Numbered from the stretch's first letter, positions 1 through 64,000 are shown. The stretch: 64,000 nucleotides of DNA from Bacteroidia bacterium (GCA_020847635.1 JADLBQ010000019.1:7686-71685); one strand, 5' to 3'. Translations and numbers: made by a program. Notes: generated by a model not told the origin, from the letters alone.

Positions 1-965
1 AAATCTGCAGATGCATCGAACCTTCCGGTTGTATGTACATTACCCGAAATATCTACAGCGACTGAGAATCCAAAATCAACACCTGTACCTCCAAGTTGCT
101 TTGCCCATACCAAATTTCCCTGTGCATTCAATTTACAAATAAAAGCATCAGCATCACCGGCAGTAGTAAGGTTGAAAACTCCTGTACCGGGATCAAAATC
201 TGTTGTACCATCAAACCTTCCGACAGAATAAACATTGCCATTGTTATCTACTGTCAAACCATATCCATAATCAGCACTGGTTCCTCCAAGTTGTTTCGCC
301 CATACAAAATTGCCCGATGCATCTAACTTGGAGATGAACACATCATAGTCTCCTGACGAAGTAAGATTAAACACATTCACTCCGGGGTCGAAATCTGAGG
401 TTCCTACAAAATATCCTGTAGTATAGACGTTAGCTGATGAATCAACAGCAATGTAGTAACCATAGTCAATGCTTGGTCCGCCAAGTTGCTTAGCCCAAAC
501 AAAATTGCCTGAAGAATCCAGTTTTGATATAAATGTTTCTACACTTCCGGTTGATGAGAGGTTGTACACTCCTACACCGGGATCAAAGTCTGCAGTTCCA
601 TAAAAATATCCTGCAGTATAAACATTACCTAAGGTATCTAAAGCTATGGAGTAGCCATAATCTGAATTGACCCCACCAAGCTGTTTTGCCCACACAAAAT
701 TTCCTGCCGCGTTCAACTTTGAAATAAATACATCTACCGGACCTACTGAAGTGAGGTTGTAGGTTGATGCTCCCGGATCAAAATCTATTGTTCCTGAAAA
801 GTATCCCGTAACATACACATTGCCCTGAGCATCAACTTTGGTAGAGGTTCCTATATCATCTCCGATTTCTCCAAATTGCCTTGCCCACTCAAAGCTTGGC
901 TGTGCTGTTAATGATTGTGCTAATATTGCAAACACAATACTGAGTAACGCAATTTTCGGTTTCAT
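1..965 (-). CDS. SBBP-like beta-propeller repeat secreted protein, N-terminal part (3' end runs off the window start)
   Basis: ATG at 965-963 (minus). It translates to MKPKIALLSIVFAILAQSLTAQPSFEWARQFG... (signal peptide), then repeated ...GNVYVTGYF.G..DFDPG...YNLTS...D.FISKL...GNFVWAKQLGG units. The frame stays open to position 1. It is a paralog of the neighbouring 1010..2701 gene. It is absent from the ORF track only because no stop lies in the window. Confidence 0.75.
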   Translation of the reverse strand, partial: MKPKIALLSIVFAILAQSLTAQPSFEWARQFGEIGDDIGTSTKVDAQGNVYVTGYFSGTIDFDPGASTYNLTSVGPVDVFISKLNAAGNFVWAKQLGGVNSDYGYSIALDTLGNVYTAGYFYGTADFDPGVGVYNLSSTGSVETFISKLDSSGNFVWAKQLGGPSIDYGYYIAVDSSANVYTTGYFVGTSDFDPGVNVFNLTSSGDYDVFISKLDASGNFVWAKQLGGTSADYGYGLTVDNNGNVYSVGRFDGTTDFDPGTGVFNLTTAGDADAFICKLNAQGNLVWAKQLGGTGVDFGFSVAVDISGNVHTTGRFDASAD

Positions 966-1009
966 TTAAGTCCATCAAACATCTTATGAATGTTTACTTA
1001 ATACATTCA

Positions 1010-2701
1010 TCACTCCTTTATCACTTTTGCATACGATATGTTGTCACCACTGATTATCTCTGCAAAATAAAGGTCGTTTGCACCCTCCAAAGTAAACTCA
1101 ATTTGCTTTGCTGATGAAAAGTTTTTCACAAACACTTCCTTACCTGAAATATCACGTATTATAATGGCATCAATGCCTGATGCATTATTTGAATTTATGG
1201 TTACTTTACCATTAGTAGGATTTGGAAAGAGTGTTATTTGACCTAAATTATTCTCTGAAATTCCTGTTGTGGATGTACTTAATTTTAGTACAAATATATC
1301 TAGATGTGCTACTGAAGTAAGGTTAAACACACCGGGTCCGGGATCAAAATCAATAGTGCTACGAAAACCCCCTGTTGAATATATATTGCCTGAAGCATCT
1401 GCTGTAATGCCTATACCAGTTTCACTACCCGCGCTACCAAAAGCCTTTGCCCAAACAAAATTGCCCAAGGTATCTAACTTGCAGATAAAAATGTCAGACA
1501 AACCAACTGAAGAAAGGTTATATACCCCGGTACCGGGATCAAAATCAGTTACGCCATTGAAACTTCCTGTTGTATAAATACTACCCGAATTATCCAATGT
1601 AATGGAGGAACCGAACTCATAATTTATACCTCCCTGAGTTCTAGCCCAAATAAAATCACCCGAAGAGTCTAATTTGCAGATATACATATCGCCATCTCCT
1701 AAAGAAGTGAGATTGAACACACCAGGTCCCGGATCAAAATCTACAGTCTGGTAAAAAGAACCAATTGTATAAATATTTCCTGTGGAGTCTATAGTGATGG
1801 AATTGCTTGCGTCCCATTCAACACTTCCAAAAGATATGGCCCAAATAAAATTACCGGATGAATTTAATTTTAAAATAAAACCATCGTCTTCTCCTGAAGA
1901 AATAAGGTTATAAACACCCGGTCCAGGGTCAAAATCAACTGTTTCTTTAAAACTTCCTGTAGTATATATATTGCCTGATGCATCTGTAGCAATTTCGTGG
2001 GACCAATCAATATCTGTTCCACCAAAGGATTTTGCCCAAACAAAATTACCCGAAGCATCAAGTTTAGCGATAAAATTATCCAAAGTTCCAACAGAGGTAA
2101 GATTAAAAACAGCTGTACCCGGATCAAAATCTGCTGTGCCTTCAAAATTACCTGTAACATAAACATTGTGCATGGCATCTAAGGCAATTGAGAATGCTCT
2201 ATCATCCAATGTTCCACCTAAAGATTTTGCCCATACAAAATTACCTGCAGTATCCAATTTGTAAATAAATATATCCTTAGCACCGGCTGAGGTAAGGTTA
2301 TAAACTCCAGGTCCCGGATCAAAATCTACAACACCTTCAAACCACCCTGTTGTATAAATATTTCCGGAGTTATCAGTTTCAATGGATTGTCCTTGATCCC
2401 AATTAGAACTTCCAAAAGACACAGTCCAAACCATATTGCCCGAAGCATCTAATTTGGAAATATAGCCATCCCAAGTTCCTGACGAGGTAAGGTTATAAAC
2501 ACCCGGCCCCGGATCAAAATCTGCCGTTCCCTGAAAATATCCGGTTGTATAAACATTACCTATGTTATCTACTGCGATGGAATACCCTTGATCAAGGCTG
2601 TTTCCACCTAATGATACTGCCCATTCTAAACTTGGTTGTGCTGTTAATGTTTGTGCCATAGTAGCAATGGCAATGCTGAGAAGTGTTACTTTTGGTTTCA
2701 T
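1010..2701 (-). CDS. SBBP-like 7-repeat beta-propeller protein with T9SS C-terminal sorting domain
   Basis: 563-aa ORF with signal peptide MKPKVTLLSIAIATMAQTLTAQ. It has seven ~65-aa repeats, each carrying (A/V)DFDPGPGV(Y/F)NLTS ... G(N)IY(T/S)TG. The C-terminus (ITLFPNPTNGKVTIN...ISYAKVIKE) is typical of T9SS type A CTDs. Confidence 0.8.
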   Translation of the reverse strand: MKPKVTLLSIAIATMAQTLTAQPSLEWAVSLGGNSLDQGYSIAVDNIGNVYTTGYFQGTADFDPGPGVYNLTSSGTWDGYISKLDASGNMVWTVSFGSSNWDQGQSIETDNSGNIYTTGWFEGVVDFDPGPGVYNLTSAGAKDIFIYKLDTAGNFVWAKSLGGTLDDRAFSIALDAMHNVYVTGNFEGTADFDPGTAVFNLTSVGTLDNFIAKLDASGNFVWAKSFGGTDIDWSHEIATDASGNIYTTGSFKETVDFDPGPGVYNLISSGEDDGFILKLNSSGNFIWAISFGSVEWDASNSITIDSTGNIYTIGSFYQTVDFDPGPGVFNLTSLGDGDMYICKLDSSGDFIWARTQGGINYEFGSSITLDNSGSIYTTGSFNGVTDFDPGTGVYNLSSVGLSDIFICKLDTLGNFVWAKAFGSAGSETGIGITADASGNIYSTGGFRSTIDFDPGPGVFNLTSVAHLDIFVLKLSTSTTGISENNLGQITLFPNPTNGKVTINSNNASGIDAIIIRDISGKEVFVKNFSSAKQIEFTLEGANDLYFAEIISGDNISYAKVIKE

Positions 2702-2807
2702 AATTTTATATTTGAATTATATGATTGATGTCATGTTAAGTGTAAATAAACTCACACTTATTCATCAATCCGACAAAATTATGGTGATAAAATATAAAAA
2801 TAAAACC

Positions 2808-2843
2808 TCAAAAGATGATTTTAAACATCTTTTGAAGTTTTTT
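2808..2843 (+). terminator. Orphan stem-loop plus T-run (intrinsic-terminator-like) with no plus-strand gene upstream
   Basis: Perfect 10-bp inverted repeat tcaaaagatg / catcttttga (2808-2817 / 2826-2835) with an 8-nt loop, followed by agttttttc. The opposite flank is also T-rich on the minus strand. Confidence 0.35.
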
Positions 2844-2941
2844 CTTTCGTTGAAGCAATTCCCAAACATGAGGCTAAATCTGCTCTTACTCAATGCAATA
2901 CATAACTAAAAGAAATTCAATTCCACTTTCCGCGGGAAATC

Positions 2942-4200
2942 ATGACTGCTGTTTATATTGATTACAACCACAATTGGAACCTTTTAGATTCCGGTGAGAC
3001 TGTTTACACTAAATCGTATGGAACAGGTTCCTTACCTAGTTATGTTGTCAATAGCAGTTTTATTGTCCCTATGTCAGCTGACACAGGTCAAACCTTAATG
3101 CGAATTGTATATTCAGAAGACAGCTCCATTAGTCACTGTAGCAGCTATTTTTTACCGGTGAAACAGAAGACTACCTGATTGAAATTATTGCTGCTTCTGA
3201 TTGTGCGGGTATGCCCGATCAGAGTTCAACTGTTTCATCTGCTCCAATTGCTTGTTCAAATATCATGTTCTCGTAATCACTTTCTGCATTCTATCCTTTT
3301 ACCGGAATAAATTATCAATGGCAATCCTCTTCTGATAGTTTTAATTGGACAAACTTTGGCAGCAATGCTTCTACTGTAACAGCAAGTCAAATCGGTAATA
3401 CTTATTATCAGTGTATTATATTACGTGTAGTTGTTCAGGGCAAAGTGTTATTTCTGTGCCGGTATTGGTGACTATCAACGTTAACATCTGTGAATGTGCT
3501 AACTTTTGTCAATCTTATTTTTCTAATGCTTTTAATGAATATATCTCTCATGTCTCATTTTCGGGAATTTATAATAGTACCGGAGGAATTTCAGGCAATA
3601 CGGTAGATTACACGAATTGCAGTGCTACTGTTCAGCAAGGAGTAAGTTATACATTGAGTGTTGGGTTCTTGCTAATTTTAATGAATATGTTTATGCTTGG
3701 ATTGACTGGAATCACAATGGTGTATTTAATGACTCAGGTGAAGTTTATATTGTAGCCTCGAATACAGCCATTTCCGGTATTCATCCGATTACGGTTGACA
3801 TTTCGGTTAATGCAGTTTTAGGATCAATCCGAATGAGAGTGATCGGTACGAATATGACTCAACCTGATCCTTGTGTTGCGGCCAGTTCCGGTGAAGCGGA
3901 AGACTATCGTGTCTTTGTTACACAAGCAAGTTCTGTCAGCAATATGCCACTGTTGAGATCAGCGTTAAAAGTTTATCCCAGTCCGGACGATAAGTGGACA
4001 ACCGTTGTTTTTGAATCATTACAAAGCATGAACAATATTCTAAATCTTATAGATGTTACGGGGAGAGTAGTCCATTCAATTGGGTTAACTTCCAAAAAGG
4101 AGTTAATTCTTTTAAACTTAACCTGGAAGGTTTTGCCAAGGGAGTTTATAAAATTGAACTTAACAAAGGTGATTATGCCGAAAAAGTAAAGCTCATTTTG
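2942..4200 (+). pseudogene. Decayed GEVED-domain / T9SS-CTD secreted protein gene (5'-truncated, several frameshifts, one in-frame stop)
   Basis: Three ORF fragments (2942..3178, 3411..3755, 3617..4189) read as one protein only after frame changes. Example joins are ...HCSSYF|TGETEDYLIEII (T6 run near 3150) and YQWQSS..NW....YYQCII|TCSCSGQSVISVPVLVTINV. A second GEVED motif (SSGEAEDYRVFV) follows. The CTD is split between frames (LIDVTGRVVHS | NFQKGVNSFKLNLEGFAKGVYKIELNKGDYAEKVKLIL). An in-frame TAA lies near 3275. There is no signal peptide or N-terminus. Confidence 0.7.
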
Positions 4201-4319
4201 ATTAGGAGAAAATTGCCCAAAGAAAGAAGGCCTGGTCAAATAGGCTTTTTTTTAAGTTACATATTGAACAGTTCAAAAAAAAACACTTTGTTTGCCAATT
4301 AAGGTAACCAATTAGCAAA

Positions 4320-5537
4320 ATGAATTTACATGAATACCAGGGTAAGTCAATCCTGAAAGATTTTGGAGTAGGAATACAGCGGGGTATTGTTGCAGAAACC
4401 GTACAGCAGGCAGTCCATGCAGCCAAAGAATTGCAAATACAAACCGGAACCGGATGGTGGGTTGTCAAATCTCAGATACATGCTGGCGGAAGAGGGAAAG
4501 GCAAAATATCAGGCTCAGATCAGAATGGTGTTGCATTGGCAAAATCCTTGGAAGATGTTGCCCGGATTGCTGAAAATATTCTGGGTAAAATTTTAATTAC
4601 TAAACAAACCGGGCCTCATGGGAAAATGGTTAATAAGGTCTTAATTGCTGAAGATGTGTATTATCCTGGTGCATCTGAAACAAAAGAATTTTATTTAAGT
4701 GTACTGCTCGATCGTTCATCCGGGCGAAATATCATCATGTATAGCACGGAAGGAGGAATGGATATTGAATCTGTGGCAGAGAAAACCCCCAACCTGATTT
4801 TTAAGGAAGAAATTGATCCATCTGTTGGAATACAGGGGTTTCAGACCAGAAAAATTGCATTTAATCTGGGTCTCTCAGGAAATGCATTTAAGGAAATGAC
4901 AAAGTTTGTAATGGCCTTGTATGAGGCTTATGATACCATAGATGCTTCAATGTTTGAAATTAATCCACTGCTGAAAACATCAGATGACAAAATCATTGCG
5001 GTCGATGCCAAAGTGAATCTGGATGATAATGGGTTGTTCAGACATAAAGACTTCGAAGCAATGCGAGATAAGACCGAAGAAGATCCAACCGAACTGGAGG
5101 CCGGTGAATATAACCTCAATTATGTAAAACTTGATGGTAATGTAGGATGTATGGTCAATGGTGCCGGGCTTGCAATGGCAACAATGGATATCATTAAACT
5201 GGCAGGAGGAGAGCCGGCTAATTTTCTGGATGTTGGCGGAACTGCAAATGCTGCGCGGGTTGAACAGGCATTTCGGATTATTTTAAAAGACCCGAATGTA
5301 AAAGCAATACTGGTTAACATTTTTGGAGGAATAGTCAGATGTGACCGCGTGGCTAACGGCATTGTTGATGCTTACCAAAATATTGGGAATATAAAAGTGC
5401 CGATTATCATTCGGCTTCAGGGAACCAATGCAAAGGAAGCAAAAAGGATTATAGATGAATCCGGATTGAAGGTTTATTCAGCTATTCAGCTTCAGGAAGC
5501 AGCTGATCTGGTGAATCAACTGATTAAAATGAATTAA
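4320..5537 (+). CDS. sucC: Succinyl-CoA synthetase (ADP-forming) beta subunit
   Basis: 405 aa. The N-terminus [17 protein letters not shown] matches the SucC signature MNLHEYQ. ATP-grasp and CoA-ligase regions are present ([23 protein letters not shown]). Confidence 0.95.
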
Positions 5538-5557
5538 AAGAATTAGAGGTTATTATT

Positions 5558-6481
5558 ATGGCAACAATCGAATCAAAGAAAATAAAACCGTTACTTCCGG
5601 TTTATGGTCCGGAAAAAAATTTTCTGGGAATTGACGATCCTGAGTTTCATTCTTATGAAACTTGCAGGTTTGTAATTCAACAGATGCCTTATGAACATAC
5701 TTCATCTTATCTTGAAGGCTCGGCAGAAGGACCTAAGGCAATTCTGGAGGCCTCTCATTATGTAGAATTTTATGATGAGATGCTGGAATCAGAGCCGTTC
5801 TTAAAAGGTGGAATCTGTACGCTGTCTCCGGTTGATTTTGATGAGATGGTGGATAAAGATGCCATTGATCTGGCAGAGAAGCATACCGGCAAACTGATAA
5901 ATGATGAGAAGTTCGTTATTTCACTTGGTGCTGAACATTCAATCACTTTAGGGTTTGTTAAGGCACATCAGGAAAGATATGAAAACCTGACTGTACTTCA
6001 GCTTGATGCGCATTCGGATTTACGTCAGAGCTATCATGGCAACCCGTACTCACATGCTTCAGTTATGGCCCGTATCAATGATCTGGGGCTTACAATATGC
6101 CAGGTGGGTATTCGGGCGCAATGTAGAGAAGAAGCTGAGTTAATTAGATCTGCCCCTAACATCCATACCTTCTATGCACATGAAATTCGGAAGAATCCGG
6201 ATTGGATGGCGGAAGCAGTTTCATGTCTTTCTGAGAATGTATATCTTACCATTGATGCCGATGGTTTTGATCCGTCAGTTATTCCGTCTGTGGGCACTGC
6301 TGAACCCGGAGGTTTGTACTGGGAGGAAACAATTGATTTTTTAAAGAAGGTTTTTCACAAAAAGAATGTAGTTGGTTTCGATATTGTTGAGATGGCACCA
6401 AGAAAGGATGACACCCGTTCTCCTTATCTGCTTGCCAAACTGATTTACCGGCTGATTGGCTTTGCAACAGAAAAACACTGA
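5558..6481 (+). CDS. speB: Agmatinase / arginase-family ureohydrolase
   Basis: 307 aa with the arginase-family metal-binding motifs GAEHS, LDAHSD and IDADGFDP. Confidence 0.8.
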   Translation: MATIESKKIKPLLPVYGPEKNFLGIDDPEFHSYETCRFVIQQMPYEHTSSYLEGSAEGPKAILEASHYVEFYDEMLESEPFLKGGICTLSPVDFDEMVDKDAIDLAEKHTGKLINDEKFVISLGAEHSITLGFVKAHQERYENLTVLQLDAHSDLRQSYHGNPYSHASVMARINDLGLTICQVGIRAQCREEAELIRSAPNIHTFYAHEIRKNPDWMAEAVSCLSENVYLTIDADGFDPSVIPSVGTAEPGGLYWEETIDFLKKVFHKKNVVGFDIVEMAPRKDDTRSPYLLAKLIYRLIGFATEKH

Positions 6482-6554
6482 TCTTGCAACAGGTGCTATG
6501 CAGGCTATCTGATGCAGGTGTGTATGAAGGAATTAATAAAGTTGAATCGCGTGA

Positions 6555-8045
6555 ATGAAAATTAAAAAGATTCTGGTTGCTAACCGGGGTGAAATTGCAC
6601 TCCGGATCATGCGTACAGCCCGCGAAATGGGCATTAAGACAGTCGCTGTTTTTTCTGAGGCTGACCGAAACTCGCTTCATGTCAGATATGCTGATGAGGC
6701 AATTTGTATTGGCCATCCTCTGTCTAACCAGTCATATCTCGCAGCAAAAAAAATAATTGAATCAGCCTGGAAAACCAAGTCAGATGCAATACATCCCGGC
6801 TATGGGTTCTTATCTGAAAATGCAGATTTTGCAGATGATGTGAAGAAAGCCGGACTAATTTTTATAGGTCCTGATGCTTCTTCAATGAGAATAATGGGAG
6901 ATAAATTAAGTGCCAAATCAGCAGCAAGAAAATTTAATATTCCATTGGTACCGGGTTCTGACGGGGCAGTTGCAGATCATCATTCAGCAATTGCAATTGC
7001 TCAGAAAATTGGATATCCGTTATTAATAAAAGCTTCTGCTGGTGGTGGAGGGAAAGGGATGAGAATTGTAAATGATCAAAATGAGCTGGATGAAAAAATT
7101 CATCTTGCAATGAGTGAAGCTAAATCAGCTTTTGGAGATCCATCGGTTTTTATTGAACGGTATATCAAAGCACCCCGTCACATCGAAATACAGGTACTTG
7201 CCGATTCAAAGGGTAATGTGGTTCATCTTTTTGAAAGAGAATGCTCTGTTCAGAGAAGACATCAGAAAGTAATTGAGGAAGCACCTTCTTCGATTCTAAC
7301 TCCTGAATTGCGAACGCTTATGGGTGCTTGTGCAGTTCAGGTTGCCAAAGCCTGCAATTATACCAGTGCAGGAACTGTTGAATTTTTATTGGATGAAAAT
7401 CACAATTTTTATTTTCTGGAAATGAATACCAGGCTCCAGGTTGAGCATCCGGTTACAGAAATGATTACCGGACTTGATCTGGTGAAAGAACAAATCAGGA
7501 TTGCTGAAGGTTTTGCATTACCGTTTTCGCAGGAAGATCTGGTATATAATGGTCATAGTATTGAAGTACGGGTTTATGCTGAAGATCCTGAAAATAATTT
7601 TTTACCGGATACCGGAACCCTCTTGACTTATAAAACTCCCAAAGGGAATAATGTTCGGGTTGATGATGGATTTGAAGAAGGAATGACAATTCCGGTGTTT
7701 TATGATCCGATGATCGCAAAACTCATTGTTCATGGAAAAGACCGCGAAACTGCTATCCGGAGAATGATTCGTGCCATTGACGATTACCAGATTACGGGGG
7801 TTAAAACCACGTTGCCTTTTTGCCGGTTTGTTATGAATCATGAAGCATTTACTTCAGGTAATTTTACGACACACTTTGTTCAAAACTATTTTAGCCCTGA
7901 TAAGCTTTCTGTTACAAATTCTCCATTTGATGAGGTTGCAGCTGTCTTCTCAGTGCTGCATCTTACAACAAATCAGAAAAACAGCCCTTCAGCAAAGCCT
8001 GCCGGTGACAATACCGTATCACCCTGGCAAACCAACCGGAAGTAG
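6555..8045 (+). CDS. accC: Biotin carboxylase subunit (acetyl/acyl-CoA carboxylase type, no BCCP domain)
   Basis: 496 aa. Motifs seen: ILVANRGEIA, GGGGKGMR glycine loop, EMNTRLQVEHPVTE. Which carboxylase it serves is not resolvable from the sequence. Confidence 0.8.
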   Translation: MKIKKILVANRGEIALRIMRTAREMGIKTVAVFSEADRNSLHVRYADEAICIGHPLSNQSYLAAKKIIESAWKTKSDAIHPGYGFLSENADFADDVKKAGLIFIGPDASSMRIMGDKLSAKSAARKFNIPLVPGSDGAVADHHSAIAIAQKIGYPLLIKASAGGGGKGMRIVNDQNELDEKIHLAMSEAKSAFGDPSVFIERYIKAPRHIEIQVLADSKGNVVHLFERECSVQRRHQKVIEEAPSSILTPELRTLMGACAVQVAKACNYTSAGTVEFLLDENHNFYFLEMNTRLQVEHPVTEMITGLDLVKEQIRIAEGFALPFSQEDLVYNGHSIEVRVYAEDPENNFLPDTGTLLTYKTPKGNNVRVDDGFEEGMTIPVFYDPMIAKLIVHGKDRETAIRRMIRAIDDYQITGVKTTLPFCRFVMNHEAFTSGNFTTHFVQNYFSPDKLSVTNSPFDEVAAVFSVLHLTTNQKNSPSAKPAGDNTVSPWQTNRK

Positions 8046-8110
8046 TATCATTTTCACAGTTGATTCACGAAAAGAAAATTTTTGGAGCTAAGTTTGAGTT
8101 GTCATTAATA

Positions 8111-8800
8111 ATGAGAAATACAATCTTATTTCTTTTTCTTCTGGGTTCAACCGGGACTTATGCTCAAACGGATTCGACAATTCGGATAACAAAAGGAGAA
8201 AAACTGATTTACGATACGGTAGTTAAGGTTACAGCAATTCCAAAACCGCAGGTTCATGTAACTTACTTTATTTTAGATGATGGCGATAGTGTGCCTGTTG
8301 TCAACCTACCAGCTATTCAGATTTCCGACACCCTGAACCCTGTACTTGCTGATAATCTGAGGCAGTACCTGCTCTTAAAGCGAGATGTACTAAGAGCATA
8401 TCCTTATGCCAAGATTGCTGTGCAGCAACTGATAGCTATCAATGATTCATTGATTATTATTCAGAAAGCAAGACAAAGGAAAAAATACATCAAAGAATCT
8501 GAAAAGATTCTTAAAGATGAATTTGAAGATGAATTAAAACGGTTAACAGTAAACCAGGGTAGGGTACTCATTAAGTTAATAGACAGAGAAACTGGTACAA
8601 CCGGCTATGATTTAGTAAAAGAACTTCGAGGAACATTCCAGGCCATGTTCTGGCAAACAATGGCCAAATTGTTTGGCTCCACCCTGAAATCTGAATATGA
8701 CCCAAATGGTGAGGACAGGCTGATTGAACTGATTGTCAGAAGCATTGAAAACGGTGAAATTCCTGAACCTCAAAGAAGGATTGTTTCGAATAAAAAATAG
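8111..8800 (+). CDS. Secreted hypothetical protein (DUF4294-like, conserved in Bacteroidota)
   Basis: The ORF opens at 8060, but the signal-peptide start MRNTILFLFLLGSTGTYAQ at 8111 is more plausible. The family call rests only on recalled resemblance around LKRDVLRAYPYAK. Confidence 0.5.
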   Translation: MRNTILFLFLLGSTGTYAQTDSTIRITKGEKLIYDTVVKVTAIPKPQVHVTYFILDDGDSVPVVNLPAIQISDTLNPVLADNLRQYLLLKRDVLRAYPYAKIAVQQLIAINDSLIIIQKARQRKKYIKESEKILKDEFEDELKRLTVNQGRVLIKLIDRETGTTGYDLVKELRGTFQAMFWQTMAKLFGSTLKSEYDPNGEDRLIELIVRSIENGEIPEPQRRIVSNKK

Positions 8801-8802
8801 TG

Positions 8803-9579
8803 TTAATTTCCGGTAACAATCAGTTGGTTAGTCTGGAGAACCTGACCATTAATTTCAAGGTTATAAAAATAGACTCCAGCAGGAATTAAGTTCCCGGATG
8901 AACTCTTGAGATCCCATTCATTCGAATGAGTTCCTGGATTTTTTAATTCACTATTGAGCTCAAAGACTTTCTTACCCAGCGTGTTGAAAACATTGATTTT
9001 TGCTTTACCCTTAGCCTTGGAAGTGTATATGAATACAGTGTTGGTTCTGGCAGGATTCGGATAATTGGACAGAATTCCCTCAGTAACCTGAAAATCGTTG
9101 ATGTTAAGTGTACAATTTTGATAGACACCTGTTACCATATTCCAGCTTGAAGTCGGAGGATTATTGGTCATTACAAGATTGATGGGAGCATTATTTGGAT
9201 CTTTGTCAACCTGGATTGAAAAATCAGCATTGTGAAAAATAATACTGATATTATATATTGTTGAACCATTGGGAATAGCTCCACCGGGGCCTTGGCTGAA
9301 GTAAGAATATGGTTCAATACAAATACTCCATATATTCTGACCTAAGGAAGTCATCAATCCGGTTCCTGGATTTGTGATATTCCCGACATTATATTGCCAG
9401 AAATTACCCGGCTGGTCAACACCAGCACCAGCATACATATAGATTGGAGAGGTTCCTGCCAGGGCACTCGTCCCAGCATTAAAAGTAATTTGGAAATTAG
9501 GTTGTGCATCCACATTCAGGAATGAATACAGCATAAAACCGGCAGTGAGTATTTTTCGGATCATTTTTGTTTTGTTCAA
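8803..9579 (-). CDS. T9SS C-terminal-domain secreted protein, function unknown
   Basis: 258 aa with a signal peptide (..FMLYSFLNVDAQ). The CTD reads NYPNPARTNTVFIY...INVFNTLGKKVFEL...AGVYFYNLEINGQVLQTNQLIVTGN. Confidence 0.7.
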   Translation of the reverse strand: MNKTKMIRKILTAGFMLYSFLNVDAQPNFQITFNAGTSALAGTSPIYMYAGAGVDQPGNFWQYNVGNITNPGTGLMTSLGQNIWSICIEPYSYFSQGPGGAIPNGSTIYNISIIFHNADFSIQVDKDPNNAPINLVMTNNPPTSSWNMVTGVYQNCTLNINDFQVTEGILSNYPNPARTNTVFIYTSKAKGKAKINVFNTLGKKVFELNSELKNPGTHSNEWDLKSSSGNLIPAGVYFYNLEINGQVLQTNQLIVTGN

Positions 9580-9605
9580 TGTAAAGATAGACGGAAATTT
9601 GAAAG

Positions 9606-9679
9606 TAGCGAAGGGGGGAATCGAACCCCCGACCTCAGGGTTATGAATCCTGCGCTCTAACCACCTGAGCTACCTCGCC
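9606..9679 (-). tRNA. tRNA with CAU anticodon (Met; a lysidine-modified Ile2 cannot be excluded)
   Basis: The minus strand reads GGCGAGG TA GCTC AGGTGGTTA GAGC G CAGGA TTCATAA CCCTG AGGTC GGGGG TTCGATT CCCCC CTTCGCT A, 74 nt. It folds into a cloverleaf with a canonical T-loop. The acceptor stem has two G-U pairs. CCA is not encoded. Confidence 0.85.
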
Positions 9680-9698
9680 AGTTTTCATTAAGAGCGCA

Positions 9699-9706
9699 CA
9701 AAAATA
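9699..9706 (-). promoter_or_regulatory. Putative Bacteroidota -7 promoter box (TATTTTTG) for the tRNA
   Basis: The minus strand reads TATTTTTG, matching the TAnnTTTG consensus, 20 nt upstream of the tRNA 5' end. A TTG lies about 20 nt further upstream. Confidence 0.3.
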
Positions 9707-10035
9707 ACCTTCCATGTATTAAATCAAAATCATATTAAAATTGTTAGAGATTTCCTTAGCATGCATGTTTAGAAATTACAATGTTTTGCCCCTTAAAATG
9801 TTTTAATGATTTTACTCGGTTCTTCATTGTTGTTAGTAATTTTTAAAGATTGCTTGAACCTGTGCCCTTCCAGTTATTTTTAATAAAGTATTTAATACTT
9901 TTGTACGATTTTTTGTTGTTGAGAATAAATTTTACAGATTGTTGTATTTCAGCTTTTTAGCACTTATCTTTGAACTTTAAAACTTATCAGTTTTTCTCTC
10001 GTAACAATGAAATCTGATTTTTTGTTGAAACAAAA

Positions 10036-13000
10036 ATGAAAAAAAAATCCTTTCTGTTTTTTCTTTTTTTGCAAATAGTTGCATTCAGTTCAGATGGGCT
10101 TGCCCAAATTTCAACATCGAATGGTAATGGCGACTGGAATAATCCGGCTACATGGAGTCCGGCTGGTGTTCCTGCAATTAATAATGACGTAATTATCAGA
10201 CCGCAGGATTCAGTTTGGGTTAGCAATCCAACCCAGGTTGTTAATGATCTGACAATTAACGGAATTCTTTCAGTTAGCAATGTTGCTTCAGCTCATCTTT
10301 CATTTGACGGAGACTTGTCGGTTAACGGGAAGTTATATAATAATGGGAAGATTGAAATGGTGACCTATGGTAAAGCATTTAATATGGGGCCTAACTCGCA
10401 TTACTTCCACAATCCGTTGAATAATCTCAATGTGGATGTCTTTTCTCAGGGAATTGAAAATTTTAATCCGACAAGTACACTTGTTATGATGAATTGGGAT
10501 GATGAAAGCATTCCTTTAGGATCTTCTTCTCGGGTGACAAGTGATTTTGGGAATGTTGTCCTGTGTTACAATTCAGCAACAACCTGGGAGCAGCGTGGAA
10601 GATTTGGACCTCCGGGAAATGCAAACCGTGTAAAAGGCAGTTTTACTGTTTCAGCCGGCATCATTAGCATGGATGACGGATCTTCTTCTCCTACATCTTC
10701 TTTAACGCTGCAAACGGTTCTGATTACAGGCACTGCAAATGTTATTTTTCAAAAGGGACCCAACCGGAATCTGACATTAATTACAGGTAATTTTACAGAT
10801 AATAGTTCAAGTACACTGGCAACCATACTTAAAGAGAATTGTTATGCAACTCTTGACTGGACTGTCAATGGTAACCTTAACTTGAGTCATCAGTTTATCG
10901 GAATTTTAGGGACTTTAAATGAGAGCACAGTAGGGCGACTCACTGTAAACGGGAATTTTACTATTTCCGGAGGCAGCTTTGAATATTGCTCTAAGGTTAA
11001 CGGGCTTACCGAAATAACAGTAACAGGTAATACAAGCATATCGGGTACAACTTCAAAAGTAAGATTCTCTGACGGGAACAACCAAAACATGAATTTTACA
11101 ACCAACAATTTTTTGGTTTCTGCCTGTAACGAGATTGTTCTGTTCGGTGGTAATCCTGCTGTAAGTCCTCCGGGCGGAACACCTACAGTAATTGTAAATA
11201 ACGATTTTCTGTTATCAGGTCCCTGTTCAGTAACCATACTTGATTCATGTGGTTCAACCCGAAAGACCCTGCTTGACGTTGGAAGAGATCTAATATCCAG
11301 TGACCCTGCAGCTAATTTGCAACTTGCCGATAACAGGGGGCCTGTTACCCTTCGGGTAGGGAGGCATCTTTCTTACAATGGCGGAAGTTTTATTGGTCAG
11401 GCAAGTAATAATTCAACTGCAGTTGATTCGGTAATTGTGGCAGGTAATTATACCTTTAATTCATCCACAAATTCAAATTACTTCAGGCTAAATTACGGGA
11501 AAGGGGCTTCCTATTTTCACGTCAATGGTAACATGTCTGTTTTAAATTCAGGTACTGCTGACGGTGAAGGGGTATGCCTGGTATATATTCCATTGTTAAC
11601 AGATGTGGATTTGGGCACTGGAATGTGTAATGTTAATATTGGAGGTACATATACCCAAAGCGGAGGCAGATTTACAGGTATATACAGAGGAGCCGGAATA
11701 TTAAATTTTAATTGTACAGCAGGACTTTTTGATATGAACGGGGGGCACTTCTACGGGATTTATAATATTGATACCATAGCATCAGGAGAAGCAACGTTTA
11801 ATCTTAAGGGTATTGATTATGATGGAGGGTTTTTTGTCGCTCATAATGGAAATACAGCTTCAGGAAAGACCTTAACTATTAATGTTACAGATAATTGCAA
11901 GATTAATTTTACCTCAGTTTCGGATCAATTCTGCTTTATTGGTAGATTGTATGTGCAAACAGCAATCAATGCATTAATGTTAAACGTTAACATCGGTGGA
12001 AACCTTACTTTTTCAGGATTAAATGGAAGTTTTATTTCTACTCATTCATCAGGGACTGAGACAATTGTGGTTAACGGAAATATGACTGTCTCGGGCGGAA
12101 TAAATTATTTTAATGTGTTTCCAAATTCTGGTTACCAGACTAACGGTCACCTGGTAAATATGACTGTTTTTGGCAATGTTACTGTAACCGGTGGGTTAAT
12201 TACATTATCAGCTGAACTTGGTACCCTGATTGGAGAATTTAAGCAGAACTTAACAATTAGTAATGGTGATTTTATTTTAAAATCAGGTTATGGAGGTGGT
12301 ACTTTGAGTATAAACGGAGGTTTTAGCCAAACAGGTGGAACAACCCAACTTTACAAGAATATCATTTATAGCAATAATATGGTGATTCAAATGATTGTAA
12401 ATGCTGATAATGATAATTCAGGAGATTTTTCACATACGGGAGGAACAATCAGTTTCAGTGATAATAATGCTCCTAATTCAACAGAAAATGTTATCTCGAT
12501 TAAGTCTCCAAACTTCTCAATTGGGGGCAGCGGAGTGATCACATCAGCAGGAGCAGGGAATTCATTGTTACTTGGCATTATTGAATTTTCAAGGACAGGA
12601 GGCACTACCAATTTCTCAAGAACTGGGAATACACATAATATAACTCAAACGCGTTACCTGATAACAACAGATGTTACTGTTGAAGTGGTAACAGGTAATA
12701 TGCAGCTTGCTTCACATACCAATAGTGCAGTTGTTGATATGTTAAAAATAAATGCAAATGGTGTTCTGTGGCTCCATTCTGCAAATCAGATCTTTTCAAA
12801 TGGTACATATCCATTTTGTAATATTCTGACACTTAATTTCAGCAGAATTAAAATCGAAAATATCTATGGATTATATAATGGGGCAACTACTGCCGCCTTT
12901 AATGCCAGTAATAATCTGAATTTCTCCCTTGCTACAGGTAACTTTATTGAATATTGTGGAACAGCAAATCAGATAGTTACAGGTTTAGGTGTAGGTATTG

Positions 13001-14274
13001 CCACTTTGCAGCAACATAAGTATGGAGCACTGGAAATCAACCACCAGGGAATTCCCGGAACAAATTATGTTTATCCAGCTGCAGATTTAAGTGTGTTTGT
13101 AAAATATAAACTGGTTCTTACTCAAGGTGAGTTTAACCTTGATCCGGATAACAATCCGGCAACATTGAACGGGAGAAAAATTACCATTGAAACAGCTTCT
13201 CCACTGGGGATTACCCGAACCAATGGTTATATAAAAAGTGAAACCCGTAACGGAAGTGCAGCAGTGAGGTGGTTCATGGGTACTGTTAATAGTGGAGCAG
13301 TGAGAATAATTCCATTCGGTGTTGATCCTTCGAACTATATCCCGGTTAAGATTACAATCCCTTCTGGAGCAGCCGATACGGTGACAATCGCTACCTACCA
13401 TACTCCATTACCTGACAATGTTCCTTTTCCACCAACTGTTTCTCATCTCAATGACCTATCTGGAATTGACAATAGCGTAGAAACCGTTGACCGGTTCTGG
13501 TATATAAACTTTAAAATGACTCCTGCATCAGTAAATTACGAATTTAATTATCTGGCATCCGAAGCTGCGATGCTGTCAGGTCTACCTAATGCACAAAAGT
13601 GGAGATTCCCTGGAGCTACTGCATGGACTTTCCCCTATCCTGGTGTTCAATCAAATATTGCAAATGGCGTAGTTGCTAATGGAATTTCGGATATGTCCGG
13701 CTGGTGGGCTTTATCTGCCATTACAAGTCCGCTACCTGTTGCTTTGCTGAGTTTTGAAGTTGCTTGTGAAAATGATATGCCTGTCCTTAAGTGGGTTACA
13801 GCCTCAGAAAGAGATAATGATTATTTCACAGTACTTAAAAGTGATAATGGAAAGGATTTTAAGATTCTGGGGAAGGTAGAAGGACAGGGAACCACATCAG
13901 TTTCGCATTCCTATTATTTTATTGATAAAACAAAGTCAAACAGATTGACCTATTATAAGCTTGCGCAAACAGACTTTGACGGTAAGAGTTCAGATTTTGA
14001 GGTGATTGGATTTAATGGTTGTCAACAAAATTTCCAAATGGATGTAAGAGTAGTTGAAAGGAATTTGTTGATTACAGTTCCTGCAGACGGTGATTACCAG
14101 TTGCTTATTACCGATATCTCCGGAAGGGAAATTTTAAATGATCAGCTGAGAGGTCTTAATAAAGGTGTGAACCACAGGGAAATGAATTTATCTGATTTCT
14201 CGAATGGAATTTATCTTGTAAGAATTGCCAATTGGGAAAAAAGTGTAGTCACTAAATTTTTTATTTCAAGGTAG
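10036..14274 (+). CDS. Very large (1412 aa) secreted protein with T9SS C-terminal sorting domain; putative beta-helical adhesin-like surface protein
   Basis: Signal peptide MKKKSFLFFLFLQIVAFSSDGLAQ. A long G/N/T/S-rich region has recurring ..GN.T.SGG.. / ..NGN(L/M/F)T(V/F)SG.. units. The CTD ends ...GIYLVRIANWEKSVVTKFFISR. Confidence 0.7.
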   Translation: MKKKSFLFFLFLQIVAFSSDGLAQISTSNGNGDWNNPATWSPAGVPAINNDVIIRPQDSVWVSNPTQVVNDLTINGILSVSNVASAHLSFDGDLSVNGKLYNNGKIEMVTYGKAFNMGPNSHYFHNPLNNLNVDVFSQGIENFNPTSTLVMMNWDDESIPLGSSSRVTSDFGNVVLCYNSATTWEQRGRFGPPGNANRVKGSFTVSAGIISMDDGSSSPTSSLTLQTVLITGTANVIFQKGPNRNLTLITGNFTDNSSSTLATILKENCYATLDWTVNGNLNLSHQFIGILGTLNESTVGRLTVNGNFTISGGSFEYCSKVNGLTEITVTGNTSISGTTSKVRFSDGNNQNMNFTTNNFLVSACNEIVLFGGNPAVSPPGGTPTVIVNNDFLLSGPCSVTILDSCGSTRKTLLDVGRDLISSDPAANLQLADNRGPVTLRVGRHLSYNGGSFIGQASNNSTAVDSVIVAGNYTFNSSTNSNYFRLNYGKGASYFHVNGNMSVLNSGTADGEGVCLVYIPLLTDVDLGTGMCNVNIGGTYTQSGGRFTGIYRGAGILNFNCTAGLFDMNGGHFYGIYNIDTIASGEATFNLKGIDYDGGFFVAHNGNTASGKTLTINVTDNCKINFTSVSDQFCFIGRLYVQTAINALMLNVNIGGNLTFSGLNGSFISTHSSGTETIVVNGNMTVSGGINYFNVFPNSGYQTNGHLVNMTVFGNVTVTGGLITLSAELGTLIGEFKQNLTISNGDFILKSGYGGGTLSINGGFSQTGGTTQLYKNIIYSNNMVIQMIVNADNDNSGDFSHTGGTISFSDNNAPNSTENVISIKSPNFSIGGSGVITSAGAGNSLLLGIIEFSRTGGTTNFSRTGNTHNITQTRYLITTDVTVEVVTGNMQLASHTNSAVVDMLKINANGVLWLHSANQIFSNGTYPFCNILTLNFSRIKIENIYGLYNGATTAAFNASNNLNFSLATGNFIEYCGTANQIVTGLGVGIATLQQHKYGALEINHQGIPGTNYVYPAADLSVFVKYKLVLTQGEFNLDPDNNPATLNGRKITIETASPLGITRTNGYIKSETRNGSAAVRWFMGTVNSGAVRIIPFGVDPSNYIPVKITIPSGAADTVTIATYHTPLPDNVPFPPTVSHLNDLSGIDNSVETVDRFWYINFKMTPASVNYEFNYLASEAAMLSGLPNAQKWRFPGATAWTFPYPGVQSNIANGVVANGISDMSGWWALSAITSPLPVALLSFEVACENDMPVLKWVTASERDNDYFTVLKSDNGKDFKILGKVEGQGTTSVSHSYYFIDKTKSNRLTYYKLAQTDFDGKSSDFEVIGFNGCQQNFQMDVRVVERNLLITVPADGDYQLLITDISGREILNDQLRGLNKGVNHREMNLSDFSNGIYLVRIANWEKSVVTKFFISR

Positions 14275-15753
14275 TTATTCCTGGATAATCAAAACGCCTC
14301 CATGAGGATAGCTTTTTTTAATCATTAACGGTTTCTCTATATTCAGTTTGTTGAAATCATCTGCATCCAGCAGTAATATGGATGCTGTTTTATAATTCTC
14401 TGCATTAATTCGTTTCGGACTGATATCAATTGAATCGCTGTTGTATCTTTCAAGGTAATACTTCAGGGGCATTTCTAATTCAAGACTTGTGACCAGGTTA
14501 AACTTTCGGCCTTTGTCAGCATACAAATTATAAATATCTACTGCCATGAGTTTAGTATCGGCATCTTTTTGCCATTCAAAATAGATTAACTTCTTGTAGC
14601 CGGAGGAAAAATGCCAGACTAATATTAAGATATAGCAAACTATCAGAATTCGAGAAGTATTTTGCAGATGCCCGATTTGTATGAATGACAGGCTAATAAA
14701 GAACACCAGTAGGAGATATAGGTATAAGGCTGTCCTTTCTCTTGGGAAAGGAATATTAAAAATCAGATTTAAAAGTACAGATAAGAGAAAGGTGAGAACA
14801 ACTGTTAAAATTATAAGCATAGTAATTTGACCCGAAGAATCAGTTATTGATTTCTTTATGCCCCTAGTCAGTTGAATTAGTGAAACGATACCTAATATCA
14901 ATACCCCGCTTAGTAAACTGTAACGAACAAATAGATTCTGATTTAGGTACATAGAGTTAGCGATAATTGAACCCGGTGAATCATAAAGGAATCCGGTATT
15001 ACCACCAAAAAGGAAAGCATTGTAGTGAACTAATAATGACAGATAAGTTATGCATAGCAGAAGAAATAAAAGATAGGATAGATGCAGGAATCCGGGTATT
15101 ACCCTGATTTGGCTATAGCAGGCAGCAAGAATCCCTTTCGTATTAATAAGCTTGGCAGATTTCATATACCTCAATACAGGGAGTAATAAAAAAATAAGGA
15201 AATAAAGAATGCCAGCTATGCTCACTAACCATAACCCTGCAGAGAGCATCCCAGCGGATAAAATGATGTAGAGCCGGAGAAAGCGGGGCTTGTTAGTGTT
15301 GTAATATTGATAAAGAAAAACCAGTGAACCCAATAACAGGGTATGAGCTAATCCATAGCCTCGTGATAATGAAAAAAAATCATTCCAGTATGGATTTAAG
15401 TTAAGAAGGGCAAATATGAGTAGAGCTAAGATAAAATCCTTGCATCGCAAAGCAAACCAAATGCTAAAGGCTAAATAAATACCATAGAAGAAAAGATTAG
15501 CAGCCCGTAATGACAGCTCTGAACTTCCAAAAAGTTGATAGCATACTGAACTGAGCAATGTGTTCAGAAAATGATTATTAGCAGCCATTCCTGCACCACT
15601 GCCGGGAAACATATTACTGGTCTTTAAAAAATTAAAATAAGTAAATGATTCATCCCAGGTAATAGGAACGATTGCTGCTTTTATACAGGAGGCAGCAAAA
15701 AGAAGAAATCCTGCACCCATTAATAACTGAGTGCGCCAATGAGGTAATTGCAT
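14275..15753 (-). CDS. Polytopic integral membrane protein, possibly a GT-C type (ArnT/PMT-like) glycosyltransferase
   Basis: 492 aa with more than 10 predicted hydrophobic helices followed by a soluble C-terminal domain. The family assignment is tentative. Its stop directly abuts the stop of the convergent 10036..14274 gene. Confidence 0.4.
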   Translation of the reverse strand: MQLPHWRTQLLMGAGFLLFAASCIKAAIVPITWDESFTYFNFLKTSNMFPGSGAGMAANNHFLNTLLSSVCYQLFGSSELSLRAANLFFYGIYLAFSIWFALRCKDFILALLIFALLNLNPYWNDFFSLSRGYGLAHTLLLGSLVFLYQYYNTNKPRFLRLYIILSAGMLSAGLWLVSIAGILYFLIFLLLPVLRYMKSAKLINTKGILAACYSQIRVIPGFLHLSYLLFLLLCITYLSLLVHYNAFLFGGNTGFLYDSPGSIIANSMYLNQNLFVRYSLLSGVLILGIVSLIQLTRGIKKSITDSSGQITMLIILTVVLTFLLSVLLNLIFNIPFPRERTALYLYLLLVFFISLSFIQIGHLQNTSRILIVCYILILVWHFSSGYKKLIYFEWQKDADTKLMAVDIYNLYADKGRKFNLVTSLELEMPLKYYLERYNSDSIDISPKRINAENYKTASILLLDADDFNKLNIEKPLMIKKSYPHGGVLIIQE

Positions 15754-15806
15754 ATACCGCAGCTCATGCTAACGGTAAAGATATTTTCTTTTTACTTGTT
15801 AGCTGG

Positions 15807-16691
15807 CTAATTCCATGAAACAGCCTGACCTAGTTTTACTGTCTGAACATTCAAAACTTCATAAGATGAAGCTGTGTTGCCTGTTTTAGTAATAAAGGCA
15901 ACTATGAATGTATTAGCCGAATTGAATCCGTTTATTGAAGTGTTAAATGTTTTGGTGTAAATTCCGTTTTTAATAGTATAGGACGATGGAATAACATCAC
16001 CACCGGTTGCTGTCAAAATTTTTCTGACTACTCTGTCGTGCTGATAATTATTGATAGGATTCCCCTGGTTGTAAAATAAACTTCCCGGTGAGGTGTTAAA
16101 TCCATTTGACTGATTCCATCCTGGTCCGCTTTTAATAATCTTATCTTCTACAAGATATATACTAAGTGTTAAAGCAGATGAGAGATCAGCAATAAAGCCG
16201 GTTTTTACCTCAATTGTGGCATTTAAGCCTGATATAGAAGAGCTGATAGATAGCCCGCAGTTCGCAATTCGGTTCAGAGCAGCTGTTGCATTACTCATCC
16301 ATTGATTTGAATTCAAAACTACATTTCCTAAAGAAGGTAGGCGGCTGATCATTCCTGACGGGATCCCAACACCCAGCGTGGAAAAATACCAGGGATAGGA
16401 AGGGCTTGCCATGCTGTCGTTAGTATGAATGGTTACACTAATGACCCGGCCAGGATAGGTATTGGTAACCTGATCACGTTTATAATCAGATTCAGGACAG
16501 GTTGAGCACCAGGTACCGGTAAAAGTCTCCAGCAAGGCTCTTTGAGTAAATGAACCTGGTAATTGATTATTATTCTGTGTCGGAGGTTGATTCTGTTCCG
16601 GAGTTATCGTGTCCTTTTCTTTACTACAAGATAGAAATACAGATAAACAAATAATCAGAAATGTTCTTCCAATAATCAAAGTTTTCATCAT
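15807..16691 (-). CDS. Omp28-related / thioredoxin-fold outer-membrane lipoprotein
   Basis: 294 aa. Lipoprotein-type signal (..LSVFLSCSKEKD). Motif ETFTGTWCSTCPE is typical of the Omp28-related family. Confidence 0.5.
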   Translation of the reverse strand: MMKTLIIGRTFLIICLSVFLSCSKEKDTITPEQNQPPTQNNNQLPGSFTQRALLETFTGTWCSTCPESDYKRDQVTNTYPGRVISVTIHTNDSMASPSYPWYFSTLGVGIPSGMISRLPSLGNVVLNSNQWMSNATAALNRIANCGLSISSSISGLNATIEVKTGFIADLSSALTLSIYLVEDKIIKSGPGWNQSNGFNTSPGSLFYNQGNPINNYQHDRVVRKILTATGGDVIPSSYTIKNGIYTKTFNTSINGFNSANTFIVAFITKTGNTASSYEVLNVQTVKLGQAVSWN

Positions 16692-16784
16692 TTAAGATCC
16701 ATTAGTCGCATGGTTTCCTAATTTAGTTCGTATATGGATGCTTATTTGCAGAAATTTGCCATAACTTACAAAAACTAACAATTT

Positions 16785-17249
16785 ATGAGTTATCCGTTTA
16801 ATATCCGTGTTTATGGCATTCTTATCAAGGAAAACAATCTATTAGTCAGTCATGAATATTTCTTTAGAACGAACATGATTAAATTTCCCGGAGGAGGCCT
16901 TCAGTTTGGGGAAGGGACTAAAGAAGCAGTTGTCCGGGAATTTAAGGAAGAACTTAATATTACAATTGAAGTTAAATCTCATCTTTATACAACAGACTTT
17001 TTTATTCCTTCTGCTTTTGAAAAGCAAAAGCAAATAATCAGTATTTATTACTTAGTTGATTCAAATGAGACAATATCTAAGTCATTGTTTAAACAGCCTT
17101 TGGGAAGGAAGGAAGATTATTTTTATTTGAGCTGGATTCCTGTTTGTAACATAGAGGCACAGTTATTCACCTTTCCTGGTGATCAGAAAGCCTTTGAAAT
17201 AATAAAGAAAGTTCTGTCAAAAAAGCCTTACTCTGAACAACAGGAATAA
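16785..17249 (+). CDS. NUDIX hydrolase
   Basis: Nudix box GGGLQFGEGTKEAVVREFKEELNI (GX5EX7REUXEEXGU). Confidence 0.8.
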   Translation: MSYPFNIRVYGILIKENNLLVSHEYFFRTNMIKFPGGGLQFGEGTKEAVVREFKEELNITIEVKSHLYTTDFFIPSAFEKQKQIISIYYLVDSNETISKSLFKQPLGRKEDYFYLSWIPVCNIEAQLFTFPGDQKAFEIIKKVLSKKPYSEQQE

Positions 17250-17251
17250 AA

Positions 17252-17278
17252 AAAGCCTCATTTGGCTGATGAGGCTTT
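17252..17278. terminator. Bidirectional intrinsic terminator between convergent genes
   Basis: aaagcctcat / atgaggcttt 10-bp stem with a 7-nt loop, flanked by an A-run on the left and a T-run on the right. Confidence 0.7.
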
Positions 17279-17300
17279 TGGTTGTTACTTAAGGAAACGC

Positions 17301-17750
17301 TTACTTAACCGTTTCACTATTTGATTTATTAAGTACTCCGTTCAAAACAAATGAGACAGCAGATTCATTGGCTGGCTGAAGACTGTACTTCCCGGTAATG
17401 TTTTCACCTTTGATTGTACCGATATAAGATTTTAATCCTTCAGGTGTTCCAATAACCGCCTGAAAGTTAATGGTTCCATCGGCTTCCTGCCATGCAGCAA
17501 ACCTTGACACTTCTGCACTTGAACTTTTGCCATCTTTTGTTTCAAAACTGCCATTCTCAAAGCGTATGAAATCCTTAATAGCTTGCCCCTGGTTTTCTGC
17601 ATGGATTAATAAGCTAAACTGCTTTCCTTCTAAAAACTGCTGTGCAGCAACTTGCTTTTGTTGCATATCCTGATTTTGTGCAAAAATCAAGGTAGGAATA
17701 AACGATAATAATAGTAAAATGAGAGAAGAGGGTGTTAATTTGTTTTTCAT
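17301..17750 (-). CDS. Secreted hypothetical protein
   Basis: 149 aa with signal peptide (..LLLLSFIPTLIFAQ). No recognisable motif. Confidence 0.5.
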   Translation of the reverse strand: MKNKLTPSSLILLLLSFIPTLIFAQNQDMQQKQVAAQQFLEGKQFSLLIHAENQGQAIKDFIRFENGSFETKDGKSSSAEVSRFAAWQEADGTINFQAVIGTPEGLKSYIGTIKGENITGKYSLQPANESAVSFVLNGVLNKSNSETVK

Positions 17751-17821
17751 TTACGTTGGTTTTAAATATGTGCTAAAATACTATTTATTTCAAAAAATAC
17801 AAGAGAGGTAATTCAAAATTT

Positions 17822-19756
17822 TTAAACAGGATGTAAGACAGGAGCTTCATATAGCTGACGTACAGCATCCTTAATTGCTACCGCATCATAATTACACTCC
17901 CGGTACAATTCCCTTTGCTCTCCATGCTCAATAAACCGGTCAGGAATTCCAAGCCTTACTATGGTTGATTGACACTTGTGGTCAGCTGCAAACTCCAGAA
18001 TTGCACTGCCAAATCCTCCTTTCAGGCAACCGTCTTCAACCGTGATTATTTTCCTGTATTTCTGAAAAATCTGATGGAGTAAATCTTCATCTAGTGGTTT
18101 TACAAAACGCATGTCAAAATGGGCAGGGAATATGCCTTCTTTTCTTAATTCATCACAAGCTTTTACTGCAAAATTACCGGGATGGCCGATCGTGAGTATG
18201 GCAGTATCTTCACCTTCACGAATTACCCTGCCGGTTCCGATTGTTATTTCTTTAAAGGGCTTCTTCCAGTCAACCATCACTCCGCTACCCCTCGGATACC
18301 GGATACTGAAAGGACTTCGTTCACGGAGCTGGGCTGAATACATCAGGTTCCGCAACTCTTCTTCATTCATTGGAGCACTGACTATCATATTCGGAATACA
18401 ACGCAGGTATGCATAATCAAAAGCACCATGATGTGTAGGCCCGTCTGCTCCTGCCAGGCCCCCCCGGTCAAGACAGAAAATAACATGCAGGTTCTGAAGC
18501 GCAACATCATGGATAACCTGATCATATCCCCGCTGCATAAAACTCGAATAAATGTTGCAGAATGGGATAAGACCCTGAGTAGCCAAACCAGCAGAAAAAG
18601 TAACAGCATGTTGTTCAGCGATTCCCACATCAAAAGCACGGTCTGGAATTTCTTTCATCATTATATCAAGTGAGCAGCCTGAGATCATTGCCGGTGTTAT
18701 GCCTACTATTTTGTTGTTCTTTCTTGCCAGTTCAACAATTGTATGACCGAATACTTCCTGGTATTTTGGTGGCTGCGGTGTCTTGGATGGTGTACTTAAA
18801 ATCTCCCCAGTGATTTTATCAAACAGCCCGGGAGCATGCCATTTGGTCTGATCTTTTTCGGCTTTTTCATAACCTTTTCCTTTGACAGTAAGACAATGAA
18901 GGATTTTGGGCCCAGGAATTCTTTTTAAATCATCCAGAACTTCCACCAGGCGATTGACATCATGTCCATCTACCGGTCCAAAGTAGCGGAAGCGGAGTGA
19001 TTCAAAAAAATTGCTTTGCTTAAGAAGAACAGACTTCAGACCATTCTCAAGCTTCTGAACAATGGATTGAGCATTAGGACCGAATTTGCTGATTTTTCCC
19101 AATAGATTCCAGACTTCGTCTTTAACTTTATTATAAGTTGAGGAGGTAGTGATATCTGTCAGGTATTCTTTTAGAGCACCAACATTCGGTTCAATGCTCA
19201 TACAGTTATCATTAAGAATAACAAGCAGATTTGAGTTTGCAACTCCACCATGGTTTAATGCTTCAAATGCAAGACCTGCTGTCATAGCACCATCTCCGAT
19301 TACAGCAATATGTTGTTTTGAGATATCACCTTTTAGTTTGGAGGCAATTGACATTCCAAGTGCTGCTGATATTGAAGTCGAAGAATGACCTACACCGAAC
19401 GTGTCATATTTACTTTCTGATCTTTTTGGGAAACCACTGATCCCTTTATAAATCCGGTTAGTATGGAAAACAGCTTTTCTGCCGGTAAGAATCTTATGTC
19501 CATAAGCCTGATGACCAACATCCCAGACCAACTGGTCTTCAGGAGTCTTAAAAACATAATGCAGGGCAACCGTCAATTCAACCACTCCAAGACTGGCAGC
19601 AAAATGACCACCATGGAGAGAAACAGTATCAATAATAAAATTTCTCAGTTCAGTACAAACCTGGCGCAATTGTTCCTTAGGAAGTTTTCTTAAATCTTCG
19701 GGAATAGATATTGATGAGAGCAGCGGATATTCTTGTTCCTTATTATTCATTACCAA
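17822..19756 (-). CDS. dxs: 1-deoxy-D-xylulose-5-phosphate synthase
   Basis: 644 aa. Motifs seen: GGHFAASLGVVELTVALHYVF, the GDGAMTAG thiamine-diphosphate motif, DVGIAEQHAVTF. Confidence 0.95.
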   Translation of the reverse strand: MVMNNKEQEYPLLSSISIPEDLRKLPKEQLRQVCTELRNFIIDTVSLHGGHFAASLGVVELTVALHYVFKTPEDQLVWDVGHQAYGHKILTGRKAVFHTNRIYKGISGFPKRSESKYDTFGVGHSSTSISAALGMSIASKLKGDISKQHIAVIGDGAMTAGLAFEALNHGGVANSNLLVILNDNCMSIEPNVGALKEYLTDITTSSTYNKVKDEVWNLLGKISKFGPNAQSIVQKLENGLKSVLLKQSNFFESLRFRYFGPVDGHDVNRLVEVLDDLKRIPGPKILHCLTVKGKGYEKAEKDQTKWHAPGLFDKITGEILSTPSKTPQPPKYQEVFGHTIVELARKNNKIVGITPAMISGCSLDIMMKEIPDRAFDVGIAEQHAVTFSAGLATQGLIPFCNIYSSFMQRGYDQVIHDVALQNLHVIFCLDRGGLAGADGPTHHGAFDYAYLRCIPNMIVSAPMNEEELRNLMYSAQLRERSPFSIRYPRGSGVMVDWKKPFKEITIGTGRVIREGEDTAILTIGHPGNFAVKACDELRKEGIFPAHFDMRFVKPLDEDLLHQIFQKYRKIITVEDGCLKGGFGSAILEFAADHKCQSTIVRLGIPDRFIEHGEQRELYRECNYDAVAIKDAVRQLYEAPVLHPV

Positions 19757-19881
19757 GTCTCAAATTTAATGTTCGCAGTGTTTCTGAAGCTACAAATTTA
19801 AGATAACTAACTGATAACAGGTGCTCAAAAAAAAAGTTTACTATTGAAGTAATAAGGATAAGAAATCCGAAATTCGCTTCC

Positions 19882-21135
19882 ATGAATCGAAATTTAGCCC
19901 TGAGGGTCTTTTTATTACTATTGGTCAGGCCCTGCTTCTCTCAGGATTTAACCTTTACCCGTCAGATTATTGATACATTATGTTCTCCCTCCATGGCCGG
20001 TAGAGGATATGTTAATAAAGGAGAGTATAAAGCAGCGCTTTATATCAGAGACCGGTTTGAAGAATTTGGTTTAAGACCAGTTGGCAAGAATTACTTTCAA
20101 TGTTTTAACATGTCCATTAATACTTTTCCCAAAAAGATTTTTTTACAGATCAATCAAAAGACTCTTCATCCGGGAATTGATTTTCTGGTTGAACCATCCT
20201 CTGGCAAGGGTAAAGGTAAATATGGTGTTTTCAGGGTAGCATCTACTTCAATTCGTGGGAAAAAAGATTTATTAAAAAGGAAGTTTCTTCTGGTAGATAA
20301 AAGTGAGGTAAGTTCAAAAGATGAACAAGCAGCAATGGATTTATGGATGAGCCGGCCAGCCGGAGCTAAAGGAGTAATCATGATTGAAGACAATAAACTT
20401 ACCTGGTCTGTTGCCAGAAAACAAAATAAACATCCTGTTGTAAGAGTGCTGCGAACATCTTTGCCAGAAAAACCAGGAGAAATTTCAATTCGTATAGATT
20501 CAAAATTGAGAAAGAAATATCATACCCAAAATGTAATCGGGCTTATCCCCGGAACTGAAAAACCGGATTCATTTATTGTTTTTACAGCTCACTATGATCA
20601 CCTGGGGATGATGGGTAAGGAAACAATTTTTCCAGGTGCTAATGATAATGCAAGTGGGGTGAGTTTTTTACTGAACCTGGCAAAGCATTATTCTGAAAAA
20701 CCTTCTCCCTACAGTATGGTTTTTATTGCTTTTTCGGCTGAAGAAGCAGGGCTCATAGGCAGTGAGTACTTTGTTAAAAATCCGTCCTTTCCGCTGAAAC
20801 AAATTAAATTTCTGCTTAATTTTGATATCTTAGGTACTGGTGAAGATGGTCTGATGGTGGTGAATGGCGATTACTTCAGGAACTATTATTCTTTGATGGA
20901 TAGCATTAATACTGATAGTAAATATGTTGTTTCCCTTCAGAAACGGGGAAAGGCAAGAAACAGTGATCAGTATTGGTTTACAGAGAAGGGAGTACCGGGT
21001 TTTTTTATTTATACATTAGGAGGGGTAAGCTATTATCATGATATCCGGGATCGTCCTGAAACTTTATCGCTGGCGGCTTATTCAGATATTTTCAGACTGG
21101 TTTTAGATTTTGTAAACCGGCTCAAAGATTTCTGA
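19882..21135 (+). CDS. M28-family zinc aminopeptidase
   Basis: 417 aa with a signal peptide. Motifs seen: HYDHLG, GANDNASGV, SAEEAGLIGS. Confidence 0.75.
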   Translation: MNRNLALRVFLLLLVRPCFSQDLTFTRQIIDTLCSPSMAGRGYVNKGEYKAALYIRDRFEEFGLRPVGKNYFQCFNMSINTFPKKIFLQINQKTLHPGIDFLVEPSSGKGKGKYGVFRVASTSIRGKKDLLKRKFLLVDKSEVSSKDEQAAMDLWMSRPAGAKGVIMIEDNKLTWSVARKQNKHPVVRVLRTSLPEKPGEISIRIDSKLRKKYHTQNVIGLIPGTEKPDSFIVFTAHYDHLGMMGKETIFPGANDNASGVSFLLNLAKHYSEKPSPYSMVFIAFSAEEAGLIGSEYFVKNPSFPLKQIKFLLNFDILGTGEDGLMVVNGDYFRNYYSLMDSINTDSKYVVSLQKRGKARNSDQYWFTEKGVPGFFIYTLGGVSYYHDIRDRPETLSLAAYSDIFRLVLDFVNRLKDF

Positions 21136-21190
21136 AACAGAACAATATTTGGGTTTTATCTGCGTTTTGCCAGTATGAAAAAGTTAAAAT

Positions 21191-21430
21191 GTGCCTATGT
21201 ATCAAAAGATTACTCAAATTGATTTAATCCTCTATTATTACAATGAAACCCAGTTAACTGAAAGTGTCCTGATCCAGAAGGGTATAGACTCTGACCCGGA
21301 AGTGAGAAACTGCTTTGAGTTAATTAAACATTCTGACAGAATGTTAAATGAACTGTTGGAAAGGCCATCCCGGCATTGTTTGGAGGAACTTCTGAATTAT
21401 TCACGGTCACTTATCGCTGAAAAAGAATAA
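21191..21430 (+). CDS. Small hypothetical protein
   Basis: 79-aa ORF filling the gap upstream of nth. No motif recognised. Confidence 0.35.
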   Translation: MPMYQKITQIDLILYYYNETQLTESVLIQKGIDSDPEVRNCFELIKHSDRMLNELLERPSRHCLEELLNYSRSLIAEKE

Positions 21431-21457
21431 CAGAAGCACCTGTGTTACTTTTACAGC

Positions 21458-22129
21458 ATGACGATTAAAGAACGTTATGCACGGGTTTTATCATTTTTTG
21501 AGGAAAGTATGCCGTTTCCGGAAACGGAACTTCGGTACGATACGCCTTTTCAATTGCTAGTTGCAGTCATTCTTTCAGCTCAGTGTACAGATAAACGGGT
21601 GAATATGGTTACTGCCGGTTTGTTTGAAGCATTTCCGGATGCACGGTCTATGGCTTCCGTTTCGGCAGATGATATTTTTCCATTTATAAAGAGTATTAGC
21701 TACCCGAATAATAAAGCAAAACATCTGGCTTTGATGTCACGAATGCTGGTAGAAGAGTTCAATTGTATTGTTCCTGCTACCGTTGAACAACTTTTGAGAT
21801 TGCCGGGAGTTGGCAGAAAAACTGCGAATGTAATTGCTTCTGTTATTTACAACAAATCAGCGATGGCAGTTGATACACATGTATTCAGAGTCTCACAACG
21901 GATCGGATTAGTACGAAAAGCAAAGACACCCCTTGAAGTGGAAAAACAACTGATAAAGCATATTCCTGAAAAACTGATCCCAAAAGCACACCATTGGCTG
22001 ATCCTTCATGGAAGATATATTTGCACAGCCCGAAACCCGAGATGTCATGAATGTGGTCTCCGTGCTTACTGTAATTACTATCAATACAGAATCAGGTCAA
22101 AACAAAAAACAACTTCTTTAAAAGTCTGA
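21458..22129 (+). CDS. nth: Endonuclease III (DNA glycosylase/AP lyase)
   Basis: HhH-GPD motif LPGVGRKTANV. The [4Fe-4S] motif is C-x6-C-x2-C-x5-C (CTARNPRCHECGLRAYC). Confidence 0.9.
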   Translation: MTIKERYARVLSFFEESMPFPETELRYDTPFQLLVAVILSAQCTDKRVNMVTAGLFEAFPDARSMASVSADDIFPFIKSISYPNNKAKHLALMSRMLVEEFNCIVPATVEQLLRLPGVGRKTANVIASVIYNKSAMAVDTHVFRVSQRIGLVRKAKTPLEVEKQLIKHIPEKLIPKAHHWLILHGRYICTARNPRCHECGLRAYCNYYQYRIRSKQKTTSLKV

Positions 22130-22165
22130 TAATTGTAACATCAAATAAATTAAATCAAATAAATT

Positions 22166-22543
22166 ATGAGTAAAATTGTCATTAATACTAAACACGCACC
22201 TGAACCAATCGGGCCGTACAGTCAGGCGATCAAGATGAAAAATGTTCTTTTTGTTTCAGGACAAATAGCCATAAACGCGGAAACCGGTCAGTTGATTAAT
22301 ACCAATATCGGGGATGAGACACATCAGGTAATGAAAAACATCAGTGCTATCCTGAAAGAAGCAGGATTGGACATTAAGAATATCGTCAAGACAACAATTT
22401 TTTTAAAAAACATGAATGATTTTGGAATTGTGAATGAGGTGTATGGGAGCTATTTTGAAACAAATTTCCCTGCCAGGGAAACAATTGAAGTATCTCGGTT
22501 ACCTAAGGATGTAAATGTTGAAATTTCCGTAATTGCAGGATAA
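22166..22543 (+). CDS. ridA: RidA/YjgF-family reactive enamine/imine deaminase
   Basis: 125 aa. Motifs seen: APEPIGPYSQAI, PARETIEVSRLPKDVNVEI. Confidence 0.85.
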   Translation: MSKIVINTKHAPEPIGPYSQAIKMKNVLFVSGQIAINAETGQLINTNIGDETHQVMKNISAILKEAGLDIKNIVKTTIFLKNMNDFGIVNEVYGSYFETNFPARETIEVSRLPKDVNVEISVIAG

Positions 22544-22646
22544 GGGTATTTCAATCCGGGCAAGCTGGTGAATATCAGGAATATCAGAGTTAATACTGGT
22601 ATTTTATTATATTAGCACTCTAAATTTAAAAGATCTAAATAAAATC

Positions 22647-24524
22647 ATGAAAAGATTATTACTAACAATTTTATCAGTCGGTACAATTTTTACTGTACAG
22701 GCTCAGCTAAGGCTTCAGTCCAAGCCTATTGTTGGAACTGAAAAGGCATATATGCCCGTTCCAATGATTAAAACCAATGTATCCGGAAACGAGTTTCCAC
22801 TTGCTCCGGTTAATGAAACAGTGATTGCAAATCACAGGATTCCCTCATCAGCTTTTATGGCAAATTCAATCGGGAATACAACTTATGATTTGCAGAGCAA
22901 TGCATCAATGGGTAACCGGGTAATTCAATACAACGGTGATGTTTCAGCAACCTGGACAATGAGTTTTTCTGGAGATTTAGCAGCAGCAGACCGAGGTAGC
23001 GGATATAACTATAAACCCAGTGCCGGTTCATGGGGAACCCCTCCATCTTCAAGACTTGAAAGTGTAAAGACCGGATGGCCCAGCCTTGCTAGAACAGCAG
23101 CAGGTACTGAACATATTATATCTCATATTTCCGGTGCACCATTAAATATGGAGAGCTCACCTGCCGGGGGCAGTTCATGGACTAACAGTTCTCTGCCATC
23201 CGTTGGGCCACCAGAAGTTTTATGGGGATCACTTGCAGCCGGTGGACCAGATGGCAACTCAGTACATGCATGAATGATTACATTGCCTACTCCTAATGCA
23301 GGTGCTGTTTTTAATGGATTGGACGGCTGTCCTATTTATCAACGTTCACTCGATAATGGACAAACCTGGGATATTACAAATAAGATACCGGATGGCGTGG
23401 ATAGTACCAATACATCGGGATGGAGTGGTGATTCTTATACAATCGCCTCAAAAGGCAATACAGTTGCTTTTGTTCATGGTCAGGTTACAGATGACTGGGC
23501 GGTATGGATTTCACATGATAATGGCGACACCTGGACAAAAACTGTAATTATGGATTTCCCGTTTGTGAAATATGATGATGTAAATAATATGACTGATGTT
23601 GATGGCGATGGTGTTGCAGATACGGTTTTAACTACCGATCATAAAATGGCCATTCTGATTGATAACAACGGTATGGTTCATTGCTGGGCAGGTGCGCTTT
23701 ATGTTCTTGATTTAGATATTCCTTCACAATTGGGATTGTTTCTGTCAACAGATGCATTGTTGTACTGGAATGAATCAATGGGTTCAGCACAACCTGTTGT
23801 GATTGCCCAAACCCCTGATGTGGATGGTGATGGGCAACTAACTTTTGCTCCAAATTATGTTCCACGTTATGGTAATGGCGGTCAGTGCTCTCAACCCTAT
23901 GCTGCAATTGATGCCAGTGGCACAATTATCGTTTCTTTTGCTGCACCGTTAGAGAACTCAACAACCGGCACCACTGGTGCTGATTATAGCTATCGGAACA
24001 TCTGGATGATTGGTTCAACAGATAATGGAGTCACCTGGAGTGATCCCATTCAAGTTGCAGGAAGTGAATTTGATGAAGCTGTTTTCGGCTCTTTAGCTCG
24101 TGATATAAACGGATGTGTTGATCTCGTTTACCAAATGGACGGCTTACCCGGAATTGCAGTGCAACCACCAAATAGTAACCAGGCATTTCATCCTTTCTCA
24201 AGTAATGATATTATGCATGATTGTATTCCTGTGACTTCTATTGTTGGAATTAAGGAAATTCAACAACAGCCACCGGTTGTAACGGTATCTCCAAATCCGG
24301 TTTCTGATTTGTTAAACATTACGATAACTGCCGGAACAGCTGACCGGGTTCAGTTAATTATTTCAGATATAACCGGTAAGAAAGTTTATCAGGACAATAT
24401 CAGTACTGCCGGTACCGGAATTTTTTCTTTCAGCCATAGTGTGAAAAATTTATCTAAAGGCATGTATTTGCTGAGCATTAACGCTGAAGGTGCTGTAAGT
24501 ACTTCTAAGTTTGTTGTTCAGTAA
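22647..24524 (+). pseudogene. BNR/Asp-box (sialidase-fold) T9SS cargo gene interrupted by an in-frame TGA at 23271-23273
   Basis: ORFs 22647..23273 and 23274..24524 are in the same frame, separated only by TGA (..GNSVHA*MITLPTP..). The first part has the signal peptide and no CTD. The second part has no signal peptide. It has three Asp-boxes (SLDNGQTW, SHDNGDTW, STDNGVTW) and a T9SS CTD (VSPNPVSDLLNITI...GMYLLSINAEGAVSTSKFVVQ). Confidence 0.65.
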
Positions 24525-24546
24525 GTTCATATTTTATATAGCTAAG

Positions 24547-24578
24547 AAGGCTGCCTCAAAAGGGCAGCTTTCTTGTTT
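24547..24578 (+). terminator. Intrinsic terminator after the BNR gene
   Basis: gctgcc / ggcagc stem (24550-24555 / 24563-24568) followed by tttcttgtttt. Confidence 0.5.
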
Positions 24579-24709
24579 TGTATTGTAGCAGGGTAATCGT
24601 GTTTGTAATAGAGTAGTCTTGGCAACCCTTAAAGTTGGAGTTACTGTTATATTTAAATTATCGTTGGAGCTTGTGAAAAAATGTCAAGTCGAGCCTTAAC
24701 TTCAGATAG

Positions 24710-25447
24710 TTAGTATCCCCAATTAAGTATCAGTCTGATTTTTGTTTGGAATCCGTTTTGGTACAATAACATCGTATCGGGATAATGCTTTGAACTTCCC
24801 GTTGCATCACGCATACTGAAATAGTAGCCACCCATAAATTCAGGATTATCAGGAGAGTCGTCATCATAGACCAAAACATCATACGATGCCTTCAAATCAG
24901 GGAAAGTAAAATGAATTCCATTCTGAATAAAAGGGAGAGTTGATAAGCTGAAATCCGGACTTGGCCCGTTACAGAATAATGGTACCGGATTCCCCTTAAC
25001 ATGAATCCTGAATAACAAATCTGGGCCTGTAATACTATCCCATGACTGGCCGTTTAACTTTTTAAGCGGTAGCTCATCCAGTATGTAACCGGTCAATATA
25101 CATTTAGTGTAGGGATTCTTTATTTCAATATAATCACTAACCTCAACCTGATTCCCTCCCGAATAGGCTGTTAAGGTAACCTTAAATGTTCCCTCTTGCT
25201 GATAGATATGCTTTGGATCTTTTTCTATGCTCCCGGAGCCATCTCCAAAATTCCAGCTATAGGATTCGGCATATTCCGATTGATTTGTAAAGGTAACTTC
25301 AACAGGAGCAACGAGCTTCCCAGCCTGATAATTAAAAGCTGCATTCAATGAATGATTCAGTATTTTCTCATCTTCATCTTTGTTGCAACTACTTAAACAA
25401 GCCAGGGCAACATATCCTAAACTTAATAGCATTAACGGTGTTCTCAT
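24710..25447 (-). CDS. PKD-domain lipoprotein
   Basis: The likely start is MRTPLMLLSLGYVALACLSSC (lipobox). The ORF track extends to 25489. PKD motif: FTNQSEYAESYSWNFGDGSGSIEKDPKHIYQQEGTFKVTLTAY. Confidence 0.7.
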   Translation of the reverse strand: MRTPLMLLSLGYVALACLSSCNKDEDEKILNHSLNAAFNYQAGKLVAPVEVTFTNQSEYAESYSWNFGDGSGSIEKDPKHIYQQEGTFKVTLTAYSGGNQVEVSDYIEIKNPYTKCILTGYILDELPLKKLNGQSWDSITGPDLLFRIHVKGNPVPLFCNGPSPDFSLSTLPFIQNGIHFTFPDLKASYDVLVYDDDSPDNPEFMGGYYFSMRDATGSSKHYPDTMLLYQNGFQTKIRLILNWGY

Positions 25448-25527
25448 TGTTGGTATTTGGTTTTTTCTAAGTTTATACCTTATAATCAATCAATCATCAA
25501 GCCGCAGTTCATTCTATTAATACCTTT

Positions 25528-28401
25528 GTGGCGAAGGCAGGAATTATTATGGTAAAGGATACTATTGAGACACTCGATCCCCGAAAATATATTTTAATTA
25601 AAGGAGCAGCTGTTCATAATCTGAAAAAAATTGATGTAGCAATTGCACGGAACAGTTTTACAGTCATTACCGGGTTAAGTGGTAGCGGTAAGTCCTCACT
25701 TGCCTTTGATACCCTGTATGCCGAAGGGCAGCGCAGGTATGTTGAAAGCCTGAGTGCATATATCAGACAGTTTGCCGGTAAAATGGAGAAGCCTGAAGTG
25801 GAATACATAAAAGGAATATCACCGGCAATTGCGATTGAGCAACGAGTCAATTCCAGGAATCCACGCTCAACCGTTGGAACTTCAACGGAGATATATGATT
25901 ATCTTAAATTACTCTTTTCCCGGATTGGGAAAACATTTTCCCCACTTAGTGGCCAGGAAGTTAGAAAGGACACTACAAAAGATGTAGTTTACTATATTAT
26001 ATCGCTACCGCTTGATTCGGTTGCTAATATACTTTATCCCGTAATTCATTATGGAAACCGAGGGTTAAATGAGATTCTGGATATGCTGACCCAAAAAGGA
26101 TTTAGCAGGGTTGTTTTTCAAGATCAAATTATTAAAATAAATGAACTGGAAAATCAAATTGACAAAGGACAGTTACTATTTAAAAACTGCCAGGAAATGT
26201 TTGTTCTTGTGGACCGGATTATTATTAAAAAGGATGACTATCCCGAATATTATTCCAGAGTTGCCGATTCGGTAGATTCCGCATTTACGGAAGGTTCTTA
26301 TTCCTGCAGGATTTTAGTAACTACACCTGAGAAGTCTTTCATGAAGGATTTTAGTAACCGCTTTGAAGCAGATGGAATTGTTTTTGAAGAGCCCTCGGTT
26401 AATCTTTTTAGTTTTAACAATCCTTACGGTGCCTGTAAAACTTGTGAAGGATTTGGAAATGTGATTGGTCTTGATCAGGATCTGGTTTTTCCTGATAAAA
26501 CACTTTCTGTTTATGAAGGTGTGATTGCTCCCTGGCGGGGTGAGAAAATGAAGGAATGGAATAACCTATTAATTAAGAATGCACACAGGTTCGATTTCCC
26601 GATTCATCGTCCCTTTTTTGAGCTCAATGAATATGAAAGAAAACTTTTATGGGAAGGGAATAAGTATTTCAAGGGATTGAATGACTTTTTTAAGCATGTT
26701 GAAGAACAAAGCTATAAGATTCAGTACAGGGTATTGTTATCCCGTTATCGGGGAAAAACACTCTGTCCGGAGTGCAAGGGAACACGACTAAGAAAAGATG
26801 CTGCTTATGTTAAAATTTCAGGTAAGTCAATCAGTGAACTGGTAATGATGGAAATAAAAGATCTTTTTGATTTTTTTGAGAAACTGAGTTTGAATGCATC
26901 TGATACAATAGTTGCCGGAAGAATTTTGACTGAAATTAAGAACAGGTTAACCTATTTAAATGATGTAGGGATTGGTTACCTGACATTGAACAGGTTGAGT
27001 AATTCACTTTCAGGAGGAGAATCCCAGCGGATTAATCTTGCAACAGCTTTAGGCAGCAGCCTTGTTGGGAGTATGTATATTTTGGATGAACCCAGTATCG
27101 GTTTGCACCCGCGGGATACACAAAGATTAATTTCTGTTTTAAAATCTCTTCAGAAGGCCGGAAATACGTTAGTTGTTGTTGAGCATGATGAAGAAATTAT
27201 GCGCTCTTCAGATGAAATCATTGACATAGGACCAGAAGCCGGTACAGAAGGTGGCAGAATCGTTTTTCAGGGAGAAATTGATGCAATGAAGGACAGCGAT
27301 ACACTTACAGCCGGATATATTAACGGGCAACTTAAGGTACCCTTACCCTCCAGGAGAAGACCCTGGAAAAATTTTATTTTTATAAAGGGTGCTTTTGAAA
27401 ATAACTTAAAGGGATTAGATGTCAAATTTCCGTTAGGAATCATCACAGCTGTAACTGGAGTTAGCGGAAGCGGGAAAACTTCACTGGTTAAGAAAGTGTT
27501 ATATCCGGCAATTCAAAAAGCTCTTGGAGGTTACAGTGACGTATCCAGGAATTTAAGCAGGCTTGAAGGAGATATCCGGCTATTGGAGTCGGTTGAACTT
27601 GTGGATCAGAATCCAATCGGTAAATCATCAAGGTCAAATCCGGTAACTTATATTAAGGCGTATGATGAGATTAGGAATCTGTTTGCTGAAACTCCGTGTG
27701 CATTGGCAAGAGGATTTAAGCCCTCCCATTTTTCTTTTAATATAGCCGGAGGAAGATGTGATGAGTGTGAAGGTGAGGGTGAAATTACTATCGAGATGCA
27801 GTTTATGGCTGATATTAAACTGAAATGCGAAACCTGTAACGGTAAAAGATTTAAAGAAGATATTCTTTTATGTACCTATAAGGACAAGTCGGTATATGAT
27901 GTATTGAGTATGACGGTGGAGGATGCAATTCAGTTTTTTAACAGCGGGCCAAAAACAAAATTCTTTCATCATGAACAAAAAATTATCCAAAAGCTGACAC
28001 CTCTTATGAATGTAGGGCTTAATTACCTGACTTTAGGCCAGGCTTCGAATTCATTGAGTGGAGGTGAAGCACAGCGAATCAAACTTGCGTCCTTTATCTC
28101 AAAAGGAGCTGCTTCAAAGGGGTCATTATTCATTTTCGATGAACCAACAACAGGCCTTCATTTCCATGATATCAATAAACTAATGATTGCTTTCCAGGCC
28201 TTGATTCACAACGGGAATTCAATTATTGTGATTGAGCATAATCCTGAAATCATAAAATCGGCTGACTGGATAATAGATCTTGGACCTGACGGAGGAGATG
28301 AAGGCGGACGGATAGTCTTTGAAGGAACACCTGAGGACCTTATTCAATGCAAGGAAAGCCTGACTGGCCGGTTTCTTAAACCAAAACTATCCGTTGCATA
28401 G
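25528..28401 (+). CDS. uvrA: Excinuclease ABC subunit A
   Basis: 957 aa. Two Walker A motifs (GLSGSGKSSL, GVSGSGKTSL), ABC signatures LSGGE(S/A)QRI, and zinc modules (CPECKGTRL; CDECEGEGE...CETCNGKRF). The true start may be the internal MVKDT at 25549. Confidence 0.95.
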   Translation: MAKAGIIMVKDTIETLDPRKYILIKGAAVHNLKKIDVAIARNSFTVITGLSGSGKSSLAFDTLYAEGQRRYVESLSAYIRQFAGKMEKPEVEYIKGISPAIAIEQRVNSRNPRSTVGTSTEIYDYLKLLFSRIGKTFSPLSGQEVRKDTTKDVVYYIISLPLDSVANILYPVIHYGNRGLNEILDMLTQKGFSRVVFQDQIIKINELENQIDKGQLLFKNCQEMFVLVDRIIIKKDDYPEYYSRVADSVDSAFTEGSYSCRILVTTPEKSFMKDFSNRFEADGIVFEEPSVNLFSFNNPYGACKTCEGFGNVIGLDQDLVFPDKTLSVYEGVIAPWRGEKMKEWNNLLIKNAHRFDFPIHRPFFELNEYERKLLWEGNKYFKGLNDFFKHVEEQSYKIQYRVLLSRYRGKTLCPECKGTRLRKDAAYVKISGKSISELVMMEIKDLFDFFEKLSLNASDTIVAGRILTEIKNRLTYLNDVGIGYLTLNRLSNSLSGGESQRINLATALGSSLVGSMYILDEPSIGLHPRDTQRLISVLKSLQKAGNTLVVVEHDEEIMRSSDEIIDIGPEAGTEGGRIVFQGEIDAMKDSDTLTAGYINGQLKVPLPSRRRPWKNFIFIKGAFENNLKGLDVKFPLGIITAVTGVSGSGKTSLVKKVLYPAIQKALGGYSDVSRNLSRLEGDIRLLESVELVDQNPIGKSSRSNPVTYIKAYDEIRNLFAETPCALARGFKPSHFSFNIAGGRCDECEGEGEITIEMQFMADIKLKCETCNGKRFKEDILLCTYKDKSVYDVLSMTVEDAIQFFNSGPKTKFFHHEQKIIQKLTPLMNVGLNYLTLGQASNSLSGGEAQRIKLASFISKGAASKGSLFIFDEPTTGLHFHDINKLMIAFQALIHNGNSIIVIEHNPEIIKSADWIIDLGPDGGDEGGRIVFEGTPEDLIQCKESLTGRFLKPKLSVA

Positions 28402-28431
28402 ATGTTCATCTGAACTACGTTTGGTAATCCT

Positions 28432-28439
28432 TATTTTTG
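28432..28439 (+). promoter_or_regulatory. Putative -7 promoter box (TATTTTTG) for ssrA
   Basis: Matches TAnnTTTG, 27 nt upstream of the tmRNA 5' end. The octamer is identical to the one upstream of the tRNA at 9699-9706. Confidence 0.3.
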
Positions 28440-28465
28440 TGAACGTTCTTCATTATAAATTATCC

Positions 28466-28859
28466 GGGGCCGACAGGATTCGACAGCATGTGCAACGGAT
28501 AGGTAAGCATACCGGGCGTTGTGAGTAGTCCCGTTAATCGCAACTCTCAATCGTCTAAATGGCGAAACGAATTATTCGCTTGCGGCTTAATCTCACTCAG
28601 TGAGATAGCCTGATTTTGCTGCATCGCAGTAAAACAAGCTGTTCTTCCTGCTTTAATGCTTTCAAAGGCAGGGTTAAGAGCATCGGAAATGAAAGCTGGC
28701 CTGATGGGTGTCCGTACCTGAAGGTAAGAAAACAACGGAATAAGGCAGATGATGGTAAGTGTTTCGCCTCACATTTGCCCGAAAATCAAGTAAACACTAA
28801 GTATGTAGAAAGCCTGTCTTTTCCTTGACTGGACGTGGGTTCAAATCCCACCGGCTCCA
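28466..28859 (+). ncRNA. ssrA: tmRNA (SsrA), tag peptide GETNYSLAA
   Basis: The 5' GGGGCCGACAGGATTCGACAG pairs with the 3' ...GGGTTCAAATCCCACCGGCTCCA to form a tRNA-Ala-like acceptor arm. This includes the G3:U70 pair and a T-arm. The tag reading frame is ggc gaa acg aat tat tcg ctt gcg gct taa at 28561-28590. Confidence 0.9.
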
Positions 28860-28903
28860 CTTAATCTTAATAATGGATTACGGGTTAGCAATGAATAGAA
28901 ATA

Positions 28904-28936
28904 AAAGGTTCAGTTTAAAATAAGCTGAACCTTTTT
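28904..28936. terminator. Bidirectional intrinsic terminator between ssrA and the convergent T9SS cargo gene
   Basis: aaaggttcag / ctgaaccttt 10-bp stem (28904-28913 / 28925-28934) with T/A runs on both flanks. Confidence 0.7.
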
Positions 28937-28959
28937 AACAAAAATTTTAAAGTTTAATA

Positions 28960-30030
28960 TTACCGGGCTCCTGCAATGACTACCTTACCTGTGTCATAAA
29001 GAGAGCCATCAGTCTTATAAATCTGATAAATATAAATTCCATTAACTAAATGGTTAAGATCTACCGATAGTGATCCTAAGCCTGTAACAGGAGTTGAATA
29101 GACAGTTTTACCGCTTAAATCCGTTAGCTTAAGAAGGGCAGCACCAGCATGCTCAAATCTGAAATTCAAGACACCATTTGAAACAGGGTTGGGGTAAGGT
29201 TTTATATGACGGAATGAACTCTCATTTTCTGAAATACCTGTTGTCCCTACATCTATATATCTGGCTTTCTCAGAAATCATTGGAGTATCACCATCTGCTT
29301 CAATTACCATTACAATTGGTAGAGTAGTATTTCTCAGAAACATATAAACTATAGTGGAATCATCAGGAGGGTTCGAACTAAAATAAGTAAAAGTTCCTGA
29401 TCCGGTTGAGTCGATGAAAGTCGAGTCTATAGAGAAGCTCAGTGACTTAACCCGGATAACGGGTTGATTGGATACTGCAGGTGTACTGATTGTACCATAA
29501 GAATCAGCAATAAAAGACTGAACAAACGTAAGTGTAATCTTTATACTGAAAGATCCTTGCTGATCAATCACTTCAAGACGGGCAATATTATTCCTGGTAT
29601 TCCCATAAGTAAAAGGAGTCGGAACAATTAGCTGATCAGGATTGTAATCCCACGCATTCAACGGCAAGGGCCCCGGATCATCATAAACGCCATCAGTATA
29701 GAACCCGCTTGCAATTCCTTTAAAGAACATATAATAATCCTGAGCACTGTTTGTTATAGCAACAGAAGATTGTGGAAAACTGGAGGCATAAGGAGTTCCG
29801 GAGGCAGCCAGGAAGTTAACATAAGTAGTATCATCTACAACAAAGGCATTCACATAGTTCCAGTTCTGAGCTGAGGGAGATGCCGGTGTTATGGAATGAA
29901 CTCCTGAACGGTGGTCAGTATAAGCAGCCCAGTTTTCACCGGCAACAGGAAATGTACCTGATGTTACGGTAATCTGTGCGTGAACACCTGCAGAAAGTGA
30001 GAATAAAAAAGGAAGTAAAGTTTTTTTCAT
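28960..30030 (-). CDS. T9SS C-terminal-domain secreted protein, tandem paralog A
   Basis: The signal-peptide start is MKKTLLPFLFSLSAGVHAQ at 30030. The ORF track's extension to 30159 runs through the upstream gene's terminator hairpin. The CTD reads PYPNPVSNGVLNFRFEHAG...GIYIYQIYKTDGSLYDTGKVVI. It is collinear with the 30192..31259 product. Confidence 0.7.
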   Translation of the reverse strand: MKKTLLPFLFSLSAGVHAQITVTSGTFPVAGENWAAYTDHRSGVHSITPASPSAQNWNYVNAFVVDDTTYVNFLAASGTPYASSFPQSSVAITNSAQDYYMFFKGIASGFYTDGVYDDPGPLPLNAWDYNPDQLIVPTPFTYGNTRNNIARLEVIDQQGSFSIKITLTFVQSFIADSYGTISTPAVSNQPVIRVKSLSFSIDSTFIDSTGSGTFTYFSSNPPDDSTIVYMFLRNTTLPIVMVIEADGDTPMISEKARYIDVGTTGISENESSFRHIKPYPNPVSNGVLNFRFEHAGAALLKLTDLSGKTVYSTPVTGLGSLSVDLNHLVNGIYIYQIYKTDGSLYDTGKVVIAGAR

Positions 30031-30135
30031 AGAATTTAGTTTTTTAATTATGTTGACAAACCTAACCATTATATTTAAATTAGCCAAATACTGCATATGG
30101 CTTTGCTTTACTAGCTCTTTCTTCAAATACCACAT

Positions 30136-30176
30136 AAAAAAGGATTCAGCAATTAACAAATTGCTGAATCCTTTTT
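30136..30176 (-). terminator. Intrinsic terminator of paralog B
   Basis: 16-bp inverted repeat aaaaaggattcagcaa / ttgctgaatccttttt, 16 nt downstream of the 30192 stop. Confidence 0.7.
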
Positions 30177-30191
30177 AAGAAGTTTAAAGCT

Positions 30192-31259
30192 TTACCTCAC
30201 AGAGGAATTGATGATTTTTCCTGTATCGTAAATGGATCCATCTGCTTTAAATACCTGATAAAGATAAGCACCGGAGGCCAAGCTTCCGAAATTTACTGTA
30301 AGTGAACTCAGATCAGTTACAACAGTAGAATAAACCTGTTTGCCGGCAAGGTCTGTTATTTTCAGTAATGAAGCTCCCGGTTTTTCAAACCGGAAATTTA
30401 AAATGCCATTAAATACCGGATTCGGATAAGGTTTTTGTTTAACTGCATTTTGTCCATTCTCAGGTATAGAATTTAAAACTGCAAACAGGTAGCTGGCACT
30501 GGTTGACACAGTGGGTGCCCCACCGTCAGCAGAAATGGTCATGGGAATTGAAAAAAAGGAATTGCTGGCAAACGTATAAGTAATACTTGAATCAGAAGGA
30601 GGGTTTGAAGACAAATAAGTGAATGTACCTGTGCCGGTGGCATCGATATAGGTGGTGTCAACAGTATAAAGCAGATGCTTTATTCTGATGACCTGTTGAT
30701 TTGTAACTGAAGGTGTACTTAATGTGCCAAAAGCATCACAATCAAAGTTATTGATAAAAGTCATCACAAATTTCATATCAGGAGGTCCGGTCATAATGTA
30801 TTCTATCCTCGCATGATTAATTCGGGAATTACCATAAGTAAATGGAGTAGGCATTAATAGCTGATCAGGATTATAATCAATTATTGAATCGGGGAGTGAT
30901 CCGGAACCATCATACATGCCATCAATATAAAAACCAGTAGAATTGCCTTTAAAATAAATATAAGCATTTCCTGCAGTGTCAGCAATAGCCAACGAAGCTT
31001 GCGGGAAGCTGCTGCTGTAAGGAGTTGATGAGGCAGCAATATAGGATGTGATCAAAGTATCATCAACCACAAACGCATTAGAATAATTCCAGGTCTGAGC
31101 TGATGAAGATGGAGCAGTAATAGTATGAACACCCAGGCGGTTATCGCTCTTCTGAACCCAGGTTGAACCTACAGCAGGGAATGAGCTTTGTGTAATTGTA
31201 ATTTGAGCTTGTGCACCAATTGTAATCAGTACGAATGCCAGGAGTAAGGACTTTTTCAT
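30192..31259 (-). CDS. T9SS C-terminal-domain secreted protein, tandem paralog B
   Basis: The start is MKKSLLLAFVLITIGAQAQ at 31259. It shares blocks with paralog A (..GVH(S/T)IT.PS(P/S)SAQ.WNY.NAFVVDDT..; YNPDQL..PTPFTYGN.R.N.AR.E; GTGTFTY(F/L)SSNPP.DS). A CTD is present. Confidence 0.7.
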   Translation of the reverse strand: MKKSLLLAFVLITIGAQAQITITQSSFPAVGSTWVQKSDNRLGVHTITAPSSSAQTWNYSNAFVVDDTLITSYIAASSTPYSSSFPQASLAIADTAGNAYIYFKGNSTGFYIDGMYDGSGSLPDSIIDYNPDQLLMPTPFTYGNSRINHARIEYIMTGPPDMKFVMTFINNFDCDAFGTLSTPSVTNQQVIRIKHLLYTVDTTYIDATGTGTFTYLSSNPPSDSSITYTFASNSFFSIPMTISADGGAPTVSTSASYLFAVLNSIPENGQNAVKQKPYPNPVFNGILNFRFEKPGASLLKITDLAGKQVYSTVVTDLSSLTVNFGSLASGAYLYQVFKADGSIYDTGKIINSSVR

Positions 31260-31343
31260 AAGCAGTTTGAGTTTAATTTTATACAAAGCTAAAAATCTCT
31301 TCTTTCCGATAATAAAATAATGGAGATTATTTTATGAACAAAA

Positions 31344-31369
31344 ATCCCCCTTCGGGTAAGAAGGGGGAT
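31344..31369 (-). terminator. Intrinsic terminator
   Basis: atccccctt / aagggggat GC-rich stem, followed on the minus strand by TTTTT. It lies 21 nt downstream of the 31390 stop. Confidence 0.75.
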
Positions 31370-31389
31370 GACTCAAAAAGAGCAGTTTG

Positions 31390-33263
31390 TTATTTTATTA
31401 TTTGCAGCTGTCTGACTGTAGTTCCAGCACCGGCTATTATCCTGACCGTATAAAGTCCTTCCGCAAGATTGTTTAGATCATAGTGGAAAATGTTGCTTAT
31501 TACTTTTCCTTCATTAAAGGAAGCTACTTCCTGACCGGTTAAATTAAATACTTCAACACGAAGTTCAGAAGACTTTTCAAAGTTTACTTTCAAATTAAAA
31601 CTTCCCGAACTTAGGGTTGGATACAAACTAATACTCTGGCTGAGATCACTTGTATTCACACTTGTAGGAGTTGCAACATTAATGTTATCTAGTAAGCATT
31701 ATTTCCATATGCGGAAATGGCTCTGAACCGGATGAAGACCAATGGTTGGCCAATAAAGTTGTTCAGACTTACAGTCTCGTGTCGCCACTGAGCCGGGGAA
31801 TTTGGTGTAAAGGCTCCGGTTTGTGGCGGTACGGTAGCTAATGCTGAACCAGCTTTATTCCATACAGTTGCCCAATTCGCTCCGCAATCGGTTGATACCT
31901 GAACCTGAATCCGGTCATTATAGGAAGCAGAATACTGAGCATAGGCAACATCAAAATCAAGATTAATAGCAGTCTGACCTGTGAAGTCCTGCGCTTCCAG
32001 CCACATGTCATCAATGTTCCCACTTGAGATATTGTAAAATCCTATTCTAGCTGAACCTACATTTTGAAATCCGGCATTGCTTCTAATCCAGGTAATCCCA
32101 TGATCAGGATTATCAACAAACCAACCGGCTGGAGGGAATACTAAGGCTGTAAAATCCTGAACCAGCGGAATTGCAGCACCGGTCGGTGGCACTACCGAAA
32201 ATGTTCTTGAAGCATTATCATAATAGGTATTAAAATCTGTAGTCCCGTTAGGATCTAAAATGTTAACAGCCAGGGTGTTTGAGCCAACAGTTAATGCAAT
32301 AGATGGTAAACTTACGATAGTTGTTGCTCCCGGAGCAAGGCTGCCGCTCCAAGAACTTATATTAGGAGTTCCACCATTTAAAGCGTATGAAATATTAAGT
32401 GATGACAGTGTATTCAGGCCATTATTTTTAACTTCAAAACTTGGATTAATTGAAGTGTTGCAATTTACCGTACCAATTCCTGAAATTCCCATACAGGTTA
32501 TCCGGGCATCATCAGGAATTCCCAAAGGTGCACTGTAAGCAGCCTGATGCACTTCTTTAGTTGAAGGATTCAAAATCCAGGCAACTACAGCGAGGCTGGT
32601 TTTATCATAAACATTGGCAAGTGACCAGGTAAAATTGAATGGTTCTGTCTGTCCGTTGGTCCAGGTTGCAGGCATGGTTGTTCCTGCTTGATTAGGAAGC
32701 ATCTTTTTCATAACACCTTCAAAATGGGTTTCACCATTAGTTCCCGGAGGGGAACAGAAATGGATATCTCTTTCTATTACGGCCACTCGTAAAATTGTAC
32801 CAGTCGAAAAGGATTGTGCAGCAGTTACTACACCGGATACGTTGATCTCGCTGTAATCGTTATTAAAGCTATGGCTAAGTGAAATTGAAAAAGGTGAAGG
32901 AACTGAAGCCCGGTTATTAATAACAGACTGATTAAAGTTCCCCGGGTTATTATGCCAGACATTTCCATCTATAACTGCATCTGGCACTCCGTTTACTCCA
33001 TACAGTGAGACCATTGATGCAACCTCAGTTGGATTATGAGCATTCATTGGGTCAACTCCCGGCCAGTTGACTTGATATTTTACAGCAACCACATTGGTTG
33101 AGTTTGCATTAAGTATTGCATTAAAGCCTGGATTGTACGTAGCACAAGGCGGACAGGATGCATTGGTAAATTCTTCAACCATAATCATCCGGGTAGTCTG
33201 ACTATTAGCTGAAAAATTAATTGCAATTGCTAGTACTGCAAATAAGGTAATTGATTTTTTCAT
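31390..33263 (-). pseudogene. Thioredoxin-fold (Omp28-related-like) T9SS cargo gene split by a 1-nt frameshift just before its CTD
   Basis: The 533-aa ORF (signal peptide; EEFTNASCPPCA motif) ends ..RAISAYGNNAY*. The adjacent frame is open through the same bases and reads LDNINVATPTSVNTSDLSQSISLYPT.... This is the T9SS CTD of ORF 31390..31659. Restoring one base near 31689-31693 gives ..GNNAYLDNINV.., one continuous protein. Confidence 0.65.
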
Positions 33264-33344
33264 AGTTGACTTTATTTTTTCAAGTTTCAAATGTAGGTAA
33301 AAGAATTATTCCAAAATTAAGGGATAATAATTATATTCCTTGGA

Positions 33345-34376
33345 CTATTTTCTGATTCCCCTTCGGTTTAATGCTTGCTGAAATCTTCGGGCATTAAGCT
33401 GATGTTCAGCATAGTTTGAGGCAAATACATGGTAGCCTGACATGTCATCCCTGGCACAGAAGTACATGTAATCATGTCCATCCGCATTCAAAACAGCATC
33501 AATGGATGAAATGGAAGGGAGGCAAATTGGGCCTGGTGGTAATCCAAAGTTCTTATAGGTATTGAATGGAGAATCAATTTCTTTATGGATATTCAGTACT
33601 CTGTTGATACTGAAATTGTCGGATGCATAGACCAGGGTTGGGTCAGCTTCTAACCGCCAGCCTTTGTTCAGTCGGTTCAGATAAACTCCGGCAATTACAG
33701 GTTTTTCATCCTTTTTCTGAGTTTCCTGTTCAACAATGGATGCGAGGATTGAGACCTGTTTCAGGGTCAGATTAAGCTTTTTTGCTTTTTCCCGTCTCTC
33801 AGCTGACCAGAAGGTATTGTATTCTTTGACCATTCTTTTTATCAGGTTTGCGGAGGTGATATTCCAGAAAATATCATAGGTATTCGGAATGAAAATGACG
33901 CCTGCCGAAATGCTGTCGAGTCCTAATGAATCAAGTATAATGGAATCAAATAATGCACTTGAGATGGAAGAGGAGTCCGGCTCAAATTCTGCTGCCATTT
34001 CAGCAATTAGCTGGCCAGTTGTACGAAGGTTATTAAATGTAAATTTCACGGGTGTTTGACTGCCCGAGCGGAGCAGCTTCACTAGCTGCCGGTTCGACAT
34101 TCTGTCGGTAATCTGATAGCGACCCGGCCGGATGTTTTCTTTATATTTCATGATAGTGGCAGTCCTGATAAAACCGGGTTTGTCCTGAATCAGTTTCTGG
34201 TTCTCCAATTCCTTCAAAACATCCTGAAAACTGCTTCCGGTTTTGATATATAAAAAAGTACTGCTACCGTTATTCACCCGGATACTCGGAGCTTCAAAGG
34301 CATTGTAAATTCTTACTCCGGCAATAACCATAAGCAGAATAATGATAAATCCTAAAGATTTAAACAAAGTCTTCAC
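33345..34376 (-). CDS. mltG: Endolytic murein transglycosylase (YceG family)
   Basis: 343 aa with an N-terminal TM helix. YceG blocks seen: PGRYQI, ILASIVEQET, VYLNRLNKGWRLEADPTLVY, NTY...GLPPGPI. Confidence 0.85.
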   Translation of the reverse strand: MKTLFKSLGFIIILLMVIAGVRIYNAFEAPSIRVNNGSSTFLYIKTGSSFQDVLKELENQKLIQDKPGFIRTATIMKYKENIRPGRYQITDRMSNRQLVKLLRSGSQTPVKFTFNNLRTTGQLIAEMAAEFEPDSSSISSALFDSIILDSLGLDSISAGVIFIPNTYDIFWNITSANLIKRMVKEYNTFWSAERREKAKKLNLTLKQVSILASIVEQETQKKDEKPVIAGVYLNRLNKGWRLEADPTLVYASDNFSINRVLNIHKEIDSPFNTYKNFGLPPGPICLPSISSIDAVLNADGHDYMYFCARDDMSGYHVFASNYAEHQLNARRFQQALNRRGIRK

Positions 34377-34486
34377 AACGCTGTATTTGAAAATATTATA
34401 TGAATTTATTAAACTAATTAATGGCTGAATATTTTTACTGAATTCGATAAATAACCGGAAGAAATAATCCGGGCTTGAAAAAGCCC

Positions 34487-36586
34487 CTATCCAAGAAATT
34501 CTTTTTTTAGAGATAAACCTGAGGCTTCAGGCGGAATAGGAAGGCTGGAAATCAGTCTGCCGTTTACATCAAAAATTTCAAGTTTCATCTGCTGAACGCC
34601 AGGGAGGGTTGCAAACCGGAAGTTAATCTGATCTTCGAATGGATTAGGGAAAGCTGACAGCAATATCGTTTGGTTAGATAAGGAGTTTTCATGAATTCCT
34701 AAAGGCGGACAATTCACTAAAGCATTGAAGCCGTCTAATTTCCCATAGCCCCAGTGGATATTGGGCAATCCTGCTGAACCAGTAAAACTGTCAAGTCGGG
34801 CACAGTTGAGGATTGCATTTTTAACGTCCTGCCAGGTGGCATTAGGAAACCGCTGAAAGAATAAAGCCGCTACTCCAGCAACAGCCGGTGAGGCAGTTGA
34901 GGTACCACCATCTCGCATGTGCATGCAGCCTTGGGCAATCTTCTCCGGTGGGATTGAGGATATCTGATAGGTTACCAAAGGAGCCATTGTAATCCCTCCG
35001 GGAGCTGAAATATCCGGTTTAAGAAGGCCTGTCCTGGTTGGACCTTTACTTGATGCTGCTGCCAGTGAATCAGGTGTGATAACCATCAGGCTTTCCTGAT
35101 TTCCATTACAATCAATATAGCTTTGTTTATTTCCATATTCAGCAACGGTAATTACCTTATCGCTGCATGCAAAACTGCTGACAACATTCTGAGTAAAATC
35201 CGGCATGTTATAATTTGCTGATGGCGGATACACAGACGGTAAAGGAACATTTGAGCTTTCCATCTGAAAACTCCAGACATCAAATTTTCCTGCTCCTGTA
35301 AAACTTAGTCTGAATTTATAGCTGTTTGAATCAGGAATTACATTAAAAATCATTGAATACCTTCCTGCTGATAAACTTGCTTGACTCTGGATGCGGGCAA
35401 GCCGGTTGCCATCCCAACTATAAAGCGTGTCCATTTTAAAGACACCAACATGATTTAAAACGCTGGTAAACGGTCGTTGGCCGCGATGTTCATAATAACC
35501 GCTGGTTTTATCTGCACCAACTGAGAAATGAACATTTTCAAACTGGCCTTGACTTCCCCACATTTCCATTAAGATAGCAGTGCCGTAGGATGGGTTGTAA
35601 TTATACCAGGTAAACAATGTATCGTTACCGGCTGTAGAATTGTATTGCATGTGAAGGCGGATATTTCCGGCATTTCCAGCAGCACAAACAACTGCTCGTC
35701 CGGGTTTTGACGTGATCAGGTTGTTAATCATTTGTGCCTGCAGGTCGAGTGCATCATGAGATCCATAATAGCTCCCTGCGCTAATGTTAATTACGCATGG
35801 TTTATTTACTGCATCGGCTTTCTGAAAAATATAATTAACGGCATCTGCAACTGAGTTTAGCCAGGCATTGGTATTCAGATTCCAGTTCAGGCAAACCGTA
35901 ACTAAATCAGCTTCCGGTGCAACTCCCTGAAAGTAATTGATAGCTCTGCCATTTCCGGCAGCTACTCCGGTTACATGAGTACCATGCCCGTTTGAATTAT
36001 CAACATGGGCATTTGCCTGGCCATTATTAATCTGTAAAGCCGTGAACTCCGTTCCGTAAGTATAACCTGCCGGAGGAGCTCCCGGAAGGTTATGATCCCA
36101 GATTGAAATCAGCCTGGTATTACTATTGGCATCTTTAAAGTCGGGATGATTAAAGTCAATTCCTGAATCAATAATACCAATTACCACTCCGTTACCTTTA
36201 TAAGGCTGAGGTAATGGTGGTAACCCAAGATGAATGGGACGAACATTGGCTTTTGAAACCAGTGAATCATTCAGCGGCTGTAATTGCTGGTAACTATCTT
36301 CAGCAGCCAAAACTTTTGGAGAAGAAGCCAGATCCATTACTTTTGAAACTGGAAGTTCAATTGCTGCTATGTCTCCTGCTGAGTATTTAAAGTAACCGTT
36401 GTAAAGTGTTGTCAGCCTTTTGATTTCGGTAATATCTCCCTGAACAAACAAACCAACTCTTCGGGAGGGATCTGTTTCCTCTGTTATTTTTTTAACCAAT
36501 GTGAAATTCAGCTTCTCGTATTTCTGAGCCAGTGCCTTACCGGAAGTAATACAGCAAATGAGCGAAAGAAGAATAAGTTTTCTCAT
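34487..36586 (-). CDS. S8 (subtilisin-family) serine peptidase with T9SS C-terminal domain
   Basis: Catalytic triad motifs GIIDSGID, HGTHVTG and GTSTASPAVAG. The start MRKLILLSLICC is at 36586. The CTD-like end reads FPNPFEDQINFRF...LEIFDVNGRLIS. Confidence 0.8.
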   Translation of the reverse strand: MRKLILLSLICCITSGKALAQKYEKLNFTLVKKITEETDPSRRVGLFVQGDITEIKRLTTLYNGYFKYSAGDIAAIELPVSKVMDLASSPKVLAAEDSYQQLQPLNDSLVSKANVRPIHLGLPPLPQPYKGNGVVIGIIDSGIDFNHPDFKDANSNTRLISIWDHNLPGAPPAGYTYGTEFTALQINNGQANAHVDNSNGHGTHVTGVAAGNGRAINYFQGVAPEADLVTVCLNWNLNTNAWLNSVADAVNYIFQKADAVNKPCVINISAGSYYGSHDALDLQAQMINNLITSKPGRAVVCAAGNAGNIRLHMQYNSTAGNDTLFTWYNYNPSYGTAILMEMWGSQGQFENVHFSVGADKTSGYYEHRGQRPFTSVLNHVGVFKMDTLYSWDGNRLARIQSQASLSAGRYSMIFNVIPDSNSYKFRLSFTGAGKFDVWSFQMESSNVPLPSVYPPSANYNMPDFTQNVVSSFACSDKVITVAEYGNKQSYIDCNGNQESLMVITPDSLAAASSKGPTRTGLLKPDISAPGGITMAPLVTYQISSIPPEKIAQGCMHMRDGGTSTASPAVAGVAALFFQRFPNATWQDVKNAILNCARLDSFTGSAGLPNIHWGYGKLDGFNALVNCPPLGIHENSLSNQTILLSAFPNPFEDQINFRFATLPGVQQMKLEIFDVNGRLISSLPIPPEASGLSLKKEFLG

Positions 36587-36872
36587 AATTACAAATAGCT
36601 TTTTTATGTTCTCAAGGATTGTAAAATTATTTAAATCAACCAACTAAAATATGAGTTGAAAAAAAATTAATACAGAGTTTATCATCAGGTAAGGGTTGAT
36701 AGCTGTCAGGTTGGAAGTGACTCAAAAGTTAATCTGCCAATCTTTCATTTCGGAAATCCGGTTTTTGAAATTTTGTCAGTCAAAAATGCTGAAAATGGGT
36801 TTGGTATTTTGTTTGAGTAAAGCAAGTCAAACACATTAAAAAATAAACATACTATCTAAAAGGAGGTTAACT

Positions 36873-37322
36873 ATGACACTTATCAAATTAAAAAAAGACA
36901 ATGGAGTGGAACGCTATGCTGAAAGGTTCCCTTACTTCTCAGAAATGTTCAGCGATTTTTTTAACACCTGGCCCGGTGACAGCCGAAGGCAGTCGGTTCC
37001 TGCAGTAAATATTTCGGAAACCGATGAGAACTTTCGAATTGAAGTGGCAGCTCCCGGAATGAATAAGGAGGATTTTAAGATCAGTGTTGAGAATGATTTA
37101 CTAACGATTAGTGCTGAAAAAAAGGAAGAAAAGAGTGATAAGAATGAACGTTTTACACGGCAGGAGTTCAGTTATGTTTCATTCAGCCGGTCGTTCAATA
37201 TGCCTGAGATGGTTGATACTGAAAAAATTAATGCATCCTATAACAATGGTGTTATGGTCATTATTCTCCCCAAACAGGAGGAAGCTAAGCCAAAACCGGT
37301 TCGTGAAATAAAAATAGCGTAA
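36873..37322 (+). CDS. Hsp20/alpha-crystallin small heat-shock protein
   Basis: 149 aa. The alpha-crystallin domain reads PAVNISETDENFRIEVAAPGMNKEDFKISVENDLLTISAEK...NGVMVIILPK. It is preceded by a canonical AGGAGG at 36861-36866. Confidence 0.85.
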   Translation: MTLIKLKKDNGVERYAERFPYFSEMFSDFFNTWPGDSRRQSVPAVNISETDENFRIEVAAPGMNKEDFKISVENDLLTISAEKKEEKSDKNERFTRQEFSYVSFSRSFNMPEMVDTEKINASYNNGVMVIILPKQEEAKPKPVREIKIA

Positions 37323-37341
37323 ATAGTTTAAGGTTGGTTTG

Positions 37342-37378
37342 AACCTGCTGACCCATTACCGGGTGAGCAGGTTTTTTT
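37342..37378 (+). terminator. Intrinsic terminator after hsp20
   Basis: aacctgct...agcaggtt stem, extendable with one mismatch, followed by T7. It overlaps the xerD stop codon region. Confidence 0.65.
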
Positions 37379-38270
37379 ATGCCCTGGGGTGATGCATCAG
37401 GATATTGCTTCTCAGGTATTCACTGTCAAGGTGAGTATAAATTTCGGTAGTTGTAATGCTTTCATGACCAAGCATTGCCTGAACGGCTCTTAAATCAGCA
37501 CCTCCTTCAACCAGGTGGGTTGCGAAGGAATGCCTGAATGTATGAGGGCTTACTTTTTTTTTAATTCCGGTAATCTTAAGCTGGTTTTTAATTATGTAAA
37601 AAATCATCACTCTGCTGATTCTTGATCCCCGGTTATTTAAAAATAAATAATCATCCTGACCCGCTTTGATCCTGACGTGATTCCGCCAGTTATCAAGATA
37701 AAGCCGGATGTGTTTGACAGCGCTCCCTCCAATCGGAACAATTCTTTCTTTGTTGCCTTTACCGGTAATTTTCAGCAAACCAATGTCTAGAAAAGTTTGT
37801 GACAGCCGTAAGCCAGTAAGTTCTGAAACTCGAAGTCCGCTGCTATATAAGGTTTCAAGAATAGCTTTGTTACGGGTGCCTTCAGGTTTACTCAGGTCAA
37901 TGCTGTCAATCATCCGGTTTACTTCTTCAACTGTTAGAAAAACAGGAAGTTTCCGACCGATTCTTGGATTTTCGATTAAAGCAGTCGGATCAGAAGAAAC
38001 AATATTTTCAATGAGCAGGTATTTATAAAATGCTCGGATACCAGAAAGTATTCGGGCTTGTGAGCCTGCACTCATTCCAAGTTGATTGACCCATTTCAGA
38101 AAAACTCTCAGATCTTCAGCTGTGATTGCTTCTGCGGATTTGCCGCTTGAATGGCCAAACTGACTTAATTTTTCAGCGTCATCTTTGTAGGCTTCGAGGC
38201 TGTTTACAGATAATGACCTTTCGAGTCGCAGGTAGTTTGTAAATCCACGGATGTAACTTTCCCAATTCAT
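37377..38270 (-). CDS. xerD: Tyrosine site-specific recombinase XerD (chromosome dimer resolution)
   Basis: 297 aa. N-terminal SAM-like domain (YLRLERSLSVNSLEAYKDD). Catalytic region: HTFRHSFATHLVEGGADLRAVQAMLGHESITTTEIYTH. It is divergent from aroQ, with no flanking mobile-element features. Confidence 0.85.
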   Translation of the reverse strand: MNWESYIRGFTNYLRLERSLSVNSLEAYKDDAEKLSQFGHSSGKSAEAITAEDLRVFLKWVNQLGMSAGSQARILSGIRAFYKYLLIENIVSSDPTALIENPRIGRKLPVFLTVEEVNRMIDSIDLSKPEGTRNKAILETLYSSGLRVSELTGLRLSQTFLDIGLLKITGKGNKERIVPIGGSAVKHIRLYLDNWRNHVRIKAGQDDYLFLNNRGSRISRVMIFYIIKNQLKITGIKKKVSPHTFRHSFATHLVEGGADLRAVQAMLGHESITTTEIYTHLDSEYLRSNILMHHPRA

Positions 38271-38424
38271 TGAGTGGCTAATATGGCTGTTCTTTAGTGA
38301 TAATGGCAGCCATTGGAAATGAATTGTAAACGATTTTCATGTGAATAGCAGCTTTGGGATGCAGCTTAAGCAAGGACTGGTTGTCAATCTATATTCAGCT
38401 ATTTTTGTCTGAATTAATTGACGA

Positions 38425-38862
38425 ATGAAACTCAGCAAGATTATCATTATCAACGGGCCAAATCTAAACCTGCTTGGGAAACGGGAGCCTGAGATCTATG
38501 GCAATGAATCATTTGAAGAGTATTTCAGCAAATTGAAGGCCTTATTTAGCGGTGTTGGTTTACATTATTTTCAAAGTAATGTTGAGGGCGAATTAATCAA
38601 CCTGCTGCATGAACATGGGTTTAATTCGGACGGAATTATTCTGAATGCCGGGGGGTATACCCACACGTCTGTAGCTATTGCTGATGCCATTGCAGCCATT
38701 AGCATTCCTGTAATTGAAGTTCATATTTCAAATATTTACAAGCGCGAGGGATTCCGTCATCGTTCATTACTGTCTCCTCACTGCATTGGAACAATTACAG
38801 GTTTGGGTCTTGCAGGTTATGAGTATGCCGTTCGGTTTCTTATTCAGAACCGAACTTACTGA
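38425..38862 (+). CDS. aroQ: Type II 3-dehydroquinate dehydratase
   Basis: 145 aa. Motifs seen: INGPNLNLLGKREPEIYG, NAGGYTHTSVA, EVHISNI. Confidence 0.9.
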   Translation: MKLSKIIIINGPNLNLLGKREPEIYGNESFEEYFSKLKALFSGVGLHYFQSNVEGELINLLHEHGFNSDGIILNAGGYTHTSVAIADAIAAISIPVIEVHISNIYKREGFRHRSLLSPHCIGTITGLGLAGYEYAVRFLIQNRTY

Positions 38863-39857
38863 ACCGGATAGTAAATATCGGTTTGCCAGTTTGCCGTGTC
38901 GTTTTCTGTTTCAGGACCTGAAATGAATTGCTCGCGAAGGGGTCCATTAATAAGCAAACCTTTTTCTCCTGCATATTTAAGAACGGCATCACGGCCTTTT
39001 TGAATGAGACGGAAATCACCGAAATAATGAGCTACAACTTCTTTTTGTGAAGGTAATTCTGCAGCTTTGATTGTTTTGGTGTTTCTTCCTTTTTTATTTG
39101 TTGGAATGACTACGCTTATTGTATCTAAGGTATCTGTTATTGAAAAATAAATTACAGAAGGCTGACCGGTAATCTCCAGTTGTTGCTTTTCAGCTTCCTG
39201 CCTTAACAGATTAAGATTTTCAAAATAAGCCAAACGAAGAAACTCCGGACTGGCTGTGTCGGTGATGGTAAGTAAATAAGCCGAATCGGAATTAATTTCC
39301 TCAATCACTGTTTTGACCGGAGGCGGAATAGGCGGCAGGCTGTCAATGATATTTTTTACATCACTAAGTCCCTGTTCAAACAGGTGGCCAAGCATTCCTT
39401 TAATCATCAGGTTCATATAACGGCTAAAAGGATTTGAACCAGCATCATTATCAAAATACCAGGTGACCCGGGTTGTGCCATTGATTTCTTCAAACAGAAA
39501 TCCGGGGTATCCTTTTTTATCTCCCATTTCCAGTTCGGTAACAATCAGTGAAAAAGGTTTACTTTCTGTGATTGTTATTTTTCCTTCTCCGGTTTTTTCT
39601 CCTTTCCATGAATAGCCGGCTCCGATTCCGGCATCAGGTCCGAAATGTGTCCATTTTGAATGGGTATCCATTTTTACCCATGGAAACCATTTTATCCAGT
39701 TCTCAACGGTATTAAACTGGTTAAAAACCAGATAAGCCGGGGCATTAAATTCAGCCTGCCTTTCAACGTGAACTTTAGATGGCAGAAAGAATCCGGCAAT
39801 TGCTGAGAGGATGAACAGACCAATAAGTGTGAAAAGAATGTATTTCAGAATTTTCAT
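38856..39857 (-). CDS. SRPBCC-family protein with C-terminal GyrI-like domain, N-terminal membrane anchor
   Basis: 333 aa with an N-terminal TM helix. The first half resembles the polyketide-cyclase/SRPBCC fold. The second half is GyrI-like (tentative). It overlaps the aroQ 3' end by 7 nt (convergent). Confidence 0.45.
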   Translation of the reverse strand: MKILKYILFTLIGLFILSAIAGFFLPSKVHVERQAEFNAPAYLVFNQFNTVENWIKWFPWVKMDTHSKWTHFGPDAGIGAGYSWKGEKTGEGKITITESKPFSLIVTELEMGDKKGYPGFLFEEINGTTRVTWYFDNDAGSNPFSRYMNLMIKGMLGHLFEQGLSDVKNIIDSLPPIPPPVKTVIEEINSDSAYLLTITDTASPEFLRLAYFENLNLLRQEAEKQQLEITGQPSVIYFSITDTLDTISVVIPTNKKGRNTKTIKAAELPSQKEVVAHYFGDFRLIQKGRDAVLKYAGEKGLLINGPLREQFISGPETENDTANWQTDIYYPVQ

Positions 39858-39949
39858 AAGAGCAAGGATTTGTTATGCCATGCCAAAACTACACTTTTTG
39901 TAAAGTATCTGTTAATGCAGGGTTACCATTTCATATTATGTTTGCACGG

Positions 39950-40768
39950 ATGATTTCCTATCCGAATGCTAAAATTAATATTGGACTAAATATTCTGGCC
40001 AGGCGTAAAGATGGCTATCATGAGATTGAATCGGTCATGTATCCGGTTCCGTTGACTGATATACTTGAGGTTAATCCTGCTAATGAAAAATTTCCGGGAG
40101 GATTCCAGAGTTCGGGTATCCGTGTGACTGCCTCGGATAATGAGAACCTGGTACAGCGTGCATTCTGGGTCTTTAAACGTGAATTTGGAAGCAGCGATAT
40201 GTATATCCATCTTCATAAGCAGATACCTCACGCTGCCGGCTTGGGTGGTGGCTCAGCTGATGCAGCTTTTGCACTAAAATTATTTTCATTCATTAACGGC
40301 ACTGAAATATCGCACCATTTGCTCCGGGATGCAGCTGCAGAACTGGGAAGTGACTGTGCTTTTTTTATTGATAATCTACCTGCGTTGGCAACCGGAAGAG
40401 GGGAGAAGCTGACTCCAGTTGAGCCGGTACTGAACGGTTACTTCCTTGTAATTATTAAACCAGCAATTGAAGTTTCAACAGCCTGGGCATATAGCAAGGT
40501 TAATCCCCGGCCTGGTCTTGCTCCAATGACCCGGTTCTACTCAATGAATGTGGATCAGTGGAAAGAAACTATGTTTAATGACTTTGAGGAGCCATTGTTT
40601 TTTCATTTTCCGGTACTTCAGGAAATTAAGAAGTTCCTTTATTCACAGGGTGCTGTTTATGCTTCAATGAGTGGAAGTGGCCCTTCGGTTTACGGAATCT
40701 TTAAAAAGGAATGGAAGATGAAAAAATATCAGGGTAGTGATTTTATCTGGTCTGGCTGGATTACGTAG
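39950..40768 (+). CDS. ispE: 4-diphosphocytidyl-2-C-methyl-D-erythritol kinase
   Basis: The start at MISYPNAKINIGLNILARRKDGYHEIES is preferred; the ORF track's 39875 start adds 25 non-homologous residues. GHMP kinase motif: PHAAGLGGGSADAA. Confidence 0.85.
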   Translation: MISYPNAKINIGLNILARRKDGYHEIESVMYPVPLTDILEVNPANEKFPGGFQSSGIRVTASDNENLVQRAFWVFKREFGSSDMYIHLHKQIPHAAGLGGGSADAAFALKLFSFINGTEISHHLLRDAAAELGSDCAFFIDNLPALATGRGEKLTPVEPVLNGYFLVIIKPAIEVSTAWAYSKVNPRPGLAPMTRFYSMNVDQWKETMFNDFEEPLFFHFPVLQEIKKFLYSQGAVYASMSGSGPSVYGIFKKEWKMKKYQGSDFIWSGWIT

Positions 40769-41843
40769 ACGATCTTCTATAAAGGACAATAGCAATTACG
40801 GCAAATGCAATATTTGGAATCCAGACCGAGAGCAAGGGTGAAAAATTGGATTTAATAGCAAAGGTTGTACTAATCTGCATAAACATAATATAAGTAAAAC
40901 TGAGCAGGATGCCAATTCCTAGCTGCATACCTGTTCCACCCCTTATTTTACGGGAGGAAACACTAAAGCCGATAACTGTCAGAATAAAAGTAGCAAAAGG
41001 AAAGGAGGTCCTCCGGTATTGTTCTACCTCCATGTAAGAGGTAAATTCAACACCCCGTTCCTGCTCACTGCGGATAAACTTTTTGAGTACCGGGGTTGTC
41101 ATTGTTTCAATGTTGCTTTCACGTTTTCGGAAATCATCTGCATGGAAAGCATAAGTTGTATCCAGAGTTGTTCCCTGCCGGACAAATTCATTTAATCCAT
41201 TAATTCTGCGTTCAAAATAATTTTCAAGTCTCCATTGGTTGTTTACTGAATCCCACACACAGCGGTCAGCTGTCATTTTATATAGTAGCTGATTGTCAGA
41301 AATAATTTCATGTGAGAAACGGTAACCTGCATTCTCACGTGAAGCAAAACTTTCAAAGTAGATATATTCACCAGGAGCCATCATCCGGTGGATGTTGCGG
41401 TATTTATAGACAAACGGATTTCGGATAAACTTTTCCTCAAAGCTGAGCCGCTTGGCATTTGCCATCGGAATAACACTGTGATTCATGTAAAGTGACAGAG
41501 CAGCAATAACTCCGGCACCAACCAGGTAAGGTACGAGCAACCTGCGAAAACTGATCCCCGAAGCATACATGGCAATAATTTCAGTTTGTGCCGAAAGCCG
41601 GGATGTGAAATAGATAACTGAAATAAATACAAACAGAGGTGAAAACAGATTGGCAAAGTATGGAATAAAGCCGGCATAATAATCGAAAATTATCTGAAAT
41701 AAAGTTGGTTTTTTATCAAGAAAGTCATCGATCTTTTCACTGATATCAAAAACGATGGCTATGGAAATAATCAGCAGGATTGAAAAAAAGAAAGTATTTA
41801 GAAACTTTCTGATAATATAAAAATCCAGGATTTTGATTTTCAT
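40761..41843 (-). CDS. LptF/LptG-family (YjgP/YjgQ) lipopolysaccharide export permease
   Basis: 360 aa. It starts MKIKILDFYIIRKFLNTFFFS, with the typical 3+3 TM layout around a periplasmic domain. Confidence 0.75.
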   Translation of the reverse strand: MKIKILDFYIIRKFLNTFFFSILLIISIAIVFDISEKIDDFLDKKPTLFQIIFDYYAGFIPYFANLFSPLFVFISVIYFTSRLSAQTEIIAMYASGISFRRLLVPYLVGAGVIAALSLYMNHSVIPMANAKRLSFEEKFIRNPFVYKYRNIHRMMAPGEYIYFESFASRENAGYRFSHEIISDNQLLYKMTADRCVWDSVNNQWRLENYFERRINGLNEFVRQGTTLDTTYAFHADDFRKRESNIETMTTPVLKKFIRSEQERGVEFTSYMEVEQYRRTSFPFATFILTVIGFSVSSRKIRGGTGMQLGIGILLSFTYIMFMQISTTFAIKSNFSPLLSVWIPNIAFAVIAIVLYRRSST

Positions 41844-42877
41844 TATTTCACCAGCTCATTAATTCGTTTCAGCCCAAGAAGAGGTAACTTATAACCTGGT
41901 CGTTGCTGAAGTGCTTTCTCATAATCTTCTTTTGCTGCAGCAATATTTCCGAGGGTCTCATAACAAAGTCCACGGCTATAATAAGCTTCCGGATAATCGG
42001 GGGCAACTGCAATTGCATCATTATAATGTTTGATAGCCTGGTCATAGACTTTCAAAAAAGTGTAATGAATATAACCTAAGTTATAATGTGCATGCTGATT
42101 ACGAGGATTTAGTTTAAGAATCTGTGTATAATCCTGAATAGCTCTATCCAGCTCATTATGTTCCTGGTAAAACAGGGCTCTCCCATAAAGAGCCTCCTCA
42201 CTATCAGGTCGGATCCGGATTGCATTTGTAAAAAACTCTACACAAACCTGATTATTTTTATAAGAGTACAATAATCCCAGCTGCATATTAGCATCATAAT
42301 AATCACGATTATTTTCAAGTGCCAGCTGAAATGATTTAATTGACTTGGCCGTATCCCCGGCTTCTTTGAGATCCATCCCCCGAATAAAATAGGCCAGTGC
42401 ATTGCCGGGTTCAATTCTAAGCATCTCAGATGTGTGTTTGAGTGATTCGTTGTATTTCTTTAACAGAAAATAAATTTCAGCCAGTTTACTATGTGCCTTG
42501 AGGTTTTCCGGATTGAGTTCAACCGCTTTTTCCAGTGAGTTCTGAGAATAAACAATCCGGCTCGCTGATAAATAAATATCTGCCAAAAGCAGATAATAGT
42601 CAGCCTTTGAGCTGTCGATGGCAATTGCTTTAAGCATATCTTTGTTGGCATCATCAATTCGTTTTTTCCTGAAGTAAATCGAAGCCCGCTGAAAGTATAA
42701 ATCTGCATTTTTAGGTGAACCTGCAATCATAGCATCCAATTCAGACAGTTTTTTACCTGTTTCAGTCGTGTCGGTAGCAGTCACTGGAGCTTTTGTCTCG
42801 TTACCAGGCTTGTTTCCATTACATGATAACAAAATAGCCAGGCTGAAGAAGAAGGCAAAATGAGTGACAGATTTCAT
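41843..42877 (-). CDS. Tetratricopeptide-repeat lipoprotein
   Basis: 344 aa with a lipoprotein signal (..LAILLSCNGNK). It has multiple TPR units (A..Y...A..Y......Y..A...Y..A....P). Its stop overlaps the lptF/G ATG by 1 nt. Confidence 0.75.
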   Translation of the reverse strand: MKSVTHFAFFFSLAILLSCNGNKPGNETKAPVTATDTTETGKKLSELDAMIAGSPKNADLYFQRASIYFRKKRIDDANKDMLKAIAIDSSKADYYLLLADIYLSASRIVYSQNSLEKAVELNPENLKAHSKLAEIYFLLKKYNESLKHTSEMLRIEPGNALAYFIRGMDLKEAGDTAKSIKSFQLALENNRDYYDANMQLGLLYSYKNNQVCVEFFTNAIRIRPDSEEALYGRALFYQEHNELDRAIQDYTQILKLNPRNQHAHYNLGYIHYTFLKVYDQAIKHYNDAIAVAPDYPEAYYSRGLCYETLGNIAAAKEDYEKALQQRPGYKLPLLGLKRINELVK

Positions 42878-43107
42878 GGAAGATGAATTAATCGGCTGTG
42901 AAGGTAGAAAGTTCTTCAGTTATCTACCATCTGAATAATTGAAAATTATAAGGATCTAAGGATTGAAGAATGTAAATAGGCGGCACCAAGATCATTCAGG
43001 AAAATTCAGAAATAGATCTATTTTAACCTTTCGCAGCCCTGATCAGATGCTGAACGATCAACAGGGATTTTCATAAGTGAATATCCTTACTTTTATTTGC
43101 GTGCTGT

Positions 43108-44298
43108 ATGATTTCTGTTGAAAAAGCGAAAGCCCTGATTCTAAAAAATAGGGAAGTGCTAGGAGCTTCGAAACAACCGGTTGCTGATGCACAAGGTTGT
43201 GTGCTTGCAGAAAATATAAAAGCACCTGTTCATTTACCACCGTTCAATCAGTCTGCCATGGATGGCTATGCTGTTATCTGCTCAGATATTGAGAACAAGA
43301 AAAGAATAAAAGTAATTGGCAAAGTGGCAGCTGGGAAAGTCTTTAACCGTAAGATAAAATCTGGAGAGGCGGTACGTATTTTTACGGGAGCTCCTGTTCC
43401 TGCAGGAGCAGATGCTGTTATCATGCAGGAAAAAGTTACTTTTCAAAATGGTTATCTTATTGCCGGAGAAGTTCCATTAAAATTTGAAAATATCCGTAAA
43501 GCAGGATCGCAAATTAAGCAAGGAACGACAGCAATAAGTAAAGGCGTTGTGCTTACTCCCGGAAGCATAGGTTACCTTACCGCAATGGGAATCACTTCAG
43601 TAAATATTTTTACTGCACCACGGATAACAGTAATTATAACCGGCAGCGAGTTAAAGAAACCCGGAACTAAACTGAGGAGCGGACAAATTTATGAGTCTAA
43701 CTCCTATACGCTTGCAGCCGTTTTGAAGAGTATTGGAATACCAAAGGCAAAAATTATTTCCATACCTGACGATGAGTTGAAAACTGAACAGGCTTTGCAG
43801 AGAGCACTCACACATTCGGATATGATTCTGCTCACGGGCGGTATTTCTGTTGGCGATTACGATTTTGTTGGCAAGGCATTACAGAAATTACGTGTGAAAA
43901 ATATTTTTTACAAGATAAAGCAAAAGCCGGGTAAACCGCTGTTCTTCGGTAAGTATAACGAAACTCTTATTTTCGGATTGCCCGGAAATCCTGCTGCCGT
44001 GCTGAGTTGCTTTTACGAATATGTTTATCCTGCAATCAGGCTTATGCAAGGACATAAACAACCTTTTCTGAGAGTCGTATTTTTGCCTTTGCTGACTTCC
44101 TATCCCAAAAAGCCCGGACTTTCCTTTTTCCTTAAGGGGAAAATTGCCGCTCAAGGGGTAACACCCCTGACCGGACAGGAATCATATATTCTTCGTTCGT
44201 TTTCTGAAGCTGATTGCCTGATTTATCTTCCGGCAGAAACCGGTTATGTCAAAAAGGGAACAACAGTAGAGGTACACCTGCTGCCGGGATTGTATTAA
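43108..44298 (+). CDS. moeA: Molybdopterin molybdotransferase
   Basis: 396 aa. Motifs seen: PPFNQSAMDGYAV, GGISVGDYDF, GLPGNPAA. Confidence 0.9.
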   Translation: MISVEKAKALILKNREVLGASKQPVADAQGCVLAENIKAPVHLPPFNQSAMDGYAVICSDIENKKRIKVIGKVAAGKVFNRKIKSGEAVRIFTGAPVPAGADAVIMQEKVTFQNGYLIAGEVPLKFENIRKAGSQIKQGTTAISKGVVLTPGSIGYLTAMGITSVNIFTAPRITVIITGSELKKPGTKLRSGQIYESNSYTLAAVLKSIGIPKAKIISIPDDELKTEQALQRALTHSDMILLTGGISVGDYDFVGKALQKLRVKNIFYKIKQKPGKPLFFGKYNETLIFGLPGNPAAVLSCFYEYVYPAIRLMQGHKQPFLRVVFLPLLTSYPKKPGLSFFLKGKIAAQGVTPLTGQESYILRSFSEADCLIYLPAETGYVKKGTTVEVHLLPGLY

Positions 44299-44395
44299 TA
44301 TGGTTTATATCTGAAGTTGTTTTATACTAACCATTCTTAAACTTAAATTTGAAGCCTTTAAAATAAAAACACACCTTTAATCATCTGAAATAAAT

Positions 44396-45556
44396 ATGCA
44401 TAAAAGAATTCTTGATAAACTCATTTGCCCGAATTCAGGTACAACCGATTTAAAATTATATAGTGTGGAATTGACACGGCAGGATAAATCAGTAACAAAT
44501 TTGCAAGATGAAAATATTTTTCCGGATGATGATGTGAAGTCAGGAATAATTTATTCCTCAGACAAAAAATATGTATATGTTATTTGCGAATACATTCCTG
44601 TTTTATTAAATGATACTGATCAGGATCTGAATCACCTGAATAGCATAGTAACATTATTAAAAGACGATCTTCCCTCTGAATTGGCAGATGCGTTGCAGAA
44701 CACAAGCAACAGAATTGCTGCACAACACACTTCAGCAGATGGTGATTGGAATAGAGAAGAAATGAAATACTATGATGCAGCTGTAGATACAGAGAAGCAG
44801 AGAATAGATATGCTGAAATCTATTAAGACAGATAATCTCTGGAGGATATTCATTCCTCGTAAGCAAAAGATGATCAGGTTTCTTGAAAAAAACTGCAACG
44901 GTAAATGGATTTTTGAAATAGGATGTGGTAATGCCCGTACTATATCACGTATTTTCAATCCTGCAGAATATTCCTATAACTACATCGGTACTGATATCTC
45001 CTTCAAGAGACTGATAGTAGCTAAAATGGCCATACCCGGATCGGATTTTATTCAGGCAAGTGCTCTCAATATTCCGGTTAAAGATAACTTTTTTGATGCT
45101 GCCATCAGCTTTGGAATGTTACACCATCTGCCCCGTCCTACCGAAGCCATGAACGAAGTTGACAAGAAATTGAAGCATGAAGGTATTTTCACCTTGCATG
45201 AACCGGTATATACTTCGCGACAGTTTACAGAAAAACAAACTGCTGTTGTTCGGAAATTATTCAGAACATACGAACATAGCGATCATGACAATAAAATCAA
45301 TCTGAAGGAAACAACTGATACATTAGAAAAGTTGAATTATCAGATTCTTAATATATCGCCTTATAACTCACTTTTCAGAGTGGTTTACGAGGCTTTCATG
45401 AATCGTGTGTATAAATCATGGGATCGTAATGAGAGATTGACAAAAGCGGTGCTTGCCATTGACAATATCCTCTTGAACACGGTAGTGAAGCTTTCCAACA
45501 AACTTGGACCTCAGGCCATCACTATTACATCGGCAAAGAAGAATCAAACGAAATAA
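44396..45556 (+). CDS. Class I SAM-dependent methyltransferase with N-terminal Trm112-like segment
   Basis: 386 aa. SAM motif I is FEIGCGNARTI, with the post-I/II motif DAAISFGMLHHL. The N-terminal ILDKLICPNSG..L resembles Trm112-type modules (tentative). Confidence 0.65.
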   Translation: MHKRILDKLICPNSGTTDLKLYSVELTRQDKSVTNLQDENIFPDDDVKSGIIYSSDKKYVYVICEYIPVLLNDTDQDLNHLNSIVTLLKDDLPSELADALQNTSNRIAAQHTSADGDWNREEMKYYDAAVDTEKQRIDMLKSIKTDNLWRIFIPRKQKMIRFLEKNCNGKWIFEIGCGNARTISRIFNPAEYSYNYIGTDISFKRLIVAKMAIPGSDFIQASALNIPVKDNFFDAAISFGMLHHLPRPTEAMNEVDKKLKHEGIFTLHEPVYTSRQFTEKQTAVVRKLFRTYEHSDHDNKINLKETTDTLEKLNYQILNISPYNSLFRVVYEAFMNRVYKSWDRNERLTKAVLAIDNILLNTVVKLSNKLGPQAITITSAKKNQTK

Positions 45557-45630
45557 CTCATAATGACTAACTGGTAAAAAGCTGATTTCATCAGAAAATA
45601 TTTTAAAACCAGCCACCAGAGTATAGGAGA

Positions 45631-45818
45631 CAGGATTTTGATTTTCATTATTTCATCAGCTCATTAATTCGTTACAACCCCAGACGTTGTACCACATAAC
45701 CGGATCGTTGCTGAAGCTGATTGACTGATTTATATACCGTTTGAAACTGGTTATATCAAAAAAGGAACAACGGTAGAAGTGTATCCGTTGCCGGGTTTGT
45801 ATTAATATGATTTATATC
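45631..45818. repeat. Chimeric degenerate duplicate: (lptF/G start + TPR gene 3' end) fused to (moeA 3' end)
   Basis: 45631-45716 aligns without gaps to 41826-41911 (74/86 identical by hand count). 45711-45818 aligns without gaps to 44204-44311 (90/108). The two pieces join at a shared hexamer ctgaag. Both gene fragments carry premature stops (aaa>taa in the TPR fragment, tgc>tga in the moeA fragment). Confidence 0.85.
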
Positions 45819-46150
45819 ATTATTTCAAAAAAATAATCTCTGTTTTTTTACAGCCGTATTATTTGTTCCCTGCATATTAGAGAACAACATCAGGATGTAT
45901 GAGATTATTCAGCAAATTAATAATTGATATAAATTATAAAAATCAAAGAATGAATCAGAACTATAAATCTTTTCAGAGCTCAGAATAAAATCAGGCAGTA
46001 ACAGTTTGAATTTTTTTTGATAGCCGTTATGCCTATAAAAACATAACGCACATTCCTCTGAAATTCATTTGTAAGATTTATTGAAAGATTCCACTCTTAT
46101 GCAGTCAACCACATAGCTGAGAACAACAAAAAGGAATAAAAATAAATTAT

Positions 46151-48163
46151 ATGAAACTACACTTAACTCTCGTTGCTTTTCTGATACCCATTCTGACTTT
46201 ATCTCAAAAGCCGGAGGCATCCTCTTCTTCAGGTGATACTACAACATTAAGAAAGAATGTTTTTAAGCTCGGAGAAGTCACCATCACTGCGCGACATTAT
46301 GAAAAATTCTCCGACCAAATCAGCAAAAAAGAAATGGATGAACAGAATAAAATGGAGGTATCCCGTTCGATAAATATGTTATCGGGAGTAACTCTTACTG
46401 CTTCCGGTCAGCGAAACGAATCAATGGTTTCGGTAAGAGGGTTTGATTTGCGTGCTGTTCCTGTGTATATGGATGGCATTCCTGTTTATGTTCCTTATGA
46501 CGGTTATGTGGATTTAGCGCGTTTTACCACTTTTGATTTATCGGTGATTGATGTCTCAAAGGGGTTTTCTTCAATGTTGTATGGACCCAACTCATTAGGT
46601 GGAGCCATTAACCTCATATCATTGAAACCCGTTCAGAAAATTGAATACAACGGGTCTCTCGGTATGATCAATACCAATGGTTACAGAGGTAATGTGAATA
46701 TCGGCTCCAACTTAGGCAAAGTTTATATACAGGGAGGATTTTCTTATCTGCATCGCAATTCTTTTGTTCTGTCTAATAACTTTAAGCCACAGGCACATGA
46801 AAATGGCGGTGAGCGTGAAAATTCATTCCGCACCGATCACAAACTAAATCTTAAAGTTGGATGGACACCAAAGCAAAATCAGGAATATGTTTTGGGATAT
46901 ATCAATCAGCAGGGCGAAAAAGGAATTCCTGTTTATGCAGGTGATGACACACTGAATTCACTGCTTAAGAAACCACGTTATTGGCAAACTCCTTACTGGA
47001 ATAAAGAAACATTTTATTTTCTGTCAAACACTCAAATCAATGCTAAGAACTTTATTAAAAGCAGAATTTATTACGATATTTTCAAAAATGCATTTTACAG
47101 CTATGACGACTCAACTTATACCACTCAAAACAAACCTTACGCATTTCAAAGTTTTTACAATGATTATACCTATGGTGGCATTGTGGAATATGGCACCACA
47201 CTTATTCCGAAGAACGAGATTAAATTTTCTGTTCAGTATAAAACCGATGTTCACCGCGAAAACAATGTTGACGAACCTGTTAAACGTTTAGAAGATAACA
47301 CCATCAGCTTTGCTGCTGAAGATAATATCAGGATAAATAATCACCTTTTGATTGTTCCGGGAATAAGTTACGATATAAGAAAAAATATACAGGCAGATGA
47401 TTATAACAAAACCACAGATGAAATAACAGCATTTGAATCTGCTCCTGCCAAAGCTGCGTTCAATGCGCAGCTGGGAATATTTTATACCATGAATGATCAT
47501 CGGATTGGATTAAGTGTTTCGCATAAAACACGATTTGCCACCATCAAAGACCGTTACTCTTACCGAATGGGAACAGCCATTCCCAACCCGGAATTAAATC
47601 CTGAGTCAGCCAATAACTTTGAACTCAACTACACTGCGCACTTTACTGATAAAGTAAAATTAAAAACTGCTGTGTTTTACAGCAACATCAATGATATCAG
47701 TACCAGCATCAGCAATGTTGAGCCCGGAAAATCGCAAATGCAAAATGCAGGGAAAGCCGAAATAACAGGCGCAGAAGCTGATATAGGTTACCACGTTTTA
47801 AAAGATTTACTGCTCGGAGTAAATTACACTTACATTGAGAAACACAACCTTGCCAATCCTGAAATTTATATTACCGACATTCCCAAGTCCAAATTCTTTG
47901 GATATGTTCAGTATTCTCCCATCAAACAATTTAGCATTTTATGCAGTGGCGAATACAATTCATCCCGATACAGCACCAGTTACGGAACTTCCACAGCCGG
48001 TTTTGCTTTGTTCAACACCATTGTTGATGTGCGTGTTTGGAAATTTGCAAGTGTGGAAGCAGGTGTGAACAATGTTTTCGATAAGAATTATTCGTTGGTT
48101 GAAGGTTACCCCGAAGAAGGACGAAATTTTTTTGTAACACTTAAATTCTTTAATACAAAATGA
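46151..48163 (+). CDS. TonB-dependent outer-membrane receptor (small, BtuB/siderophore-receptor size class)
   Basis: 670 aa with a signal peptide. Plug-domain blocks: LGEVTITA, MLSGVTL...SVRGF, VYMDGIPVY. A beta-barrel with alternating aromatic pattern ends ..FFVTLKFFNTK. Its stop overlaps the next gene's ATG (ATGA at 48160-48163). Confidence 0.8.
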   Translation: MKLHLTLVAFLIPILTLSQKPEASSSSGDTTTLRKNVFKLGEVTITARHYEKFSDQISKKEMDEQNKMEVSRSINMLSGVTLTASGQRNESMVSVRGFDLRAVPVYMDGIPVYVPYDGYVDLARFTTFDLSVIDVSKGFSSMLYGPNSLGGAINLISLKPVQKIEYNGSLGMINTNGYRGNVNIGSNLGKVYIQGGFSYLHRNSFVLSNNFKPQAHENGGERENSFRTDHKLNLKVGWTPKQNQEYVLGYINQQGEKGIPVYAGDDTLNSLLKKPRYWQTPYWNKETFYFLSNTQINAKNFIKSRIYYDIFKNAFYSYDDSTYTTQNKPYAFQSFYNDYTYGGIVEYGTTLIPKNEIKFSVQYKTDVHRENNVDEPVKRLEDNTISFAAEDNIRINNHLLIVPGISYDIRKNIQADDYNKTTDEITAFESAPAKAAFNAQLGIFYTMNDHRIGLSVSHKTRFATIKDRYSYRMGTAIPNPELNPESANNFELNYTAHFTDKVKLKTAVFYSNINDISTSISNVEPGKSQMQNAGKAEITGAEADIGYHVLKDLLLGVNYTYIEKHNLANPEIYITDIPKSKFFGYVQYSPIKQFSILCSGEYNSSRYSTSYGTSTAGFALFNTIVDVRVWKFASVEAGVNNVFDKNYSLVEGYPEEGRNFFVTLKFFNTK

Positions 48164-48783
48164 AAAATATAAAAACACTTGCTCATTTAATTCTAATTAC
48201 TGCTGTTGCTTTTAACCTGACCATGTGCAACACAAGCCATGGAGATAAACGCAACAAAGCATCTGACACAACTATGGCCGCAGGATCTTTTAAAAATACG
48301 GATGCCTGCCTTGTGTCGGTGTCGGCAGAAGACAGTGCGAAATACATCAGCAAAAAGATTATTGTGAAGGGAGATGTTGAGCAACCGCTAACACTTACGG
48401 TAGATTCATTGAAAAAAATGAATGTGACGACAATTGAAAACTTTGTAGTTGTATGTCAGAGCGGTGCACGCATGAAAGAAGATAAAAGCTGCAAAGGCGT
48501 GTTGCTGAAAGACATTCTTGAAAAAGCAAAAATAAAACAGCAGGGACATAAGGATCGCAACTTTTATATTGTTGCAAGAGCAACAGATAATTACAAAGCT
48601 ACTTTTTCGTGGGGCGAAATTTTCAATAATCCAACCGGTGAAAATGTGTATGTGCTATTTGAAGAAAATGGTAAGCCCATCCAATCACAGGGCGACATGA
48701 TTCTGATTTCAAAAAACGACATCAAAACCGGACCACGCCATGTGTATTGGCTCAAAAGCATTGAAGTAAATCGTATAGAGTAA
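48160..48783 (+). CDS. Small lipoprotein with sulfite-oxidase-fold (molybdopterin-binding oxidoreductase-like) domain
   Basis: 207 aa with signal/lipobox ..AVAFNLTMC. Blocks resemble the Oxidored_molyb domain: VVCQSGARM (compare ECAGNRR with the Mo-ligand Cys), KGVLLKDIL, ATDNY, LFEENGKPI, PRHVYWLKSIEV. Confidence 0.5.
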   Translation: MKNIKTLAHLILITAVAFNLTMCNTSHGDKRNKASDTTMAAGSFKNTDACLVSVSAEDSAKYISKKIIVKGDVEQPLTLTVDSLKKMNVTTIENFVVVCQSGARMKEDKSCKGVLLKDILEKAKIKQQGHKDRNFYIVARATDNYKATFSWGEIFNNPTGENVYVLFEENGKPIQSQGDMILISKNDIKTGPRHVYWLKSIEVNRIE

Positions 48784-48799
48784 TGATTGAAGTGCATAC

Positions 48800-48817
48800 T
48801 TGAAATTTCTATTTCAA
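48800..48817. promoter_or_regulatory. Perfect 7-N4-7 palindrome TTGAAAT-TTCT-ATTTCAA upstream of the ModE-like gene
   Basis: It lies 17 nt after the lipoprotein stop and 82 nt before the ModE-like ATG. It could be an operator or a weak AT-rich terminator stem. Confidence 0.25.
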
Positions 48818-48898
48818 TTCTTCTTTCCGGCAGATGTGATTTAAGTCATACTTAGGAAGAATGCCGTTTTTTACTTTTACGATTTATTATAAAAAAGT

Positions 48899-49231
48899 AT
48901 GTTCACTATTAAAGGAACCATTTGGATTGAAAGTAAAAAAGGAGCTTTTCTGGGAAGCGGAAGAGTGTTGTTGTTAGAGAATATTAAAAAACATGGCTCC
49001 ATCACCACGGCTGCCAAAGCCATGAAAATGTCATACCGACAGGCATGGGAGCTGGTGAACTCAATGAACAAACAATCCAAATGGCCTTTGGTCGTTACAG
49101 CTTCAGGTGGTGCAGGAGGAGGCGGAACTGTTCTTACAAAAGAAGGTGAAAAAGCAATTTCCACTTTCAGAAAACTGCAGGAAAAATTTCATGCTTTTAA
49201 TGAGAAGGAGAGCAATAAACTAAAACTCTGA
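48899..49231 (+). CDS. ModE N-terminal-domain-type winged-helix regulator (no Mop/molbindin domains)
   Basis: 110 aa. GSITTAAKAMKMSYRQAWELVNSMN...VVTASGGAGGGGTVLTKEGEKAI parallels E. coli ModE GSISQGAKDAGISYKSAWDAINEMN...VERATGGKGGGGAVLTRYGQRLI. Confidence 0.75.
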   Translation: MFTIKGTIWIESKKGAFLGSGRVLLLENIKKHGSITTAAKAMKMSYRQAWELVNSMNKQSKWPLVVTASGGAGGGGTVLTKEGEKAISTFRKLQEKFHAFNEKESNKLKL

Positions 49232-49272
49232 TTTTTTTATTTGGCGTTATGGTATAAAATATATTACGGAGT

Positions 49273-50022
49273 ATGATTGATCAGTATCTTATTTGGGTTT
49301 TTATTCCACTGCTTTTTATTGTGGCATTTTTGTATGCTTCTATTGGCCATGGCGGTGCCAGCGGTTATCTGGCGTTGATGGCGCTTTTTGGTTTTCAACC
49401 CGAAGTAATGAAAGGTTCTGCATTGTTGCTGAATGTATTTGTATCTTTTATCTCCTTCTGGCAATATCGCAAAGGCGGACATTTCAGGTGGCAGTTATTC
49501 GTTCCGTTTATCATTACATCCATTCCGGCATCATTCATTGGTGCTTACTTAACCGTTGATGCTTTGGTTTACAAACGAATTCTTGGACTGCTTTTAATTT
49601 TTCCAATCCTCCGATTGTTTGGACTGATAGGAAAAGAAAGCGATCAGATTAAAGAGTTGAATAAAGTGATTGCTTTGATTACCGGTGCGGTTATCGGATT
49701 GCTCTCAGGCATGATTGGTATTGGCGGAGGAATTATTTTAAGTCCGGTAATTCTGTTGCTGCATTGGGGTAATATGAAACAAACGGCAGCGGTATCGGCA
49801 CTGTTTATTTTTGTGAATTCAATTTCTGGTCTGGCAGGACTTTACTCCAAAGGAATTGTTATGGATAATCAGGTTTACCTCTGGTTGCTGGTAGCCATCA
49901 GCGGAGGATTTGCCGGAGCGTATCTTGCAAGAAAAAAATTCAACAACAGGGTGCTTAAATCCATTCTTGCAACCGTATTGCTGATTGCCAGCATTAAACT
50001 GTTAACCGTTAGTGGCAAATGA
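49273..50022 (+). CDS. TauE/SafE (DUF81) family anion permease
   Basis: 249 aa with about 7-8 TM helices. It has duplicated G-rich motifs (IGHGGASGYLALMALFG; GIGGGIILSPVILLL). Its stop overlaps the mobA ATG (ATGA at 50019-50022). Confidence 0.7.
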   Translation: MIDQYLIWVFIPLLFIVAFLYASIGHGGASGYLALMALFGFQPEVMKGSALLLNVFVSFISFWQYRKGGHFRWQLFVPFIITSIPASFIGAYLTVDALVYKRILGLLLIFPILRLFGLIGKESDQIKELNKVIALITGAVIGLLSGMIGIGGGIILSPVILLLHWGNMKQTAAVSALFIFVNSISGLAGLYSKGIVMDNQVYLWLLVAISGGFAGAYLARKKFNNRVLKSILATVLLIASIKLLTVSGK

Positions 50023-50585
50023 AAAATTGTGTAACAGGAATTCTGTTGGCCGGTGGCAAAAGTTCGCGCATGGGAACAGATAAAGGAATGGTGATGCTGA
50101 ACGGGAAAAAACTTGCAGCGCATATTCTGGATGCAATGAAACCGGTAGTGGATTACCTGATTATTATTGCAAACAACAAAAATTATGATGCATTCGGTTA
50201 TTCTGTTTTCGGTGATGTGGTAAAAGACTGCGGGCCCATGGGTGGAATTTACACAGGACTGATAAACAGCAATACGAGAAAAAATTTAGTGCTGAGTTGC
50301 GACATGCCGTATGTGACTACCCAAATGTTGACATTTATACTTGCACATGCAGAAGAGGCAGAAATTATTTTACCTTCCGTTGAAGGAAATCCGGAACCAC
50401 TTTGTGCAGTTTATGATCAAACTTGCGCTGAAAAATTCAGAATGTTGATTGATAAAAGAGAATTAAAAATGCAGGATGCACTAAGACACTTTAAAACAAA
50501 AGAGTTGCCATTAACAAAAGAAGAAGCAGGAAATAATTTTATAAATATAAACACCTTTCAACAGTTAAACGCACAAAACACATAG
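50019..50585 (+). CDS. mobA: Molybdenum cofactor guanylyltransferase
   Basis: 188 aa. Motif GILLAGGKSSRMGTDKG. Confidence 0.85.
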   Translation: MKNCVTGILLAGGKSSRMGTDKGMVMLNGKKLAAHILDAMKPVVDYLIIIANNKNYDAFGYSVFGDVVKDCGPMGGIYTGLINSNTRKNLVLSCDMPYVTTQMLTFILAHAEEAEIILPSVEGNPEPLCAVYDQTCAEKFRMLIDKRELKMQDALRHFKTKELPLTKEEAGNNFININTFQQLNAQNT

Positions 50586-50589
50586 CAAC

Positions 50590-50817
50590 ATGATGCTGAA
50601 ATTTTTTGGACAACTTGCAGAGATTACCGGAAAAACTGAACTCAGTATTTCGCCTGAAGAAAATACCGAAGCAGTTATTAATAAAATGAAACAACAATTC
50701 CCAAAACTGAAAGAACAAACATTTCAGATAGCAGTGAACAGAATAATTGCTAAAGACAATCAGCAACTGGAGCCCGATAGTGAAATTGCATTTTTACCAC
50801 CATTTGCAGGAGGATAA
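50590..50817 (+). CDS. moaD: Molybdopterin synthase sulfur-carrier subunit
   Basis: 75 aa with a ThiS/MoaD fold and a C-terminal ..PPFAGG. The GGAGGA encoding the terminal Gly-Gly also forms an SD-like sequence 5 nt before the moeB ATG. Confidence 0.85.
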   Translation: MMLKFFGQLAEITGKTELSISPEENTEAVINKMKQQFPKLKEQTFQIAVNRIIAKDNQQLEPDSEIAFLPPFAGG

Positions 50818-50818
50818 C

Positions 50819-51952
50819 ATGTTAAGCAAAGACGAAATAGCGCGATACAACCGTCATCTGCTGCTTCCTGAAATCGGAATGGAAGGGCAGCAAAAACTGA
50901 AGCAGGCCAAAGTATTGGTTATTGGTGCAGGGGGTTTGGGTAGTCCGGCTCTCAATTACCTCTGTGCTGCAGGTGTTGGTAAAATCGGTATTGTTGATTT
51001 CGATGTGGTTGACATATCGAACCTGCAGCGTCAGATTTTATATAACATTAACGATATAGGTAAATCAAAAGCTGAAACAGCAGCAGAAAAACTCCGCAAT
51101 CAAAATCCGTTCGTGGATGTGATTGTTCATGCAGTAAAACTCAGCAATCAAAATGCGCTGGAAATAATTAATGAATACGATATTGCCATTGACGGCACCG
51201 ATAATTTTTCGACACGTTATTTAGTTAATGATGCCTGTGTGATATTGAACAAGCCATTGGTATATGGTTCGGTGTATCGCTTCGAAGGGCAGGTTACTGT
51301 TTTTAATCATACAGACAAAAACGGAATTAAAAGTCCTACCTATCGTTGTCTTTTTCCAAAACCACCCGCACCTGAAACTGCACCCAATTGCTCACAAATA
51401 GGTGTGTTGGGTATTTTGCCCGGAATTATCGGAAGCCTACAGGTATGCGAAACCATTAAACTCATTACAGGTATTGAAAAAATACTTTCAGGCCATTTGC
51501 TTTTATTTAATGCACTCAACATGACTTTCGATACACTTCAGATTTTTCGTGATGAGGATGCAGTAAAAACTGCACCTCACAATTGCGAGGAATTTTTAAA
51601 ATTCAATTATGATTTTTTCTGTGGCTCTGTTTCAACATCAAAAACAATTACTGCAACTGAATTGAAGAATTGGATAAATGAAAAACAACCGCTGCAATTG
51701 CTTGATGTAAGAGAAAAAGATGAGCAGCCCGAAATTGAGGCATTGAACGATATACATATTCCGCTTGCTGCTATTAAAGCCCATACCGGCATGATTGCAC
51801 GTGATAAAAAAGTAATTGTGTTTTGCCAAAGTGGAATAAGAAGTAAAATTGCCATTGGAATATTAGAAAACAACTTTGGATTTAATAACCTCTACAACCT
51901 TGAAGGAGGTGTAATGGAATGGATGCAACTAACGGAATTTCAAAAAACATGA
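50819..51952 (+). CDS. moeB: Molybdopterin-synthase adenylyltransferase/sulfurtransferase (MoeB/ThiF domain + C-terminal rhodanese)
   Basis: The start is MLSKDEIARYNRHLLLPEIG at 50819; the ORF track's 50747 start overlaps moaD. Nucleotide loop GAGGLGSP. Rhodanese active site CQSGIRS. Confidence 0.85.
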   Translation: MLSKDEIARYNRHLLLPEIGMEGQQKLKQAKVLVIGAGGLGSPALNYLCAAGVGKIGIVDFDVVDISNLQRQILYNINDIGKSKAETAAEKLRNQNPFVDVIVHAVKLSNQNALEIINEYDIAIDGTDNFSTRYLVNDACVILNKPLVYGSVYRFEGQVTVFNHTDKNGIKSPTYRCLFPKPPAPETAPNCSQIGVLGILPGIIGSLQVCETIKLITGIEKILSGHLLLFNALNMTFDTLQIFRDEDAVKTAPHNCEEFLKFNYDFFCGSVSTSKTITATELKNWINEKQPLQLLDVREKDEQPEIEALNDIHIPLAAIKAHTGMIARDKKVIVFCQSGIRSKIAIGILENNFGFNNLYNLEGGVMEWMQLTEFQKT

Positions 51953-52398
51953 CAGCGAGAAAAAAACATAACGTATTTATTGAAGGAGCAATATCACCTG
52001 CTTTTATTGCCGATTCAATTGCCAAGCACAGCACCAAAACCAATATTGGTGCACACGATATTTTTTTAGGCCAGGTGCGCAAAGATGAAATCAATGGTAA
52101 AAATGTTTATGCCATTGAATATTCCACTTACACTGAAATGGCTGAAGAAAAATTTCATGAGATAAGAGAAGCGGCATTTTCAAAATTCGATTTAACGTGC
52201 ATGCATATTTATCACAGCAATGGTATAGTAAAAGCCGGAGAAATAAGTTTGTTTGTTTTTGTATCATCAGCTCATCGCAACGCTGCATTTGAAGCCTGCC
52301 GATGGATAGTTGAAGAAATAAAAGCCAATGTTCCGATTTGGGGTAAAGAAATTTTTGAAGACGAAACGTATCAATGGAAAGAAAATACTAACAAATAA
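51949..52398 (+). CDS. moaE: Molybdopterin synthase catalytic subunit
   Basis: The ATG overlaps the moeB stop (ATGA at 51949-51952). Motifs seen: [29 protein letters not shown]. Confidence 0.85.
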
Positions 52399-52403
52399 AA
52401 CGA

Positions 52404-53312
52404 ATGGTTGACATCACACATAAAAACAACAGCTTACGCGAAGCAACAGCACAGGCAATAGTAAAAGTAAGCCGGGCAGAAACCATTGCCGCTATCAGAA
52501 ACAAAACCGTTCCCAAAGGCGATGTGTTTGAAATGGCAAAGACCGCAGGATTGTTTGCCGTAAAACGCACGAGCGATATGATTCCCGACTGCCATCCGCT
52601 GCCGGTTGAATTTGCAATGGTTAATTACCACATTCAGGATTTGGAAATACAGATTACCATGCAGGTGCGCACCGTGTACAAAACCGGAGTTGAAGTTGAA
52701 GTCATGCATGGTGCATCGGTGGTGGCACTCACCATGTATGATATGCTGAAACCGATTGATAAAGGGATTGAAATTCATTCTATAAAACTGCTTGAAAAGA
52801 AGGGAGGCAAATCTGATTTTACCGATAAGTTTAAAAAGGATTTAAAAGCAGCGGTGATTGTTTGTTCCGACAGCATATCGGCAGGAAAAAAAGAAGACAA
52901 AGCCGGCAAAGCCATTATTCAGAAATTAGAAAGTTGTAAAGTAACCGTTAGCGAATATTCCATCATTGCTGATGAACTTCAACAGATTCAAGAAAAGGTT
53001 AAATCACTGTGTAATAGAAATGATTTAATTCTGTTAACCGGAGGCACGGGACTTTCAACACGCGATACCACACCCGAAGCCATTCAACCATTGCTAGAAA
53101 GAGAAATACCGGGCATTATGGAAGCTGCCCGTAATTATGGTCAGCAGCGCACACCTTACTCCATGTTGTCGCGCGGTGTGGCCGGCATGATTGGCAGCAC
53201 ATTGGTGATTACTTTACCCGGTTCAACCAAAGGAGCAAAAGAATCTATGGATGCTTTGTTTCCTTCGGTGTTGCACATTTTCAGAATTATTGAAAACGCA
53301 CAACACGATTAA
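52404..53312 (+). CDS. moaC: Bifunctional MoaC (cyclic pyranopterin monophosphate synthase) / MogA-MoaB (MPT adenylyltransferase) fusion
   Basis: 302 aa. The N-terminal half has MoaC blocks ([22 protein letters not shown]; [21 protein letters not shown]). The C-terminal half has MogA blocks ([17 protein letters not shown]; [11 protein letters not shown]). Confidence 0.85.
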
Positions 53313-53323
53313 TAAATTGGATT

Positions 53324-53713
53324 ATGATTATAACAGATTTTAAAGACAATTACCTGATGTATGAAAACATGCTCATCAGGGAATTTTCTTCATTTGAAGA
53401 ATTTTTAGGTGTGCATGAAATGCTCAAACAAATATTTTCAGATGAGTATGGTTTTACATACGAAGAGCGAAACAAACCCGGGAACAGCTTTAGCGATACT
53501 CCGGTAGAAGCTATAAATAAACTGCTGGATTACTTTGGCGATAAATACTTTTTTGTGTTCACCTTGAACGATGCACATTATTATTATTTGCTGGAATTAC
53601 AAGATAAAAAAATTATTAATTTTGGTATAGATTTAAAGACACTTGATGCGCGGAAGGTATATGTCCTTGAAATGGATAAGACAAAGGAGCTGAAGAGGTA
53701 TGATACAATTTAG
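53324..53713 (+). CDS. Hypothetical protein
   Basis: 129-aa ORF tightly packed after moaC/mog. No motif recognised. Confidence 0.45.
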   Translation: MIITDFKDNYLMYENMLIREFSSFEEFLGVHEMLKQIFSDEYGFTYEERNKPGNSFSDTPVEAINKLLDYFGDKYFFVFTLNDAHYYYLLELQDKKIINFGIDLKTLDARKVYVLEMDKTKELKRYDTI

Positions 53714-53722
53714 ATAAAGGAA

Positions 53723-54145
53723 ATGGCTGATCAGTCTGTCTGGAAGGAAAATCTGAAATACCACCGGTTTGTGGTATATGTAATTATCCTAATTTTTATC
53801 TGGTTAACTTACAATTTCAGTTCGGGCAACTGGAGTTACGAGAATGGTCAACCGAAAATAAGCGGACAAAAAGTTAATGGAAAGGACGAAGGCACCTGGA
53901 CCTGGTTTTACGAAAACGGGAAGAAGCGTATGGAAGGCGATTTTAATAATGGAAAGCGTAACGGCATTTGGACTATCTGGGACAGCACAGGTAATAAGTT
54001 AAGCGAAACCACTTATCAGAATGATAAACTCAACGGTAAATTCACCCGCTGGTATTCCAATGGAAGAATTGAAAGCGAAGGAACTTATAACAACGACACC
54101 ATTCATACCGTAACTTATTATAATACCGATGGCAGCAAAAAGTAA
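53723..54145 (+). CDS. MORN/YwqK-type repeat protein with N-terminal membrane anchor
   Basis: 140 aa with TM helix FVVYVIILIFIWL. It has repeats of the form NGK.EG.WT.FYENGKK..EG.F.NGKRNG.WT.W (YwqK 'toxin-antitoxin antitoxin' family repeat). Confidence 0.6.
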   Translation: MADQSVWKENLKYHRFVVYVIILIFIWLTYNFSSGNWSYENGQPKISGQKVNGKDEGTWTWFYENGKKRMEGDFNNGKRNGIWTIWDSTGNKLSETTYQNDKLNGKFTRWYSNGRIESEGTYNNDTIHTVTYYNTDGSKK

Positions 54146-54151
54146 GCATCC

Positions 54152-54643
54152 TCACTCAGGCAATTCAAATTCTGTTTCTCTTTCTTTTTGAGTAAACGTA
54201 TTTTTAAGTTTTATCTTCATAAAAGCAGTATCCCCTTTCTTAAAATGATACCTGTCGGTTACACGGCATTCGGTTTGATTTCCTTCTGCGTCTTTTTCAG
54301 TTATTAAATCACCGATGCGCGGCATAAAAGGATAACGAATGGTTAACTTTTCATCTTCAGTAAGAACCATAGGAAGTGCTGCTTCGAAGATAATTTCTTC
54401 AAATTTTTCAGCAAGTATTTCATCATTTATTTCTTTTCTGGCTTTGTCAGAAATAGCACCACTCCAGTCAAGCAGTTTATGTGTCGCTTCCTGCTTTAAT
54501 CTTTCGCGGATGTATTCAGGGAAAGGAGAGCGCAGGTGATCTGAGTCGGAAAACCAGAATTCAAAAGCCGCCTTCACCATTTCAGGTTCAATGTAATTTT
54601 GTGCATTAATTCGTTCTTCTATGGATTTCATTTCCTGAATCAA
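54152..54643 (-). CDS. Hypothetical acidic protein, last gene of the moaA-containing minus-strand operon
   Basis: 163-aa ORF starting 15 nt downstream of moaA. No motif recognised. Confidence 0.45.
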   Translation of the reverse strand: MIQEMKSIEERINAQNYIEPEMVKAAFEFWFSDSDHLRSPFPEYIRERLKQEATHKLLDWSGAISDKARKEINDEILAEKFEEIIFEAALPMVLTEDEKLTIRYPFMPRIGDLITEKDAEGNQTECRVTDRYHFKKGDTAFMKIKLKNTFTQKERETEFELPE

Positions 54644-54658
54644 TTATCATGTTATGCG

Positions 54659-55663
54659 TCAACCTCCGATGGCTACCATTGCACGGTTTTGTTCATGCAG
54701 TGTCGGGTTGCTATAATCTTCAAAAGTAGTCATGCCGCCACGGCTGGCCTTTTTATCCCAAACATTATTGCGTATAAGTTGTGTTATGTCCATTCTGTTT
54801 CGCAGTGCAGTGAGCAAATCGGTTTCGGAATTGGAGAACAAACAGTTTTTAATTTTACCATCAGCAGTAAGTCGCAAACGGTTGCAGGTATCACAGAACG
54901 GATTGGTAACCGATGAAATAATTGCAAATGTGCCTTTGTAATTTTTTATCCGATAGTTTTTTGCAGTGTCGTTTTTTGCATCTTCAATTTTCATTATGTT
55001 ATTTCCATAGTGTGCGTGTATATCTGCCATTACTTCATCATAGGAGCAGCCCTTACTCCAATCCCACTTGTTGCCGTTAAATGGCATAAATTCAATAAAG
55101 CGGTAATGCACTGGCTGATCTTTGGAAAATTCAATAAAATCTACCAGTTCATCATCGTTCATTCCTTTAATGATAACTGCATTGAGCTTTACATGAAAAT
55201 TGTTTTGCATCAGCAGCCGTATGTTTGAAATTACTTTGCTGAAATAATTTCGTCTGGTAATGGTATTGAATCGTTCTTCCTTCAGCGAATCCAAGCTAAC
55301 ATTAATGGATTTTACTCCACATGCCATAAAAGTTTCAATGAATGTATCAACTAAAATGCCGTTGGTTGTAATGGCTAATTCAACCGGCAATTGCGATAAA
55401 TCTTCAATAATTTCTTTTGCATCCTTACGCACCAATGGTTCGCCACCGGTTAGTCTTATTTTTTTTACGCCAAGGGCAACAAAAATTTTTGCAATTTGAA
55501 TTACTTCACTCCTTGTCATGAACTCAGCACGCGGGCGAAGCACAATACCCTCTTCCGGCATGCAATAGTTGCAGCGCAGGTTACATCGCTCAGTGAGCGA
55601 AATGCGCAGGTAATTGTGTACCCTTCCGAATTTATCAATCAATATGTTGGTTGCAGATGTCAT
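54659..55663 (-). CDS. moaA: GTP 3',8-cyclase (radical SAM)
   Basis: 334 aa. Radical-SAM motif CNLRCNYC. Auxiliary cluster CDTCNRLRLTADGKIKNC. C-terminal Gly-Gly. Confidence 0.9.
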   Translation of the reverse strand: MTSATNILIDKFGRVHNYLRISLTERCNLRCNYCMPEEGIVLRPRAEFMTRSEVIQIAKIFVALGVKKIRLTGGEPLVRKDAKEIIEDLSQLPVELAITTNGILVDTFIETFMACGVKSINVSLDSLKEERFNTITRRNYFSKVISNIRLLMQNNFHVKLNAVIIKGMNDDELVDFIEFSKDQPVHYRFIEFMPFNGNKWDWSKGCSYDEVMADIHAHYGNNIMKIEDAKNDTAKNYRIKNYKGTFAIISSVTNPFCDTCNRLRLTADGKIKNCLFSNSETDLLTALRNRMDITQLIRNNVWDKKASRGGMTTFEDYSNPTLHEQNRAMVAIGG

Positions 55664-56331
55664 TGATATTTGCTCATTTCTTTTTCAATTGCAGCAAACT
55701 CTTCTTTAGTTATATGTTTTTGGGCTAACGGAAATAGCGTATAGTCTTCACGGTAGATATGCAACTTCAGCAGTTCAATCAGTTCGCGTCCGTTTTCATA
55801 AGCCGTATCCAAAACAAATATCCGCGAAGTTTCATCTTTCAGCCGTGTAGCCAAACCGAGAAAATTAAAAGTAAGTGCACCCAACTGAATAAATTTGATG
55901 TGATCATCTTCCATTACATCAATTGCTGTTGGAGGATTTTTACCAATACCATGTTCACCAATCTCAATCAGCCGTTTGTGAAGCAGCGGAAAAAGTTCTT
56001 TTTCTTCTTTGCTGTTATGTGGAAGCAGGTTGTTATCAAAAAAATTAAAAAACTCTTTAAAGGTATCATTAATTGCTTTATCAAGTTTGTATCCATTGGT
56101 TTTAAACTGTACCAATGCTTTTTCGAACTTTTCAATTTTAGCAATGGCATTTTTATGTTCGTTCATAAAAATCTGAATCGGCTTTTCCATACTGTCGAAA
56201 TCAATGTCTACTTTGCCGGGTTGCTCATAAGCTGCAGGAGGATCCATTGGTGAGTTTTCCGTCTGTTCTAATCCTTTCTCCACATTGCGTTTCAGCGGAT
56301 CTGTTTTTGTTAAATGTTTTAAGTCTGCCAT
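55660..56331 (-). CDS. Hemerythrin-like (HHE cation-binding) domain protein
   Basis: 223 aa. His/Glu-rich helices: FMNEHKNAIAKIEKFE, HNSKEEKELFPLLHKRL, MEDDHIKF, LKLHIYREDYTLFP. Its stop overlaps the moaA ATG (ATGA on the minus strand at 55663-55660). Confidence 0.6.
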   Translation of the reverse strand: MADLKHLTKTDPLKRNVEKGLEQTENSPMDPPAAYEQPGKVDIDFDSMEKPIQIFMNEHKNAIAKIEKFEKALVQFKTNGYKLDKAINDTFKEFFNFFDNNLLPHNSKEEKELFPLLHKRLIEIGEHGIGKNPPTAIDVMEDDHIKFIQLGALTFNFLGLATRLKDETSRIFVLDTAYENGRELIELLKLHIYREDYTLFPLAQKHITKEEFAAIEKEMSKYQ

Positions 56332-56376
56332 ACCGTTATGTATTATTGCAAATTACGAAATAGTTTTTCAATTAAA

Positions 56377-56394
56377 ATATGACTGTTGTCATAT
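56377..56394. promoter_or_regulatory. FNR/CRP-class palindrome ATATGAC-TGTT-GTCATAT upstream of hemerythrin-moaA
   Basis: Perfect 7-N4-7 inverted repeat containing TGA-N6-TCA. Its centre is 54.5 nt upstream of the hemerythrin ATG. Confidence 0.4.
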
Positions 56395-56411
56395 CAGGGT
56401 GAATCTTCAAA

Positions 56412-57713
56412 TTATTGTAAAAAGTTTGGTTCCAGAATTACCATTAGGAAAGCCCAGTTTTGAGTAACCTTATAGTTTCCGCCTTTTAGTTCCTGCATGG
56501 TTCTGGTTGCAAACATTTGAGCATAGCCCAGCTGGACATTAACCTGCTGGCTAAGTGTATAATTGCAGGTTAGATCAACTTCAGTTCCAAGCTTGTTGTT
56601 CATTGCAGAAATCTGACCCGTAGTATGATACTTGTCGCTATCCAAGACCGGAGCTGCTGCCAAGAAGGAATGAATGGCTATAGCTGCCCACCAGCGTGAC
56701 TGGTAAAACTTCAATCTGAAATAAGCATCTTGCAGTCCGACACTGTTAAAATGGTTGTTAGCGTAGAAATAGTCGATCAGCCCGTTAAACTTGTGGCCTG
56801 CACCGTAATAGGCATTGAAGGAATGATTCACACCGGAATAGGCAGAGGAAGTGTCAGTCTGGCTCTGTCCGGAACTTTGCTCAAATCCAAGATCTATAAT
56901 TATGCTTTTTGTAATGGAGTAGCTTACTTCAGCTCCAATCAGGAAAGCTTTGACGTTTCTGATTTTCTTGTTTGTTACCGAAGTGAAATCATTACCGGTC
57001 TGGGCATACAAATTCAAGGCGCCAAACCACTTGTCGCTCCGGATTTCAGTATGTGTTCCAAAGGTTTGATGATAGCGGGTACTGTTGACGCTAACAGGTG
57101 ATTGCCGTCCATCATTTAGTAATAACAAACTGATATTAAAATTTTTCAGTTTTTTATTCAGCCAAAAAAACTGCATTTGTTTATAACCTGGGGTAACTGT
57201 ATAGGCAGTAGCAATTGCTGATTCAGCATTTTGGTTATATGCAAAGCCTACATGTGCTGAAAAGGTTGTATCCGTAAATTTAAATAGCAGTAAGTCATGG
57301 CTTTTTCCCTGATGAGACCAATTTCCTGGATCAAAGATTCTGATGTCATCGTATTTAAGCTCTTGTCTTCCGAACCGGGCAGAAACTTTTTTGCTGAAGA
57401 AATACTCAGCCCAGGATTGATGAAAGGAAGTGAGGCCATCGGAGATGACAGACTGAGGCTGACTTCCCCAGGTTCTAACATCCTGTAGGGTAATTCCAAT
57501 CCGGAATTTTTTAGATAAATAACCAAAATTCAGCCGGGTACGTTGCGATATAAAGGCAGTACCGCTTTCTGCAGAATCAATTAATGATTTAAAGCCGTGC
57601 CTGTATTCGAACCGGGGTCTAAGTTCACCGGTTAAAGTTGTTTGGGCATTAACCTTCTGAATGATAATGAATAGGACAGCAAGTTGAACATACGCTTTAA
57701 AAGTTATTTTCAT
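56412..57713 (-). CDS. Alginate-export-family (AlgE-like) outer-membrane beta-barrel porin
   Basis: 433 aa with a signal peptide (..IIQKVNAQ). It starts GELRPRFEYRHGF, has alternating beta-strand pattern throughout, and a C-terminal aromatic residue. The family call is from recalled resemblance. Confidence 0.55.
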   Translation of the reverse strand: MKITFKAYVQLAVLFIIIQKVNAQTTLTGELRPRFEYRHGFKSLIDSAESGTAFISQRTRLNFGYLSKKFRIGITLQDVRTWGSQPQSVISDGLTSFHQSWAEYFFSKKVSARFGRQELKYDDIRIFDPGNWSHQGKSHDLLLFKFTDTTFSAHVGFAYNQNAESAIATAYTVTPGYKQMQFFWLNKKLKNFNISLLLLNDGRQSPVSVNSTRYHQTFGTHTEIRSDKWFGALNLYAQTGNDFTSVTNKKIRNVKAFLIGAEVSYSITKSIIIDLGFEQSSGQSQTDTSSAYSGVNHSFNAYYGAGHKFNGLIDYFYANNHFNSVGLQDAYFRLKFYQSRWWAAIAIHSFLAAAPVLDSDKYHTTGQISAMNNKLGTEVDLTCNYTLSQQVNVQLGYAQMFATRTMQELKGGNYKVTQNWAFLMVILEPNFLQ

Positions 57714-57765
57714 GCACAGTATTTTAGGGAATAGCTTTGTTCAGGTGTTGAGTTAAATCGGAAGG

Positions 57766-58818
57766 TTATTTTCTAAACAACTTAAGCAGATTTGAAAGGA
57801 GTCCGATAAAGGCTGCCAACCAGGCAAGCAATGTTATATAAACAAAATACTGAGGAACCGGCAGCAAGAAATTGAGATGCATTGCCTGGGCCATTCTCAG
57901 AGTTGAAACAGTGTACATGCCCAGCGGGAACACAGCTCCCCAGTATAGCGGATCATAAGTGAGTGGAAATTTCTTTGCAATATGTCGCCAGGCTGCCAGA
58001 ATGAATAGCATGGGAAGCCACCAGGTACCGGTAACCCAGTAAAAAACAGTAAACCCTTTCAGAAAAGGCAACAACGATTCAAGGAAGGGTGCATGGTTAA
58101 CATGCAGGATGAGCATAGAACCGACAAGAGTTGAAATGGCCATAGCACCCATGTTAATCCAATAGGGTGGAGCCAAATCACTTGGAAGAAATTCAAAGAA
58201 CGTATAGCGATAAAAAATTAAAGATATCATCCAGATATACAGCATTCCTCCCCATAGCCACATTGAAAGAGCAAAGAAATTGGCCTGAAGTTTAAAAGGT
58301 TGTTCCCAGTGAGAAGCAACAAGAGTAGTAAGTACGGCTACAGCCTGAGTAGAGACAACAGCCAGGAGCCAGCCTCCGGTAATACCTTTTGCCAAAACAG
58401 GTTTTTTTTCTTTGATTGTTAACACTGTAAAAATAAGATAGGTCATTCCCACCCATAGAATCACACCAAGGATCCAAAGAATCTGAGCAATTCTGTAATT
58501 ATCAGCAATAATGATAAATTGGCCACCCACAATACAGGTTGCCGCTACTGCAGTAAAAAATCCCATTCCGGCCTGGTGATTATAAAGATCATCCAGAAAT
58601 AAGGCAGTGTATCTGAATAACCGGATTAGGTTTAAAATCCACAGAATAATAAAGGCAGCAATATTAAAAGCGAATAAAATAATTGCCAGTGTATGCATTT
58701 CTGACACCTCAGCAGCAACAGAAACGATACCCGTGGCCATAACCAGTCCAAAATAGGCAGGCGACAGCTGCTTAATACCCTCCCTGGCGTTTCTAAGGAA
58801 CCCCGATGATTCAGCCAT
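57766..58818 (-). CDS. TehA/SLAC1-family (tellurite-resistance/dicarboxylate transporter family) anion channel
   Basis: 350 aa with about 10 TM helices. The N-terminal LSPAYFGLVMATGIVS motif is typical of the family. Confidence 0.6.
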   Translation of the reverse strand: MAESSGFLRNAREGIKQLSPAYFGLVMATGIVSVAAEVSEMHTLAIILFAFNIAAFIILWILNLIRLFRYTALFLDDLYNHQAGMGFFTAVAATCIVGGQFIIIADNYRIAQILWILGVILWVGMTYLIFTVLTIKEKKPVLAKGITGGWLLAVVSTQAVAVLTTLVASHWEQPFKLQANFFALSMWLWGGMLYIWMISLIFYRYTFFEFLPSDLAPPYWINMGAMAISTLVGSMLILHVNHAPFLESLLPFLKGFTVFYWVTGTWWLPMLFILAAWRHIAKKFPLTYDPLYWGAVFPLGMYTVSTLRMAQAMHLNFLLPVPQYFVYITLLAWLAAFIGLLSNLLKLFRK

Positions 58819-58870
58819 TAATATTAAAATGCATTTGCAAATGTAAGTTTACGAATGTCAAATTGGTTTT

Positions 58871-60421
58871 TCAATTACGGCCTGTTTTTTCAATAGTATC
58901 TTTTGGGATGGAGGATAACCCAACTTTTATTCGAACTATTGCAAAATGCATTAATAAGAGACTTAACACTGTAACTGCTGCTAAGAAAATCCAACTGGAA
59001 GTCCAGACTCCGGTTGCATTGAGAAGATAGCCAAAGATAATCGGATAAATAAACCCTCCTAAACCTCCCAGAACACCAACAATGCCTCCAACTGTTCCGA
59101 TGTCATTCGGATAATATGTCGGAATATGTTTAAAAACGGCAGCACTTCCAATACCAAACATTAACCCGATGATAAAAACCAATGCGGTAAAAATCCACTT
59201 GTTAGCCTGGAAGTAAATCAGTGTTGAACCTTTAGCAATTAATTGACCTTTGAAAATTTGTTCACCTTCTTTAACAACTGGCTCCTGCCACGAAATTGAG
59301 GTAGGAAGAAATAAGAAGCCTTCTTCATCATGATGAATTCCAAAACGAATACTTGCCTGGTGAGATTCACTTTTCTTAGTTTGAAGCGGAAAAAACAGTT
59401 CACCGTTTTCTGGCACTTCACTTTGCAAAACAATTAGTGAATCGGAAACCAGTTTCACGATTCCGGATTTTGAAGACATAATTCCCTGGCCGGGAGCCCG
59501 GATTTCCATACGTGGCAGAAAAAGGAAAAACAAGCAGACTATACAGGTTCCGAAAACCCAATAGAGCACTGTTCTGGCACCTATTTTATCAGAGAGAATA
59601 CCTCCGGCAATACGGATAATTCCTGAAGGCAGGTTAAAGGCTGTAGTCATAAAGCCTGCTGCAACAATTGACAACGCATACACATTGACATAATAAGGAA
59701 TAAGCCATTGAGTTAAGGCTACAAATCCACCGAAAACAACTGAATAGTATAATCCAAAACGCCATACTCTTGTCTGTTTCAGAGGAGCTAGACGCTGGGA
59801 GAGTGGTTTTACTTCAGGATTGATTTTATTTTGTGTAAACAGAAAGAATAGAACAGCAATTATTACAAGTACCGCTGCATAAATCCGGGGTAAATTTCTC
59901 CAGCCATCGAGCTGAGTACCGCTGTCAGTCAGAAATCTCAGCAGGTTTGGAGCAAAAAGCGTTGTCAATGCAGCTCCGATATTGCCGGCACCAAAAATTC
60001 CAAGTGCTGTTCCCTGTCTTTCTTTTGGATACCAGAGGGAAGTGTAGGCAACTCCGGCTGCAAATGAACTTCCGGCTAATCCAAAACCAAAACTCAAGAG
60101 CAGGAACATACTGTAACTGGTTGCCAAAGACAAAAAAAACATGGGAACAGCGCTAATGAGTAGAATGGCAGTCATGACCCATCTTCCTCCAAATTTGTCA
60201 GTTAGAATTCCGACCGGTAAACGGAAAACAGCACCTACCAGTACAGGCACACCAAGTAGCCATCCTACTTCGATGGAACTCCATTTAAAAACTCCGTTAT
60301 TGACTAAGAAAGTAACCAGCACTCCGTTAATCATCCACACTGCAAAGCAAACCGTGAAGGCCAGTGTAGTCATAAATAACATCCGGTGTGATTTACCAGG
60401 GTTGTTAGCTGCCATAGGCAA
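58871..60421 (-). CDS. narK: MFS nitrate/nitrite transporter (NarK/NasA type) carrying a ~105-aa hydrophilic insertion
   Basis: 516 aa with 12 predicted TM helices. NNP-like glycine-rich motifs are present (FGFGLAGSSFAAGV, GGIVGVLGGLGGF). The insertion spans residues ~304-408 between TM9 and TM10. Confidence 0.7.
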   Translation of the reverse strand: MPMAANNPGKSHRMLFMTTLAFTVCFAVWMINGVLVTFLVNNGVFKWSSIEVGWLLGVPVLVGAVFRLPVGILTDKFGGRWVMTAILLISAVPMFFLSLATSYSMFLLLSFGFGLAGSSFAAGVAYTSLWYPKERQGTALGIFGAGNIGAALTTLFAPNLLRFLTDSGTQLDGWRNLPRIYAAVLVIIAVLFFLFTQNKINPEVKPLSQRLAPLKQTRVWRFGLYYSVVFGGFVALTQWLIPYYVNVYALSIVAAGFMTTAFNLPSGIIRIAGGILSDKIGARTVLYWVFGTCIVCLFFLFLPRMEIRAPGQGIMSSKSGIVKLVSDSLIVLQSEVPENGELFFPLQTKKSESHQASIRFGIHHDEEGFLFLPTSISWQEPVVKEGEQIFKGQLIAKGSTLIYFQANKWIFTALVFIIGLMFGIGSAAVFKHIPTYYPNDIGTVGGIVGVLGGLGGFIYPIIFGYLLNATGVWTSSWIFLAAVTVLSLLLMHFAIVRIKVGLSSIPKDTIEKTGRN

Positions 60422-60464
60422 TTGGATTCAAAGGCAAATAACTTGCTGAATTGCACATTTAATA

Positions 60465-60478
60465 ATGATGCAAATCAA
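60465..60478. promoter_or_regulatory. FNR-type box ATGAT-GCAA-ATCAA upstream of narK
   Basis: Matches TTGAT-N4-ATCAA at 9/10 positions. Its centre is 50.5 nt upstream of the narK ATG. Confidence 0.45.
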
Positions 60479-60542
60479 TTATAAATGTGATATTTTACAC
60501 TTTAGCGTTTCTGGATTACGCGTGCAGTGTATTAAAGAAAAG

Positions 60543-61250
60543 TCAATTGGTATGAAAGGGAGTTAATATAGCCTGCATTTTATTCAGCCGGATAATCTCG
60601 ATCCGTTTTCCCTTGGTTTTGATAATACCTTCATATTCAAATTCGGTAATCAGCCTTGAAATCTGTTCCCGGTTTGTTCCAGCCAGATCAGCAATATCTT
60701 GTCGTGACAGATGAACATCCAGGGTATTGTCACCATCTACATGATACCGTTCATATATATAAAGCAAGGCATCCGTAATTTTTTCCCGAATAGTCATTTG
60801 TGCCTGATTACGGAGTTTTGTTTCTGTGGTTTTTAACTCTTCAGCGTAAAAGAGCAGAAGTTGGATCGCTAATTCAGGTTCATTTTTTAATGTATTGAAA
60901 AACACGGATGATTCAATAAAACAAATCTTTGAATCTTCAAGAGTAGAGGCACCAACCGGGTAAATATTGTTACCACCAAATCCACGATGGCCTAAAATAT
61001 CTCCTGACCTGGCTAACCTGACAATCTGCTGCCTACCATTTATTCCGGATTTAAACACCTTTACTTTTCCTTCAAGAATAAAGAAGATACCTGTAACAGG
61101 TGCACCTTCAAAGAAAATCTGTTGTCCTTTTTTGCAGCGGATCAGTAATTTATTCTCCCGGATTAGTTTTCCGGATTTGTGATTCATAAAATGAGCAAAC
61201 AGGCAATTATCATTTTTGCATTCATCGCATGATGTTTTCTTTTTTACCAT
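60543..61250 (-). CDS. fnr: Crp/Fnr-family regulator with FNR-type cysteine set
   Basis: 235 aa. The N-terminal C8-x2-C11-x4-C16 plus C110 (SKICFIES) parallels E. coli FNR C20-x2-C23-x5-C29 plus C122. It has a cNMP-like beta-roll. The HTH recognition helix REQISRL keeps the E--SR residues that read TTGAT. Confidence 0.75.
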   Translation of the reverse strand: MVKKKTSCDECKNDNCLFAHFMNHKSGKLIRENKLLIRCKKGQQIFFEGAPVTGIFFILEGKVKVFKSGINGRQQIVRLARSGDILGHRGFGGNNIYPVGASTLEDSKICFIESSVFFNTLKNEPELAIQLLLFYAEELKTTETKLRNQAQMTIREKITDALLYIYERYHVDGDNTLDVHLSRQDIADLAGTNREQISRLITEFEYEGIIKTKGKRIEIIRLNKMQAILTPFHTN

Positions 61251-61359
61251 AGGCCACTTATGAAATACACCTCAGTTACGCAAATATATGAGTAAGCCGG
61301 CACCTCTTAATTCTGGCTAGAAGATTATGATTTAAGTTTTAACTGGCCGGTTGAATACC

Positions 61360-61998
61360 TTAAAGATTATATCTGAAAATACTTTCAATATGTGTTTGAT
61401 TTGTCATTTTACAATTCAGGTCATTCAGTTTACCGGTCCGGCAATCGTAGATCAGACCATGTAACTGAAGTGATCCGTTTTTCCAGGCACGTTGAACAAT
61501 CCTTGTTTTTGCCAGATTATGGACCTGAGCTAGTACATTCAGTTCAACCAGGCGGTCTTCACGTTTTTTCAGATTTTTAATTTTTTCAAGTTCAGTTTTG
61601 TGCTGGGCATAAACCTCTTTAATACTTCTCAGCCAGTTATTCACAAAACCAAAATCTTCGTTTTGCATTGCAGCACTCACACCTCCGCATTCATAGTGTC
61701 CACATACAATAACATGCCTAACATGGAGAATGTCAACAGCATAATAAAGTACACTAAGCAGATTCAGGTCAGTCTGAATAACAACATTGGCAATGTTGCG
61801 GTGCACAAAAATAACTCCAGGTTGTGTTTTAGTTACATTATTAGCGGGTACCCTGCTATCCGAGCAGCCAATCCATAAATATTCGGGTTGCTGGCTAGTA
61901 CTCTGCTTTTTAAAATAATGTTTATCCATTGCCAGTCTTTCCTTAACCCACTCGCGGTTGCCTTTCAAAAGGTGTTTATAGCTACCATCCATTTTCAT
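61360..61998 (-). CDS. can: Beta-class carbonic anhydrase
   Basis: 212 aa. Zinc-ligand motifs CSDSRV and GHYECGG. Confidence 0.85.
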   Translation of the reverse strand: MKMDGSYKHLLKGNREWVKERLAMDKHYFKKQSTSQQPEYLWIGCSDSRVPANNVTKTQPGVIFVHRNIANVVIQTDLNLLSVLYYAVDILHVRHVIVCGHYECGGVSAAMQNEDFGFVNNWLRSIKEVYAQHKTELEKIKNLKKREDRLVELNVLAQVHNLAKTRIVQRAWKNGSLQLHGLIYDCRTGKLNDLNCKMTNQTHIESIFRYNL

Positions 61999-62042
61999 AA
62001 TTTGTTATTTTGCAAATAATTTAATGCGAAAACACATAAAAC

Positions 62043-62056
62043 ATGATAAACATCAT
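62043..62056. promoter_or_regulatory. FNR-type box ATGAT-AAAC-ATCAT in the can / cytochrome c-narG divergent region
   Basis: Perfect 5-N4-5 palindrome with a TGAT-N4-ATCA core. Its centre is 51.5 nt upstream of the can ATG and about 215 nt upstream of the cytochrome c ATG. Confidence 0.45.
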
Positions 62057-62264
62057 TGTTTTTCATTTTTTGAGTTAGCAAAATTGCTTCGTTAAAAAAG
62101 CAAGTGATGCACAGCGTAATTTCGAAGATGAGTTTTCATTGAAGAACAAAAAACAAAGACAACATGTTTACTGCCGGTTTACTATTATCAAGCTGCAAAG
62201 TTGAGAATGTACCGGCTTTGAACTCAAAACTAAACTATATACAACTATTACCTCAGACCTATGT

Positions 62265-63167
62265 ATGAAAACAATGAATAAAACAAATACAGGTTTTCAG
62301 ATTGATATTAGAAAATGCTTCAGGCAGTTCATTATGTTGATAACAGGATTACTGCTGATTGGAAAACTTTCGTTACAAGCCCAGGATGGAGAGGCTATCT
62401 TTAAGCAGAATTGTTCCGTTTGTCATAAAATTGGCGGAGGACGGTTAATTGGTCCTGATTTGGCTGGAATAACATCCAAACGCTCAATCGAGTGGCTGTT
62501 AAAATGGACAAAAGCATCGCAGGCGCTGGTTAAAAGCGGTGATGCTGAAGCCAAAGCCATATTCGATGAATATAAAGTCATTATGCCCGATCAGAATCTT
62601 CCGGATGCTGAGCTTCGGGCAGTGTATGCATTCATTGATAGTAAAAGCGCAGATGTTGCTACCTCTGCTGAAAGTTCATCAACCACAGAGGTTGTTGCTG
62701 ATGCATCCAATCAGGCAACCCAGGAACAGATTTCAAACGGGAAACGCCTTTTTACCGGAGCACAAGGACTTATCAACGGGGGGCCGGCCTGTATATCATG
62801 TCATAATGTGAATTATAAAGGAGTAATTCCAGGTGGGTTGTTAGCTAAGGATTTAACAGATGTTTACAGTCGCTTAGGTGGTGATATCGGGCTTCATGGA
62901 ATAATGGGAGCACCGCCATTTCCGGCAATGACTCAGTCATATCTGAATAAACCCATAACTGAAAATGAAATTGCGGATATCACAGCATTTCTGAACCGGG
63001 TTGATAAAGATAAAACCAGCCAACAGGCATCCATGATGAATCCACTTTTATATGGAGGCTCAGCAGGGATCATTGCCTTGCTCATCTTGATTTATATTCT
63101 CTGGAGTTCCAGAAAACGGTTTACCGTTAAGCGAGAGATTTATAACCGTCAAATCAGATCCATTTAA
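62265..63167 (+). CDS. Membrane-anchored diheme c-type cytochrome, first gene of the nar operon (NarC-like position)
   Basis: 300 aa with an N-terminal signal/anchor. It has two heme motifs (CSVCH, CISCH) and a C-terminal TM helix (LLYGGSAGIIALLILIYILW). It ends 23 nt before narG. Confidence 0.7.
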   Translation: MKTMNKTNTGFQIDIRKCFRQFIMLITGLLLIGKLSLQAQDGEAIFKQNCSVCHKIGGGRLIGPDLAGITSKRSIEWLLKWTKASQALVKSGDAEAKAIFDEYKVIMPDQNLPDAELRAVYAFIDSKSADVATSAESSSTTEVVADASNQATQEQISNGKRLFTGAQGLINGGPACISCHNVNYKGVIPGGLLAKDLTDVYSRLGGDIGLHGIMGAPPFPAMTQSYLNKPITENEIADITAFLNRVDKDKTSQQASMMNPLLYGGSAGIIALLILIYILWSSRKRFTVKREIYNRQIRSI

Positions 63168-63190
63168 TTTAAAATTAATAACAGAAAAAT

Positions 63191-64000
63191 ATGAGCTGGA
63201 TAGAAGACATTATTTCACCGAAAACCCGAAAATGGGAAGAGTTTTACCGTAACCGCTGGCAGTATGATAAGGTTGTTCGTAGTACTCACGGTGTAAATTG
63301 TACAGGTGGTTGTTCCTGGAACATCCATGTAAAGGATGGGATTGTGGTTTGGGAAACCCAGGCATTGGATTATCCATTATTGGAAAATACACTGCCGCCA
63401 TACGAACCACGAGGTTGCCAGAGGGGAATTTCCTATTCCTGGTACTTGTACAGTCCGATTCGGGTGAAATATCCGCTTATCCGGGGAGCGTTACTAGATT
63501 TGTTTAATATGGAGAAGAAGGCAGCCGGAGGCGATCCGGTGAAAGCCTGGGAAAACTTACAAAACAATCCGGTAAGAAGAAAAAGATATCAAAAAGCCAG
63601 AGGTAAAGGGGGGTTCAGAAGAGCTAAGTGGGAAGAAGTGCTGGAACTGATTGCTGCGGCAAATATTTATACAGTAAAAAAATATGGGCCTGATCGTATC
63701 ATTGGCTTCTCACCAATTCCTGCAATGTCCATGTTGAGTTATGCATCAGGAGCACGTTATCTGCAGTTGATGGGTGGCGTAAACCTGAGTTTCTACGACT
63801 GGTATTGCGATTTGCCTTGTGCTTTTCCGGAAGTGTGGGGCGAGCAAACCGATGTTTGTGAAAGTGCGGATTGGTATAATTCGAAGTTCTGTGTTTCAAT
63901 GGGTGCTAACCTTGGTATGACACGAACACCTGATATTCACTTCTTCTCCGAATCAAAACACAACGGAACCTAAACAGTGGTGATGTCGCGCGACTTCAGC
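63191..64000 (+). pseudogene. narG: Respiratory nitrate reductase alpha subunit (NarG), N-terminal region, with in-frame TAA at 63971-63973; continues past the window end
   Basis: The product aligns from memory with E. coli NarG: [39 protein letters not shown] (H-x3-C-x3-C FS0 motif), [61 protein letters not shown]. There is no twin-arginine signal. After ..KHNGT the codon TAA sits where E. coli has Lys (YKGTKTVAV). The same frame continues TVVMSRDFS to the window edge. Confidence 0.7.

Follow-up and report, generated by a model that had tools for sequence, protein, structure and literature searches.

A probable ModE-regulated outer-membrane module for molybdenum acquisition, formed by a TonB-dependent receptor and a mini-SUOX lipoprotein

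Results and Discussion

A TonB-dependent receptor (TBDR) and the mini-SUOX lipoprotein encoded with it probably form a ModE-regulated outer-membrane molybdenum (Mo) acquisition module in the Bacteroidia bacterium studied here, of which a 64-kb window (the whole stretch of 64,000 nucleotides) was analyzed. The module points to an undescribed, energy-driven Mo uptake route that recurs from Bacteroidota to Pseudomonas and Escherichia coli. A sequence-only reading had connected the cassette with Mo. ModE-type operators, conserved neighborhoods, and independent Mo contexts of the receptor and mini-SUOX families in other phyla all uphold that connection, and the link is much stronger than that reading could see. 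Domains and fold, operator sequences and positions, neighborhoods, and the cross-phylum association with Mo genes and ModE boxes are established directly.

From these observations we infer the ligand and which way it is transported, a binding role for the lipoprotein and its surface or periplasmic location, which protein binds the operators, and how Mo is sensed without Mop domains. With TonB energy, the receptor would carry a Mo species through the outer membrane, most probably molybdate (or tungstate) and possibly complexed. This species would be bound, at the receptor or in the periplasm, and then passed on by the mini-SUOX protein, which is Sec-exported and lipid-anchored. An inner-membrane carrier, here most likely the TauE permease encoded between moeA and mobA and in relatives also ModABC, would complete its entry into the cytoplasm, close to MoeA, the enzyme that inserts Mo into molybdopterin. 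The ModE_N protein would bind three operators and control the receptor-lipoprotein, TauE-mobA-moaD-moeB-moaE-moaC, and hemerythrin-moaA units.

Locus organization

The four open reading frames first described (TBDR, lipoprotein, ModE-type protein, and TauE permease) are all present (Table 1). The overlap between the TBDR stop codon (TGA) and the lipoprotein start codon (ATG) reads ATGA, and the TauE stop codon overlaps the mobA ATG as had been noted. The Moco genes mobA, moaD, moeB, moaE, and moaC-MoCF do lie downstream, but NarG, earlier taken for a neighbor, is not adjacent: moaA and a nitrate-transport cluster lie between, and the distance to its fragment (63191 to the window end) is approximately 13 kb. 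The hemerythrin/RIC-like gene and moaA are a single overlapping unit on the minus strand (54659-56331), and this pair is kept in related loci. The arrangement exceeds chance, as it recurs in dozens of independent loci.

Table 1. Features of the molybdenum locus, with positions counted from the first nucleotide of the window.
Feature	Coordinates	Strand	Basis or position
TonB-dependent receptor (TBDR), 670 aa	46151-48163	+	Plug domain and beta-barrel
Mini-SUOX lipoprotein, 207 aa	48160-48783	+	Pfam PF00174
ModE_N-only winged-helix regulator, 110 aa	48899-49231	+	TIGR00637
TauE/SafE (TSUP) family permease, 249 aa	49273-50022	+	PF01925, 128 bits
Moco gene block, mobA to moaC-MoCF	50019-53312	+	Pfam and NCBIfam matches, ORF list, gene calls of identical contig
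mobA	50019-50585	+	
moaD	50590-50817	+	
moeB	50819-51952	+	
moaE	51919-52398	+	
moaC-MoCF fusion	52404-53312	+	
moeA (molybdopterin molybdotransferase)	43108-44298	+	NF007960, 352 bits
Hemerythrin/RIC-like gene	55660-56331	-	Pfam and gene calls
moaA	54659-55663	-	Pfam and gene calls
ModE-type operator 1, CGTTATGCCTATAAAAACATAACG	46025-46048		103 bp 5' of TBDR start codon
ModE-type operator 2, CGTTATGGTATAAAATATATTACG	49245-49268		End 5 nt 5' of TauE start codon
ModE-type operator 3, CGTTATGTATTATTGCAAATTACG	56334-56357		3 nt 5' of hemerythrin start codon, minus strand

ModE-type operators and regulator

Operator 1 is a perfect match to CGTTAT-N12-ATAACG, and operators 2 and 3 have one mismatch each. 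The palindrome 20 bp 5' of E. coli modA, CGTTATATTGTCGCCTACATAACG, has the same arms as operator 1, CGTTAT and ACATAACG. With at most one mismatch, only three sites occur in 64 kb, and each is directly 5' of a Mo-related unit (the receptor, TauE-mobA, and hemerythrin-moaA). When up to two mismatches are allowed, the window contains seven sites where 1.8 would be expected, a count that none of the shuffled sequences attained. The operator layout agrees with the published ModE consensus CGnTATATA-N6-TATATAnCG (PMC545781). By footprinting, a 24-bp palindrome, C-NN-TAT-K-C-N8-R-CATA-NN-G, is found 15-135 bp 5' of the ModE_N, TBDR, or lipoprotein gene in many Bacteroidota loci. Its density is 0.90/kb in windows upstream of cassette genes vs. 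0.008/kb elsewhere (744 kb of non-redundant loci), which is an approximately 100-fold enrichment of ModE-type boxes 5' of cassette genes. Moco operons that have the lipoprotein and TauE genes and no nearby ModE_N gene contain no ModE box.

The 110-aa protein had been described as a ModE DNA-binding domain without Mop domains, and this holds. Its match is confined to the N-terminal domain of ModE (TIGR00637, E 5e-25), and its solved matches are 2ijl, 1o7l, and 1b9m, the best being 2ijl and residues 13-92 of E. coli ModE. Because the TOBE/Mop domain is absent and no TOBE protein is encoded nearby, Mo-responsiveness of the regulator is assumed from the operator alone. Compared with the E. coli ModE-modABC regulon, the ModE N-terminal winged-helix domain is common to both regulators, the 24-bp operator layout and arms are those of the modA palindrome, and uptake and Moco biosynthesis genes likewise appear to form one regulon. 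The differences are that the regulator here has no molybdate-binding Mop domains, the uptake genes encode an outer-membrane receptor, a lipoprotein, and a TauE permease instead of an ABC importer, and modABC is not in this 64-kb window.

Gene neighborhoods across Bacteroidota

The comparison of neighborhoods took in 32 Bacteroidota loci, non-redundant and flanked on both sides by 3 kb or more, and counted genes within 6 kb. These statistics agree with the linkage first seen in this one stretch, as the lipoprotein gene is near TBDR, ModE_N, TauE, or Moco genes in 27 of the 32 loci. Individual partners were TBDR (14), ModE_N (17, adjoining the lipoprotein gene), TauE (10), and Moco genes (17). 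All 14 well-flanked loci that carry a TBDR also carry ModE_N. Recurrent architectures are ModE_N-TBDR-lipoprotein alone, moaA-moeA-lipoprotein-TauE-mobA, moaA-lipoprotein-moeA-ModE_N-mobA-TBDR-moeB, and narGHJI-hemerythrin-ModE_N-lipoprotein. The four genes are not a fixed cassette: all four are together only here and in one other locus (L001). The ModE_N, TBDR, and lipoprotein genes form one conserved unit, and TauE is conserved separately, inside the moeA to mobA segment.

Relatives in other phyla

The module is not confined to Bacteroidota, and its receptor family is also present in Pseudomonas, E. coli, Paracoccus, and Azospirillum. In P. aeruginosa, a TBDR gene (33% identical) with the perfect box CGTTATGTAAAAAAATACATAACG 15 bp upstream overlaps a mini-SUOX gene (37% identical, Cys kept), and the pair adjoins moaA-narIJHG. 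The E. coli operon follows the perfect box CGCTATATGTGTAAGTATATAGCG and encodes a substrate-binding protein (SBP), a MolB-like permease, an ATPase, a methyltransferase, ModD (504 bits), and, after these, the TBDR. Of 5426 complete genomes, 2150 (40%) have this receptor locus. Paracoccus and Azospirillum have ModE-like boxes 41-42 bp 5' of the corresponding units, with one mismatch to CGNTAT-N12-ATANCG. MolBC-A (HI1470-HI1472) of Haemophilus influenzae is a type II ABC importer assigned to molybdate/tungstate transport. Among PDB entries, HI1471 is the best match (E 4e-63) of the permease encoded in one operon with the homologous E. coli receptor, and the SBP of that operon weakly matches HI1472. 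The window contains no ABC system of this kind; the receptor is encoded here with the mini-SUOX lipoprotein and TauE instead.

Mini-SUOX proteins have Mo contexts of their own. One relative (P0342) is fused to a ModA-type binding protein (196 bits), and others are in TupA-like/Mop/mini-SUOX operons of Polynucleobacter relatives, a modA-TOBE-miniSUOX-permease operon of Deinococcus, and miniSUOX-NifQ-ModE_N operons with ModE-like boxes in Burkholderia and Caballeronia.

TonB-dependent receptor

TonB-dependent metal receptors include ZnuD, OprC/NosA, and CntO. Why a TBDR should be needed is not self-evident, given that molybdate, by its size, could cross through porins. With the metal receptors and with Azotobacter Mo-catecholate uptake, the proposed module would share energized outer-membrane import of a scarce metal and a metal-specific regulator; it differs in that the neighborhood of the cassette shows no recurrent genes for metallophore biosynthesis. 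A literature search found no characterized Mo receptor under ModE control. Bacteroidota receptor-lipoprotein pairs include BtuB-BtuG and SusC-SusD, in which, as here, the receptor gene overlaps the following lipoprotein gene and the lipoprotein is expected to capture ligand for the receptor. However, the lipoprotein fold here is mini-SUOX instead of beta-propeller or TPR-like, the receptor, a small one with 22 strands, lacks the SusC extensions, both regulator and metabolic context differ, and the Pseudomonas partner appears to be a soluble periplasmic protein.

The TBDR is 60% identical to its F. johnsoniae counterpart and 33-35% identical over its full length to the ModE-box-preceded receptors of P. 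aeruginosa and E. coli. It is very improbable that this receptor imports an iron chelate, heme, or cobalamin and is next to Mo genes incidentally. Its weak best matches are CirA, BtuB, and heme receptors, but all matches to characterized substrate subfamilies are far below their cut-offs. Family members at 31-35% identity, including the E. coli and Paracoccus homologs, adjoin FecCD-type transporters annotated as iron-type, so the members need not all share one substrate; yet MolB is the closest match to the E. coli transporter, and ModD is encoded in that operon. The conserved receptor-lipoprotein-ModE_N linkage and the ModE boxes that precede receptors in Bacteroidota, Pseudomonas, E. coli, Paracoccus, and Azospirillum also argue against an incidental position.

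Mini-SUOX lipoprotein

The lipoprotein consists of a signal peptide, Cys23, a disordered linker (28-54), and a truncated sulfite-oxidase-fold domain of about 150 aa with Cys99. It passes the Pfam Oxidored_molyb threshold (PF00174, 33.3 bits vs. a cut-off of 24, E 4e-8), and its AF2 model has a confident core. In an alignment of 44 homologs, Cys23 (which follows a hydrophobic N-terminus) and Cys99 are invariant across the Bacteroidota family, and the blocks VVCQSGARM, KGVLLKDIL, and PRHVYWLKSIEV that had prompted the SUOX assignment are highly conserved. That assignment is correct by both Pfam and Foldseek, and Cys99 aligns with the Mo-ligand Cys of MsrP. The top Foldseek match is PruR (7kom, E 3.7e-7), followed by SorA, SoxC, sulfite oxidase, and YedY. 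Normalized to target, TM is 0.74 for PruR (three quarters covered) vs. 0.23-0.40 for true SUOX enzymes (a quarter to two-fifths covered).

A genuine periplasmic molybdoenzyme, such as a small sulfite- or sulfoxide-directed Moco oxidoreductase, is improbable. In that case sulfite or some other anion would be exported by TauE, the receptor would have no part in the function, and the enzyme's need for Moco would be the only reason for the position of the genes in the Moco operon. The Pfam family, source names (molybdopterin-dependent oxidoreductase), the conserved Mo-ligand Cys, and the nominal role of TauE as a sulfite exporter agree with an enzyme. One relative (P0255) is a cytochrome c fusion, as in SorAB-type enzymes, which hints at redox chemistry rather than simple binding, although this fusion must itself be Sec-exported. 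Moco is inserted into known periplasmic SUOX-family enzymes while they are still in the cytoplasm, and Tat then exports them. The lipoprotein-type signal here has no twin-arginine motif, which argues for a cofactor-free binding protein over a Tat-exported Moco enzyme. The domain is also short and poorly covers true enzymes, and no redox partner gene is conserved beside it. An enzyme would leave the ModE boxes before the receptor, the ModA fusion, and the Mop and NifQ partners unexplained.

Capture of a pterin or Moco is somewhat more plausible than an enzyme but still unlikely. A PruR-like lipoprotein that keeps the Mo-ligand Cys would bind extracytoplasmic molybdopterin, Moco, or a similar pterin, and the receptor would import it for salvage, or the protein would act as a sensor. 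ModE senses molybdate and not Moco, which speaks against this. So do the partners of mini-SUOX proteins (ModA fusion, TupA-like SBP, Mop, NifQ, and modA operon), which handle the oxyanion or Fe-Mo clusters rather than pterins. Moco salvage is not needed because carriers encode a complete de novo Moco pathway next door. On the other side, the genes are embedded in Moco operons, Cys99 is at the MsrP Mo-ligand position, and GTP cyclohydrolase I adjoins one proteobacterial locus. PruR of Agrobacterium and Vibrio (PDB 7kou, 7kom, and 7kp2) is a periplasmic protein that binds pterins, not oxyanions, and like the lipoprotein it is small, Sec-exported, and almost wholly a truncated SUOX fold without catalytic partner domains (PMC11194511). 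However, PruR has Trp where the mini-SUOX family keeps its invariant Cys, and its gene accompanies those for DcpA-type c-di-GMP enzymes or sensor kinases, not TBDR, ModE_N, TauE, and Moco genes. No sequence-level match between PruR and the lipoprotein was found. For the Mo-binding role that we prefer, the Cys cannot be a universal molybdate ligand, as it is missing in the TupA/Mop-, modA-, and ModA-fusion-linked relatives.

TauE permease and inner-membrane transport

We know of no bacterial TauE shown to carry molybdate. By analogy, TauE is a probable candidate for the inner-membrane Mo permease here: OsDISMO1, a rice protein of the same Pfam family, transports Mo on experimental evidence, although it is eukaryotic and its transport direction is not settled (PMC12227400). 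Many Bacteroidota keep TauE at this place between moeA and mobA, even where the lipoprotein gene is absent. As first reported, modABC and tupABC are missing from the window; tblastn found no ModA-, ModB-, or TupA-like gene in the 64 kb. The label of a "non-ModABC" system does not hold across relatives, since Chryseobacterium aurantiacum (L004) has modABC in this locus, directly behind the Moco genes, as does L070, approximately 7 kb downstream of the lipoprotein gene. The module would therefore complement, rather than replace, an inner-membrane importer.

Results and Discussion

Passage of molybdate across the outer membrane is usually credited to porins, and textbook molybdenum uptake begins at ModA. 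The window joins a TonB-dependent receptor (TBDR) and a small SUOX-fold ("mini-SUOX") lipoprotein under E. coli-type ModE operators, and each of the two protein families is tied to molybdenum by several independent lines. The most economical reading of these genes and their neighbors would be a molybdenum-regulated outer-membrane uptake step, with the lipoprotein and an inner-membrane carrier as partners. The receptor would take up molybdenum across the outer membrane under molybdenum regulation, the lipoprotein may be its cofactor-free binding partner, and the inner-membrane carrier would be TauE, or ModABC in relatives. A TauE-family protein from rice transports molybdenum (PMC12227400).

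All four ORFs that a sequence-only reading had described as a molybdenum acquisition cassette are present in the window, and the permease overlaps mobA, as that reading had claimed. The stop codon of the TBDR and the start of the 207-aa ORF share ATGA. The TBDR has a Plug domain (PF07715, 67.5 bits against a cut-off of 23.9, residues 55-152) and a C-terminal beta-barrel (PF14905, 48.3 bits), and the NCBIfam TonB-hemin and TonB-siderophore models align over residues 42-665. Its hydrophobic N-terminus and GEVTITA at residues 41-47 are, as read by eye only, a candidate signal peptide and TonB box. No curated equivalog cut-off was reached among characterised subfamilies (BtuB, CirA, haem, siderophore, copper); the best score was 115 bits against 317 (TonB-hemin), and BtuB gave 83 against 600. 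The receptor misses every curated subfamily by a wide margin, and its PDB matches are partial only (E 8e-18 or weaker). The permease belongs to TauE/SafE (TSUP; PF01925, 128.4 bits against 32.6, residues 12-243). After mobA come moaD, moeB, moaE and a moaC-MoCF fusion; moeA is upstream of the cassette, and moaA is downstream on the opposite strand, preceded by a hemerythrin-like gene. Farther along the window are genes for an outer-membrane porin-like protein, a SLAC1/TDT channel, an MFS carrier resembling NarK, a regulator of the Crp/Fnr type and a cytochrome c, and then the beginning of NarG. No Moco riboswitch was found in the window at gathering thresholds or in 45400-50800 at E <= 5, and there was no convincing signal (z = -0.39) for an intrinsic terminator between the lipoprotein gene and the regulator gene.

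Coordinates of features in the window and in related loci (L numbers), with strand where reported
Feature	Sequence or locus	Position	Remarks
TBDR	window	46151-48163	670 aa; Plug and barrel domains
Mini-SUOX lipoprotein	window	48160-48783	207 aa
ModE_N	window	48899-49231	110 aa
TauE/SafE permease	window	49273-50022	overlaps mobA
ModE-type operator	window	46025-46048	before TBDR
ModE-type operator	window	49245-49268	before TauE
ModE-type operator	window	56334-56357	before hemerythrin-moaA
moeA-end repeat, first copy	window	44201-44311	final ~100 nt of moeA and 12 nt past its stop
SAM-methyltransferase gene	window	44396-45556	between the two copies
moeA-end repeat, second copy	window	45708-45818	83% identity over 111 nt
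Hemerythrin/RIC-like gene and moaA	window	54659-56331 (-)	genes overlap
Transport and regulator cluster	window	56412-61250 (-)	Alginate_exp-like outer-membrane porin, SLAC1/TDT channel, NarK-like MFS carrier, Crp/Fnr regulator
Three small ORFs past moaC	window	53324-54643	129 aa (no family match), 140-aa MORN-repeat protein, 163 aa (-)
Generic ABC ATPase similarity	window	26986-28281	tblastn
tmRNA gene	window	28466-28862 (+)	
tRNA gene	window	9606-9679 (-)	
ModE box, receptor and mini-SUOX genes	P. aeruginosa CP109682.1 (L103)	3894-6456	
ModE-box operon with TBDR	E. coli NZ_AP026904.1 (L109)	110302-122131	box 365-388; between treA and ymgE
miniSUOX-NifQ-ModE_N operon	L104	6043-7560	
miniSUOX-NifQ-ModE_N operon	L107	4962-6466	
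Unrelated 851-aa TBDR	L056	7414-9969	
Unrelated 851-aa TBDR	L061	7415-9970	
FNR/CRP-like palindrome	L067	8770-8793	upstream of moaA
FNR/CRP-like palindrome	L073	8510-8533	upstream of moaA
FNR/CRP-like palindrome	L086	8767-8790	upstream of moaA
GTP cyclohydrolase I (FolE)	L006	10735-11433 (-)	single Pseudomonadota MAG

Regulators consisting of the ModE DNA-binding domain only exist elsewhere, and molybdenum sensing by them is unclear (PMC545781). The 110-aa protein of the window (ModE_N) is such a domain without Mop domains, in agreement with the sequence-only reading. Its winged helix matches TIGR00637 (E 4.8e-25; 87.5 bits, under the curated cut-off of 98.5), and phmmer matched it to 2ijl (E 2.5e-16) and to E. 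coli ModE 1o7l/1b9m (E 4e-14). Mop/TOBE models had no match in this protein, and a search of the window and of the Bacteroidota loci turned up no TOBE ORF. The intergenic region ahead of the receptor gene carries CGTTATGCCTATAAAAACATAACG, a perfect match to CGTTAT-N12-ATAACG. Two further sites have one mismatch each; one stops 5 nt short of the TauE start codon, and the other is 3 nt upstream of the hemerythrin-moaA unit. When up to two mismatches were allowed, the window had seven matches against 1.8 expected, a number reached in none of 100 shuffles. The palindrome read from the E. coli K-12 genome 20 bp upstream of modA, CGTTATATTGTCGCCTACATAACG, is identical to the window site in both arms, CGTTAT and ACATAACG. 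The predicted operator layout fits the published ModE consensus, CGnTATATA-N6-TATATAnCG (PMC545781).

The exact CGTTAT-N12-ATAACG motif is absent from related Bacteroidota loci, where the operator was detected only once the motif was widened to a palindrome with a TAT...ATA core. This 24-bp palindrome has the core TAT(G/T)C...(G/A)CATA with symmetric variation at positions 2-3 and 22-23, and in many loci it lies 15-135 bp upstream of the ModE_N, TBDR or lipoprotein gene (for example, CAGTATTCATTTTAAAACATACTG in Flavobacterium). The upstream windows of non-redundant loci contain 0.90 of these palindromes per kb, and the remaining sequence contains 0.008 per kb. Moco operons that have the lipoprotein and TauE genes and no nearby ModE_N gene carry no ModE box. 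An FNR/CRP-like palindrome, TTTTGTTCGGAAC..TCAACAAAG, was observed upstream of moaA in Chryseobacterium-type operons, where the ModE box is missing.

Gene neighborhoods were compared by gathering 94 related loci and mapping them with the window proteins; a contig search using the lipoprotein as single query yielded 10 loci. Collapse at 90% identity gave 55 groups, and 32 loci had at least 3 kb on each side. TBDR, ModE_N, TauE or Moco genes were within 6 kb of the lipoprotein gene in 27 of these 32 well-flanked non-redundant loci (TBDR in 14, all with ModE_N; ModE_N in 17; TauE in 10; Moco genes in 17). Six architectures were seen: ModE_N-TBDR-lipoprotein, with surroundings that have nothing else in common (F. 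johnsoniae, Sphingobacteriales); ModE_N followed by a non-orthologous 851-aa TBDR and the lipoprotein (many Flavobacterium); ModE_N-lipoprotein; moaA-moeA-lipoprotein-TauE-mobA..., or TauE ahead of the lipoprotein; moaA-lipoprotein-moeA-ModE_N-mobA-TBDR-moeB... (Chryseobacterium type); and narGHJI-hemerythrin-ModE_N-lipoprotein. The position of TauE between moeA and mobA is retained even without the lipoprotein. The association proposed from the sequence thus recurs, but not as a fixed four-gene cassette, as all four genes occur together only in the window and in one related locus (L001). In many Flavobacterium loci, such as L056 and L061, the unrelated 851-aa TBDR lies between ModE_N and the lipoprotein with a ModE-type box still in front; this is a non-orthologous receptor replacement.

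The sequence-only reading had proposed the cassette as a candidate non-ModABC system and had seen no modABC or tupABC gene in the window. Searches by tblastn with E. coli ModA/B/C, Deinococcus modA and a TupA-like substrate-binding protein (SBP) bore out the second statement: no ModA, ModB or TupA homologue is in the 64-kb window, and the only signal was generic ABC ATPase similarity. The first statement did not hold. The E. coli ModA/B/C probes located modABC in two related loci: in Chryseobacterium aurantiacum (L004) it directly follows the Moco genes, and in L070 it lies some 7 kb downstream from the lipoprotein gene, so the cassette coexists with the canonical importer. This coexistence favors an additional step at the outer membrane. 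A pathway built on a Mo-metallophore and dedicated genes for its synthesis was rejected, since the neighborhoods show no recurring metallophore biosynthesis genes.

The lipoprotein was assigned to the SUOX fold by the sequence-only reading, and both a Pfam match (PF00174, Oxidored_molyb, 33.3 bits against a gathering score of 24) and a fold search on the AlphaFold model agree. A word-indexed search gave 518 homologues, with 60-72% identity across several Bacteroidota lineages, which are named "molybdopterin-dependent oxidoreductase" or "hypothetical". An alignment of 44 homologues has a hydrophobic N-terminus, an invariant Cys23, a variable linker and then a domain that is strongly conserved. 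Among the invariant residues are C99, H130-V138, W151, N156, N157, G191, H194 and W197; P192 and R193 vary very little. A putative lipoprotein signal is indicated by Cys23. An RR (twin-arginine) motif is missing from the N-terminus, MKNIKTLAHLILITAVAFNLTMC, and likewise from the 22 homologue N-termini shown out of the 44 aligned. The core of the AlphaFold model is confident and the linker is disordered. The best Foldseek match was PruR, a periplasmic protein that binds pterins (7kom; E 3.7e-7, TM 0.74 target-normalised), with 7kp2 and 7kou also among the matches, followed by sulfite dehydrogenases (SorA), SoxC, nitrate reductase, sulfite oxidase and YedY (probability 1.0, TM 0.23-0.40 target-normalised). 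This ranking and these TM values indicate a truncated SUOX fold like that of PruR. PDB sequence searches gave no true matches with the lipoprotein profile (E <= 1 and E <= 10) or with a proteobacterial relative (E <= 10); the structural relatives were found by fold search only.

Known periplasmic SUOX enzymes are loaded with Moco in the cytoplasm and then exported by Tat, which makes a Moco enzyme hard to reconcile with Sec/lipoprotein export. The domain core is only about 150 residues, whereas SUOX-family enzymes have a complete Moco domain with a deep cleft and a second domain for dimerisation or redox partnership, and the neighborhoods have no conserved partner gene. Enzymes of the SUOX family ligate molybdenum through a Cys, and Cys99 (in VVCQSG) is unchanged in all 44 homologues; hhalign places it on the Cys of MsrP YRMRCVEAW, the molybdenum ligand of that E. 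coli enzyme, at an alignment probability of only 6.8%. The lipoprotein resembles PruR in that both are small secreted proteins made of a truncated SUOX fold. PruR is Sec-exported, has its Mo-ligand Cys replaced by Trp in a Pro-Trp motif, and is encoded with c-di-GMP enzymes (PMC11194511). The lipoprotein family, in contrast, keeps an invariant Cys where PruR has Pro-Trp, and neither a DcpA-type GGDEF/EAL protein nor a DTB sensor kinase, the operon partners of PruR, occurs among the neighboring genes of the window or of the 94 related loci. N134, Y136 and W197 are candidate counterparts, by position only, of the pterin-stacking Tyr/Trp and hydrogen-bonding Asn of PruR.

Mini-SUOX proteins are not confined to Bacteroidota. 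A profile search of 1.84 billion representatives gave 754 clusters at E <= 0.001, of which 381 passed E <= 1e-10, and those inspected were mostly secreted proteins of 160-210 aa. Molybdenum-related genes were repeatedly their neighbors. In relatives of Polynucleobacter, mini-SUOX is encoded with a TupA-like SBP and a 72-aa Mop protein, and the order in Deinococcus is modA-TOBE-miniSUOX-permease. Burkholderia and Caballeronia have a miniSUOX-NifQ-ModE_N operon with ModE-like boxes about 41 bp upstream; here the mini-SUOX protein has no signal peptide and keeps the Cys. Fusions join mini-SUOX to a ModA-type molybdate-binding protein (P0342) and to a cytochrome c (P0255, Cys kept). Members from Bacteroidota, Pseudomonas and Burkholderia have the Cys, as do the cytochrome-fusion members; it is missing from the TupA/Mop, Deinococcus and ModA-fusion members.

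The receptor family also extends beyond Bacteroidota. In P. aeruginosa CP109682.1, a receptor 33% identical to the window TBDR overlaps a mini-SUOX gene (37% identical), and the pair lies beside moaA-ppiC-narIJHG, 15 bp downstream of a perfect ModE box, CGTTATGTAAAAAAATACATAACG. An E. coli receptor (34% identity to the window TBDR, 45% to the Pseudomonas receptor) is encoded by the last gene of an operon that begins 25 bp past another perfect ModE box, CGCTATATGTGTAAGTATATAGCG. This operon encodes an SBP, a permease (best PDB match HI1471/MolB, E 4e-63), an ATPase, a SAM methyltransferase, ModD and the TBDR, and its annotation is generic only (iron ABC transporter, TonB-dependent receptor). 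Among 5426 complete E. coli genomes, 2150 (40%) carry the locus. In Paracoccus and Azospirillum, the units with the receptor homologues are preceded at 41-42 bp by ModE-like boxes that differ from CGNTAT-N12-ATANCG by one mismatch each.

Full-text literature searches surfaced only PruR, and gave no Mo-related TonB receptor, no account of the mini-SUOX family and no such system. A joint reading of the families, which we regard as possible rather than probable, is that mini-SUOX is a cofactor-free molybdenum-binding module descended from a SUOX-type Moco pocket, with the ancestral Mo-ligand Cys still used in this branch. The module and its receptor would then be the first outer-membrane route devoted to molybdenum that is energised by TonB and controlled by ModE. 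This route would extend from Bacteroidota as far as Pseudomonas and have a sister system in 40% of E. coli genomes, and TauE would be the first bacterial TSUP-family molybdate importer. If true, the ModE-controlled receptor family would add an energised first step to molybdenum uptake, and would explain how bacteria in waters and soils with nanomolar Mo supply nitrate reductase and their other molybdoenzymes. It would also suggest a role for a family of hundreds of clusters now annotated "molybdopterin-dependent oxidoreductase" and would give the TauE family, which is poorly understood, a candidate substrate in bacteria, with the unstudied ModE-box operon as a lead in E. coli. These ideas are testable in the genetically tractable F. 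johnsoniae, P. aeruginosa and E. coli.

Several further features were observed in the related loci. A di-TOBE protein is encoded near the mini-SUOX operon of L104. Fusion P0305 joins a Plug domain to the C-terminal end of mini-SUOX and may be a chimeric gene call. GTP cyclohydrolase I is the first enzyme of pterin synthesis, and its gene adjoins the TupA-like/Mop/mini-SUOX operon in L006. CP109682.1 is labelled a plasmid, yet it has dauBAR and nar genes, which are chromosomal in PAO1.

Within the window, the end of moeA is repeated downstream of the SAM-methyltransferase gene, and this second copy still reads FETGYIKKGTTVEVYPLPGLY and a stop. From this duplication, the methyltransferase gene looks inserted between moeA and the receptor; BLASTP detected no homology between its product and the methyltransferase of the E. 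coli operon. The hemerythrin/RIC-like gene precedes moaA in many related loci as well, downstream of narGHJI in some, and this pairing suggests protection or repair of MoaA Fe-S clusters in nitrate respiration. The SLAC1/TDT channel and MFS carrier accompany the Moco operon in L003, L005, L071, L077, L081 and L082. ORFs similar in size to the three small ORFs past moaC also follow moaC in another Bacteroidota contig. The window also has one tmRNA gene and one tRNA gene.
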